Shown here piece by piece: positions 1 through 64,000 of a stretch of 64,000 bases of DNA (position 1 is its first letter; each line of letters begins with the position of its first letter). The notes below the pieces were generated by a model that was not told the origin of the DNA, made no database searches, and was given only the letters and a program-made list of their open reading frames with translations. A program made the position numbers and the translations under genes. The stretch is from Takakia lepidozioides. Lineage: Eukaryota > Plantae > Bryophyta. The stretch spans positions 39,928,001 to 39,992,000 of the forward strand of contig CM060733.1 of NCBI GenBank assembly GCA_030704615.1, given 5' to 3'.

Positions 1-3000
1 CAGTATATTATAGTTGAAGACGCCCTTCAAACCAACAATGACAACAGCAGTTTATGAAACTGCTACATTGCCGTATAGAAGCAGGAAGATTTGTGGGAGC
101 ACTCACAATGAACGGTACTGGTGCATCCAGAAAGTCGAGCATTTTGTTGGGTAAAATCTGTTTCAGGCAATCAGTGTTGGTCTATTGGTGATAGCAAATT
201 TCAGGATCTGACTGAATGTCTCCTTTTCTGACTGACAACCTTTATGTGGAGAGATCAACTTCTTTCTTTTTTGTTTCTCTTTCCGAGTCCTTGTTCCACA
301 TGGGAGATATGGATCTGGACAGGTCCTAAGCACGAGTGCTTGGAGACCCTCATCCACTAGCGGAGCATGCCAGAGAATAAGCCCTCAGGAAGACATGACC
401 ATCTGATGCTTCAGCAGATATTGAGCCTCTGGATCACCTCAAATCCAGGAATGTCCTCTACCAGTCGGGCTACTGCAGATGAGCTCTCTCACCCTGCTAA
501 TAAGTATACTTGGCAGAACACTAATACTGACACTCAGTATCAAAGTATTCAGGATAAGCTATGGAATGACATTCATCAGTGCATCTTACACTTTGGGCTA
601 CCAATACAAAGAATCAACTGGACAACTATCGCTTTGATTCTACGAAACAAAAGAAACAAATAGATCAGCCCATGGTAATTTCCAAGGAAGTCATATAAAA
701 CTGACCGGAAGGAGGAGACATTGCCATTCATAAGGTCGAATCATGGGTATCAATGACAGCACCACCGCCGACAACACACCCTGTCAAATGAGTCCAGACA
801 TCCCAAACCATGGGACTATTATTTCACAACTAGAGAAATGGCTACCGATACAAGTGAAAGGTGCTTCTACATATTCCGTCCCTTGAAACCCATTGGGGAC
901 TGGAGCCGGCAAAATGTTAGGGTCGAGTGTTACTTCATAGAGCCGTATAAAACATTAGTACAATTCTACGACAAAACTTACTAAGATTATCTTTCCAATA
1001 TTGGGAGTATCACCAGAAGAAGTGCCAAGGCCCAGGAACAAGTAATTATCTAGCATATTGCTACTGAAGTCAAATAGATCATTCAGATACTATTGATAAC
1101 TAATTTGCCACGCATTTCATAATCATAACCATACTTTACTCTCGCACGCAGACCAATCCTCCCGAAGGAAGAAAGGGGGGGATTCAAAAAAGAGCCGATC
1201 TCAGGTTATCAGTTCTGTAACAAAGTCAACTACCTATTATATCTACTGTGATCTGTGATTTGCCAACTTCAATCCCGCATCAATGGACAAGGCCAATGTT
1301 TCTGGGTAGGTAGAGGTTCTGTTCTTTGGGGATACCCCACCAAGTTCATTGAGCTTCCCTGAACCAGCCTAGTTTAACAGTCTTCATTACTCCCGCTGTA
1401 ATTGACGATCCCATTGGCAGAACTTCCGAGCAAGACAATGCTCTCCAAGAGTGCTGCTCCAAAATTGAGCCCTGCATACAAGCTACTAGATGACGAGAAA
1501 GAAACAACTCAACACGCACTTCGGATAGACCAGGCCTTCCAAGGTAAGTGATTACAAACCAGATTGGGACAAACAACCAACATTTGCTTCTCCAAGAGAG
1601 CACCTGCAAGCATGGCCAGTACCTGCCCCATATAATAATCTCGTTAAATAACACTGATTGATGCTTGGAAATACTGGTGATCGAGTTAGAAATGAAGTGG
1701 GACTTTGCAATCTGGCATAGCCGATTTGGACAAAGTAGGAAGAGAGACGAGAGACGAACACAGGGTAATGTTTCAAGATATGCCATTTTAAGATAGAGTT
1801 TCACCTAGACCATTCTGCCTTAGAATCACGTTGCTCTGGCTAAGCCATCTAGTGATGTCCCTAGCCTTAGCACAAGGGTTCTGTGGCACCTTATTCCACA
1901 ACAGTGGCTCAGAAATAATTACAATTTTAAAGGCTACACTCTGTGCCCACATTGAAGGTTTCTGGAGGAGCAACCAAGCACGTGTAAGGGCGAAAGCAGT
2001 GGTTGCCTCACATTTTCAAGAGAAAGTGCACGGCACACAGTGGCTGCTCCCCATGTGGCTAGAGCCTCCGCTTCTTCTCCAGCCATGGCTGCTGCACGTG
2101 CCTATAACCAACAAACCAAGGGGTACAATGCTTCACAGTTAGAACTGGTCAAAGAGAGCTGATATGAGTAATTTGGCAACTCTAGCAAAAGAGAAGTAAA
2201 GAGCAAAAGGACATACTAGAATTCAAATGCCATTTTGAAGTTCTTAGTACAAAAATATCCATGTAAAACAAATAGATGGACTACTTGTTCAGAATTCAAT
2301 GGTTTCATGTATTTCTTGAAGTAGTAGCCTGGAAAGTAGAGCGTACATAAGCATCTTTAATCTCTCAGCTCCACAACCCAGCTTTGCTCCCCCTTGCAAC
2401 TCTGTACAGGGAGGCTAGGTCATTTTCTATGGATGGAAATAGGGTGAACCACCTATGACTTCAGCTTTCACTATCTACTGAGTTGTATCTGGTGCTGAGA
2501 ATATGTAGGAAAGGGAATGCGATGCCCTGCAAATAAAAGTTCATAAGAGAAACCAAACCCACCTCAGCAAGCTCCAGGTTACTCCGGCACTTTTCCAGAT
2601 CAAGAACCCCTCCCCCGGTCAAGACTGGAGGTATGGTGCTTGGTCTGGTGAATGTCAGAGGCGATAGATGTTCAAGCGACTGGAACGCAACTGATTCACC
2701 TCTTGAAGGGACGGGAAGGCTATGATACGCACATACAATTCGCAAAGAGTCGTTGTTGTTGGCCTGCTAATGTGCAAGCACATTCTTTAAAATCTTCTCA
2801 ATACCAAACAGCCAAGGCAAAAAGAAAGATGGACACCTTCACCATCTCCCCCACCCAGTTTGTCCCTATGGTCTCTAATGCCCACATGCACACTCTCAGG
2901 TGTAAAACATACACAGATGCAGAACCCAAATTGTGCTTTATACTATTCCACTTACAGAGTCCACTTTATAACATAAACCAAGATATCCAAAGTTATGTCA

Positions 3001-6000
3001 TTCTCACACATACCTTGGCCCATGCCAAGACAGCTTCTGATCCAAATGTATCTTCCTGTCCAGAATGGGATGCCTCCTCAACATCATCCTCATCAGAGTC
3101 ATTGCTTCGAATAGAGCTTTCAAATATACTGTTGCTGCGAAAGATACACACATGGCCAGAAGAGGACATCAAAGAATGACACCGGCCAAAGCTGGACCTC
3201 ATGCTCATTCTTTTTCACGGCTACTGACAGTATAACGAAAGCATCAGTGTTTCCTGACTTCACCCTTAAAGAATGAGAGGCCTTATGTCTACCATTTGGC
3301 AAGCCAAAGCTTTTGTGCACAACTGGGCAGACACCGTAGACCAACATATGATGATTTCAGGCCAAAAACCAGCAATTCTCAAATACGTCCTCGAAACATT
3401 GAAACACTGGCTTTGTTGATTATCTAGCTCCATGGCAAACCAACCTCCCGCAGCCTTTTGTGGAGTTCGTACCCACCAAGGTTTAGCTTATGCCTGCAAC
3501 TCAGCTGCAGGTGTAAGCCTATTTTCCCGCAACTGCCATTAAGGAACTCAGAGGTACTTGTCCACATGCAAACTCGACAGGCCAGTTGTAGGGTTCTTGA
3601 TCTTAGCCTGAAGAGAGAGAGAGAATGTACTCATGAGATGTTGTTTGCCATAGCCTTGTGGCCATAGACCAGTTTGGGCAAACAAGAAGGAGTAGACACT
3701 ACCTTTGAGAGGGGCTCAGTCCAGTAGTGGAACTTACCTTGGCATAAATAATTGGTTTGGCTTTCCGGATTTCCACTAGAAATCCCTTCACAGAAGCATT
3801 GATCTGCTGTGTGTGAGCTGCCCAGCAATTAGACCCCAACAGGGCCAGGGCTTCAATCAAAAATTTGAAAGTTGGTGAACCGAGGTGCAGGGATGTTGTT
3901 GATGGTCCTGAACAGGGTCACTCTCTGACTAGAGTACCCAGGACATTGTATCAGAAAATGAAGATAGTCTTCAGGCCACCCAAACATCGGGCATTTGACA
4001 ATCTCCCTTTCCTTCTGCATCTGTTTATTGTTCAAAGGCAGACTCCTTGCCCTGAGTTTAAATTTCAGTCTAATGCCGAGGGTAGGTAGGCCCGTCAGAT
4101 CATCCTTAAGGTCCTCACCGGTGTCACAAATGGGAAACAAGTTCAGGGAAGTTTTGTGCCTAACTTCGTTAGATGTACTCATAAACCGTTGTTTGCTGTA
4201 GCCTCTAACTTCATTAGAGAGAGTCAGAAAGAGAGAGACACTGAGAGTACAGGATACATATGTCCTTTCCATGTACAATTCATGAAGAGTTTATACCTAT
4301 AAAGTGACTCTGAGCTGTCCACCCGCTCATGCCCTACACTTGACCGTGGAGCAAATGTGCCCATGCTTGAACTCGACCCTACATCCTCTGCTCTGTCCAC
4401 GTTTACACTTGTCAGAGGGGTCTTGATATTGCCATTGGTGTGTCCGACTGATTTTTCTACCTCCTCCTCTGGATGTACCTGAGGGAAAATCACACAGCTT
4501 AAGCACAGAGTGACAGGTTTACTGATTTTATCCCACTTGCGCAGGAAGTGCCATATGTTGTTATAAACTCCACTTTATGGTCAGGGGTAGATGAAACATT
4601 CCATTCATCGTCCATATTCATGCACAGTCACCAAAAACAAGAATAAAGATGTCCATGAGTAACTTCTGAAAGAAATTGAAACAACAGCCTCTTTTGAGTA
4701 AATGAAAAGCCAATCCACAGCCACTACGTACTGTGACAAGACGTGGACAGAACTAACTCTCAAAAGAGGCGAAAGTACATATTTTTACTGCTGCTAGCTC
4801 TCAGTTTTAAGCAAGGTTTTGGGAATTACAATATTCATTTCACAAAGTTGAATGGTGGAAATGCTACCTCCATGCCTCCTTTGAACCCATTGCATACTTG
4901 CAATCCCTGGTCTGCTGTAGTGTCTGCCTCTTCCACTACAAACTCTTTTTCCACTGTCCGTGCAAGTGGCGAAAGAGTGCGTGGGGATGTGTAACCATAG
5001 GCAGTTTCTGGAGAAAGAGGGCCTGATCCCTTTGAAGCGAATGAGTTCATCTTAGACTCTGATATCAGGCCTGCAGCTGCAGCTGTTGCCCCTAACACAC
5101 TATCAACAGGTATGGCGCTTTCCATCCAACCATTAGGGTCATCCACCATAGGAGATCCTAATTTTCCATTGCCCTTGCTTCCCACTTTGACCATGGGTGG
5201 CACTTGTTCTGTTAGTGCCATCTCATTTACACACTCTGTGATTCGGTCCAGTCGCTCCTGAGCGATAATACTTTTGACAAAGACAAGCAGAAGCGCACAG
5301 GTAAGGCACACTACCCAATCAACAAAACTCCAAGGTAAGTAACATAGTGAGATGGTCAACAAAGCACTCATTTATACCATCACAGCCCTCTCTGCCCCAC
5401 AAGGTAAATAATAGCATGCAACAGCACAAGATAAGAGAAGAGGGGTAATAGGAGAAAGACAAAAAGATACTGACCTGTTCAAAACTTCAAAATGGAGATG
5501 GAAAAATGGCAACCGGGTGAGAAGGCAATAGCATCGCGGAGCAGAGACCAAGAAGCGGCTTGGGGGCAACTGGGGAGGGGAGAGTGCTGTGTTCATTGCT
5601 AGGAAGCCCGGTGCTCTTTGGACAATTTCGGGCACAAATACACAGACTCCATATAATGTGGCATTGTCTGCCACCTGGCCCACACGGGAACCAGTATGAG
5701 GAAGCGTCACAAATACTCTTTACTCACTGTCAATCACCCTAGCTAGACATCACTGCTGCAAAATTGACCAGGCTGTCTTCTTATCACATAAGTTAGCAAG
5801 CGCATTTCTGCTCTCTAAAATTTTTGCGTACTACTGAGAATACAGCCACTAAGTTTCTAGATCTGGTTCAAATTGCCTTCTCGAAAGAAGCCTTGAACTA
5901 AAAGCAGTCGCACAGCGGGCTCCCAAAGCTAGCTTCCATACAAAAGCCACTTCCCGAAAGTTTATGTCTGATGGGAGCTGTTTAAATCAAGCAAATACAG

Positions 6001-8627
6001 CCTACTTGAAATCCCAAACAAACCCTAATGCACCAAACAGAAAGGTCACGTGCACAGACTGGTGGGAACAACACTTGACCTGGACAGTTTGATGATGAAG
6101 GGTGACAAACCTTGAGCAGGAAAACAAATGATTGATCATCTCGCTTCTGATGGGACTGCAGTAAATAAATCAACACAGAAACCCCAAGTCTTTGAATCAA
6201 CAATGTGCTTTACTGCATCCATTTGAACTTTGACTGGAACATGGTGTACAGCAGACGGCCACAAGGCTGTGCAAAGTACACTCTAATGAGAACAACCTCA
6301 GTTACTGTGCCCTGCCTGCCCTGAAGGTATCAGAAAAATTTCAATTCTGCTAGAGTAGGTCAACCTCGGCGAGACCACCTCGGCTCTACACCAACGCAAC
6401 CATAGAGCATGAGAAGGTTAGGACAACCACAATGAATCTGCATCATCGTGTGAAGACCAATACTACATGTAATGCAGCAAGTTCAACGTGATTTCTCACC
6501 AGACTACATATGTTAAGGGACAGTCCACCAGCAGCAAGTACCTGGCCATACATAATCTCATTCAAGTCGCTCATGGATGGAGTCCGCTCCATTAGACGGG
6601 CCTGCGTACACCCCTCAGCCTCAAAACTTGTCCCGGAAGTGTCTAAATTCTCTAAGCAAAAAGCTCATTGAGAATGTAGGAAGAACTCTAAACATGTGAG
6701 ACTACACTTTCAGACAGCCCAAGGACAATATGATGATTGATGGCCAAGGTGAATAGAGGTCAGAGAAGAGACAAGAGCAAGAGCGCCTAGAGGGATGCTA
6801 AGGTTTAGAACAATCACCTCAACCCCACTGGGAAAGCAGAAGTCAGGCAGATCTCTGCTCTTCAATGGCAACCGCTTGCCAAGAGGATATTTGAATAAGA
6901 CCTGCAAAGAACAAAAAGAGACGTGTGAGTTAAAAACATGAGGAATTGCGAAAACCAGGAAAATAAGTTGAACTTGCTTTAGAAGCTTCCATGTGCAGCG
7001 GTCAAATACATCAAGTGTGCACCAGTAGAAAACCGTCAGGCCTCGGATGCATTGGTGCAGTGATTGTGCACTCAGCAATGAGGTATTATCCATTCTACAA
7101 CGATGAAGTGAAGAAGCACAAAAAAGGCAAATATTGCAACTCCTACACATGTGCGACAGGATTTCTAAATCTACTTTGAGAGTCCAGCAGCAAAGGAATA
7201 GATAGTCACAGAATGACTTCAACATACCAATCACTTTCTTGCAAAGTTCAAACTTGCCTATGGTGGTAGGACCACCTGTTGGTCTCATACAAAACCTAAG
7301 GCTTCACTGTTGCTGAATGGGAACAGGTAAAAATTACAGGGAAACCCCAGAGACACTGCAGCACAGGCTCCCAAGGCCATCGCTTCTGGGAAATCTAACA
7401 CCATCATTCACTAAAGGCCAGCAATACTTGGCCATGCACATGGAGGGGGCTGCCACTGAATCCAAATCCGGTATTGCAGAGGCATGAGCAAGGAGGTGCC
7501 CTTCTCTCAATACATCCTGCCTATCTGAACCCATCCTCACCAAAAACTTCAAGCATTATTGCAAAGCCTCATGTGATATCTCCTCAATTGTTTGGGGCAC
7601 AAGAGGACCTGTGGTTCCAATGTTGGAAGGGGAGGGCCCTTATACTTGACGGCATCTCCGCCCAAGCGCTCTGCCTTCTCCACATCGCGCTGCCACGCTT
7701 TTTTTCTGGCAAATGCAGCCTCTGTGGCTTGCACATTCGTGGTTGGATGCAAGCCCACCACCACAAAGTGCTCAAAAAACGATGTGGGGTCCTTTTTCTG
7801 CTGCTTGCGCTCCTGTAAATTTTTCCACACTGTGAATAAGCTTCCAAACTGACCATAGGGAGAAAATAGAGGTGATAAAGGAAAGGACATTGCTTGTCTT
7901 ACTGACAGCGTCCCTCCAATGAAACATAGCTCAAGTGAGTTCCTTCACAGAGTTTTGACAGTTGACCTTGGAGTAACATTCAATTTCTTCAACAGATTGC
8001 AGTCCTTTGCGACTTTCAGTACAAATATGATATCCTGTTAACTATACCAGGAGACAGCATTGACAGTCAATCGCATCTCAATTGCACCCTCAGGGGAGTA
8101 CATCAATCTTCCATGATTCACCCATAGAATGTGAATAATTTAGAAACTTTGAGAACCCTGAGGCCAACTCACCTAAAAACTGTTTGAGAAACAGTTGCAA
8201 CTAAAGATCATGTGGAACTTCATTTCCCACCAGTCAGTGGACTTACATATATGCATACTGCACATGTGGAATGCCAGCAAAACCCTGCAGTGATTGTGAA
8301 AGAGAACCTTACCAGAGCTTGCATCTGAAGCTCACTCCATTGTCGTTTCTGGCGGGTAAGGACCTCCGGATTAAACAAATTCCGTTGATTTCGATCATGA
8401 TGACTGGTGCCCCATTTTAGCGCTCTCTGCAGCTGCCGTTTCCATCTAAGGAAGTTATTGGAGTTTTGCTGATTTCTTGCTGAGACAACAATGGAGGGGC
8501 GGGGACGCACAGCTGCTGCGGCAGCAACTGCAATTCTTGCTTCCTCCTCAGTAGTCTGTGTGAACAGTGAGGGGCGCTTCTCTGGCTCGCCTACACTATT
8601 CCGTCCCTCCGCCATTGCATCCTTCAT
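1..8627 (-). CDS. DENN (AEX-3) domain protein, putative Rab GEF; multi-exon, 3' end runs off the window
   Basis: GT-AG exons join into a plant DENN protein: 8313-8627 (MKDAM...FNPEVLTRQKRQW), 7609-7812 (FFEHFVVVGLHP), ~6821-6901 (VLFKYP...DFCFPSGVE), ~6541-6601 (LMERTPSMSDLNE), ~6111-6160 (RDDQSFVFLLK), ~5475-5676 (VADNATLYGVC...APRCYCLLTRLPFFHLHFEVLN), ~4850-5275, ~4290-4478, ~3015-3190, ~2563-2765, ~2013-2102, ~1560-1622 (LAGALLEKQMLVVCPNL), ~706-780 (LIPMIRPYEWQCLLLP), ~107-157 (LDFLDAPVPFI). Internal exon edges are approximate. Confidence 0.9.
3853..4130 (-). mobile_element. Non-LTR retrotransposon (LINE) 3' remnant in a DENN intron
   Basis: RLKFKLRARSLPL...KCPMFGWPEDYLHFLIQCPGY resembles the C-terminal C-x2-C...E-D-x2-H-x4-C zinc-knuckle region of LINE ORF2; one Cys is lost. 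Confidence 0.5.
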
Positions 8628-9683
8628 TCAGAGTTCAGACCTGCAATGGCTATACTGATCCCTTAAGCTTCTACAGTCCTCCATCCCCTTTCCCTTTCCA
8701 GATATCTTGGCGGTTTCTTCAAGAATTTCAGATATGCTGTCTACCAGTACTCTTACAAGCAATTCACTGCCGCTCCATCGCCGCCTGGGACATGTACTCA
8801 TTCCTCACTCCACTGACTCCTTGGGATGTACATAATCACCATGCTTTGACAGTCCCAGCTTTGCTAAGAGCTCCTGAGTTGACAAGAGAGTAACTTGCTT
8901 CCCCAGGCACTTTGATCCAAGGTCTGCGATTAGGTTGCCACAAAAAATAGGTTTAGGCCTGGTCTTAGATAAGGCTCATTTATAAGAAGCTGACAATATC
9001 ATCCCATTCAAAACAAAATTTAAATACACCATCCCAGCCTGATTACACAAATGAGACAAAGACTTACTCAAAAGATGGCACTTCAAATCACAGGGTCGAG
9101 ATGAACATTGAAATTTTCAACTGCGTCAATGCTTGATACTTTTGAGTGACAGCAGTTGTTGAAGAGGCATATCCATCACCAGAAACTGAAAATCCACCAA
9201 TACAGACATGTAAAATCATGTCACACATCGGACTCCAGATGATCGACAGCAGCTATTAAGGCTGCGGTCACCATTAGCTCAAAAAGTGTTCTGGGAGAGG
9301 AGATATCGGAGAGGGATTCATTCCCCCCAGTATAACTCCAATGAGACCCCCTGCAGCGCTTCTGATACCAGCAGATAATAGGGCGAATAATCTGCTGGGA
9401 TTGAGCTTTTCCTCTGACAAGTCAACGGTGTTTTTGCATGTGTGAGACAGGGAAAAATCAAGGGAGAGAGACTGAGTCAAACCGAGATGAAAAGAAGGAA
9501 AGTGAGGGAGAGGGAAAGAAAGATGGAACCGTAATTTCTTGTACACTTCAGAGGACGCATATCTTTAATTGGAGAGACGACAAATGACGAAGCTGAGAAA
9601 GATCTTTGAGACCAGGACCCGCTTGACTCCCACAATAAGGTGATTGCTAACAGAACTTGAACAATACGCCAACAGCAGTACTG

Positions 9684-9691
<8 letters not shown>

Positions 9692-9716
<25 letters not shown>

Positions 9717-9970
9717 ACAGACACAGGAACAGTACCTGTAATTCTATGCCCGCGAGGCTGCAATCTGCCGCTACGGTGGAGATAAAGAAGTGTACCGGAA
9801 GGTCAATTAACACATAAATCACTTTGCTATCATTCGAAGATGCGGAAGTGAAAATACTGAATACATGCTACATTTGTAAATCGAAATCATGCACAATTCT
9901 CCCTTTGCAGATCATGAAACGTATACTACTCTGTTTCAGTGCCTTTCTTTCTTTCTTTCTTTCTTTCTTT
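9692..9970. repeat. (TC)n and (TTTC)n microsatellites upstream of the DENN gene
   Basis: (TC)n at ~9692-9716 and (TTTC)n at ~9943-9970. Confidence 0.85.
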
Positions 9971-10756
9971 CTCATGTGTGGTTTCTCGAATGTATATATA
10001 ATTGGTCCACCTGGTTCCTGTATGAACCTCAACAGGAAATATCCATCGCCTCGCCCAATTTTATTTCTTTCACACTCTGTCTCTCTTACCCATTCTAATA
10101 ATTCGAGTTCATACTTCCCAAAATCAAACGCTTAACTATCCTGAAGTTTTTCTTACTCTCTCTCACTTTCGTTCCTAGTCTCTAAATTTTTTCTTTCACT
10201 TTCTTTAATGAGACCGATCCATGCAACCAGCTGCGGTCATGTCCAGATAGGCAACAGAAAGTAATTGCCCTTACAATCTAGCACTCCATTGCACTGCTGA
10301 TCGTGCTGTTTGCCTCCATGGATCGAGCTGCTCTGTTTAACTTGCCCTAAAATATGACGCTCATAAAACACAACCCTTGCACCAAATATCTGCCAATGCA
10401 CCGCAACCACGCGTTGATCCTTGCGACTGCCACGCTCTACTGTGGGCTATTCTTCCGCCGTACTGCTTGCCCGCGCAAAGTTTTTTTTTCATTTTGTTTT
10501 TTTGGGGCAGGTGTTACCAAAAATCAAAATCAAAATCAAAATAGAAGTAATATTTACGGTTTTTTTTAAAACGCAAGTCCGCAAATGATTTGTCCAAAAA
10601 TCCCTAGTTCGGATATTATTTTTTAAATGTTTTTTCCTTAAAATAAAATATTTGTTTTGAAATTCATGTAGAATTGTTTTGAGAATTTAATTTGTCACTT
10701 GTTTCATAAAGTCCTCTTTTCCTTTTCTTTTTTGCTTAAGAGGGGTCAGAGGCTCC

Positions 10757-10985
10757 TCTGTTTTTGTTTTGGCGAAAAATCGCCAAATGGCGACCTCAAA
10801 ACATTAAAATGAAATCTTCTGTAGGAATTTTTTCATGGATGAAATCGCCAAACTTCTACAAAGAAAAAATAATAATGAATGAATTCGCCAAATATGGATG
10901 GTATAAATGGATGAAAGTATATAGAAGGATGATTCTATCCAGATTTTCAATGGATGAACAGTTTATATAGCTATTTCTTGTAAAA
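10757..10985. mobile_element. Partial MITE, same family as 36335-36610 in opposite orientation
   Basis: The reverse complement of ~10880-10960 aligns with ~36400-36480 (catcca.tgaaa.t.g...agaatcatcc...tactttcatccat...catccatatt.ggcgaattcat). A GGCGAAAAATCGCC subterminal motif is present. Confidence 0.65.
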
Positions 10986-13900
10986 CTTAATAGCCCCACT
11001 CGTGCTATTTTTCAAATTTAGAGGAGGCCCTCTTTTTATCTCATTTTCGGAAATGATTTGTGGGTAGCGAAAATAAGTAAGGTAATACTATTGATGAAAA
11101 GGACTCAGTATTGACGATTTCAAAACAATACAATCCCCCTGTAAAAAAAAGATATAGAGATGGGCTCGGTCCGCAGTAGGCAATCAATCGCTGGGCTGCC
11201 TGCTCACGCCTCACAGCTCACCACCATCATTGCCCCTCCGCTTTGCTCAACCTTTTCCACAACTGAACGTTTGCTCATATCACACTGCACTCTGGACACC
11301 CACTCTGGGGCCCATTTGCAGAACCTAGTTTGAGAAAAGAAGCTCGCGACGATCTTAATCGGCCCATAGCACTGTGGTGGTATCATCGTCATGGTACATA
11401 TCTTGCATGCAACAGCCCTCAAGCTTGGGCGGAATGGTGGACCACGGCCCAGTGACTAGGATGTTGTGGCCCCCACCAACTTCTGGAAGCAAGTGCAGGT
11501 CTTGTAGCAGAAAGGTGGGGACGATCGAGACATCCTCGAGATTCATAAGAAGGCATCCGTCCTCATCGAAACACCGCCCTTCTACGTCTTGTCAGAATTG
11601 AAATTCGCCTGACTGGTGTGTTTTCGCACAGTAGATGGAGAAGAGAAACAGTAGTATCGGAGCTTCTTCTTGTTGGAATGGGAATTTTCCCGACTGACTT
11701 GTCTGTATCTCGACTTGAGTAGGTGGAGGAGAGAAACACTCTCGGAGCAATTGCAGAAGCAGTTTTAGCAGCACGCTATGCAGTGTTGCTTTTTCATGCA
11801 ACCTAACTAGCTCGATTCATGGGCTGTTTTGACATAAGTACACATCGGCAACATGGTGACTGTGGAGGGACGATACGTTTGGTTGGATACCAACATTGGA
11901 AACTAATACAACTTTGCACCTACCATACTCTCCATAGGGTCAAGTCCAAAGTCCAAACCGTTAGCTAATGAACATGGTTTTACAGACAATCAAAGCACCC
12001 AATATTTATAGTAATCCGTGTTGAAAGCTGTCGGATTTTAAATGGATTAGAGGTTATTGTCAGGTTAAAATTTGATTAGACGTTATTGTCAGGTTTTAAC
12101 ATTTGCAATTGAACAACTTGTATGTACGGTATGTACCGTAGACCTTTCACGTGGCAGAGATTCCATGTTGGATATTCCGAGTCCCTTCCTTGTGAATAAT
12201 TAGGATCCCTGGAACCCATGAGTAGCCAGCTTTAATGACGGCACAGAGTGAGTGTGAAGCCATGGGTTTGGGACCTGAGAGGATCTTATTACCCGTCTCT
12301 TAGGAAAGCACGAGGATACTCTTGGGACCCTCCGGAGTAAGTAGCCAATATCCTGAAGTAAAAGAGAAAGAAGCAAGAGAGAGAGAACATGTCTTGCGGC
12401 TTGCCCCATTGCTTTCTTCACTATCAATGAGCGAGAGAATGTCTTTCGCATTGGGGAAAAAAGTGTTTTCATTTGCGAAAATCAGCTTTGAACTAATTAT
12501 CAACATACTCCTCTGCGAATGAATCAATTGGGCAGGCATATCACTGGACTGCACCTAACGATCTTGACACTCTCTATGGCTGTATCACACGTCCTTCACC
12601 TCAAGAGAAAGAGCTGGTGTGAATTTTGGAATCCGTTGGAAGCACTCCAAAGGTGTTATATAATACAAACAGATTGCCTATGATCTTTGGTAGCCTGAGG
12701 GCATCAGAATGTAAACGAAAGCACTAGCGTGTATATGCCTCTCATTTTACAATATTTGGGACATTATGGCGGACGCACGAGCTGACCGGTGGGCCCCCGC
12801 GCACGGACGCCCGGCTCCCCCCACCCAGACCCCCCCCCCCCCCCCCCCCCCCCCCGCTGCGCGCGGTCGCCCAGCTGCTGCCACGGCCCCACCAGCCCCG
12901 CCCGCGCTCCGCCGCGCCCCCAGTTCGCCCGCTAGTCCGCTGCCCGTGAGTCCAATTCCCCTCAGTCCGCCAAACCGCCAGTCTGCCGGCCAGTTTGCTG
13001 TGCACGCCAGTCCGCTGTGCCAGTCCCCGCAAGTCCACCCAACAGTCCGTTGTGCCCGTCTGCTGCCCCCCAGTCTGCCAGTCTGCCAGTCCGCGCCGGC
13101 CGAAGGATCTGGATCGTCGATTCTGAGAAACCCATCCGCGCCATCCATGTTTAGGGCATGGAAGATTGTGACATCCTGCCACGAACTCGCCCACTCGTTC
13201 TTGTTGTCTCGTTCTTGCGGCTCTTTGTTGTCCAATGTTGCGGAGGTGACTTTGCAAGCATGCGGCTGTTCTTCTTGTATATGTCGATTTTAATGACGAT
13301 GAAGGGTGTGCCTGAACATGAGAGGGCTGGCGGGGCTCTACAGCCACCATCGTGCATATGCTTCCACTATTTTTGCCTTCGTTTTGTACTGACGTGCTTA
13401 TTTTTTAGGACGATATGTGGAAAAATTGCATGCGTTTACGGTTTGTGGTGTGTGTCCGAGTCCGAGCTCCTTCGTATGGAGCAGGAAACCATTGGTAACA
13501 CGATAGCGGAAATCGCGGAAGCATATGCACGTGGGGGCGTATATACATTGCAGAATTTATGTCCACCGATGAGACTATTCAGGGGAGGACGTCTCTGCCA
13601 CCACATCTCTGGGAACTGCGGAGAGTGTGAACGGAACAGGATCCAATCCGAAGGTCCTCAAACATCCAGATGCACCTCCTGAAACATCACATCTTAACCA
13701 CTACCGTCTCCTTGAAAACTGGACAATGGGAAAGGAGACGTAGCCTGAGAGATGTGGATTCACGTTGCTTGTGGATGTTCTAGGTCCTTACGATTGCAAA
13801 TGCGCGTGGATCAACAGGCTCTTCGACTACATCTTTGTCAGTACTTTCTCTAAGCAGTGTGTTGTGCCATGAGTATGGGCATATGCAAGTCTACTGGACG

Positions 13901-16900
13901 GATGAAATGCAACCACGGCATGACGGCGACGCCAAGCATTGTTCTGATGGGATATCAGTTTGGTCTGCTGGACTGTTGGTCTGTAAGGATACAAGTCTGG
14001 TGTGGCGCGAGTCTGTTCTTCACTGGACTACTGGGCCGTCACTGCCTGCCGAATTCCGAAGTGTCTTCTCTCGTCAGTGTGGTGAACCGTCGGTCAGCTG
14101 GAAGTCCGTCTCTTCGGATATAAGTCCGTTTAACTACTACCTTTTAATTATCCGCATTGTCGTGAGTCTGCTGAGCCGTCGGACTGCTGGTCTGTCAGTC
14201 AGCTGGACTGTCACAAAGTCAGTCTACTATGGCGCAAGTCTGTTTGCGCTGGGTCTGTTGAGCCGTCATTATGATCAGTCTGCTGGACCTATTAATGCAA
14301 CAACGGCGGGAAGGGGCGCCAATGATCTCGCGCCGCGTCCGAACTCGGACTGAAAGTGCGGTTTACGGTTTACTCCCGTATCACCCAGTCGCCTAGGGGA
14401 TACTTTGTCTTTTGGGATATTAGTCTGTTAGAAATCAGTTTGTTGTCGCGCAAATTACACTGCGCTAGTCTCTTCATCAATCTGTTGAACCTTCCGTCTG
14501 CTGGACTATCCGTGCAGTGGCATACGAGTCTGTTGTTGCGCAAGTTTGTTTGCAGTGGGTCTGTTCGGCCGTTATGTCATTAGGTTTCAGTCTGCTGGAC
14601 GCAATAAATGCAGCGACGGTGGTAAGGAAGCCCAGTCACGTCGCGGCACGTCATCAGACTCCGCACCAAACTCCACACTCGCCTTAGTCTCTTCGTCAGT
14701 CCGCTTAACCTTAGTCGTCAGTCTATCCTTGCGGTGGCATATGAGTCTGTTGTCGAGGGTACTGGGTCTGCTCGACCGTCTTTGTCATTAGGAGTAAGTC
14801 TGTTGGACTTAATGAATGCGACGACGGCAGACTGACGATAGTCCCACTCATCCAGTCTGTTGGACTGTCCGTGCAGTGGCATACGAGTCTGTCCGGGCAG
14901 TGGCATATCGCCAGCACGTGTGAGGGGTCTGCAACTATTTAATGCGATGGCGGCCAAAAAGGGGCGCCATTGAAATCTCGCCACATCACTCCGCGCATGC
15001 AGGGTTATACCTGTTCTCCACTTCCCGCTGGACTTCTTTCGCACTGTTTCGTTTAGGGCCCGTCCACCTCCCATTTGTGCGAGCCCGCTTTCCTTTGTGC
15101 GTGTTAGCTTTTCGAGGCGCAGACAGTCGCGTGAGCACCGAATCGTCTCAACAACCGTCGCCTCCGCAACACGCCCGGTGAGCTTTTCTCTTTGTGCTTT
15201 GTACTTTGGTTTCTTTCCATTCTCTTTTTCGCTCTTCTCTGCTTTCTTATTCTTAGTCTGTCTGTCGCTCATTGCAGCTGCATCTCTTGTCTGATTCGAC
15301 AGCCATGGAGGATGCTTGTGCAAAGGGTGGAGCAGACTGGTTGCATTTCATGCACAAGTCCAGGCTAAAGGAGCGAAGGTACTGGTACTCACCCGAGGAG
15401 TATGATGCGAAAATAGTCGAAGCATTCTTAGACCTCCGCGCAATCAAGCCTGGAGACTCCAACTGGCAGAATGATAAGCTCCATTGTCCCTTCTGTAGTG
15501 AAATTATCAAGGACAAAGTGCAGCTAAACCGCCATTGTATTTAACACGGGTTGCAAAAACAAGCGTTATATCCCACCTGGCTTCAAGCCGTGGCCAGTTC
15601 AAAGTTCAAAGAGGGTGGTGAATGCGGCCACCGCCAGACTCCGTGGCGCAAACCCAAAGGCCCGCACTTTGGCGGGTGCGCGCACGGTATGGGGTGGGTT
15701 CTACTGTTTCAATGCAAGATGTGCATGACCTGACATCGCCATCACCTATGGCTCCCAGAAAAAAGAAACTTAGTGATGGGGCCTAGAAGAAGGAAAGAGA
15801 AAAGGCTGCAAGGTCTGCTCGGGAGGCGAGGGAAAAATCTCAACAGCAGACTCGTCCCCAAGGCAGTCGGGAAGTGTCACGGGCTATGCCAAGGAGACAG
15901 TCTATGCAGCAGACGCAGACCATCAGTACTTCAAGTGAGAGTCAGTCTGCTGAGCCGTCTGCAGACATCATTCGGAATGATGAATTCGCAAGTCTGGGAG
16001 GTGTCTCATCTCCCGTCGACATTGTCTTGCCTGACCAGTTGAGGGTTCACGTGGACGAAGTCCAGTCGAAAGAGACTACCAGTGGAGTCTGTCCTGGCAC
16101 ATTGCGCCTCATACCATTTGGGCTTCTCCCATCGGTGTGCCCACCAGTGGACGATCCAAACTTCTTCCATTTTTTCTATAGTTTCGCCCAGTCCGGACAG
16201 CTCAACAGAACCATCCAAGCAGCGGAGGAAAATTGGTTGAGCTCCCTTGAAGATGAGGAGGACGTCTGTGTCGACGACGACGACGAGGTAATGCCCAGTT
16301 TGTCCCCACAATTGGTAGTTGTTGCGTCAGTCTGCTGCGTCACCTCCTACAGTCCACTGTGCGCAGGTGTCTGTTGTCATAGAGTCTACTGGTTCAGTCT
16401 ACTATATGTGCGCAGGTGTCTCTTGTCGTTGAGTCTGCTCGTGAGTCCGCTGGAGTCTGCTGGTTCCTTTGTTTTGTGCCACGATGCTCGTGAGTCTGTT
16501 CGTGAGTCTGATCATAGTTGGTAGTCTACCTGCTCGGTCTGCTGCGTCAGTCTGCTTGTGGACTTGCTGGTCAGTCCCATGCTTGTGGACTTGCTCGTCA
16601 GTCCCTGGAGTCCACTGGTTCCTTTGTTCTGTGTCACGATGCTGGTGAGTCTACTCGTGAGTCTGCTGCTAGTGAGTCCGATGCTGAGTTTTTGGATTTT
16701 TTGTCATATATCAGGATGAACGAGCCAATATTCGGGAGGCCTTGTGTGCTTGGCGGACGGTGAGCTCCGACCCTCCTTTAGCAGTGAATGCGGTGCGCCA
16801 GGAAGTGGAGCGGGAGTGGGAGTACATCTTGTTTAAGTACCCTGGCTCAGCAAACGCCATAGCAGCACTGGACTCTACAGACAAAGTACGCGCCAACTCC

Positions 16901-18959
16901 CCAGTCAACACCATACTCACTGCAGACTCGGTGGACACAGAGCTCACCCAATCTGGCATCCAGCAGACTCTTGCCCAACAGACTCTTTCACACCAGACTC
17001 TTTCCCACCAGACTCACAGTCAGCACAGTCTTGTCCAGCACACTCCCATGTACCAGACTTTCGTCCAACATACTCCCATCCAGCAGACTATTATTCAGGA
17101 GACTCCCAACTAGCAGACTGCCACCCAGAAGACGCCCATCCACCACAGTGTTGTCCAGCGGACTCCCAGCCAGCAGACTCCCATTGTTACGACCACCACG
17201 GGACTTTTTGGAGTTTGGCGCTCGTCATTGCCGCTCATTGATCCCGAAGCTGTGGACCTGACACTTGCCCGTCTGAGGGTGGGGGAAGTCAATGCCAATG
17301 TGGATTGGTATAATGAGCTCCATCGCATTGTCACGGACGGCCGGTGGCCTTTTGTTCCCTTTCATTATTCCATGGAATTTACTATGGCAGAAGAGTCCTC
17401 GAAAGCGCACATATGGTTGCCTTGGCAGCCACGAAGGTCCAAAATGCCCCGCCACTGCTTGTCCAATTAATCCTCATGGATGACCCACGGCCTCAGGAAC
17501 TTAGACATATGCCCATGGCACATCCTACCTTTGGGGTGCAGGAAAAGCACTTGCTTGGAATTACTGAAGAGTACTTTGATCGCATTGCTAATTCTTTCAT
17601 TCACCATCGATGGATGCAGTTCGGCAATTTCCGTTCATACAGTAAATTGGTAAAGGACCTGCAAAGTTTGAGGAAGTATTTGTTTCATTCAGATTCGGAT
17701 GCGGGTAAGAAGAGTGTTGTGGATGAGGCGTTGCAATGGTTTGCTGCGGTAATGGAGCGAGCAGTGTTCGATATTGTGTTGAGCAGACCGGATGTGTTCA
17801 AAGTCCTTTGGTGCGGCTCCCCATTTGAAAACCGCATGCTAGCGATTCACCATCTCGATGGAGCATGCTTGGGACACCAAATCCAAGATATTGGTCTCAT
17901 TGGCAACCTCATAGAAGGTAATGCCGACTTCTTCTGGACTGTTGTGAAGTTCATGGTCTTTCCTTCCACCATCCTGTCAGACTCACTTTGTCCAACTCAT
18001 CTGTTTCAGGAATGTCCGATTTAGACGAGCACGTGCAGTGTGCTTTCGATTCCCTTGCCAGAGGTGCACGAGATGTTGTGATGGCGTTACAGGGACTCCA
18101 TGACACCGTTCAGCAGACTGCTGACGACGCCATTGCTTAGTAGACTGACCCACTGCAACAAAAAGAGCATGGACAAACTGTCAACACTATCCCTGCCACT
18201 ATTCAGGAGAGTGGGCACACTACAAGCCACACCGAGGACGAGGAGACTCATGAGCAGACCGGCGAGCAGACTGAAGGACTGCCTCTGCACCAGACCGTGC
18301 AGCATACCGATGACGTCGCTATCAAGCAGACCGTCCAGCATACCAATGAGCAGACCGGGCTATAGACGGATGACCTGGCTGTGCACCAGCAGACTGTGCA
18401 GCATACCATTGACCAGACCATCCAGCAGACTGAAAGCAGTCACCACAATGACAGTGCCCTACAGACTGTCCAGCAGATTCACGACCACACTGACTCGGAG
18501 GACCCAACTACACCTCATGTCCACCAGTCCGAATCCTGGCTCGTTGAACAGAGTCGGCTGCACTGGCCTCAACGGGACCCTGTCTCTGAATTTCTGCGGA
18601 GTTCTATCAGTGCATTGACGGAGTCTTCTTTTTCCGCCAGGCCATCTTCACATATTGGCGCATCGTTTGAGGATATAAGCTGGGCACCAGTAAACCATTT
18701 TTCTCCAGTGGCCCATGGCCTGCCATCTATTTCCATTCAGCTCAGCCTGGTTTTGGTTCGTTCACTTGCGAAAGCTCTAGATGATTCTTACGTGACCGAC
18801 CGCAATATGGGAACTCAACCCTGTATCATTGACCTTACTGAAGAACTAGACGATGTAGTTGCCGTGGATAATTTAGATGTCGGCGGTAGTCAAGGTTTTT
18901 CTGCATCAGACCCTGAAAACACAGTTGACTTGCAAGTTGATAGATTGATCTCATCCCTG

Positions 18960-19400
18960 CAAGTGCAGACCAACCACGAGAGTGACCACCAGGCTGAATA
19001 GCAGACTGATCAAAGCAAAAAGTAGACTAAGCACCAGACTGACCAGACTGAGGACAGTGAGCAGCAGACTGACGCTGAACATGGTCCTCTGAGGGAGGGC
19101 CAACATGTCGTTCCCCCCGCCCACGAGAGTGTCCACCAGACTCGACAACAGACTGACCAGAGCGGCGAGCAGACTGAGCACCAGATTGGCCAGACTGAGG
19201 ACACTGAGCAGCAGACTGATGCCGAACATGGACAGACTAAGGGCCAACATGTCGTTCCCCCCGCACACAAGAGTGTCCACCAGACTCGATAGCAGACTGA
19301 CCAGAGCGGCGAGTAGACTGAGCACCAGGCTAACCAGACTGAGGATACTGAGCAGCAGACTGACGATAACATTGGAAGACTGAGGGCCAACATGCCGCGC
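18960..19400 (+). repeat. ~144-bp tandem repeat, three copies, CAGACT-rich
   Basis: gggccaacatg recurs at 19097, 19241 and 19384. Confidence 0.85.
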
Positions 19401-20995
19401 ACACAGAGTCTGTCATAATGCCCCTGGCTATAGCAGGACCGGACTTGGGCGTTCAAGCAAGGGAGCAGTCTGCCTAGCCGCTTCCTTCCAATGATGCCGT
19501 ACAGGTTGTGCCCTGCCGTCTTCCACCTCCGTGATTTCAGATTTATGTTCAATTTCTGTGTATTGACAGGATCTATTGTACCTACAGGACTTGAGGACAC
19601 CGTTTCCCTCCCAGGCAATTCCACAACCCGCCAATGTTGCTCACGTTGGCTCCACAACCAGAAAAAGTGGCTAACTTACAACGCCAACAGATGCACGGAT
19701 TAGTTCAACGCATGCGACCCGTAGGCTGCCAATACAGGTCCTGCAAGTGTGAACAAGCCTGCAGACACAGTCGTGTTGCGATGCAGGACCGCATCGCTTC
19801 GTCAGTCTGCTAAATCAAACCCGGCCGCAGTAGTCGCCGAATCCCTGGGCACAAGTAGAGCGAATAAGCGGACTGTCGTGGAGCAGACTCAGGAAGTTCG
19901 GGAGGGTCATGTTGCCAAGAAACCTGCGAAGAAAGGCAAGTCCGTTGTCTTCATGAACAAGGACCGCAAAATGACATTGGATATGGACAAGGAAGTGGTT
20001 CTTCAGCAACAAATGCACCAATGAGTAGTCCTCCCAGTCTGCTGAGTCTGGTCACTCCAGTCTGCTCAGAAGTGTGAGTCTGCTCAGTCCGCTCGGTCTG
20101 GTGAGTCTGGCGAGTCCGCTCAGTCCGCTCAGTCCGCTCGGTATGGGCAGTCTGTTGAATGGAGTCAGTCCGCTCAGACCGTTGCGTACATGGGTTTTCA
20201 CACAAGGCCGTGGTCCGTGTGCAGGTTGGGTTCTCGTTTTGCCGCGGCCCTCCGACGGAATGTCGCGGCCGGCAATTGCATGGTTCACTTTTATGAAGGC
20301 GACCCCCGGTATGAGTGCTCCATCGGGCCTCCGGACTTGAAACCACTTGAGACGGTGGAGTCGGAGTGCACAGATAGAATGTTGGAGCTGTGGTGTCGTT
20401 TCTATGAGAAAACGGTTGAGGAGAAGTACTCAAGTACTATTGCTCTTCTGCCAGCCTCAACATGGTCTCGTATGATGACACATTGGGACGGGCCACGGGA
20501 AAGGCTAGTGGAGTATCTGCATTCTTGTTGGAGCGTCCCTCGGCTCGGCAAAGACATAAAAGACTGCCATCATATAATCGTTCCGATTGTGGAGGAGTAA
20601 GATCTCGCATACCCAGTCTGTTCTGTCGGGTCAATCTTTTGAATGACGTCACTACTTTAACACCTGCCTCCCCAGGGGGTGCACTCTTCATAAAAAGACC
20701 ATATCACGTACGTACATTAGTCAATAAAAAAATACCCCTGTATATAGGTTACTTCATGAATTTCTCATATGTATACATGTATTTTAAAATTTATTAAACC
20801 CCCTAAAGTATTTATATAAAGAAATATTTTAATGGATAACAACACCCTGCTGTATGTATTCATGTGTTGATTCAGAATATAATAAACCCTTTATTTATGT
20901 ATAATTTTTTAATACAAAATTGTGACAAATTTTTTACATCAGATTTAAAAAATATTTAAAATAACTTGTATAACAAATAAAAATTAGTTTCAAAT

Positions 20996-23603
20996 TTATT
21001 TTCCATTGATAAAATTGTTAAAAACTGTTCTATCATTTGGATCGAGCTTATACCTATTAGAGGCTGCATCATACTTTAAAAAAGCTAATGCTATGATAGA
21101 CTCTAGATCAACCATCATATTGTCCGTCAAATCATAGGAGTAAAATGATCCTTTCACTTTTTGGTACCAAGCTAAACCTATTTCTACATTGGAAGGCCGA
21201 ATCAACAAATCAATTGGATCCTTATACTCAATTCGTCGATTATTGACTTTTCAACGCATTTTCTGAACCCTACCCAAATACCAAACACCTTTTGTTGATG
21301 CTCTAGTGGTTTTTGCTGGTCTACCTCTCCTATTTCCAACCGGGGCTTGGTTGGCGACGGTATCAACAAAAAAAAAACGGCACAATCAGATCATAATCCT
21401 AACATTGTTTTTGGATTAATGTGGCTGGAATTTTTCTCTTTGCAAAGTGAAATTCTACTTCGAACTCGTGTTAACCTATCTTTGGAAAGAGTGAGGTTGC
21501 CATTTAATTGGCTAACCAAGGTACTCTTGAAAATAGCCTTTCCATCGACTGTGACAAATGAAATGATAGGTGATTTCTCATCTTTTTCCTCTCCTTCTTG
21601 CTCATCAATAAGGGCATCCAAGGTATGCCGAAATTCGCTTTGAACAATAATATCCTCTGTATGCACCTGCAAAGGGTCCGAAATATCCTCCATTGCACTT
21701 AAAGAAAGATCCTGCATAGTTTCAGGTTCGACATGGGTTTCTCCATCAACTTCCGAACAAAGACCATCAAGAACAATGTCACCATCCTCATGCATTTGAA
21801 AAGCTGAACCTCTATTTTCTTTGGCTGGATATTCCATGGCTGATTCCACCTTCAGATCTGGTCACATCACTTGGTTTCATTCCCAAGCTGCTACATAGGT
21901 CTTGGGCTTCAAGAAAACCAGATTTCAAAGCCTCAACAATGCAATAATCTGACTGAACAGAAGAGAAATCACCAAGGACAGCAAGAGGGATTGAGTTATC
22001 TTTCTCCAACGTGAACCTGTTTCTTGTGTGCTCTCGCAAACCTTGGCCCCTTTGGCTTTGTCTCAAACTCTGAAATTCGTGTTAGTGCACCGCAGCCATC
22101 ATACGTCCTCTCATTTCGCAACATGCCTCCAACTTTGCTGAAAAAAATCTCACAAACATCAAATCCGACAATGCTCAAAGGAACTTGCAAGTGGCTGAAC
22201 TTATCTTTGAAGAGCTTGATGAGGAGAACCACATAATGACATGAAACTTGCAAGTCCAAGTAGGCCTCCCTGCTGATGAAGTAAGCTTTCAGATTGTAGA
22301 GTGCATGATGATGTATCCATAGCTTCCATAATCTGAAAAAGAACGATACTTTGGCTGCGGATCGTACCCTTCCACCCAAAGATAGATGAGGAGAAAGAAA
22401 AATATCTATGTAGCATGAAACAACATGTAGATATATTTCAGTCCTTTTAGTCCTCTCCCTACGATGGTTACGACTTGATTGCAACTCCTTCAAGCATGCT
22501 TGCACTTTGCGAGAAGCTATGCATTGAGCTGCCCCCCAATTTTGCCGGTCTTCCCTCTTGACATCACCTTCTTGGAGTCCATGTTTATCACTTGAAAACG
22601 TTTGATAAATCAAAAGCACATGGTTCAAGGTTGCAAGCTCCTCCCCCAAGACTAGTTGTCGTGAAGGGTTGTCCAATGGATTCACCAACTTCTTGCCATT
22701 GTGAATGAAGTCTTGGTCGTGTAGCCCATAGATATCTCCATCATTCCCCAACACCTTTGCTGAAAATAACCAGCCTTCTTAAGGGTTGAAGAACCTTTTT
22801 CCAGCCCCATTGTCATAGTCCTCCAACATTAGCTTCATCCTTCGACTATCACCATCTGAAGCATGACCAATTATTGGTCCAACTACCCCTCGCACATGTT
22901 TATTCCACAACACCCTCACTTTCTTCCATTGACGCCTCACGAACTCACTATCAAACCTATTGCATGTAAGTTGCACAACTACAACCAATCGAGGCAAACT
23001 AACATGCAAAGGATTTGCTATCAACACTCTAGCATAATGAGCTATCGTGTTGTTCTTGAAAACATCTACAATCTTGCCAAAAGCTCCTTCACCCTCTCAT
23101 ATTTCAACTACAAAATCTGACATACAAGCATGATGTTCTCCAACCCCGCAAAATCCCAAAAGAATATCATCCCGAGCAACCCATCTAACCAATCGTTTCA
23201 CCACAGTCTCATCTTCAGCAATCATGACAGGGACAGTTCCCAATGGAAGGGCCATACTTTCCATTGCATGTCGATATATTTCAGCAACATGTTGAAACAC
23301 ATCAGGCCTTTCACCCACCCTATATGTCATTGCTTTCCTCAAGGACCGCTTTGTAGTTTCAAGTGCGGGACCACCCAAATTGGTTGCCAAAAAATGAAAC
23401 AATCTTGGACCACCCCAAAGCTGAATAGTTTCAAACATAATCTTTGTGCTATCGCTATACCTCTTCCCTTTTCTAGATCTGCCCATGTTCTTGCCAATGT
23501 CCACAAGAAAATCCCATAAACTCTCTCTCCATTCAAAATTCCCCGACCTATGCGCATGCATAATGTCCCGACAGAATTTGTGAACATCTCCCCTTCCAAT
23601 AGC
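20996..23603 (-). pseudogene. P-element/THAP9-like DDE transposase, N-terminally truncated
   Basis: Collinear motifs [29 protein letters not shown] (D-x2-H), EDRQNWGAA and GFDVCEIFFSKVGG. In-frame stops at 23097 and 22779; frameshifts near 22010 and 21840. Confidence 0.72.
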
Positions 23604-23803
23604 CTCGTACATCTTTTTCACTGCATCCTTGATCTTCTTCTTGTCAGCCCGCACATCCACAAAGAACACCAACGTGTTGTTGTCCACAATCTTCCTCATG
23701 GAAGACTCTGTCGTTAGGGGATACTTGAGGACCTCATAATGATGAAGCTTGTTCCTGGCAGGGGGCTGAGGCGAGGATACTTGGGCGTACGGCCTCTCTT
23801 CAC
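23604..23803 (-). pseudogene. RPL23A: Captured fragment of 60S ribosomal protein L23a (uL23)
   Basis: [51 protein letters not shown] is near-identical to plant RPL23a. Upstream [12 protein letters not shown] lies in an adjacent frame. Confidence 0.92.
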
Positions 23804-23804
23804 C

Positions 23805-26585
23805 TAATTCAATATGCATCTCAGGGCCAAGTCTGATGAGAGGGTAAAACAAAGACCTCTTGTGTGTGCAGCTTGTGTCTGCAGCGTTCAGAATGACATC
23901 TGGTAATCTGAATAGCATTCACCTTTTTGCCAACGTTGTTCCACCGTTGACTGGGGTCAGAAAAGTATTTATACCACAGCTTCTCCTCATCTCTGTTACC
24001 TATTTAATTTGGATACTTTCCTGTTGTCACATAGGCTGTATCATGTCAAAGTCACTCCAAACTACCAAAGTACCAGCTAACATACAGAATTCAACATGGA
24101 AATTTAGGGCAGATTCTGATAAGAGGGGAAAACAGGGTGAAATGTGTAAAGAAGGTGTCTTCTCCTCATCCATGTTATCTGTTTTTGGTTACTTTCCTGC
24201 TGCCACACTAGCAGTAACTTATCAAAGTCTCTCCTAACCACCACAGATCCACCCAACGAACTAACTTCCAGAATTCAATATGCATCTCAGGGCCGAGTCT
24301 GCAGCATTCAGAATGACATCTGGTAATCTGCAGGCATTCACCTTTTTGCCTCGTTTGTCCCACCATTGGTTGGGGTCAGAAAAGAATTCACCCCACAGCT
24401 TCTCCTCATCTCTGTTTACCTGTTTTTGGATATTCTCCTATGTCACATTGGCAGTATCATGTCAAAGTTACTCCAAACTACCAAAGGTTCACTCAATCAG
24501 CTAACTTGCAAAATTCAACATGGAAATGTAGGGCAGATTCTGATAAGAGGGGAAAACATGGTGAAAGCGTTGAAGAAGGTATCTTCTCCTCGTCCATGTT
24601 ATCTGTTTTTGGATACTTTCCTGCTTCCAGCAGTAACTTGTCAAAGTCACTCCTAACCACCACGGATCCACCCAACGAGCTAACTTACAGAGTTCAATAC
24701 ACATCTCAAGGTCGAGTCTGATGAGAGGGTAAAACAGGCAGAAATAGGTTGAAGAACAAGATGCACTCATCACATTGTCCTTGACCTTGTGTCATGACCC
24801 ATGGAGGATTTCACCGAACATCAACCCTAAAGAACCTCTTGTGTGTGTAGTTTGTGTCTGCAGCCTTCAGAATGACATGTGGTAATCTACAGGCATTCAC
24901 CTTTTTGCCTCGTTTGTCCCACAATTGGCTAGGGTCAGAAAAGTATTCATCCCACAGCTTCTCCTCATCTCTGTTTACCTGTTTTTTGATACTTTCCTGT
25001 GTCACATTGGCAGTATCATGTCAAAGTCACTCCAAACTACCAAAGGTTCACTCAATCAGCTAACTTGCAGAATTCAACATGGAAATGTAGGGCAGATTTT
25101 GATAAGCGGGGAAAACAGGGTGAAATGTGTTGAAGAAGGTGCTTCTCCTACCCTATGTGATCTGTTTTTGGATACTTTCCTGCTGCCACATCAGCAGTAA
25201 CTTGTCAAAGTCACTCCTAACCACCACGGATCCACCCAACGAGCTAACTTACAGAGTTCAATACACATCTCAAGGTCGAGTCTGATGAGAGGGTAAAACA
25301 GGCAGAAATAGGTTGAAGAACAAGATGCACTCATCACATTGTCCTTGACCTTGTGTCATGACCCATGGAGGATTTCACCGAACATCAACCCTAAAGAACC
25401 TCTTGTGTGTGTAGTTTGTGTCTGCAGCCTTCAGAATGACATGTGGTAATCTACAGGCATTCACCTTTTTGCCTCGTTTGTCCCACAATTGGCTAGGGTC
25501 AGAAAAGTATTCATCCCACAGCTTCTCCTCATCTCTGTTTACCTGTTTTTTGATACTTTCCTGTGTCACATTGGCAGTATCATGTCAAAGTCACTCCAAA
25601 CTACCAAAGGTTCACTCAATCAGCTAACTTGCAGAATTCAACATGGAAATGTAGGGCAGATTTTGATAAGCGGGGAAAACAGGGTGAAATGTGTTGAAGA
25701 AGGTGCTTCTCCTACCCTATGTGATCTGTTTTTGGATACTTTCCTGCTGCCACATCAGCAGTAACTTGTCAAAGTCACTCCTAACCACCACGGATCCACC
25801 CAGCGAGCTAACTTACAGAGTTCAATACGCATCTCAAGGCCGAGTCTGATGAGAGGGTAAAACAGGCAGAAATAGGTTGAAGAAGAACATGCACTCACCA
25901 CATTGTCCTTGACCTTGTGTCATGACCCATGGAGGATTTCACCGAACATCAACCTTAAAGAACCTCTTGTGTGTGCAGCTTGTGCCTGAAGCCTTCAGAA
26001 TGACATCTGGTAATCTGTAGGGATTCACCTTTTTGCCTTGTTTGTCCCACCATTGGCTGGGGTCGTTCATCCCACAGCTTCTCCTCATCTTTGTTTACCT
26101 GTTTTTGGATACTTTCCTATGTCACATTGGCAGTATCATTTCAAAGTCACTCCAAACTACCAAAGGTTCACTCAACCAGCAGCCTTGCAGAATTCAACAT
26201 AGAAATGTCGGGCCGATTCTGATAAGAGGGGAAAACAAAGTGAAATGTGTTGAAGAAGGTGCCTTCTCCTCAACTATGTTATCTGTTTTTGGATACTTTC
26301 CTGCTGTCCCATGGCAATAACTTGTCAAAGTCACTCCTAACCACCACAGATCCACCCAACGAGCTAAAGTATAGAATTCAATATGCATCTCAGGGCCGAG
26401 TTTGATGAGAGGGGAAAACAGGCAGAAATAGGTCAAAGAAGCTACTGCCCTCACCACGTTGTTCTTGACCTTGTGTCATGACCCATGGAGGATTTGACCG
26501 ACCATCAACCCAAAAGGACCTCTAGTGTGTGCTGCTTGTGTCTGTAGTCAGGTATTGTCGGATTTCTCTATGAGAACCACCACAG
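23805..26585 (-). repeat. Tandem array of ~5.5 units (~560 bp), each encoding a decayed OSB-type PDF motif
   Basis: cagcttctcctcatct recurs at ~23977, 24396, 24955, 25519 and 26075. Two units give identical ORFs at a 564-bp offset. Translation: DEEKLWDEYFSDPSQLWDKRGKKVN...P[D/H]...VD.R.NPPWVMTQ. Each unit has an internal ~190-bp sub-duplication. Confidence 0.88.
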
Positions 26586-28134
26586 TGCAGCTAGGCAGAC
26601 AGAGATTGACACACGGCCTGCCCCAACCTGCGCGCAACAGAAGAAGACAAGGTGAGCGCGCAGCAGAAGAAGACGAGGACGAGGTCTGCGCGGCGGATAG
26701 GGCTTAGTGCTAGGCGGGGGAAAAAAAAAAAACGTCTCAAAAGGAATTTGAGCACGGGATGCTGTGGCGGGTGAACGATGATCTTACCAGTACGCTACAC
26801 ACTAACATCTATAACACTATCTCAAATATATATATATATTTTAGGACTTTTCCAACCCCTTTGTATATACATAGTCTGTATGTGGGGGTATTTAATAAAC
26901 CCCCTTCTGTTCACGCACGTGATAGGTACATTAAACCTCGGTGCACCCCCCGGCCCTGCCTCTCGCTGGTTGAGTCCGTTCAGTCTGGCAAATCTGCCCG
27001 GTCTTTTGAATGAGGACAGTCTGCTCGGTCTGCCCACTCAGCCCTGAGTCTGCTCAATCTGCCGAGTCTGCTGAGTCTGCCCATTATGCTGAGTCTGCTG
27101 AGTGATGAGTCTTCTGAGTCTGTTGAGTCGTGACTCTGCCGAGTCGGCTGAGTGTAGTGGGACCAGGACCCAACCTACTTGCGAGTCTGTAGAGTTTGCT
27201 GGAGAGGCAATTGGAGTGGTCTGCTGAGAGGACTGCTACCGTGAAACTCATGAGATTCATCTTGCAGGGCGCACTGGAGTGTTGTTGTCATCGACGTGCG
27301 GAAAGGCTACTACACTCACATGAACTCCATCGAGTCTTTGCATGGTTGCCCATATGTTTTGTCATGGATACGGAAGCTGCATGCGGAGTGTTTAGGCTAC
27401 AGTGTTGATTTACCGGGTTGGGAGGAGGTTAGGGCGTTTCAGTTCAACCAGCCTGAAGTGCCCCAACAGCCATTCAGCTGGGAATGCGGGTTTTACGTCA
27501 TGTCATTCATCCAAGGATATTATGAATGGCTACAAACTGGGCATAGTTGAGCCACTTCTAAAAGGGCAGAGAGAAGAGTACCTTTTACAAAACATTGGTT
27601 TACGTTCAAGTTTGCACTTGGCCAACGGATGCATTGTCTTAAGTACATCTTGACTGGTTTGACCGCTGCTGAGAAAGTAGTATCCTCATAGATATCCATC
27701 TGGGCCCGAGATTAGAGATGCACCATAGGACGCATTTGTCATGTAAGCATGCTTTTGAGCATTTGCAACGAAATAAAATATGACTTTGCATACACATCCT
27801 ATTGGTCGCATGTGAGTGTAGTGTGGAGTAGTCGCTGTAGACTTGTGACCAATTCACTGCATGTTGTTAAGCGGACTTACCCCTGCACACACAATCATTT
27901 TGTTTAACATACCAAGGGAGTCCACTGGTCAGCAAACAGCCGAGAGTCAGCAGACTGCCAGAGTACGGGAAGAGGGTATGCCTAGGCTTGTGAGAAGACA
28001 GAGGGCAATGTTGCCAGACTGACGAGAGTCCGACAGACTGAGGAGTTGGAACCAGTCCGGCAGACTGGCAGATGCGATTGGGAACCATGAGTCTGCACTG
28101 GTGAGCAGACTGTCGAGAGAGTCACCGGGCACCT

Positions 28135-30635
28135 CTACAGTACATGAGGTCTCCCATATCTTTCAGCAAGTTTGCGACAGTGATAGGATCTTTGGTTTTT
28201 GCACATGATTGCTTCATCCAAGCCCGCCGGACATGCCAAAGGCATATGAAAATGAGCACTCCTCGAAAAACAGCCCTGCAAAGTACACATGCCCACATGA
28301 GAGACTTCAAAGAGGACTTCGCCGGTGGACTTGGGCACTAACCCAATAGACTGTCTAGTTGACTGGTCTGCCCGTCTATTCCAAACGGATTTAGGCAGCA
28401 GACTCGCCCACTCTGACCTACCATGAGTGTTGCCCTCACGACACCGCCAGCAGACCTGACCACGCTGGCCTCGCAGCGGACTTACGTAAGTGAGTCTTGC
28501 AATGGACTTGGCCAGAGGCATCCCAAATGGATTGGGTTGCCAGCAGACTTCCGAACAGTCCCCTCCGGCGGACTCATCTGCGAGCGGACTTGCTCGACCA
28601 GACTGAGGTCGCAGCAGACTGGTGCACGTGAGTCTTGCAGCGGACTGCTTCCGAACAGTCCCCTCCGGTGGACTCGCCTGCGAGCGGACTTGCTCGACCA
28701 GACTGAGGTCACAACAGACTGGCGCACGTGAGTCTTGCAGCGGTCTGCTTACGAACAGTCCCCTCCGGCGGACCTGCTTGCCAACGGACTTGCTGGACCA
28801 GACTGAGGTCGCAGCAGACTGGCCGGCGTGAGTCTTGCAGCGGACTACTTGAGAACAGTCCCCTCCGGTGGACTGCCCTGCTAGCGGACTTGCCCTTAGG
28901 AGACCAGCAGCAGACTTATCCAGACTTTGCTGGCAGCACACCCGAGCAGACTGACTTTACAGCATACTTGCGCAAGTGAGTCTTCCAGTGGACTTCACTA
29001 GAGGACATTATCAGCGGACTGGTTTGCCAGGAGACTTGCAGAAATGAATGGGCCGGACTTGCAGCCAGGACTGCGTTGTATGGCAGGGGACTTGCCGAAG
29101 AGACAGATAATGGACGCAGACGACGGACTTGCACGCGAGTGTACAGGAGGGTTTGAAACTTACGTAATGGCGTTTATTTCGGCGTCGACATCGTCCACAA
29201 TAAAGGCATTGGGTCGCCAGTCCGGCATTTCTGCGAGGAGAGAGTCCCGCAAGGCTGCCATCCACGGCACCAGGTCTGTTGTCCGCTCGCGCGCGCATAT
29301 GATGTACGCAATTGGTATACCGTTAAGCCACTAGTCGAAGACCATCAACGTGTACAATGGGAACTGTTCAAATGCAGAATGTCAGATGCTGCCAATGTGC
29401 GTACATCCACTACTTCTGCAAGTGGATAAATTGTGAAAGGGATGAAGAGTACATTGTGGTGATTTGTCCCGAAGGTTGCATCGCATGCAACGATACGGGC
29501 ATGGCCTAATTGAAGCATTCGCTTTTTATGTCACTCAGTCTGTATGCCGATTGTGAATATTAAGTCGCCATCGTAGTGCTTGAATGTTGGCGCCAATTTC
29601 TCCTCTTGATAGAAGAAGACCGATTTCGGGTTCTGGTCTTTCCACATGCGGACACTCTCCGCATCGTTGGCATGTTTTTTGAACATTTGCCACGCCCGTT
29701 TCTCGGCCAGGTTGCGCACATCCTGCTCCAGCAAAAAATCGTCCCGTGTCCATGCATCCCCCAACCCGGTGTTGTTCATGATGTGCTCTTTATGTTCCAT
29801 CATGATTTGGGCGACTGACAGGCCTCGGCACAGACACTCCATGACCCATGCTTTCAATTCCTCGCTAATGTGTGGTGCATAGGCGTGGCGAGTGTTCCTG
29901 AACTCAACAGACTTCCCATGACAGGCGTTCCCTTTCGCGTCTGTATGCTCCATATTGTTGTAGTACGTGAGGACACAGATGTCGGGGGCAAGATAGCATT
30001 GCTGGACCTTGAAACAGCACTGACAACCATGCTTGTAAGACTCTCCATATTCCGACTTCTTTCTCCTTGGGCCTTTATGAGGGTGAGATGTTCCAACACC
30101 CACAAGAGGTCCTCCACATTTTAGTTTGGGATCCTCCACTATCGCATTGTTGGTGCGTTTGTCATTTGGACCGTAGCAGCATTGATACCTGGACATAAAA
30201 ATCACAATGGATATCCATCGACTCTGGAAGCATGAAATCACAGAACGTGGGTACGAAAAATGGCAACAGACATGCAATCAGACTACAAAAGGACGATGAG
30301 GATGGAGCACACATGATACTGTTCAGAGAATTGCTGGCTCTCGGCTCTTTTAGCATGCCGGGTTGCATTTTAGTATGGACATTCACCCAAAACTGAGTGG
30401 GGTAGTCCACCAAACTCTCCTCTCCAAGGAGAAAGTCATCAACTCTATCCCACGGTATGCAGGCCTTCAGAACATTCTGTCTGGCACCCATATAACCATA
30501 TTGCGTGTCTCTCTTCCATTGGAGGTCCTTCGTGTTGAAGGGTCCCGGTTTGGGTGTTTGTAAACTTTATCGAAGAGGCTGTATAATCCAACATCCCGTT
30601 TTTAGTATATCATCACCTTCTACTTCCACGTCCAT
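28135..30635 (-). pseudogene. MULE transposase similar to Arabidopsis At4g13970/At1g60560-type SWIM/MULE proteins; spliced, C-terminally truncated
   Basis: IPWDRVDDFLLGE, YQCCYGPND, KHGCQCCFKV, EHTDAKGNACHG, YAPHISEELK, DAESVRMW, FTIGIQTE*, IVACDATFGTN, FPLYTLMVFD*WLNGIPIAY, WRPNAFIVDD, CLWHVRRAW. Stops at 30567, 29531 and ~29331. Confidence 0.85.
28490..28890. repeat. 100-bp tandem repeat, four copies, in a transposase intron
   Basis: gaacagtcccctccgg starts at 28553, 28653, 28753 and 28853. Confidence 0.92.
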
Positions 30636-31414
30636 GCCCTGTACAGTACAGAGGACACGCTTTAAAATCTGCAAGAAACGTGTCCAACGTGCAAAGAGCA
30701 TCAGTGCGCACGTTCGCGGCTGTTGGCAAGTGGCGGACGGCTTTGAATTCATGCCCTAAAAATGGAGGGCTCAGATGACATTTGCGAACGAACGGTCCAG
30801 ATGCAGCATCATCAGTGGATTGGAGGAAAACGGACTCATGGGCGGCGGACTGGCAGGCAGACTATTGGGTGGACTGGCCGGGACTGGCACAGCGGACTGG
30901 CATGGATGGCGCGGATGGGTTTCTCAGAATGGACGATCCAGATCCTTTGGCCGGCGCGGATTGGCAGACTGGGGGCAGCAGACGGGCACAGCGGACTATT
31001 GGGTGGACTTGTGGGGACTAACACAACGGACTGGCGTGCACAGCAGACTGGCGGTTTGGCGGACTGAGGGGAACTGGAGTCACGGGCAGCGGACTGGTGG
31101 GCGGACTGGCCGCGCCGGACTGGGGGCGCGGCGGAGCGCGGGTAGGGGTGCCGCAGGCGCGGCTCGTGGGGCCGCGGCAGCAGGGCGACCGCGCGCAGCG
31201 GCGGGGGGTCCCGGTAGGGGGAGCCGGGCGTCCGTGCGCGGGGCCCACTGGTCAGCTCGCACGTGCGCCATAACGTCCCAATTATTGTAAAATGAGAGGC
31301 TTTTTGCAATCTCCCCTACCGAGGTTTCATATATTAAAATATCCACTTTGCTATTTTCGCGAATTTCTAGTAACCAAAAGTACTATAACTCAAGAACAAA
31401 ATTAACCTAGGGGG

Positions 31415-31443
<29 letters not shown>
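31415..31443 (+). repeat. Poly(A) tract, 29 nt
   Basis: Direct reading of the sequence. Confidence 0.9.
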
Positions 31444-31445
<2 letters not shown>

Positions 31446-32459
31446 TCAAATTCCAAATCTCCCACATGAACGGCCAATCACCGCTCCAAGAAAGCCCAGG
31501 TACCATCTGGATATTATTATGTAGTAAGGTAGTAGATCAGTGCGTGACTCGGTATGGGCTGTGCAGCAATTTGATACTCCCGCACTCTCTCCAGACAGCC
31601 AGCATATCATAATGGCATGTATATGGATAGTATCAGGCACAGGGTTTAGGTTGTGTATTAAGGTACATAACTGAGTCTGCTTATGGGTTAAGCTTTGAGT
31701 CGGGATAATCAATCGCTAGTGGGATAGTTGAATTTAAGCTATGGCCATGTGGGTAGTGGTATGTATATAATGTGAGCAGCTGCATTAAAAGGTTTGACCT
31801 GTAGAAGGGTGTGAGTTGCTGCAACCATGGCCGGTTGTACACAAACCACCCTTTAAGGGTGACAGTTTCTTTGGTATGCTGATATGGGGAGGGATGAGTG
31901 TGGCAGGTGGGGTATGTAGGAGTATACATAGTATACAGCATAGAGTTGGAGAGGAATTGGAATGCCCAAGGTGAACTTCTGGGGAGAGCACATCAGGTGA
32001 TTTGTAATCTTCAGACGTGGTGAATGACATGTGTTTTGTACAAAAGCTTATACTATGACTTGAATTTGTATAATCTGAATAGCATTTTGGTGCCTTCATG
32101 TCCTCCTTGAGTAGCCAGTGGAGCTGAGTGACATGTGGTATGATGCTCAGATCATGTCGCAGGGAGTGTATGCGAGCCTCTTTGTATGATGGGCATGAAT
32201 TTGGGTGGTCAGGGGGCACTGTACATGGAATCTGCACATGTGAATGGATTGGTGGGGTCTGTGGACTGGTATAATATAGGAGGTTCCTTGTATGAAAGGG
32301 AGCAGAGTATGCACAACGCACTCGTTGAGATCATCTTTTTGTACAACAATACTTTTGATAGGCAGTGTGCTAAGATGATGATAGCGGGGTGAGTACGGGG
32401 AGTGCGGTAAGTACCCATTGAATGGCCTGCAATGTCGGGAAGAGAGGGGGGTATAGATC

Positions 32460-33115
32460 AAAACATTTGGATGGGGCAATTTCCCCAGAGTACAGCAGGA
32501 TATGTCACTTTCATGTACAAGTAAAAATATCGTAAAATTCAGCAAGTTTGAATAGTATTGTAGTGCCTCACCATCCCTTCCGAGTAACCAGTAGACCGGA
32601 GTGGTATGGAAAAGAAACCAGTAAACCAGAGTGGCATATATAGGAGTAGAATAAGATGACGGAACATATGGATGGGGCAATTTCCCCAGAGTACAGCATG
32701 ATATGTCACTTTCATGTACAGGAAAAATATCAATTTGTGGTGCATGAAAGAGTAGATCAGTACTTAAATTCAGCAAGTCTGAATGGTATTGTAATGTCTC
32801 CCCATCCCTTCCAAGTATCCAGTAGACCGGAGTGGTATGTAAAAGAAACCGGTAAACCGGAGTGGCATGTATAGGCGTAGAATAAGATGACGGAACATAT
32901 GGATGGGGCAATTTCCCCAGAGCACAGTAGGATATGTCACTCTCATGTACAGTAAAATTATCATGTGGTGTCTGAAAGAGTAGATCCGTACTTAAATTCA
33001 GCCTGAATGTCTGAATGGTATTTTAATGTCTCCAAGTATCCAGCAGACCGGAGTGGTATGTAAAAGAAACCGGTAAACCGGAGTGGCATGTGTAGGAGTA
33101 GAATAAGATGACGGG
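32460..33115. repeat. Degenerate ~200-230-bp tandem repeat, three copies
   Basis: ggatggggcaatttccccagag at ~32469, 32670 and 32901. Confidence 0.85.
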
Positions 33116-35524
33116 CTCAAGTCACGCAATAAGGTACATAGAAGTTTGTTCAACTCATAGTATGCATAGAAGTTTGCATGGGCAGGGGGGAGCTTAATGA
33201 TTTGAACTGAAATAAGTCCAGAAGGAGAGTGGGCTATATGTGGTGACAATGGCTGCAAACTGAAACATAAGGGGGTTGGTGTGCAAGGGAGCAGGGTTTT
33301 GGAAGTATGGCCAGTTATACTGACTCAGCAATTCATGATCTTGGCCCAGGTTGACAACTGCTATGACATACTGCAGGATGCTAAGAGAATAGTAGGAAGA
33401 TGAGTGTGGGTGGGGCAGCAGAATAAAATACAGACTACAACAGTGAAAATAATGTCTGAAACACTGACAGCAGTGAGCCCTGGGGCACTTGGTGAGAGAA
33501 GTCGATATTGATCTGAGTATACTGAGGGCACCGTGCACAGATTTTGTTAACATTCCAACAATTATCTGTTCGTGGTGCATCATATGGTCGTAGTTTTGTG
33601 TAACTCTGACTTTCATTCTCTGTCTGCACTCAAGAACTCCATCTCAAAGCAGCAACCTTTGCCATAGAGTGGTGATCCGACACACTTGAAATAGAGAGCA
33701 TGCCCTTCAGGAAACTGAAGATATATTGTACACTGCAATAGGATCATTTTTCTAGGCAATAGTGAGGTAGTGACATATGGTCTGTACACTTTTTTGTTTG
33801 TCAGCTCCTTGTATTCAGGTTGTAACAGTGGATGTTTGTGTGAACTGAGACTAAGCATTGTTGGGGTGTGGTAGAGCGTGCCCATGCACATCCTTCATCC
33901 ACCATGCCAGACAACGCCACAAGCCACCATTGCATTGAATGCATGTCCTGTTTGCGAAGGATGGTATCCTTACTGGGATGTGGTGGCCCTATCCTGCAGA
34001 TGCACATATCACCCCTACTGTCTTGGAATGCATCTATAGGGCTCAAACAAGTGTGCCCGTGTTTCATGTGGGCAACTCCTCCATCCTGAATGGTGGAAAT
34101 CGTTTGGGTATGGCCCCATGCATATGAAAGGTATTTTCCTTCTTGTGTGTTTTAGTGCTTGCAAAGGGTTTTTCATTTATTTACCAGAATGTTGGCAATG
34201 AACTTCAGTAGGTGCCATGAAATTGATGAGGGGCCCTATCCATCGTTCTGCCCTTGAGGGTGCTTACTGGCTTGTTGTTGAAAGTTTGTAACAGCAATAC
34301 CCAACCAACTTTGCCCTGACTCCAAGAGTTGGCAGGCTCCTTGCTCAGCCAAGTTTCAAGCCCATAAAACACACTGAATTGAATAGTGCATATCTCAGTG
34401 TCCCAACGTGCTAAATGTTTCATGCGCACAGTATTGCGAGACCAGCAATGATCACTCACATACCAGCATGATATATTGCAGAGGGTCTGCCTGGGTTGCA
34501 TTTTCCAGACTGCCGAGCTGGGCACACCAACAGCATCTCGTCGCTTTGTGCGGGGGCGTAGGCAGCAGTGAGCCCTTGGGCACTTGAGGAAAGGAGCTGA
34601 TGTTGATCCGAGTATACTGGGGGCACCGTGCACAGATTCAGTTGACACTTCAAGAGTTATCTGTTCGTGTTGTATCAGTATACACTTGGCGTGTCTTGAG
34701 CAGGTGCCATTAAATTGTTGGGGAGCCTCATCCATCGTTCTGCCCTTGAGGATATTTACTGGCCTATCATTGATAATCCGTGGCAGCAATACCCGGCCAA
34801 CTTTGTCCTGTCTCCGAGTGCTGGCAGGCTCCTTGGGTTCAAAGAAGCAAACCCAAGTCGGGAGGGCTGTTTAGCGTTCGTCTGGGAGGCCATATCTGCT
34901 CGAACTTGATGCGGTGCCAGTCAACTGTAGTGCGCCAAACACATGGACTGCCCTGAATAGCAGTAACTAGCAGCATATCGACTGAGATACGTGATAGCCA
35001 AGGAGAAGACGTCCTGTAGTGCTTCGTCTTGTCGGTAGTGGGATCTTTGTATGCATTGGTAAGAAAATGGCAACAGACCTTGGTGAGCGTATCATGTCGA
35101 CGCTTACTCCAGACATGTTGGAGTTGCTGTCGACCATACCATGTGGGCGGCGCCTGAGAACTCAAACGATGGCTCAAGATGTGCAATTCCACTCCTCCAC
35201 AAACAGCGAGCAGTGGACTGATTCGGGTTGGAAAATCGTCAAGATCGGCGGGTCGAGCTTCTTCAGCTCAAGAAGCACACCAAGGTCGGGGGCCTGGCTT
35301 GCCTTCGAATGCAGAAGTTCGGCTGAGTGAGCAACACATTGTATAGCGTAAAAGTACGATGAGACGTTTTCTTGTGGATGACAATTTGAGGACTAGCTTG
35401 GGAAGCGTTCACATTAAAATGAATACCTAGAGAGCGACGTCGGCAATCTGCCACCTCTGGTCCTTGGCAGATAGACTTTGAAGCTGGAGAACAACTCTCT
35501 GGGAAAGGAGATTGAAGTACTTCT

Positions 35525-35805
35525 GTTCCAGCAGACATATACTGCACATGTTGACGCCGATTAGAGCCTGCAGATGAGAAGGTGCATAGCCCGCAGCGTC
35601 TTTATCCTTCACTATAACGTCCAGCAGACATATACTGCACATGTTGTCGCCGATTAGAGCCTGCAGATGAGAAGGTGCAAAGCCCGCAGCGTCTTTCTCC
35701 TTCATTATAACGTCCAGCAGACATATACTGCACATGTTGTCGCCGATTAGAGCCTGCAGATGAGGAGGTGCATAGCCCGCAGCGTCTTTCTCCTTCATTA
35801 TAACT
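35525..35805. repeat. 93-bp tandem repeat, three copies
   Basis: ccagcagacatatactgcacatgttg at ~35528, 35621 and 35714; reads as a 31-aa repeat on the minus strand. Confidence 0.9.
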
Positions 35806-36334
35806 TGGTTGGTGTATGCGGTGTGGGGAGGTCCTGTCTGGGCCTTGATAAAAAAGCAGTCATTTTGACTGAGCAACTACCTTGAGCCGTAGGAGTGCGA
35901 GCACGTCGTTCACACCACTAAAGTAAGAAAATAAGATATCGGAAGTAGCGCAAGTGGCAGACACAGCCCCATAAGAAAGCAAAAGTTCTTAAGGACAAGC
36001 GCATGGCAGACATACGGGAGAAGAAGCACAGAGAACACAGCTCCGAGCTATGGCGGCGGCCAGGTCTAAAAGATAAAGAGGGAGCTAGGATAGCGGGACT
36101 GCTGCAAAGGAGGAGAAAATGACACTAGATTGCATAGGAAATTAGCAGAAACCTAAAGCGGGAAGATAGCGGAGAAAACAGCGGGAGGGCGGGAGCTCCG
36201 CCCTCCCGCCTCCCTTCAAAACCCTATGACCTCGTATATGAAGCTTAGAAGAAGTAGACTTTATATTAAAAAAAATGGTGGAATATACAGAAAAGCAAAA
36301 CAAAATGGTGAATACGTAAGTTAGACATGTATGC

Positions 36335-36610
36335 CAGTGTTTTTTTTTTTCAAATTTGGAAAAGAACAGGAGTTTTGCAGGAAATAGCCATATTTTTTGC
36401 TCATCCACTGAAATTTGAACAGAATCATCCTCCTCTGTACTTTCATCCATGTATATCATCCATATTAGGCGAATTCATCCAAGATTTGTATTTTTTTTGG
36501 AGAATTTTGGTGATTTCATCCATGAGAAAATAGGGAATTTATGACAGAATATTCGATTCTGATTTTTGAGGTCGAAAAAGTGCGAAATTTCGCCAGAAAT
36601 AAAAACACTG
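36335..36610. mobile_element. hAT-like MITE
   Basis: TIR CAGTGTTTTT...AAAAACACTG; 8-bp TSD ATGTATGC/ATGTATGT (7/8 match). Confidence 0.8.
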
Positions 36611-36829
36611 ATGTATGTCATGTTGTTTTAAAGCAACAAAATTTATTACTCCATATTTTCTCAATTCATGCATTAAGAATACAAAGGGAGTGTGTGCTCC
36701 CTCTTGTTCTGTGCCTGGTCTCTATCCACAAGGCTCCGGCAAACAGCAAACATCGTATGAGTACATTCTCTCATGAACAGCAGATTGATGCTTGTGTTAT
36801 GATGTGTCCGTTCCCTATTGTACATCAAT

Positions 36830-38640
36830 TCACCAGTATTCCTCACAAGAACAAACCCCATTTTCAAAGCGGTGAAAGCGGTTGGCATCCCGTACAAGAA
36901 TTGCTCGCCCAACAATCTTTGAGATAAACTTAGTGGCTGTGTGGCAGTCACCACACACCCGAAGGTTCTTGATGACACGAAGAGGCGTGCCTGGGGCTGT
37001 GCTGATCAACCCAAAGGCAATGGCCAGCTTCTCACAGTGAAGGCAGAGAAAACTCATTTTTTGCTCCTCCTCCACATTATGCAACACAAAGCGTGTGTCA
37101 GGCACATACCCTGCCTCCTCCATCTGTCGAGACAGCCTTCTCAGCTCAACATAGATTTCCTCAATTTGTGGATCTCTATGTAGCAGGAACCAGGCTGCTT
37201 TCGGACACCTCTGATTTTCATCATTTTTCTTTTTGCAGTATCATCCCACCTGCCAGCTGCGGCATAGATATTTGATAGCATCACATAAGTAGTAGCATCC
37301 TGTCGACCCCACTTGAGAATAGATTTAGCCGCACATTCTGCCACCTCCACATTCCCATGAATTCTGCAGGCACCAAGCAAGGCTTTCCACACCACCACAT
37401 TTGGGGGGACTGGCATTTCGTTAATGAAGTCCTCAACCTCATCCAATTGCCCCGCACGGCCAAGATGTAGCCAAAGTGCTCCACTATACGAGTGAGGCCA
37501 TGATCTCGACTCAGGGAATCGAAGTAGTGTCTGCCTTCATCCACTAGGCCCCCATGGCTACATGCTTGGAGAACACTTATAAAGGTGATATTATTTGGCT
37601 TGAAACCTTCTTTTTACATACCTTCAAAACAGTTGCAGGGCTTCCCTACGACAACCATGTTGGGCATATCCTGCAATCATTGCACTCCATGAAACCACAT
37701 TTCGTTCAGCCATTTTGTCAAACACTCCCTTTGCATCCTTGATGCTCCCACATTTAGCATACATGTCCATGAGGGCAGTGTCCAGAATGACACCTGGTAC
37801 AATTCCAGCTTTCATGATGTCAGCGTGGACTTCTTTACCCTTTTCGAGAGCTGCCAAGCAGGCACAAGCATTGCAAGCAAAAACAAACGTAACCTGGTCA
37901 GGCTTCGCCCACTCCTGCATCATTTGTTCATAGGTCCCCAAAGTCTCCATCCAGCACCCATGCTGGGCATATCATTTTATCATCGCATTCCAGGACACCA
38001 AATTTCGTTCAGCCATTTTTGTCAAAGACTCCCTTTGCATCTTCGATGCTCCCGCATTTTTCATACATGTCCACAAGGGTACTGTTCAGAATGGAATCTG
38101 GTACAATTCCAGTTCTCAAGATGTCAGTGTGGACCTCTTTGCCTTTTTCTAGGGCTACCAAGCTCGCACACACATTGCAAAGGCAGACAAACGTGACCTG
38201 GTTGGGCTTCACCCCTTGCCACATCATTCGGTCATAGGTCCCCAAAGCCTCCATCCCACACCCATGTTGGGCGTATCCTGCAATCATTGCACTCCATGAC
38301 ACCATATTTTGTTCAGCCATGTTGTCGAACACTCCCTTTGCATCCTCAATGCTCCCGCATTTGGCATACATGTCCACAAGGGCAGTGTCCAGAATGACAC
38401 ATGGTACAATTCTAGCTTTCTTGATGTCAGCATGGACCTGTTTGCCTTTTTCCAGGGCTGCCAGGTTTGCACATGCATTATATATGCAACCGAACGTGAC
38501 CTGGTTGGGCTTCACCCCTTCCCGCATCATCTGCTCATAGGTCTCCAAAGCCTCCATCCCAAACCCATGTTGGACATATCCTGCAATCATCGCACTCCAT
38601 GACACCACATTTTGTTTAGCCATTTTGTCAAAGACTAACA
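36830..38640 (-). pseudogene. PLS-E-DYW PPR gene copy 1 (frameshifted)
   Basis: ORFs 38009-38677, 37624-37950, 37281-37544, 37141-37446 and 36830-37123 give P-L-S repeats, L2/S2, E1/E2 and a DYW domain (HCEKLA...CGDCH...CSCEEYW) in shifting frames. Confidence 0.92.
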
Positions 38641-39457
38641 TGTCAAAATCACTCAAAAACCACCATAGATCCACCATCGAGCTAACTTGTAGGATTCAAC
38701 ATGAAAATTTAGGGACAACTCTGATAACAGGGAAAAACAGGCTGAAATGTGTTGAAGAAGGTGCCTTCATTAGCAGTGCCTTGTTCTATCTCTAGTTGAC
38801 CATCTACCCACGCAGATTTCTTGTAGCTATGGATCCACAGGGGAAAAGAAGTAATCTTATGTTTGAAATCCGACCTTCTTGGATGAATCTGGACCTCTAT
38901 CCATGGTCCTTCAACTACCCTTGCCTGTGGACAATTCATAATACATCCTCAGCCTTGCTGCTAGCAGCTGACACCGATGGCATGAAGTTCTTCTAGCAAA
39001 CACCCCAACCCTATTTATTGCAGTAGTTCCAATTTTGAATTGCATCTGCTTCTCTCTGTAGTCCAATAGTCAATCAATTTTTTGTCTTCATTGTCCCACC
39101 ATTGACTAAGGTCGGAAAGTGTTCATTCCAAAGCTTCTCCTCATCTCTGTTATCTGTGTTTTTGGATACTTTCCTACTGCCACATCGGCAGTAACTTGTC
39201 AAAGTCACTCCAAACCACCACAGATTCATCCAAAAAACTAACTTACGGAATTCAACATGTAAATTCAGGGCCGAGTTTGATGAGAGGGAAAAACAGGCTG
39301 AAATAGGTCGAAGAAAAAAGTGCCCTCACCACATTGTTCTTGACCCTGTGTCATGACCCATGGAGGATTTGACAGACCATCAACCAAAATGACCTCTTTT
39401 GTGTGCTGCTTGTGTCTGTAGTCAACTAATGTTGGATTGGTCTGTGAGAACCACCAT
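38640..39457 (-). pseudogene. Decayed N-terminal PDF-motif region of PPR copy 1
   Basis: PRRSDFKHKITSFPLWIHSYKKSAWVDGQL (~38790-38885), DEEKLWNEHF/DLSQWWDNEDKK (~39075-39145), DYRHKQ...NPPWVMTQ (~39345-39425). Candidate start cgccATGG at 39457. DNA is homologous to the 23.8-26.6 kb array. Confidence 0.75.
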
Positions 39458-40519
39458 GGCGTGCTAAGACCAAGCCGACTCTCCCAAGAACCTTGTAAAC
39501 AAAAGGAAAAATATCAAATGATGGTACTAAGGTCCCTTCCAGACCACCGACCGGACAAAACACTCAAAAACAACGTTTGTCCACTGTTTCGGCCGTTTCA
39601 CAGATGCCATGTCATCAAAAATTGCGGGAAGTTACGGAACCCAGCGGACGAGCTTCATAGCGTTTTCACACCAAGTAGTGGACAAAAAGGGTCCACTGGA
39701 CAACTTGATATCGCGCTCAGATAGCTCACGATGCTTTGGCAAAGGTACAAGGTGCAGAGAAAGAAGAGACCCGCCGATAGCCTTCGTTAGGTTTTGTCCA
39801 GTGGACAAGATTCTAGGCCTACTATTACCTGGCCCCAAATTTGCTTTGGTGGCTCAATTGGAGCGATGACTCAGCACATTGGAAAGACTCCTCTTCACTG
39901 GAAAGCATGTAGCGCACAAAATCCGGTTTTTAACCAATCAAAGTGCAAGTTCGTTTTGTCAGGTCGCTAGTCTGGAACCGCCCTAACAGGAGCCAAACGG
40001 CCCTAGCAGCCAAGAGCCCACAAATGCAGGAGCCAAGCATTAGATGGGGCCCTAGAGTTGAATGTGAGGGAGCCGGTTCAGCCAGCGTGGACCCCCCGCC
40101 ACCCCCTGCCCACCCCCACCTCCATCGCCCGCACACCGCGCGGCAGCTGCCGCGCGGCACGCCCTCCCGTGCCTCATATGCCCGCTGGGGGACATGACGC
40201 ATGCCCTGGCCATGCCCTCTCCCGCCTCCCATCCTGCCCTCATGCCTGCCATCGTCTTGCATCCAACATAGTACATGCTATCCCAAGCATACATCATGCA
40301 TTCATGAAATTATGCATAATTCAAAAATTATTCTGACAGGTATTCAAATTTCAAATGGCAAATCTGAGCAAAGGACTTGACGTTCAGATGTATGCCACGT
40401 CGTCACATACATGGCCACCCCAATTGAGGGTTTTTCTACCCTCATCGTGCATTTCCTCGTACAACAGTTCTCTCCATGCTTTCCAACCGCGTCCCTACGC
40501 AACGAGGGCATTCACATTC

Positions 40520-42484
40520 CATGGAACGCGATGGAATGGTGTCATGGAACGCGATGATCGCAAAATATGCACAGCACGGTCTGGGATGGAGGCTTTGGAG
40601 ACCTATGAGCAAATGATGCGCGGGGGGGGTGAGGCCCAACCATATCACGTTTGTTTGCATTTGCAATGCGTGTGCGAGCCTTGCAGCCTTGGAAAAGGGC
40701 AAAGAGGTCCACGGTGATATCGTCAAAGCTGGAATAGTACCAGACGTCATTCTGAACACTGCCCTGGTGGACATGTATGCCAAATGATGCAAAGGGAGTG
40801 TTCGATAACATGGTTGAACGAAATATGGTGTCATGGAACGCAATGATCGTAGAATATGCACAACACGGGTGTGGAATGGAGGCTTTGGAGACCTATGAGC
40901 AAATGATGCGCGGGGGGTGAGTCCCAACCATATCACGTTTGTTTGCATTTGCAATGCGTGTGCAAGCCTTGTAGCCTTGGAAAAGGGCAAAGAGGTCCAT
41001 GGTGATATTGTCAAAGCTGGAATAGTACCAGACGTCATTCTGAACACTGCCCTGGTGGACATGTATGCCAAATGTGGGAGCATTGAAGATGCATTGAGCA
41101 GATGATGTGGGAAAGGGTGAAGCCCGACCACATCACGTTTGTTTGTGTTTGCAAGGTATGTGCAAACTTGGCAGCTCTCGAAAAGGGTAAAGAGGTCCAT
41201 GGTGACATCGTCAAAGCTGGAAGTGTACCAGATGTTATTCTGCACAGTACCCTTGTGGACATGTATGCCAAATGTGGGAGCATTGAAGATTCAAATGGAG
41301 TGTTTGACACTACAGCTGAACGTGATGTGGTGTCGTGGAATGCAATGATTGCAGGATATGCACAGCAGGGCGCGGGACTGAGGCTTTGCATACATAAGAG
41401 CAAATGATGCAGGAAGAGGTGAAGCCCAACCACATCACGTTTTTTTGTGTTTGCAATGCATATGCAAGGGTGGCAGCCTTGGAAAAGGGCAAAGAGGTCC
41501 ATGGTGACATCGTCAGAGCTGGTATTGTACCAAATGTCACTCTAAACAATGCCCTCGTGGACATGTATGCCAAATGTGGGAGCATGGAGAATGCAAAGGG
41601 AGTGTTCAACAATATGGCCGATCGAGATGTAGCGTCCTAGAATGCTATGATTGCAGGATCTGAAGGAATGCAAACGGAAAGCTTGAAGCTCGACAGTTTC
41701 ACCTTTATATGTCTTTTCTTTGCATGCAGCCACATTGGCCTACTGGATGAAGGAAGATGCAACTTTGATTCCCTGAGTCAACATCATGATGTCTCTCCGA
41801 CAGTAAAGCACTCTGGCTGCATGGAGGACCTTCTTGGACATATGGGGCAATTGGATGAGGCAGAGGAGCTTTTAACAAAATGCCAATGAAACCAATTGCT
41901 ATGGTCTGGAGGGCCTTGCTTGGTGCCTGCAGAATCCATGGCAATGTGGAGATGGTTGAACGTGCAACAACATCTATTCTCAAGTGGGATGAATAGGATG
42001 CTGCGACTTATGTGTTGCTATCAAACATCTATGTTGCAGGTGGCAGGTGGGACGATAGTGCAAAGGTACGAAAAATGATGAAGGTCAGAGGGGCTAGAAA
42101 GGAGCTAGGTCACTGCTGCCTTTGTTGTAGATGACAAATTGCACCCCAAAATTAAGGAAATCCATGCTGAGCTGAGAAGATTGTCTGGACAGATGAAGAA
42201 GGCCGGGTATGTGCCTGACACGCTTTGTATTACATGATGTGGGGGAGGAGCAAAATGAATTTTCTCTTTGCCACCACAGTGAGAAGCTGGCCATTGGTTT
42301 TGGGCTGATCAGCACGGCCCCTAGGAGTACACTCCGGCTCATCAAGAATCTTCGGGTGTGTGGTGACTGCGACACCTCCACCAAGTTCATTTCAAAGATT
42401 GATGGCCGCGCAATTGTTGTACGGCATGCTAACCGCTTTCACCACTTTGAAGATGGGGTTTGTTCTTGCCGGGATTACTGGTGA
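40520..42484 (+). pseudogene. PLS-E-DYW PPR copy 2 (5'-truncated MULE cargo)
   Basis: Broken P-L-S repeats with stops and deletions, E domains, [10 protein letters not shown]...CGDC...CSCRDYW. The last 146 bp are tandemly duplicated (second CSCGDYW* ends at 42630). Confidence 0.92.
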
Positions 42485-43955
42485 AACAGTTTTTTCTGGA
42501 AAATTGTGGTGACTGCCACACCTCCACCAAGTTCATCTCAAAGATTGTTGGCAGCGCAATTGTTGTACAGGATGCTAACCGCTTTCACCACTTTGAAGAT
42601 GGGGTTTGTTCTTGCGGGGATTACTGGTGAAACAATTTTTTTTGGGAAGATGCAAGTGTCTTGCTTCATTCATTGATCTGTGTAGCTACTCAGTTCATCC
42701 ACCATTTCTGGAGAAGATTGACCATGATGTACTGTTGAGGGCATTTTCCTGCTGCATATCCACAGGAAATGGTAGTGGGGTAGGTGAAGTCAGCCCATAC
42801 TTGCACTTGACTGGAGCAGGTAATGAGTAAAGGGGGGATTTCGACTGACTCTGGTGATAGTGGAAGGACATTAGAGTGTTGTGCTAGTTCTGGTGTGGGT
42901 GGTGGACCTTCTCCAAAGCTTGGAATTGGATCTTGGTGAATTAAGGCTAGCTTTCGATGCAAGCTAATCAAGAGCTCTATCTGACGCAGCGCCGTGATAC
43001 AAACATGTCCAAATTTAAGATGTTGAACAAACTTGTGCATAAGGCTGTCCTTCTAATCAAGCTCATTACGAATTGTATTCACTTTCATCTGGCCTGAAAC
43101 TTCACGTAGTGTTTGTAAAGTACTTGAGATGCTGATCTCAAACAAGCGCCAAGATCTCCTAAATATCCAATACCACGTCACGAAAAGCAAACCTCTTTTT
43201 CTCAATCTCTTGCTTCCAGTAACTGTCCAATATCTCAAATTTGGACCCAAAAACTTATGGGTGAATCTCTTGATCCATCATGATGGTTCAATTAATATTA
43301 ATACAATTACACCAAAATAATGGATATGACTAATGAGAGGGTGATGTCGACCGCTCCTCCTTTGGCTGTGACGGCATTGTCACAACAAGACTCCACTTTG
43401 TCTTGTGATGTGGTGTGACACTCAACTCTTGTGCTAAGGGTGGGATGTGTTACACCCAAGATCACCCTGGCTATGCACAGGCAAGGCACAACTACCCAAC
43501 CACGCATGACTACAGATCATATAACAAATATCTTTCCCAGGTAGAGTGAAGATCATTCCCACAAAGGAGACTCTGTCTGGCTTCCTGTTGGTAAGGAAAA
43601 TGTTTGCAGTATCTTTCTTTTTCTTGTATGAGATACAATTATGCGATCCAATGAGAGCCACGTGTCATATTTGTGGTCAAATTGGGAGCTCTAGTAGCAA
43701 TGTAGGCATACACATTCTGTTTGCTAGCATGATCTGATGCCTGTAATCAGATTGTTTTTTATCATGTGGGTGCAAAGCGCAATCTTGGGCACCTCCTGGT
43801 TGGTAGACTCCACAATCAGCTCTTGTTGCGTTGTTATGCCGAGGGGAGGAAATGCCTTTAAAAGTATGTCATAGTCGACATTCCCAGGGCAATGGCGAAT
43901 GAACCAAGCAGCTGGATGCTTTTAATGAATGAAGCAAGCCACTCACAACATCAAT

Positions 43956-45888
43956 TCACTAGAATAAACCCATCCTCAAAGTGGTGAAAGCGGCTGGTAT
44001 CCTGTTCAACAATTGCTCGCCGAACAATCTTTGAGATGAACTTGGTGGCTGTGGCAGTCACCACACATTCAAAGGTTCTTGATGAATCAAAGAGGTGTCC
44101 CTGGTGCCGTACTCATCCGCCCAAAAGTAATGGCCACCTTGCTGTGGTGGCAAAGAGAAATTTCTTTTGCTCCTACATATCATGCAATACAAACGTGCGT
44201 CAGGCACATACCCGGCCTCCTTCATGTGCCCAGACAATCTTCTCAGCTCAACATGCATTTCCTAATTTGTGGATACAATTGTTATCTACCACCAAATATG
44301 TGGACCCGTTTACCAAAGTCAATGGAGCAGCGACCTAGCTGCTTTTTGATACCTCTGAATTGCATCATTTTCCTCACCTTTGTAGTATCGTCCCACCTAC
44401 CAGTTGCAGCATATATAAGTGATAGCAATTCATAAGTTATGGTGTCCTTGTTGATCCCGCTTGAGAATAGATTTTGCCACAGATTGTGCCACCTCCACAT
44501 TCCCATAAATTCTGTATGCACCAAGCAAGGTCTTCCACACCGCAGCATCTGGTTGGACAGGCATTTTGTTGATGAGTCCTCAGCCTCATCCAATTGCCCT
44601 GCACGACCAAGGAGGTCCACCATGCAGCCAAAATGTTCCATTGTAGGAGTCAGGCCATGATCTCGATGCAGGGAATCAAAGTAGTGTCTACCTTCATCCA
44701 CTAGACCCCATGACTACATGCTTGGAGAACACATATAAAAGTGATACTGCAGTTCGGCGTCAAGCCTGTCTTCCTTATGACAACCATGCTGGGCATATCC
44801 TGCAATCATGGCATTCCATGATACCACATTTCGTCCAGCCATACTGTTGAACACTTCCTTTGCATCGTCAATGCTCCCACATATGGCATAAATGTCCACA
44901 AGGGAATTGTTAAGAATGACATCTGGTACAATTCCAGATTTCATGATGTCAGCATGGACCTCTCTGCCTTTTTCCAGGGCTATCAGGCACGCACATGCAT
45001 TGCAAACGCAAATGAAGGTGGCCTGATCTGGCTTCACCTCTTCGCCCATCATTTGCTCATAGGTCTCCAAACCCTCCATTCCGCATCCATGCTAGGCATA
45101 TCCTCCTATCATTGTGTTCCATGACACCACATTTCGTTCAGCCATTTTGGCGAACACTCCCTTTGCATCCTCAATGCTCCCACATTTGGCGTACATGTCC
45201 ACGAGGGTGTTGTTCAGAATGACATCTGGTACAATTTCAGCTGTCACAATGTCAGCATGGACCTCTCTGCCTTTTTTTAGGGCTGCCCTCCCTGCACACG
45301 CATTGCAAACGCAAAGGAAAGTGACCCGGTTTGGCTTCACCCCTACCCGGATCATTTGCTCATAGGTCTCCAAAGCATCCATTCCGCATCCATGTTGGGC
45401 ATATCCTGTGATCATAGCATTCCATGACACCACATTTCGTTCTGCCATATTGTCAAACAGCCCATTTGCATCCTTGAGGCTCCCACATTTGGCATAAATG
45501 TCTACAAGGGTGTTGTTCAGAATGACATCTGGTACAATTCCAGCTTTTATGATGTCAGCATGAACCTCTCTGCCATTTTCCAGGGCTGCTAGGCCTGCAT
45601 AGGCATTGCAAATGCAAATGAACGTGACCTGGTCTGGCTTCACCGTACCCCTTCCTGGATCATTTTCTCGTAGGTCCTCAAAGCCTCCATCCCACACCCA
45701 TGCTGGGAATATCCTCCAATCATAGCACTCCAGGAAACCACATATTGTTCAGCCATACTGTTGAACACTCCCTTTGCATCCTTAATGCTCCCGCATTTGG
45801 CATACATGTCCACCAAGGTGTTGTTCAGAATGACATCTGGGTCAATTCCAGCTTTCATGATGTCAGAATGGACCTCTTTGACCTTTCC
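43956..45888 (-). pseudogene. PLS-E-DYW PPR copy 3 (5'-truncated MULE cargo)
   Basis: ORFs 45640-45858, 45092-45697, 44714-45079 and 44282-44701, then a frameshifted DYW domain lacking the terminal CSCxDYW codons. Confidence 0.92.
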
Positions 45889-46353
45889 TCATCTGATGAC
45901 AACTCCTGAAATACTTGACTCTGCGACCTCCGTCCTTACTGATTTCCGATGAAGATCACCCAAATTTTCTTGGGACACCGAGGCATGGGAGGCCTGGCCC
46001 TTTGTCCTATTTGTGGTTTTGCGAGGTAGCATATGTCCATGGCGCCTGAGGACATCCTCCATAATAGCCTTCTGGCTTGGTGTGAGGGGCCCTTCACCTT
46101 CCCCATGCTTCATACAACCATCCACCCTATGCAAGTTCAATTTTTTTTTATCGGCAAAAAGCAGATCACATTGTATGCATCTGTATTGTCGTCTGTTAGA
46201 CGCACCAGGTTCATCGACCCGTGCCATCATGTAGGCCTCGCATATGAGGGACTCGTATTCATCACTTTCATAAGTCTCGCGATATTCCCTCCAGTTCTCT
46301 ATCATTTTGCTCTCCTTCATCGTGAGTGTTGCGTCTGCCAACAATTGCAGCAT
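45889..46353 (-). pseudogene. Remnant of MULE accessory gene with C2H2-like zinc finger
   Basis: YRCIQCDLLFADKKKLNLHRVDGCMKHG; aligns with the 15305-15550 peptide of MULE-1. Confidence 0.7.
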
Positions 46354-47527
46354 CGTGCAAACCTACACAGACAATGCCAAGCATAAATCCACATGCCACT
46401 CACTTACTTGAACCCTCAAATTGCCCGCATGGCCATTGAACCCCCCAATACCTCCATGGTGTGCATGTCATTTACACTAAACCCTAAACCCCAAAACAAA
46501 ATGGAAGGACTGCAGATAATGACATATCTCAGAATGGAGAGTGTTCATGGCCGCATATGTGCACGTCCCTGGAGCTCGCAAGTGAACTATGGAAACAACA
46601 GTCAATCCAGGTCTGCTCCTTCACATACCAAGCAAATATAACATGCAACCTGCTCAGATGATTGGTTTCGGATGCTCGATGCAGAACTCACTCACGTGCT
46701 AAATCCTGGAAGAAGAGCACAATCACAATCCGGAGAACACAGAAGAGAAATATCAAGGGATAATAAGGACCTGCACGCAATTGGAGATGAAGCGGTGCAA
46801 CCATTGAAGACAGCCAAAACATCCTGCTTCGTAGCCCGATTGTCCATTCGTGTCCACAAACTGAACCTCCATGGCGGGACGCGGTACGCCAACGCCCTCA
46901 AAAATTGATAGCCACATTTCGCGATGGCTGCCAACAACACACCGTCCCGTCTCATTCTACATGCAATGCAATGATATGGATGCAATGGAAGCATGCATGT
47001 ACCATGGGCAGGATGAAGGCATGCAGGGGGGATGGGGATGCGGGAGAGGGCATGGCCAGGGCATGCGTCATGTCCCTGCAGCGGGCACATGAGGTGCGGG
47101 AGGGTGTGCCGCGCAGCAGCTTCCGCGTGGTGCGCGGGCGATGGAGGTGGGGGTGGGCAGGGGGTGGCGGGGGGTCCACGCTGGCTGAACCGGCTCCCTC
47201 GCATTCAACTCCAGAGCCCCATCTAATGCTTGGCAATGCAGGATGGACAAACTTCTTCACATCGCACATTAAGCCACATAGTGCCACGTGGCACTATCGA
47301 CCGAGACAGGAGCAGGCGCCGAGTGGAGTTGGGTGAGAAGGGACCTCATTTCTACAGGGTGAGCTACAATGGAGAGCAACCATTGTTTTACTGCAAGCAG
47401 ATCTGAGCCAGGCAAGGGCTGGACAGCAGCCGCAAATCTTCACACTCGGAGGTTGCAGCGCAGGTTGCAAAATTCTTAGAGGGAGCAGCCATGGCAGCGC
47501 GCTTTAAAATTCACAGAAGGAGAAGCC

Positions 47528-50500
47528 ATGGCAGCGCGTACAATACGAATGGCATACTACACATGTTCCCGTGGCACCCCGGGGTGCCCTCACCGAGACT
47601 ACTCTGCTTGCAAGACTGGCCTTGTTCCGACAGCTTCACGAAAGTGTGGGCTGTACACACTGTACGGGACCCCTGCGCATTTGAACCGCATTGCAATAAG
47701 ATTTTCCACAACTGGTTTCAAGCCGATTGCGGGGCAGTTGCGACCAATAGAGGAGGACCAAGTCCGTGGACAAGGGGGTGAGCAGGGAGACCACAGGCAA
47801 GGCTATCCGGACAGCCAAAATACAGACATGGAAAAGCTTTGGAAGGAATATTTCGCAGACCCCAGCCGTTGGTGGGACAATCGAGGTAAACGGATCCTTT
47901 GCAGAGGACCGGACTTGAAGGACAAGAGTCTCAAGGCGGGACTCTGGATTAATAGCTACAAGAAACCTCTAGGCCTACCGGTAGATGGAATGAAAACTGT
48001 GGGAGCACAATGTGAGGCCGGCACTCCCACCAGCACTTCCACCATCGCTTTTGAAAGATATGGGGATGTGAGGGCACTCTGTAAGACAGGACAACTGAAA
48101 GAGGCATTGCGTCTTTTGCACGATGGAGGTATTGTGGCAAACTCGAAAACTTATCTCTGTCTCTTGCAGGAGTGCATCAAGATGAAATGGCTAACAGAGG
48201 GAAAGCGGGTGCATGCCCATATTATCCAGAGCGGATTCGAGCCTGACGTATTCCTATGCAACACCCTCGTCAACATGCATGCCAAATGCGGGAGAATAGT
48301 GGATGCACGCCTAGTGTTTGACAAAATGCCTGAACGAGGTTTAAGTACCTGGAATATAATGATGGCAGGATATGCCAATCGGGGACATTTCAGGGAGGCC
48401 TTCGAGACCTATGAGCAATTGATGCGGGAAGGGTTGAGACCCAACCAGGCCACATTCATTTGCGTTCTCAAGGCGTGTGCCAATCTGGCAGACCTGGAAA
48501 AGGGCAAAGGTGTTCATGCTGACATCTTGAAAGCTGGAATTGTGTCGAATATCATCTTGGACACTACCCTCGTGGACATGTATGCCAAATGCGGGAGCAT
48601 CAACGATGCAAAGGGGGTGTTTGAGACTATGGCTGAACGAGATGTGGTGTCATGGGGTGCGATGATCGCAGGCTATGCCCAGCAAGGGTGTGGGCTGGAG
48701 GCTTGGGAGACCTATGACCAAATGATGCGGGAGGGGGTGAAACCCAACCAGGTCACCTTTATTTGCGTCTGCAATGCATGTGCGAGCATGGCAGCCTTGG
48801 GAAAGGGCAAAGAGGTCCATGCTGACATACTGAAAGCTGGAATAGTGCCAAACATCATCTTGGACACCACCCTGGTGGACATGTATGCCAAATGCGGGAG
48901 CATCAAGGATGCAAAGGGAGTGTTTGACAGTATGGCTGAACGAGATGTGGTCTCATGGAATGCGATGGTTGCAGGACACGCCCGGCATGGGTGTGGGACA
49001 GAAGCTTTGGAGACCTATGAGCGAATGGTGCGGACAGGGGTGAAGCCAAACCAGGGCACGTTTGTGTCTGTTTGCAATGCCTGTGCCAGCTTGGCAGCTT
49101 TGGAAAAGGGCAGAGAGGTCCAGACTGACATCATGAAAGCTGGAATTGTACCAAATATCATCTTGGGGACTACTCTTGTCTACATGTATGCCAAATGTGG
49201 AAGCATCAATGATGCAAAGGGAGTGTTTGACAGTATGGCTGATCGAGATGTGGTGTCTTGGAATGCAATGATCGCAGGATATGACCAGTGTGGATGTGGT
49301 ATGGAGGCTCTGGAGAGCTATCACAAAATGATGCAGGAGGGGGTGAAACCCAACCAGGTCACCTTTGTTAGTGTTTGCAATGCTTGTGCCGGCCTGGCAG
49401 ACCTGGAGAAGGGCAAAGCTGTCCATGCTGACATTGTGAAAGCTGGAATTGTTGTGAATATCATTTTGGGCACTACCCTGGTGGATATGTATGCCAAATG
49501 TGGGAGTACCAACGAGGCAAAGAAAGTGTTTAATAATATGGTTGAACGAAATGTGGTGTCATGGAATGCTATGATCGCAGGATATGCCCAGCATGGGTGT
49601 GGGATGGAGGCTTTGGAGACATATGAACAAATGATGCGCGAAGGAGTGAAGCCCAACCAGGTCACGTTTGTTTGCATTTGCAATGCTTGTGCCAGCCTTA
49701 CAGCCTTGGACAAGGGCAAACAGGTCCATGCTGATATCATGGAAGCTGGAATTGTACCAGATATCATTCTAGACAATACCCTCGTGGACATGTATGCCAA
49801 ATGTGGGAGCATCGAGGATGCAAAGGGAGTGTTCGACAGTATGGCTGAACGAAATGTGGTGTCGTGGAGTGCGATGATTGCAGGATATGCCCAGCATGGT
49901 TGTCGTAGGGAGGCCCTGCAATTATTTGAGGGAATGCAAAAGGAAGGCTTGAAGCCGAACAGCGTCACCTTTTTATCTGTTCTGTCTGCATGTAGTCATG
50001 GGGGCCTAGTGGATGAGGGCAGACACTTCTTTGATTCTCTGACTCAAAAGCATGGCCTAACTCCTACGGTGGAGCACTTTGGCTGCATAGTGGATCTTCT
50101 TGGCCGTGCAGGCCGGTTGGATGAGGCAGAGAATTTCATTAATAATATGCCAGTCAAACCGGATGCCGTAGTGTGGAAAGCCTTGCTTGGTGCCTGCAGA
50201 ACTCAAGGGAATGTGGAGGTGGCAGAACGAGCGGCGAAGTCGATTCTGACATGGGATCAACAGGATGCTGCAACTTATGTGTTGCTATCAAACATCTATG
50301 CTGCAGCTGGCAGGTGGGACGATACTGCAAAGGTTAGAAGAATGATGAAGGTCAGAGGTGTCAGAAAGGAGCCAGGTCGCTCTTGCATTGAGGTCGGCAA
50401 TAGGGTGCACACATTTGTGGTAGATGACAAATTGCATCCACATATTGCAGAAGTCCATGCTGAGTTGAGAAGTTTGTCTGAGCAAATGAAGGAGGCAGGG

Positions 50501-50779
50501 TATGTGCCTGACACACGCTTTGCATTGAATTATGTGGAGGAGGAGCAAAAGGAAATTTCTCTCTGCCAGCACAGTGAAAAGCTGGCCATTGCTTTTGGGT
50601 TAATCAACACGACCCCTGGGACGCCTGTCCGTGTCATCAAGAACCTTCGGGTGTGTGGCGACTGCCACATGGCCACCAAGTTCATATCAAAGATTGTTGG
50701 GCGAGTAATTGTTGTACGTGATGCGAACCGCTTTCACCACTTCCAAGATGGGGTTTGTTCTTGTGGGGAGTACTGGTGA
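47528..50779 (+). CDS. Intact intronless PLS-E-DYW PPR protein (putative organellar C-to-U editing factor) with an N-terminal PDF motif, 1083 aa
   Basis: R/S/T-rich, acid-poor N-terminus (transit-peptide-like). PDF-like motif at 47828-47968. Six L-S-P triplets, L2-S2, E1-E2, PG box, HSEKLA, CGDCH, terminal EYW. Confidence 0.96.
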   Translation: MAARTIRMAYYTCSRGTPGCPHRDYSACKTGLVPTASRKCGLYTLYGTPAHLNRIAIRFSTTGFKPIAGQLRPIEEDQVRGQGGEQGDHRQGYPDSQNTDMEKLWKEYFADPSRWWDNRGKRILCRGPDLKDKSLKAGLWINSYKKPLGLPVDGMKTVGAQCEAGTPTSTSTIAFERYGDVRALCKTGQLKEALRLLHDGGIVANSKTYLCLLQECIKMKWLTEGKRVHAHIIQSGFEPDVFLCNTLVNMHAKCGRIVDARLVFDKMPERGLSTWNIMMAGYANRGHFREAFETYEQLMREGLRPNQATFICVLKACANLADLEKGKGVHADILKAGIVSNIILDTTLVDMYAKCGSINDAKGVFETMAERDVVSWGAMIAGYAQQGCGLEAWETYDQMMREGVKPNQVTFICVCNACASMAALGKGKEVHADILKAGIVPNIILDTTLVDMYAKCGSIKDAKGVFDSMAERDVVSWNAMVAGHARHGCGTEALETYERMVRTGVKPNQGTFVSVCNACASLAALEKGREVQTDIMKAGIVPNIILGTTLVYMYAKCGSINDAKGVFDSMADRDVVSWNAMIAGYDQCGCGMEALESYHKMMQEGVKPNQVTFVSVCNACAGLADLEKGKAVHADIVKAGIVVNIILGTTLVDMYAKCGSTNEAKKVFNNMVERNVVSWNAMIAGYAQHGCGMEALETYEQMMREGVKPNQVTFVCICNACASLTALDKGKQVHADIMEAGIVPDIILDNTLVDMYAKCGSIEDAKGVFDSMAERNVVSWSAMIAGYAQHGCRREALQLFEGMQKEGLKPNSVTFLSVLSACSHGGLVDEGRHFFDSLTQKHGLTPTVEHFGCIVDLLGRAGRLDEAENFINNMPVKPDAVVWKALLGACRTQGNVEVAERAAKSILTWDQQDAATYVLLSNIYAAAGRWDDTAKVRRMMKVRGVRKEPGRSCIEVGNRVHTFVVDDKLHPHIAEVHAELRSLSEQMKEAGYVPDTRFALNYVEEEQKEISLCQHSEKLAIAFGLINTTPGTPVRVIKNLRVCGDCHMATKFISKIVGRVIVVRDANRFHHFQDGVCSCGEYW

Positions 50780-51983
50780 AACGATGCTGTTGTTGTAAGG
50801 TGTCAGTGCGTTGCTTCATTCCCTATAAGTCTGCAGCTGCTTGATTCACCATTCCCTGGGAAGGCTGGTTATGATGTACTGTTGGGCATTTCCTCCATGG
50901 CATATTACCCCTCCAAGAGCCCATTTGGAGGTGGAAACTCAGCTCAAAATTGCAATATGTTCCCACACAACCCCCATGTCAATCTGGTTACGGACATTAA
51001 TGGTTGATGGACAGGGTGGTCTAGAGCGTGCTAGGAAATAAAATGTGGATGTCTGAACTAAGCTGGCCTTAGATGTGATATGTGGCTGTCCTTGGACTGC
51101 AGAGTCACGTCTCAAAGAAAGATAAAGAAACATATCTGATATTCTGTGTCAAATACATGGCAGAGGGCTTGATGGCATTAGGTGGAATTCACTTGTTTTA
51201 ACCTCGTTGTACCATCATCCATTTTCGTTGAAAGAGTCTCTTTACTTTGTTGCGCTTGAGGTGCCCAAAACTGAAATGGACCAAATGAACCTGGCCAACG
51301 TCGCATCATAACAAGGATGTAGTGACACCAAAGAGTATACAGGAGTTAGGGTCTTGGGTTCTAACATGACATGCTTGTGGCAAGGGAGAGGCTACATAGG
51401 AGTGACAGCCAGCATACCACGTTGGATGTGATTTGGGTTCAAACCACGGTCTGGTGTGTCATGAAGGTGTCCACCTTTCAGCTGGAAGGCAGTAGCCCTT
51501 GTGGTGAAGTGACACCATAAATTACGCCCCCTTGGGGAGGCGACATACTTTTTTCTTTTCTTTTTTACTTTCTAGGAGTGACAAAACTTGTTGATGTGAG
51601 ATGAACCTCTCTAGAAAGACCTGTCCATGAGTCACTGGACTTACTGGTTCCATGTAGGCTGTTCGGCCTTGAGCCAGATAATGGCCTCACAGGCAACATT
51701 GTAGCCAGGCCTTCGGACATTCTCTTTTATTTCACAGATAGGACTGTTGATTGTTTTCCTTGTATTTTCAGTACACATCTTCCCATCTCGAAAACGAAGA
51801 GAGACGGAAGACTCACAGATCTTCGGAATGGTCTATAAACTCTTTGTGTGAGTCAGTTTCATGTACATTCGTACATTCCCACTAGTAAATAGTTCGAATT
51901 CATGAGAAAACAAGTACATCCAGATGGGTGTTACAGAAGTCTAATGCTCACGTTTTTGTGCAGTGTAATTCAGTCTTTAGACC

Positions 51984-52943
51984 ATGGCTCCACCAGAGGG
52001 GACGGCGCCTGCACGTCCTACAGAAACACACGGAGATCAGTTCCGAGATTCTCTAGAAGCATAACTGCAAAGGTCTCTTGACTTCAAACACTTCGTGCTA
52101 CCAGAGAACGATCAGTTTCTTCCCCATGATGAATTTGAGAATGACGATGATATTCCTACCGTCGACATGTCGACTCTTCATTCTGGAAACAGGAAGTGAA
52201 GAAAAGAGTAATAGCTGAGATGGTGAAAGCCTGCGAAGATTGGGGCTTCTTCATGGTTACCAACCACAGCCTGCCCATGGAACTAGTGCGCAAAGTGGAG
52301 GCTGACGCCGGTTCTTTGCCTTACCCCTTGAGCGTAAGCAAAAGGTCTACCGAGAGTCTTTTGGAGGTCCTGGATATTCTGGAGGCACCCGTGACCCAAG
52401 TAGAGATCCTCGCAAGGCATGGGTAGAGGGTATGCATTTCTTTAGCAATGCCACTGTGGTGGAGGATCACGTGCAAAAGATTTGGCCCGATAAGCATGAT
52501 CAGGAGGAGTTCAGGTACCAGCTCCTTGTGACCCTTCTCTCACACATGAGATCTCCAGGCCCTGACAGTTCTGTACCAGGACGGTTTTTGAGGTCTGCAA
52601 CTATTGAAGTCACGTGAGCAGTAAATGGGTGGGGTGTCCGCCCTGACCCGTCTTCAATGTTGGTGACGTAGTACTCAGGTCAGTTAACGGATTGTAGTGT
52701 TAGTGTTGTGACCAGGCGTGGAGCAACGGAAAGTACAAAGTACGCAGCATCGGGCAGCAGTGAACGGCACTATTCCTCGCCTGTCTATACTCTTCTTCTA
52801 TGCCCCCAAAAATGACGTTGTTATCGAGTTGATGGATGCAGATCACCCTGCTCTGTATCCTCCATTCACTTTGGGGTGAGTACTCGGAGATGATGAAGGA
52901 GAGGACCCGCTTTTGCGCGCTTGACTTGTTACAGCATGAATTA
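51984..52943 (+). pseudogene. 2-oxoglutarate/Fe(II)-dependent dioxygenase pseudogene
   Basis: DIPTVDMS, KACEDWGFFMVTNHSLP (DIOX_N), FNVGD, AWSNGKYK..HRAAVN...RLSILFFYAP, DHPALYPPFT. Early TAA, frameshifts, and no recognisable HxD segment. Confidence 0.85.
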
Positions 52944-53011
52944 GTGAGTGAAATGTTAATAATGTGACAGATAGTCGAGTTGGGTGACTCATCACTTCAT
53001 TGCCAGATTAA

Positions 53012-54379
53012 CCCCTAAAGGACAAGGGCCAATTTTTGCCAAGACCTCAAAAACTGGACCCTGGCCCTCTAAAACATTTATATCTTGAGATTTACTAAGG
53101 TCCCGTAAAACTAACCGTTGGAATATACTCTCAACTACCCCACCTACGACCACAAAAATCCCTGTCTAAATCCAACCAGCAGATCCAAAGAATATAATGT
53201 CTAAAGTGGTGCAAAAAACAAAAACATGAAGTAAATAGGGGAAAAAAAAGTTATTTTTCTATCGAATTTCCCATCTGCGAACTGGTCTGACATGACACTC
53301 TCCAGAATCTGGTGCCCTGTCATATAAGACACCTTCCCTGCAAATTTCATCTTTTTCTGACATAATCTCAGGTGGGCTGCTTTGTATGCTAAAAATGGGG
53401 GGTCAAATTTGGGATTTTGGGCAGGCAAAAAGGTTTGTTCAGAAAATTGAGGAAAACTTTTGAGCCGTTCATTTGGCAATCGCTCCGGTGGGAATGTTGT
53501 GGCTGGGTATGGCTGTTCCGCAAAAACATTTCGGGCCAATCTGAGTCTCCTATTAGGTCTTTTTACCCCCTGCCCATGAGACTTGCAATTGCACCTATGT
53601 GGGCCTAGAATTTTTGGGCAGTAGCCCTCTCTTGTGGAGGGTTTTAGGGGTGCCTCATCCTACCCGTCCCTAAATTGATTAGGCCTCCACCCCTCCCAAG
53701 GCATGTCCACCCCCCCCCCACCCAGGTTCGGGTCACCCCTATGTTTATTGGGTTTTGGGGTCACCCACCCCACGCGTTCATGGGCCACCCATGTCGGAAA
53801 TGTGTCCCGGTTTTCATGACAGAAAAACAAAACTCGTCGGATTTCACAAAGTGGACGGAAGCATCTCCAGGCAGCTCTCGAGTTGCACACCGTTGCGCAT
53901 CAATTGAGTCTCCTCCCGCGCTCTCCCCCCCACAACAACAGGTTTGATACCAAACCACGCCCGGAGCTACCATCGCCATTGATTCCAGCTTGGGGATTAG
54001 GCATGGAGATCTCCGGGGCAGGTCGGCTGCGGGTGCCATTTAGGGGGTAAGTGGCGCAATAAAGGGTGTTGGGAGACGCGCCACCCTGCCATGGGGGGGT
54101 TGCATGGAATTTCACCCTAACCTGACCCCAGTTGTCACGTTATCCTTAGGGTAGGTTAGATGGTGGAAAGTGGCCTCAAAATCACGAGTGTGGCGGACTC
54201 TACGCTCTCCACGTGGCAATTGCCAGGTCGTATGACCAATTGGGAAATGCCACGTCATACCTGACTTGATTTCCAATCGAATGAGCCTATGTGGGCCCAC
54301 ATCAGGCGTAACCTCAGGGATAACCAGCCTGTTTTCTAAACCCAACCGACCCAAGTTGGGTCATTTTGACGCTTAGGGG
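53012..54379. mobile_element. Non-autonomous piggyBac-like element A
   Basis: TTAA|CCCCTAA...TTAGGGG|TTAA; internal similarity to element B (ggg.tgctttgtatg..aaaa..gggggg). Confidence 0.65.
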
Positions 54380-54643
54380 TTAAAAGTGTCGTTTGGGAGT
54401 TTCACTGGACATCATCATGCAAAGTGTGTACTGCGATATCCACTTATGAAGGCGATGATCCTGTCAAAACCATGTAAATTACTATGATTGAAAGCAAGGG
54501 GTTGTGGGTTGGGCGCTAGTATCCTTCAAATGATGAACAACTAGTTGATGGAACCTTGAATTGTCTTATTCAGCTTTGCCTCGTTACAGCTCTTATAGTG
54601 AACATTCATGGTCCTCACAGCACTAAGTAGATCAAGGTTTTAA

Positions 54644-55611
54644 CCCCTAATGGACGAGGCTGTTTTTGGTGGGCCCACTCCAAAACAGCACATACCCTCA
54701 CGGATGAGGGTATATCTCCCAGCTAACAAACATCCACAGGGATGAACCATATGAAAGGAAGGCTACCTACCTCATGCACCTGCTGTAAAAATTCCCAACC
54801 CATTTCACCGTGTCATTAGGAAGACTATGACAAAATGGTAAGCCCTAAATCTGTAGTATACTCCAATTTTAGAGGGAAAAAATAGTTTGACCGGGCCATT
54901 TTTCCTTGCAAGTACCCACCCACATTCCAATTCAAAGGCACCTAAAGCATGTTGCCCCAAATTTGCAAAGCAGAATTCCTAAATCTGCATAGGGTTGCTT
55001 TGTATGGGAAAACAGGGGGGTTAAAAAATACCATTTAGCTCAACTGATCTGTAATTCAGCCATAGGGGTCCAAATTGGCGTTGTAACCACAATAGCAATG
55101 GTGGAATTGTTCCTTGATTGATTTTCTACTACCTCCAAAAAGAATTTCTGAATTCTAACCAAAATACAGGCAGAGATTTCAATTCCTATTTAAATCCCAG
55201 CTGAGGCCAAGTATTGCCTGAGCCGGTAGATAATTCCGGCCAAAAAAAGGGGCCACATCATCAAAACTGATGAAGTCACGAGGGCTGTTTTGTGTGGGCT
55301 TGTTTTTAGTAGGGCCCCGCTGTTACCCGTCGCCGGCAAATGCCGAGACCCAGTCCCATCTGTCTGCCATGTGGTAAAGCCAACCCTGCTGGAGGGCCCC
55401 AAACCACATGATTTTGGGTACCCCCATGCACTCCAAAAACTCCTAACGGGTGTCCTTTAGGATTTTAGATTGACATCAACACAAAGGGCGCAGAACTAAA
55501 TTTCCTACATTTTTTTATTCAGGGCTCGATTTCATCTGAGTTCCTCCCGACAGTTTTCATCCATTTGAAATTTTCAATCGACCCGATTCAGGTCGACTCG
55601 TCCATTAGGGG
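54644..55611. mobile_element. Non-autonomous piggyBac-like element B
   Basis: Perfect 15-bp TIR CCCCTAATGGACGAG, flanked by TTAA at 54640-54643 and 55612-55615. Confidence 0.82.
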
Positions 55612-56175
55612 TTAACCAATAGTTGGAGTAAGTGAAAGAACTTGGTCCCAAATGGTGCCGAGAATGGAGCTAGCATAATTAAGTGTAGGGAAATGCGGTT
55701 AGAGCCTCGCTAGAGCTAAATGATATGAACATGATACTTACATACAACGTGTCCAACTACATCACACCAAAAGAAAATACAGTCACTGCCACTAGTCAAT
55801 CGCTAGGCTGCCCACTATGGCAGTCACTAGTCCACCACAATCGCCACAATGTAAGTATTTCCAGGCTTCATGTCCCTTATAGAAAATATCATCAGGGCCC
55901 AATTTCTCTTTGGCCAAGTTGTTCCAAGCCAAATTAAACCATGAACGAAGTTGGGAATCCTTCTGTAGCATGACCTTCGCATCATAGAGATACATATGGG
56001 GCGGAACTGAAGGTAAGACCCAATGATCCCCACTGGAATAACTCAAAAATCGTGATTGCATCTTCTGCTGCTCAATGTGATAACGTGCCATGAAACAAGC
56101 AGCATAATACAATCCACAGCCCATGACAATACTAGATACCTCCTTGGTCTTGGTGTAGATGTACCCATGAACAAC

Positions 56176-56400
56176 CTAGTTCCAGGTTAGGAAATGATTA
56201 TCAGAGAATCTTGCATACCATTCACTTGCTTTCTTTATAAGTAAACAAGGAAACAGTCTCATTTTGGCATCATCGCCATTCTCATTGTTCACAATACACA
56301 TGTGCTCAAATTGGCTGATGTGTACATCAGGATCCCCTTTTCCTGCATATATTGAAAAAGGTGGTTTGCCCATGTTGGTTGTAACGCCATCTGTGGCCCT
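56176..56400 (-). mobile_element. Ty3/gypsy-type gag remnant
   Basis: YAGKGDPDVHISQFEHMC...DDAKMRLFPCLLIKKASEWY...TWN fits the retrotransposon gag pattern; no LTRs found. Confidence 0.7.
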
Positions 56401-57042
56401 ACCCCCTGCCCACTGACAAGTGCTGACCCCCCTGCTGGTGCTGGTCCTCAAGGACCTGTTGTAGTTGTGGTGGAACTTCCACCAAGTGCTGGTCCCTGAG
56501 CACTCCCTGCTACTGGCCCCACTACTGCAGCTATTTCTCGTCATTTGCAGTGCAGAATATTTTGATGCACCTAAAATCTGCTACTTCCAAAAATGGAAAG
56601 ACAAGATATGATCTCAAAGGTCATATTAACCACAGCTTGGGCTCCTTACTGAGCATATGTTTCTGCCATGGCTCCCAGAAGTTGAAACTCATCTTGAAAG
56701 ATAGAACTCAGCAATTTGAACTCTATTTTACCTTGCAAGGGTGGTCCTACCCTGCCAATGGTGGGATACACCGTGTGAACCTCTTTCTACTCCATCATAG
56801 AGCTCTCAGCCCAGCAGTCGCGCCCTACTATTCTGTAAAACCAAAAACTAACTCTAACGTTGTGCAAAGCCAAAGCCACTTGCAGCAGGTCCCGACATCA
56901 GTGTCCTATGCTCTTCTTCTTTTCTGACTTCGTTCTGGAACTCAGCTTCACTTTCTTGGCATACTGGCAGCAGACATTTTAAAAAGGTCATTTCCTGTGG
57001 AAAAAGGATACTTGGAAAACCAATAAACTTGAAATGCACATT

Positions 57043-60000
57043 TCACAGCACAGGGAATGGGCTCACAGCTTTTGACTTCCGTTTGAGCTTCCCGCGTTGC
57101 AGATTCTTGGGTGGCTTTAGCTTGTAGATTCGCACCATCCAATGGTGCGTCGTAAACACCTGTTCCACCCAATGACTCCTTAATGTACTTCTCCAGTGCA
57201 CAGTCTATGGCAAGTGAAGTCTAATGTGTGATACTTAGTGCAGTGCGCACTCCACATTGACAACGAGCTAGTGTGTCTCTCTCTCTTCCTCCCCTTGTTC
57301 CCTTTATCAGCCTGTGAACTATGCAGGATCAAGGACCATTTTGTTGACCACTGCTATGGCAAACCAGTTCCACATGAAGTCTTACAGTGTAGCTACTGTA
57401 GCCCAGTCTTCCAGCAAAGAGTGCGACGTCCATTACCTCCTCAAAATGAGTCAGTTTGAAATACTTCTTGCCAATTTCAGTTCTCCTGACACGGTCATAT
57501 CCTTTGCCATCCATTGTCGCCTCCGCAAACCTGGGCAAACACAGTCCCGTCATGATGGGGCCGACTTCAATTCTTCTGCATTTGATACTCTCCCCTTCCT
57601 TTCTACCATAACCCTTATTTTATCTGGCCGATTATCGATAACAGCCAAGGAGCCACTGGCTCTGCTTCTCCCTGTTTATGATCTCTCAGAAGCAACAAAC
57701 TCAAAGCCAAACACACACCCATAGGCACCTCCAACGGGTCTATTAGGTAGAATAATCTCAACATCCATAATCACATATACATCAGCTACAAACTGGCAGT
57801 CTAACAACAGCAACAATACCAGGTGTGCTCTTAACAGCATATAAGATTCGACAACGGACAGGAATGGCAGATCAGACAAATAACATATGAGGTACGAAAA
57901 TAAGATGATGAACACTCTACCGGCAGACAAGAAAGTGGGTAAGAGAGATTGAAAACTTAATGCTTGCCAAATGCCCAGAAACTCACCGATAATAGGACAG
58001 TTTGTACATGAGGGAATTCAGCATTGTGGGTGTTGCCTGTCCATCAATCCGGTACTGGCCGTCTCTCTGCGATCAGAACCTCTACCTTCAAAGTAAGTAA
58101 AGTTTGTAACATAGGTCAGACAGAACAAGCCTTCCAACTCTTGACGACCAAAATTAAAGAAAGAGATGTACTCACTGACCGATCCCTATGAACGGCATTT
58201 GGATGCTTCCTTGAGGTCAATGTCCTTGAAAAATACTCACCATTGCCAAGTGAATGACCCAAAAGAGTACAGGCTCTGCCCAGATTTCCCATGATGCTTA
58301 TCCACTGTAGAGGAGAGTACAGGAGATTTGGAGCTCAATTCAGGACGGACAGTTCTAACAGCCAGAGAGAGAACAAACAGATTGACCATTCCATGGCAAT
58401 GTTGGATATGAAGTTATCATCAGGGCCATCGTCCCTGCAGGATACTAAATCATCCTGGAGCCAGCTGAGGGGTAAGGATATATGAGACTCGCCCCCAGTT
58501 CGCCTCACAACCAACAACAATACAGTAATGTTAGTCTCTTCGCTGACAGCACACTAGGAGGTATGACGATTTTTTCAGTCCTGCTGTTTCTGGCCCTAGA
58601 GCTGGGAACAGATGTGGCAAATGTGGCAAATGTTTCGCTATGTCAAAGAAAAAGGAGTGAGAGAGAGAAGAAACAAAAAGGGTTATGGTCCACGGGGGAC
58701 CTGAGGTCCCTTGGGACATAGTAGAACTAGGGCTTGCACCACAATCACAGGCTTTATGGGTATGTGCTGCCGTTTTGGCTTGTGTATTTTTGTGGAATTT
58801 CCCTTAGCCATTAAGTCACCATAGGTTTCTTGCGACAAAGTAGAACTACAGGCTCACCTCGATTTCAGGCTTTATGGACTATTGCTACTGTTCTAGCTTC
58901 AGCCTTTTTGGTGGAATTTTGTTTTGCTCACAAAACTACGTTGAAAAGTCACACACTATCACTGTTTCTCTGATCGCTACAACCCTGTCTCAGTCAGCAT
59001 TTCCTGGCTTGCCAAGGTTCTGATAGAGGTTTTAATTTATTTAGTTTGTCCTGAGTTGTTTTCCCCTTTTTCTTGCCACTCTGTGAAGCAGTGCAAAAGA
59101 AGTAGAGAAAGAGGGTTTCTTACATGTCTTTAACAGGAGAAAGTAAGACTTACAAGGTAATCTGGTTCTTTGATATGGGGGAACACGCCACCTCCAATCC
59201 GAACCATCCAGAGAAATTTGTTGATATCGTCACTGGGATATCCCACTAGGCCTGTCCATCACAATGCAATGTGGACTGGAGATCACATAATTGGAAACTA
59301 GATGCCCACATCATGCCTTTGCTTGCATGCTTCAAATCAGACTGGCACCTCCATCTGCTATAAAGCTAAAAGCATACTTAACTACAAGACAAGATATTAG
59401 GCTTCGGCATGTCAAAAACAACCTAAAGACTATCTCACATTTCAGATACACGGAGATCATCAATCGTTGAAAGGAGAGAAAAGAGCCTTGGGGGTCAGGT
59501 AAGGGAAGAACTTTGTAACATCCACAAACAGTTACTGCAGGGTTCACACACACCTCCAAAAATGACAAATACATATTTCACATCCAAGCTTTGATAGATT
59601 TCCCAGGCCTGCCGTTCAGGCGATGACATAGCCATTCCCACTGTAGCAATATGTGTATTATTCCATGTATTATTGTCGACTATCACTGTTCGGTTCGCCA
59701 TTGCTGTTGTTTGATATCCATAATCCCACCACGATGCCACCTGGAAAAGAATCATTGCACAGGTTTCAGAAGAGTTGAATTTCAGAGCATGAAACAACAT
59801 TTATTTAGCACCCACCTCTCAAGATGAACTCTGTTGCAATCCGGACTAAACGCAGGACAAGAACCCACCAGCTATGTGCAGCAGCCTCTCTCCCTCTTTC
59901 TCGAGGGTATATTTTGTTTGTTGCACGTCACTGTCCTACAGGCTTTTTGGGCCTTCTCTGGATATTATGGCACTAGTCCTTCCTTTTCTTTATTTTCCTC

Positions 60001-63000
60001 TCTCAACTGAGATAACACTTTGAAGGGAAGAACCCAATGGGTGCTGTAAAACGATAAGCATTCCAAGGTCTTTAGTAACCATGGAAAAAGATTTTTCCTG
60101 CATGGAAAAGCCAATGACAACATACCTGTATCTCCGGTTCTCTCCTTCGACTCACCCTCCTCTCCTTAGTCCACCACATACACACATCTTATGGTACACA
60201 GCACTCCTAATACTCATGAAGAGATGTGTCAACAAGCAAAATGAAACTCTAAAGCCAGGAATCTGCTCACAAACAAACCTTGTCATCCTCGTTTGTGTTG
60301 TGGCTCAGCCAGGCATAGGCCTCTCGAAAATCATCAAACACATGGAACCCCTCGGCAGTTTGTGATGTGAGTACAATTGACGGTGCCGAATATGCTTCTG
60401 CTGCCGCCCACACACAATGTATCTGCATTTACATAGCCAAAGAAATAGGGCTTCTTGAATTCACAAAAGCTTGGTAAAAGGGGTGTTGCCTTTTTGAGGA
60501 GGTGGGAGAAAAAAGAGAAAGAACAGAAGGAGGAAAAAGGGAACCGTACAATGTCCACGAAAGTTCAAGAGAGTTTGACCATGCCCATAAACTATGGGTT
60601 ACCATTGTCATAATGCTCAGCACAGCCTAGATAACGATCAAGGTAACATAGTTGATTTTAGGGCTGACATTGACATACTATAGAATGGATCATGTTGATT
60701 CCAGCAGTCCAAACTTACTTCATTAATAAGGACGGGCTGCGGTTGCACTGTGTAAGCAAACGTAGAGAGATAAGAGAGTGCAAGAGTGAGAAGGAGAGAA
60801 AGTGTTTGTGGCCTATCAGTACAGACCACATAGAAGCTTGATAGCAAGACCAGCAGTACAATGCCGACTGCCGATGCCTCCAATGGCAGCACAGCCAGCA
60901 CCTTTTTTGGCACCTTCTTGTTGTCAATTTTCTCAGACGTTTCCTTCTCTTTCTTCCGGTTTCGCTTGGAAACCCGCTCCTTTCCCTTATCGCTCACAGC
61001 GTCTTTGATTTTTTCCTTTGTCACCTCCCTGCTGATGTTTGAAGTGGATGATGGCCCAGGAATTGAGTTTACAACAGAGCTCTCATCCTGTTCAGTTGTC
61101 CCCCAATCAACTGGTTAGCCAAGTAAGGGGAAGGGAATTCACAGTCAAGATAGAGATGACGGTTATGCAAGATGCCGCATGTGCATAACTCTGTCATTGC
61201 ACAAAGTTGTAGCCTCGAGGCCATTGAGCCCCCAGAGCATAAACCTATGGTTCACATTTGGCACTGGGAGAGCTAAGGAAGTCTAACCTGCAATTTCGAC
61301 TAAATCAGGGTTTAACCTCTACAAACTGAGCACCAACGTGGCGACAACAAGAAGACCCACTTCGCAAGCAGCCGTTTTCAAGGGCATCACCAAAATATTG
61401 ACTAACGCCCCAATGCGTTCGCAAGTACAGGACACACCCAAAGAGACGAACCAATCATATATGTCACTGAACCACAGCTGATACCACTTTGTGCGGTGCC
61501 TACTGATGAGTTCAGTTCTTAATTTGTAATTTTGTGTTGCTAATTTGACACTGAGACCAAGAAAAGCTCCGGGTACCCAATTTGCAGACGCTCCCACAGA
61601 TGGATGGATTAGAAACGATGCATGATGTCCAATGCAAAGCCGTAGGTGACATGAAAGCAAAAGTACAGCCGAAGTCCCCAAACGACTGGGGTAATGGTTC
61701 ATGTGTTAAGCCTCCCAAAAAAAAGATGTGAAAGACACAAAAAATTGAGAACTCACCTTCTCAGGTGTGCCTAGCAAAGAGGGAGATCGGGGTTGAAACT
61801 TGATGGAGCCTGTGAGGGTATCAAAAGCTGCCGATAGAGCAATGCCTGCTAAGATACAGGCTGCTGGAGCTAGGACAAGCATTAGCCGTACCTGCAGCCA
61901 CCATAAAGAAACACATATGAGAATGAACAGAGCATCCACCATCCATGGTACTCCCTCCAGGTAGCAGCATGATTGAACTCCTCTTGTTAATCCTTTCCTA
62001 CATCAATGTTAATCCTTTCCTTTCGATGTACTTACGGTTCAAGGCAGCCTCAGAGAGTACAAAATACTGAGACTAGCCTACAGTTTATAAAGAGCTCCCA
62101 AAACTGAGTGTGAAAGGTTCAACAGCAGAACACCCTATCCCATGCAGTCAACAAACTATAATCAAGCTTGAACTGCAGACAACCAGATGCATATTCTCTG
62201 TCTAATGCAAAGAAAGGGTGAACCTGGCCCTGATGAAGTCCAATACTTAGTGATACTTCCAACAATTCAATAGTACGGAACTCTCCAAACAGTGAATAGG
62301 TTTTCATCTGAACTAAAAATGACACTCAGCAAAGCTTAGTAAGGTAGACCTGTGAGGGTGAACACTCACCATCACACCTGAGAAGTAGACTGATGTCACA
62401 AGATATAGAATCACAAATATGCTGGAGTCAGAGAGAGGCAAAAAACATGCCTGCAAGTAAGGATCACCCAAATAAGTACTCAAACCAACACCCATTTATT
62501 TTGCGGTATAAAGCAAATACGAGAGCAATGCCTTAAAGACACACAGCATTCCGTGTCAATCCCCGAAGAGGTTACCAAATTAACTTTAGGCAATAGCCTT
62601 GTACCCATTGTTTCTGTGCCCATTTAGGAGAAGCAGGGGAAGGGCGGGGGTGGGAAGGGGGTTTCAAACTCTCTCAGAAGAGGAAAAGATCTCACAACCA
62701 TGCATTTACTACAAATATATCCTTAAAGTATTTAGTCCGCACCTACAAAGCCGTTATCAGACCCTTTTTACCCACTAGGATGTGAAACTCAGCTCAACAA
62801 ATGCACCCATTGCACTAGAGTGTTCTTCTAAGGGCTGCCATTAACATCACATTAACCAGCATGATGCAAATCCATCTCTGTCACTATCTCACATGCGCCT
62901 GTGGTTGCAGTGCAAATTGCACTGTGGAGACTAAGAGCAGAGAAAAAAGAGGGAGTGAGGGAGGGCCATCTAGTGGGTCGTGCACCTAAGCATCGTGCCA

Positions 63001-64000
63001 CAACATACATCGATGTCCAACCACACTTCCTAGCACACAATCCTAGAAAGCTAAGCCACAATGTATAATGTCATAACTAACTAGAAATAAATCATTTCTA
63101 GTTAACCATGACTAAAACCAAGACAAATGTTCAACCTCAGGCCCCTTCAGATCACTTTCCTGCAGTTTGTTGTTGAAGGTGGTGGAGGAGAGACGAGGAG
63201 AGAGAGATCCTTACAACTAAGCCTGCTGGTACCAGAAAGGCCAGAACATTGATATCCATGAAGTAGGACGGCCAAGTGGGAGGCTGGTGTTCACTGACAC
63301 TTGCAATTATTGGAATGTATTTACTTGCGTATGTCCTGGCCCACCCACAGCAACATATTGGGCAGTCAACAAAGCTGCAACTCATACTGACGCCTATATG
63401 ATTTGGCTACGCCCTACCCTAGCATGGACCCCAGGGGAAACTGAGCCTCCCAGAGCTAACTAACCACCAAGGTACAAAACTCAGCCAGTATTTCTCATAG
63501 AAACTTGCCAGCAGTAATTCAGTTGCAAGTCTGGAATTAGAAAGCGAAATCTTGATTCCAGAACTGCTAAAGCAACCTCCTCATGTGTACACATGTGGCT
63601 GGAGTTGCACTGCCTGTCAGACTGTAGTGGAGGGCAAGAGAGAGAAGTAAACACCAAGACTTAGAACCACAGAGGACTTGGCACCGTACAACCACAAAAA
63701 TGTACCAGAGAGAGATAAAAAGTGCCCACGACAGTCTACTGAGATACAGGAAATTACTTACGGATCAAGCAGACTTAAACTGCGTCCACTCCATCCCTTA
63801 GTGGGGCTCGCTGCCACCAGGGCTATTAGAATACCAACCAGTAAGAATGCACCAGCCCTGCACCATCATGGCCCATCGGTGTCACCCTGCTTCTTAGATA
63901 TATAAAGTCGCCATTCCCCAGGTAAAACACTCTTTCGATTCATTCAGCCCAATCCCAAAAAGATTGATATGACATGAAGGGAATACCATCCCTTCACTTT
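57043..64000 (-). CDS. STT3A: Oligosaccharyltransferase catalytic subunit STT3A; multi-exon, 5' part outside the window
   Basis: Exons ~63760-63880 ([15 protein letters not shown]), ~63213-63333 ([15 protein letters not shown]), ~62368-62451, ~61757-61891 ([12 protein letters not shown]), ~60827-61088, ~60279-60422 (AYSAPSIVL...[10 protein letters not shown]), ~59551-59741 ([15 protein letters not shown]), ~59152-59251 ([14 protein letters not shown]), ~57986-58067, ~57436-57531, 57043-57159 ([13 protein letters not shown]). Confidence 0.95.

What the first reader, a model, noticed from the sequence alone, without database searches (positions are those of the whole stretch)
40032..47234. Pack-MULE carrying two RNA-editing-factor gene fragments, inserted inside the same family's cluster
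Seen: 9-bp TSD and ~210-bp TIRs with no recognisable transposase. The interior holds two 5'-truncated PLS-E-DYW copies with 3' flanks homologous to 50780-50940 and no poly(A). Their repeats (HGCGMEALETYEQMMREGVKPN type) match the flanking genes. Known: Pack-MULEs capture gene fragments, whereas intronless PPR expansion is usually attributed to retroposition. Inference: DNA-transposon capture, or gap repair from neighbours, is a route for PPR-DYW amplification and shuffling here.
Basis: partly seen in the sequence, partly recalled or inferred. Interest (0 to 1): 0.8.

Follow-up and report, generated by a model that had tools for sequence, protein, structure and literature searches.

The report
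Pack-MULE carrying broken PPR-DYW genes
A 7.2-kb cut-and-paste transposon of the Mutator type, with no transposase of its own, landed just upstream of a working RNA-editing (PPR-DYW) gene in a moss-like plant genome; it carries two broken copies of related editing genes and the front piece of a third gene, which makes it a known kind of gene-carrying element with unusual but dead cargo.

Summary
Window 40032-47234 is bounded by 216-218-bp GC-rich terminal inverted repeats (92% identical) and a perfect 9-bp target-site duplication, AATGCAGGA. I found no transposase. The interior holds two convergent 5'-truncated PLS-E-DYW copies. Both are pseudogenes, and each keeps 120-150 bp of 3' flank homologous to the flank of the neighbouring intact gene. 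Neither has a poly(A) tail or a duplication of its own.

One thing is new here. The 154-codon ORF upstream of copy B, in the same frame, is the N-terminal piece of a moss gene of unknown function (41% identical to a Ceratodon protein). That makes a third cargo fragment.

"Pack-MULE" is supported. "Gap repair from neighbours" is not. The cargo differs from both flanking PPR copies by K2P 0.22-0.26, while the two repeat arms differ by only 0.09, so the cargo is older than this insertion. The position, 293 bp upstream of a gene's start codon, fits the known Mutator preference for gene 5' ends.

The scan has already noted this on other DNA of the same genome (s1-488524, s1-481726 and about six more).

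Verdict: a new member of a known kind. This copy is dead, so nothing here shows that the route produces working editing factors.

The parts
40023..40031 (.). left copy of the 9-bp target-site duplication AATGCAGGA
   Evidence: identical 9-mer directly outside both repeat ends
40032..40247 (+). left terminal inverted repeat (216 bp, 70% G+C)
   Evidence: 92% identical to the reverse complement of 47017-47234; no other copy in the window
40248..40400 (.). subterminal sequence, unique in the window, with no protein match
40401..42484 (+). PPR copy A: 5'-truncated PLS-E-DYW pseudogene. DNA homology begins at 40524 and the reading frame changes 3>2>1>3>2. It has an internal 288-bp tandem duplication (40536-40786 / 40825-41074, K2P 0.046). 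The last 91 codons (42209-42484) are still an open DYW-domain ORF.
42505..42648 (+). tandem duplicate of 42359-42502: the last ~42 codons of the DYW domain, the stop and ~18 nt of flank (93% identical, K2P 0.073). A second stop lies at 42628-42630.
42631..42746 (+). 3' flank of copy A, homologous to the 3' flank of the intact gene (50777-50891, 69%) and to that of copy B (72%); no poly(A)
42747..43807 (.). central spacer, unique in the window, with no protein-family or Atlas match
43808..43960 (-). 3' flank of copy B, homologous to 50801-50930 (72%); no poly(A)
43961..45888 (-). PPR copy B: 5'-truncated PLS-E-DYW pseudogene. It has about four 303-bp PLS triplets, at least two frameshifts, several in-frame stops and a 14-bp deletion in the last DYW codons.
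45892..46353 (-). 154-codon ORF, the third cargo fragment. It is the N-terminal coding piece of a moss gene of unknown function (conserved CxxC...H...C motif). It is in the same frame as copy B, separated only by the stop TGA at 45889-45891.
   Evidence: E 3e-18, 41% identity between ORF residues 12-112 and residues 2-110 of Ceratodon purpureus KAG0615240.1 (846 aa); those relatives have no significant Pfam family.
46354..47016 (.). subterminal sequence, unique in the window; possibly the upstream region of the third gene fragment (inference)
47017..47234 (-). right terminal inverted repeat (218 bp)
47235..47243 (.). right copy of the target-site duplication AATGCAGGA
47528..50779 (+). context, not part of the element: intact 1083-aa PLS-E-DYW gene whose start codon lies 293 bp from the right end of the element
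36829..38638 (-). context, not part of the element: upstream 5'-truncated PPR-E-DYW pseudogene (frames -1/-2/-1). It loses homology to the other 3' flanks about 10 nt after the stop.

Best explanation
This is a non-autonomous Mutator-like element of the Pack-MULE kind. A transposase encoded elsewhere recognised the ~217-bp inverted repeats and moved the 7,203-bp unit as one piece. It inserted 293 bp upstream of the start codon of an intact PPR-DYW gene and created the 9-bp duplication. The element already carried its cargo when it arrived. That cargo is two 3' portions of PLS-E-DYW genes, copied as DNA with 120-150 bp of 3' flank and placed tail to tail, plus the N-terminal coding piece of an unrelated moss gene joined in frame to copy B. 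All of it came from paralogues other than the two neighbours. Since then the cargo has decayed (frameshifts, stops, small tandem duplications) and makes no editing factor. Shown: the ends, the duplication, the absence of a recognisable transposase, the three gene fragments, their broken state, and the age order (cargo split older than insertion). Inferred: mobilisation in trans, DNA-level capture by template switching or gap filling at an earlier site, and membership of a multi-copy family. The last rests only on earlier scan notes that I did not check.
For: The 9/9 duplication abuts the repeats, and the repeats are 92% identical over 216-218 bp. No transposase or other Pfam family was found in any non-PPR ORF of 50 aa or more. 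Two PPR-E-DYW copies match the 1083-aa gene at protein and DNA level, with 3' flank and no poly(A). The third fragment is homologous to the N-terminus of moss proteins. Cargo-to-neighbour K2P is 0.22-0.26 against 0.090 between the repeat arms. The four-taxon tree is nearly a star, and copies A and B are not closest to each other. MULEs and Pack-MULEs insert mostly within 500 bp upstream of genes (PMC5861414). Multi-copy Pack-TIRs arise by transposition after capture (PMC8277862). Earlier scan notes report other ~7-kb MULEs with two convergent PPR-DYW pseudogenes plus a piece of a third gene in this genome (unchecked).
Against: Superfamily assignment therefore rests on duplication length and repeat length alone. 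PPR genes have no introns, so the usual proof of DNA-level capture (retained introns) is unavailable. The dating argument assumes the two repeat arms have not been homogenised by conversion. A common origin of A and B by internal inverted duplication is not rejected (AU p 0.087).
Confidence: 0.8

Rival explanations
1. Filling in place, independent of transposition. A MULE sat here first, its interior was lost on excision or breakage, and the gap between the retained repeats was repaired using the neighbouring PPR genes as templates. This is the 'gap filling' route described for single-copy Pack-TIRs.
For: The cargo belongs to the same PPR subfamily as both neighbours, with the same 303-bp PLS triplets and a shared 3' flank with the intact gene. 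Templates lying close by are typical of gap filling (PMC8277862).
Against: Cargo-to-neighbour divergence (K2P 0.22-0.26) is about 2.5 times the divergence between the repeat arms (0.090). Any event after the insertion should be younger than the arms' divergence. One partner, the intact gene, is under constraint, which makes the gap larger still. The third fragment and the 1.06-kb spacer have no template anywhere in the window. Earlier notes report the same layout at unlinked sites (unchecked).
Confidence: 0.07
2. The PPR pieces are retrocopies, or other later insertions, that landed inside an already fixed MULE. On this reading the transposon never carried them.
For: PPR genes lack introns and their spread is usually ascribed to retroposition (PMC13386178). 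Both pieces end in a stretch of 3' untranslated flank.
Against: There is no poly(A) tract or A-rich remnant at either 3' end. There is no flanking direct repeat beyond chance: one 9-mer lying inside homologous sequence, against about 0.2 expected. Both copies are 5'-truncated in mid-motif, and copy B is joined directly to another gene's coding piece. Two independent retro-insertions of the same subfamily into one 7-kb element is unlikely.
Confidence: 0.05
3. The inverted PPR pair acts as a hairpin locus. Read-through transcription of the two convergent copies gives double-stranded RNA and small RNAs that dampen PPR-DYW paralogues, as Mu killer does for MuDR.
For: The arms are inverted over about 1.4 kb. 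The cargo shares 40 (A) and 63 (B) exact 21-mers with the adjacent intact gene.
Against: The arms are only 75% identical to each other, the longest exact match is 26 nt, and only 21 exact 21-mers are shared, so the duplex would be poor. There are no expression or small-RNA data.
Confidence: 0.05
4. It is not a transposon. The inverted repeats and the 9-mer are by-products of a local inverted segmental duplication within the PPR cluster.
For: The interior is itself roughly palindromic.
Against: The repeat arms are far better conserved (92%) than the interior inverted repeats (75-80%). They are separated from those repeats by unequal unique segments (150-280 bp on the left, 1.1 kb on the right). 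They also end exactly at a perfect 9-bp direct repeat.
Confidence: 0.02

Closest known systems
Pack-MULEs of rice, maize and Arabidopsis (Jiang et al. 2004, cited in PMC2869330; PMC5861414)
   Same: Both have long GC-rich terminal inverted repeats, a 9-bp duplication and no transposase. Both carry fragments of several unrelated host genes joined into a chimeric reading frame. Both insert within 500 bp upstream of a gene.
   Different: The host is a bryophyte-grade plant. The cargo is PPR-E-DYW editing-factor sequence, present twice in convergent orientation. At 7.2 kb the element is larger than most rice Pack-MULEs (from my own knowledge). Neither the Pack-TYPE survey (PMC8903248) nor the 2026 gene-capture review (PMC13317346) mentions PPR cargo or bryophytes.
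Other PPR-DYW-carrying TIR elements noted by this scan in the same genome (s1-488524, s1-481726, s1-473414, s1-479691 and others)
   Same: They are reported as ~7-kb Mutator-type elements without a transposase, holding two convergent PPR-DYW pseudogenes and a piece of a third gene. This is probably the same family.
   Different: This copy sits next to an intact paralogue, which those notes do not mention.
Pack-TIRs made by gap filling or fork switching (Tan et al. 2021, PMC8277862)
   Same: A TIR element whose interior is host sequence. That paper gives the two candidate capture mechanisms.
   Different: The single-copy gap-filling type has a young, nearby parent. Here the nearby paralogues are too diverged to be the parents.
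PPR retrogenes / dispersed duplicates (PMC13386178)
   Same: Intronless PPR-DYW sequence copied to a new site.
   Different: There is no poly(A). The copies are bounded by the repeats and duplication of a DNA transposon, and they are linked to a non-PPR gene fragment.

Membership tests
Mutator-like element (MULE) | Target-site duplication of 8-11 bp, typically 9 bp | tested here: met
   Perfect 9-bp AATGCAGGA on both sides
Mutator-like element (MULE) | Long terminal inverted repeats (about 100-300 bp or more) | tested here: met
   216-218 bp, 92% identical, E 9e-87
Mutator-like element (MULE) | Repeats shared with an autonomous element that encodes a MURA-type (MULE/SWIM) transposase | not testable with these tools
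   No second copy of the repeats in the window.
Pack-MULE | No transposase coding capacity | tested here: met
   No Pfam family in any non-PPR ORF of 50 aa or more. Very degenerate remnants cannot be excluded.
Pack-MULE | Interior holds fragments of non-transposon host genes | tested here: met
   Two PPR-E-DYW fragments and an N-terminal fragment of a moss gene
Pack-MULE | Parental gene(s) identified elsewhere in the genome | tested here: inconclusive
   Paralogues at 76-84% DNA identity flank the element, but they are too diverged to be the parents. The rest of the genome could not be searched.
Pack-MULE | Moved as a unit with its cargo (multi-copy family or polymorphic insertion) | tested here: inconclusive
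   The duplication spans the whole unit, and the cargo is older than the insertion. Copy number is known only from unchecked scan notes.
Processed retrocopy | Poly(A) tail and its own flanking target-site duplication | tested here: not met
Functional PLS-E-DYW RNA-editing factor | Uninterrupted ORF with N-terminal targeting region, PLS array, E1/E2 and a DYW deaminase domain | tested here: not met
   Copies A and B both lack residues 1 to about 200 and carry frameshifts and stops. Only the neighbouring gene 47528-50779 meets this feature.

The most novel reading that the evidence does not exclude
DNA transposons, not only retroposition, may have been a major way of scattering PPR-DYW sequence in this genome (probably Takakia). 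This MULE family would be one vehicle, with other TIR families and Helitron2 elements noted by the scan. Some intact editing factors may then descend from element-borne copies or chimeras. That would explain why the published survey found that Takakia PPR duplicates are mostly dispersed yet show 'limited retroposition features' (PMC13386178).
Probability: 0.15. Interest if true: 0.65.

Novelty: new member of a known kind. Interest (0 to 1): 0.35.

Why it matters
PPR-DYW genes form one of the largest gene families in early land plants, about 2,000 in Takakia. Their spread is currently credited to retroposition (PMC13386178). A clean Pack-MULE with PPR-DYW cargo shows that a DNA-level route also moves this sequence, and that it can fuse it to pieces of other genes. 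In the papers I could search, none joins DYW-type PPR genes with MULE or Helitron capture. The Pack-TYPE survey and the gene-capture review do not cover bryophytes. This single copy is dead, however, and the scan has already reported the same thing several times. Its value is as one more data point, with a dated, well-bounded insertion next to an intact paralogue, for a genome-wide count that could settle how much DNA transposons contributed.

Tried and rejected
- **Other copies of the element.** The word search with the 154-aa ORF found nothing.
- **Organism identification.** The intact PPR gave only relatives at 68% identity or less, from Ginkgo, Cryptomeria, Diphasiastrum and Ceratodon. "Takakia" therefore remains the scan's own unchecked label. 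The Ceratodon hits to the third fragment support a moss.
- **A and B as sister copies from an internal inverted duplication.** This is not favoured: A-B is the largest pairwise distance at 0.287, and the best tree is ((A,gene),(B,up)). It is not rejected either (AU 0.087).
- **Repeats around the two flanking PPR copies.** None found.
- **Central spacer and subterminal regions.** No Pfam, Atlas or Rfam match and no repeat in the window.
- **Splice donor at the junction of gene fragment and PPR.** None seen.
- **9-mer GAGGGCATT at 40504 and 42737.** I considered it as a private duplication of copy A and rejected it. The second copy lies inside the conserved 3' flank, and the chance expectation is about 0.2.
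Full report
**Observation**

The element spans 40032-47234. Its ends are inverted repeats, 40032-40247 and 47234-47017. They align with 201 identities in 219 columns (92%, E 9e-87), are 70% G+C, and differ by K2P 0.090 (15 transitions, 3 transversions). Directly outside both ends lies the same 9-mer, AATGCAGGA, at 40023-40031 and 47235-47243. At fixed junctions that has a chance of about 4e-6. The repeat occurs nowhere else in the 64-kb window. The only other long inverted repeats in the region are PPR-to-PPR matches. A 9-bp duplication with ~200-bp inverted repeats is the signature of the Mutator superfamily in plants (established knowledge).

**Interior**

tblastn with the neighbouring intact 1083-aa protein (47528-50779; PPR, E, E+ and DYW domains by Pfam) finds two copies.

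- **Copy A, + strand.** It runs from about 40401 (40524 at DNA level) to the stop at 42482-42484.
  - Its reading frame changes 3>2>1>3>2.
  - It has a 288-bp internal tandem duplication (40536-40786 / 40825-41074, K2P 0.046).
  - It has a 146-bp tandem duplication of its last ~42 codons plus the stop (42359-42502 / 42505-42648, K2P 0.073).
  - Its last 91 codons remain an open DYW-domain ORF.
- **Copy B, - strand, 45888-43961.** It has about four 303-bp PLS triplets, at least two frameshifts, several in-frame stops and a 14-bp deletion in the final DYW codons.
- **Both copies.** Neither contains the first ~200 residues of the reference gene. Both carry 3' flank homologous to that of the intact gene: A at 42628-42746 against 50777-50891 (69%), and B at 43947-43808 against 50801-50930 (72%). 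There is no poly(A) or A-rich remnant at either end of homology, and no private flanking duplication beyond chance.

The remaining segments are unique in the window: 40248-40400, the spacer 42747-43807, and 45889-47016. None of their ORFs of 50 aa or more matches a Pfam family, so no transposase is recognisable. Rfam finds nothing.

**A third cargo fragment**

The 154-codon ORF 45892-46353 (-) found nothing in the word search and only weak zinc-finger leads in the Atlas. The exhaustive HMMER search gave 11 relatives. The two best aligned by their own N-termini:

- a 658-aa Logan protein (E 9e-19);
- Ceratodon purpureus KAG0615240.1, an 846-aa hypothetical protein (E 3e-18; 41% identity, ORF residues 12-112 against protein residues 2-110).

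A CxxC...H...C motif is conserved across the family, and these relatives have no significant Pfam family. The fragment therefore holds the start and first ~130 codons of a moss gene of unknown function. It lies in the same frame as PPR copy B, with a single TGA (45889-45891) between them, and the PPR part begins in mid-motif. A chimeric frame built from pieces of unrelated genes is typical of Pack-MULEs. The shared frame alone has a one-in-three chance.

**Where the cargo came from**

Pairwise K2P over the non-repetitive E-DYW tails:

| Pair | K2P |
|---|---|
| intact gene - upstream pseudogene | 0.185 |
| A - gene | 0.231 |
| A - upstream | 0.246 |
| B - gene | 0.255 |
| B - upstream | 0.224 |
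| A - B | 0.287 |

The four-taxon likelihood comparison prefers ((A,gene),(B,up)). The internal branch is only 0.015, and the other two topologies are not rejected (AU 0.087), so the four copies form a near-star.

The two repeat arms can have diverged since insertion by at most their present K2P of 0.090. Any copying from the neighbours after the element arrived should therefore look younger than 0.09. The observed 0.22-0.26 is about 2.5 times older, even though one partner is a constrained gene. The cargo was thus on board before this insertion, and in-situ gap filling from the neighbours is unlikely. That route is the one found for single-copy Pack-TIRs (PMC8277862). One caveat applies: conversion between the arms would make the bound too low.

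Earlier scan notes describe other ~7-kb Mutator-type elements with two convergent PPR-DYW pseudogenes and a piece of a third gene at unlinked places in this genome, plus several other TIR and Helitron2 elements with PPR-DYW cargo. This agrees with capture before amplification. I could not inspect those sequences, so I count them as leads only.

**Why it sits next to a PPR gene**

The right end lies 293 bp upstream of the intact gene's start codon. [quoted passage not shown] If the host is Takakia, it has 2,016 PPR genes (PMC13386178). Landing beside one of them is therefore unremarkable. The upstream copy (36829-38638, -) is itself a 5'-truncated pseudogene. It shares only ~10 nt of 3' flank with copy B and none with the rest. 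No inverted repeats surround either flanking copy.

**Mechanism**

Shown:
- a single transposition of the whole 7,203-bp unit;
- three host-gene fragments inside it;
- no recognisable transposase;
- a cargo split older than the insertion;
- loss of coding capacity.

Inferred:
- mobilisation in trans by a MURA-type transposase;
- DNA-level capture at an earlier locus, by template switching or gap filling;
- a multi-copy family.

A hairpin or small-RNA role for the inverted pair is conceivable, since the cargo shares 40 and 63 exact 21-mers with the neighbouring gene. The arms are only 75% identical to each other, though, and there are no expression data.

**Comparison and novelty**

This is a Pack-MULE by four defining features tested here: duplication length, long repeats, no transposase, and host-gene fragments. 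Two features remain open: shared repeats with an autonomous element, and identified parents. In the searchable literature no paper joins DYW-type PPR genes with MULE or Helitron capture. The Pack-TYPE survey and the 2026 gene-capture review mention neither PPR nor bryophytes. The kingdom-wide PPR study ascribes the expansions to retroposition, while noting 'limited retroposition features' in Takakia. The phenomenon may therefore be unreported. Even so, this copy is one more dead instance of something the scan has already noted repeatedly in this genome.

**Limits**

- The genome's own proteins are not in the protein collections.
- The metagenome scan was blank.
- Copy number, the autonomous partner, parent genes and the organism's identity could therefore not be tested. 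Moss affinity is supported only by the Ceratodon hits.

Noticed in passing
window 24315-24416, 24880-24975, 25444-25539 (-), within tandem arrays 23877-24720 and 24979-25885: Residues 98-130 of the N-terminal extension of the intact PPR gene (47528-50779) have three 59-63% identical copies about 23 kb upstream, inside tandem arrays of period 419 and 184.
   Followed up: partly
window 47528-50779, protein residues 205-240: Pfam PF13963 (Transposase-associated domain) scores 43 bits, above its cut-off of 27.7, on what looks like an ordinary PPR motif. Two Ginkgo PPR proteins also carry PF13963 in the precomputed list. This is probably cross-matching of the model to PPR helices rather than a transposase relic.
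   Followed up: no
window 47469-47501 and 47506-47538: A 33-bp direct repeat (88% identical) spans the start codon of the intact PPR gene. The first copy holds an out-of-frame ATG 37 nt upstream.
   Followed up: no
window 36820-36840: The upstream PPR pseudogene loses all homology to the other three 3' flanks about 10 nt after its stop codon. Its duplication or truncation boundary therefore differs from theirs.
   Followed up: no
window 12000-20000 and 28000-32000: These blocks have 50-54% G+C and many 150-270-aa ORFs on both strands, none with a Pfam match. They also hold tandem repeats of 144 bp (18975-19394) and 100 bp (28548-28893).
   Followed up: no
window 35527-35804: Three copies of a 93-bp unit at 96% identity, 1 kb from the 3' end of the upstream PPR pseudogene.
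   Followed up: no
   Followed up: no
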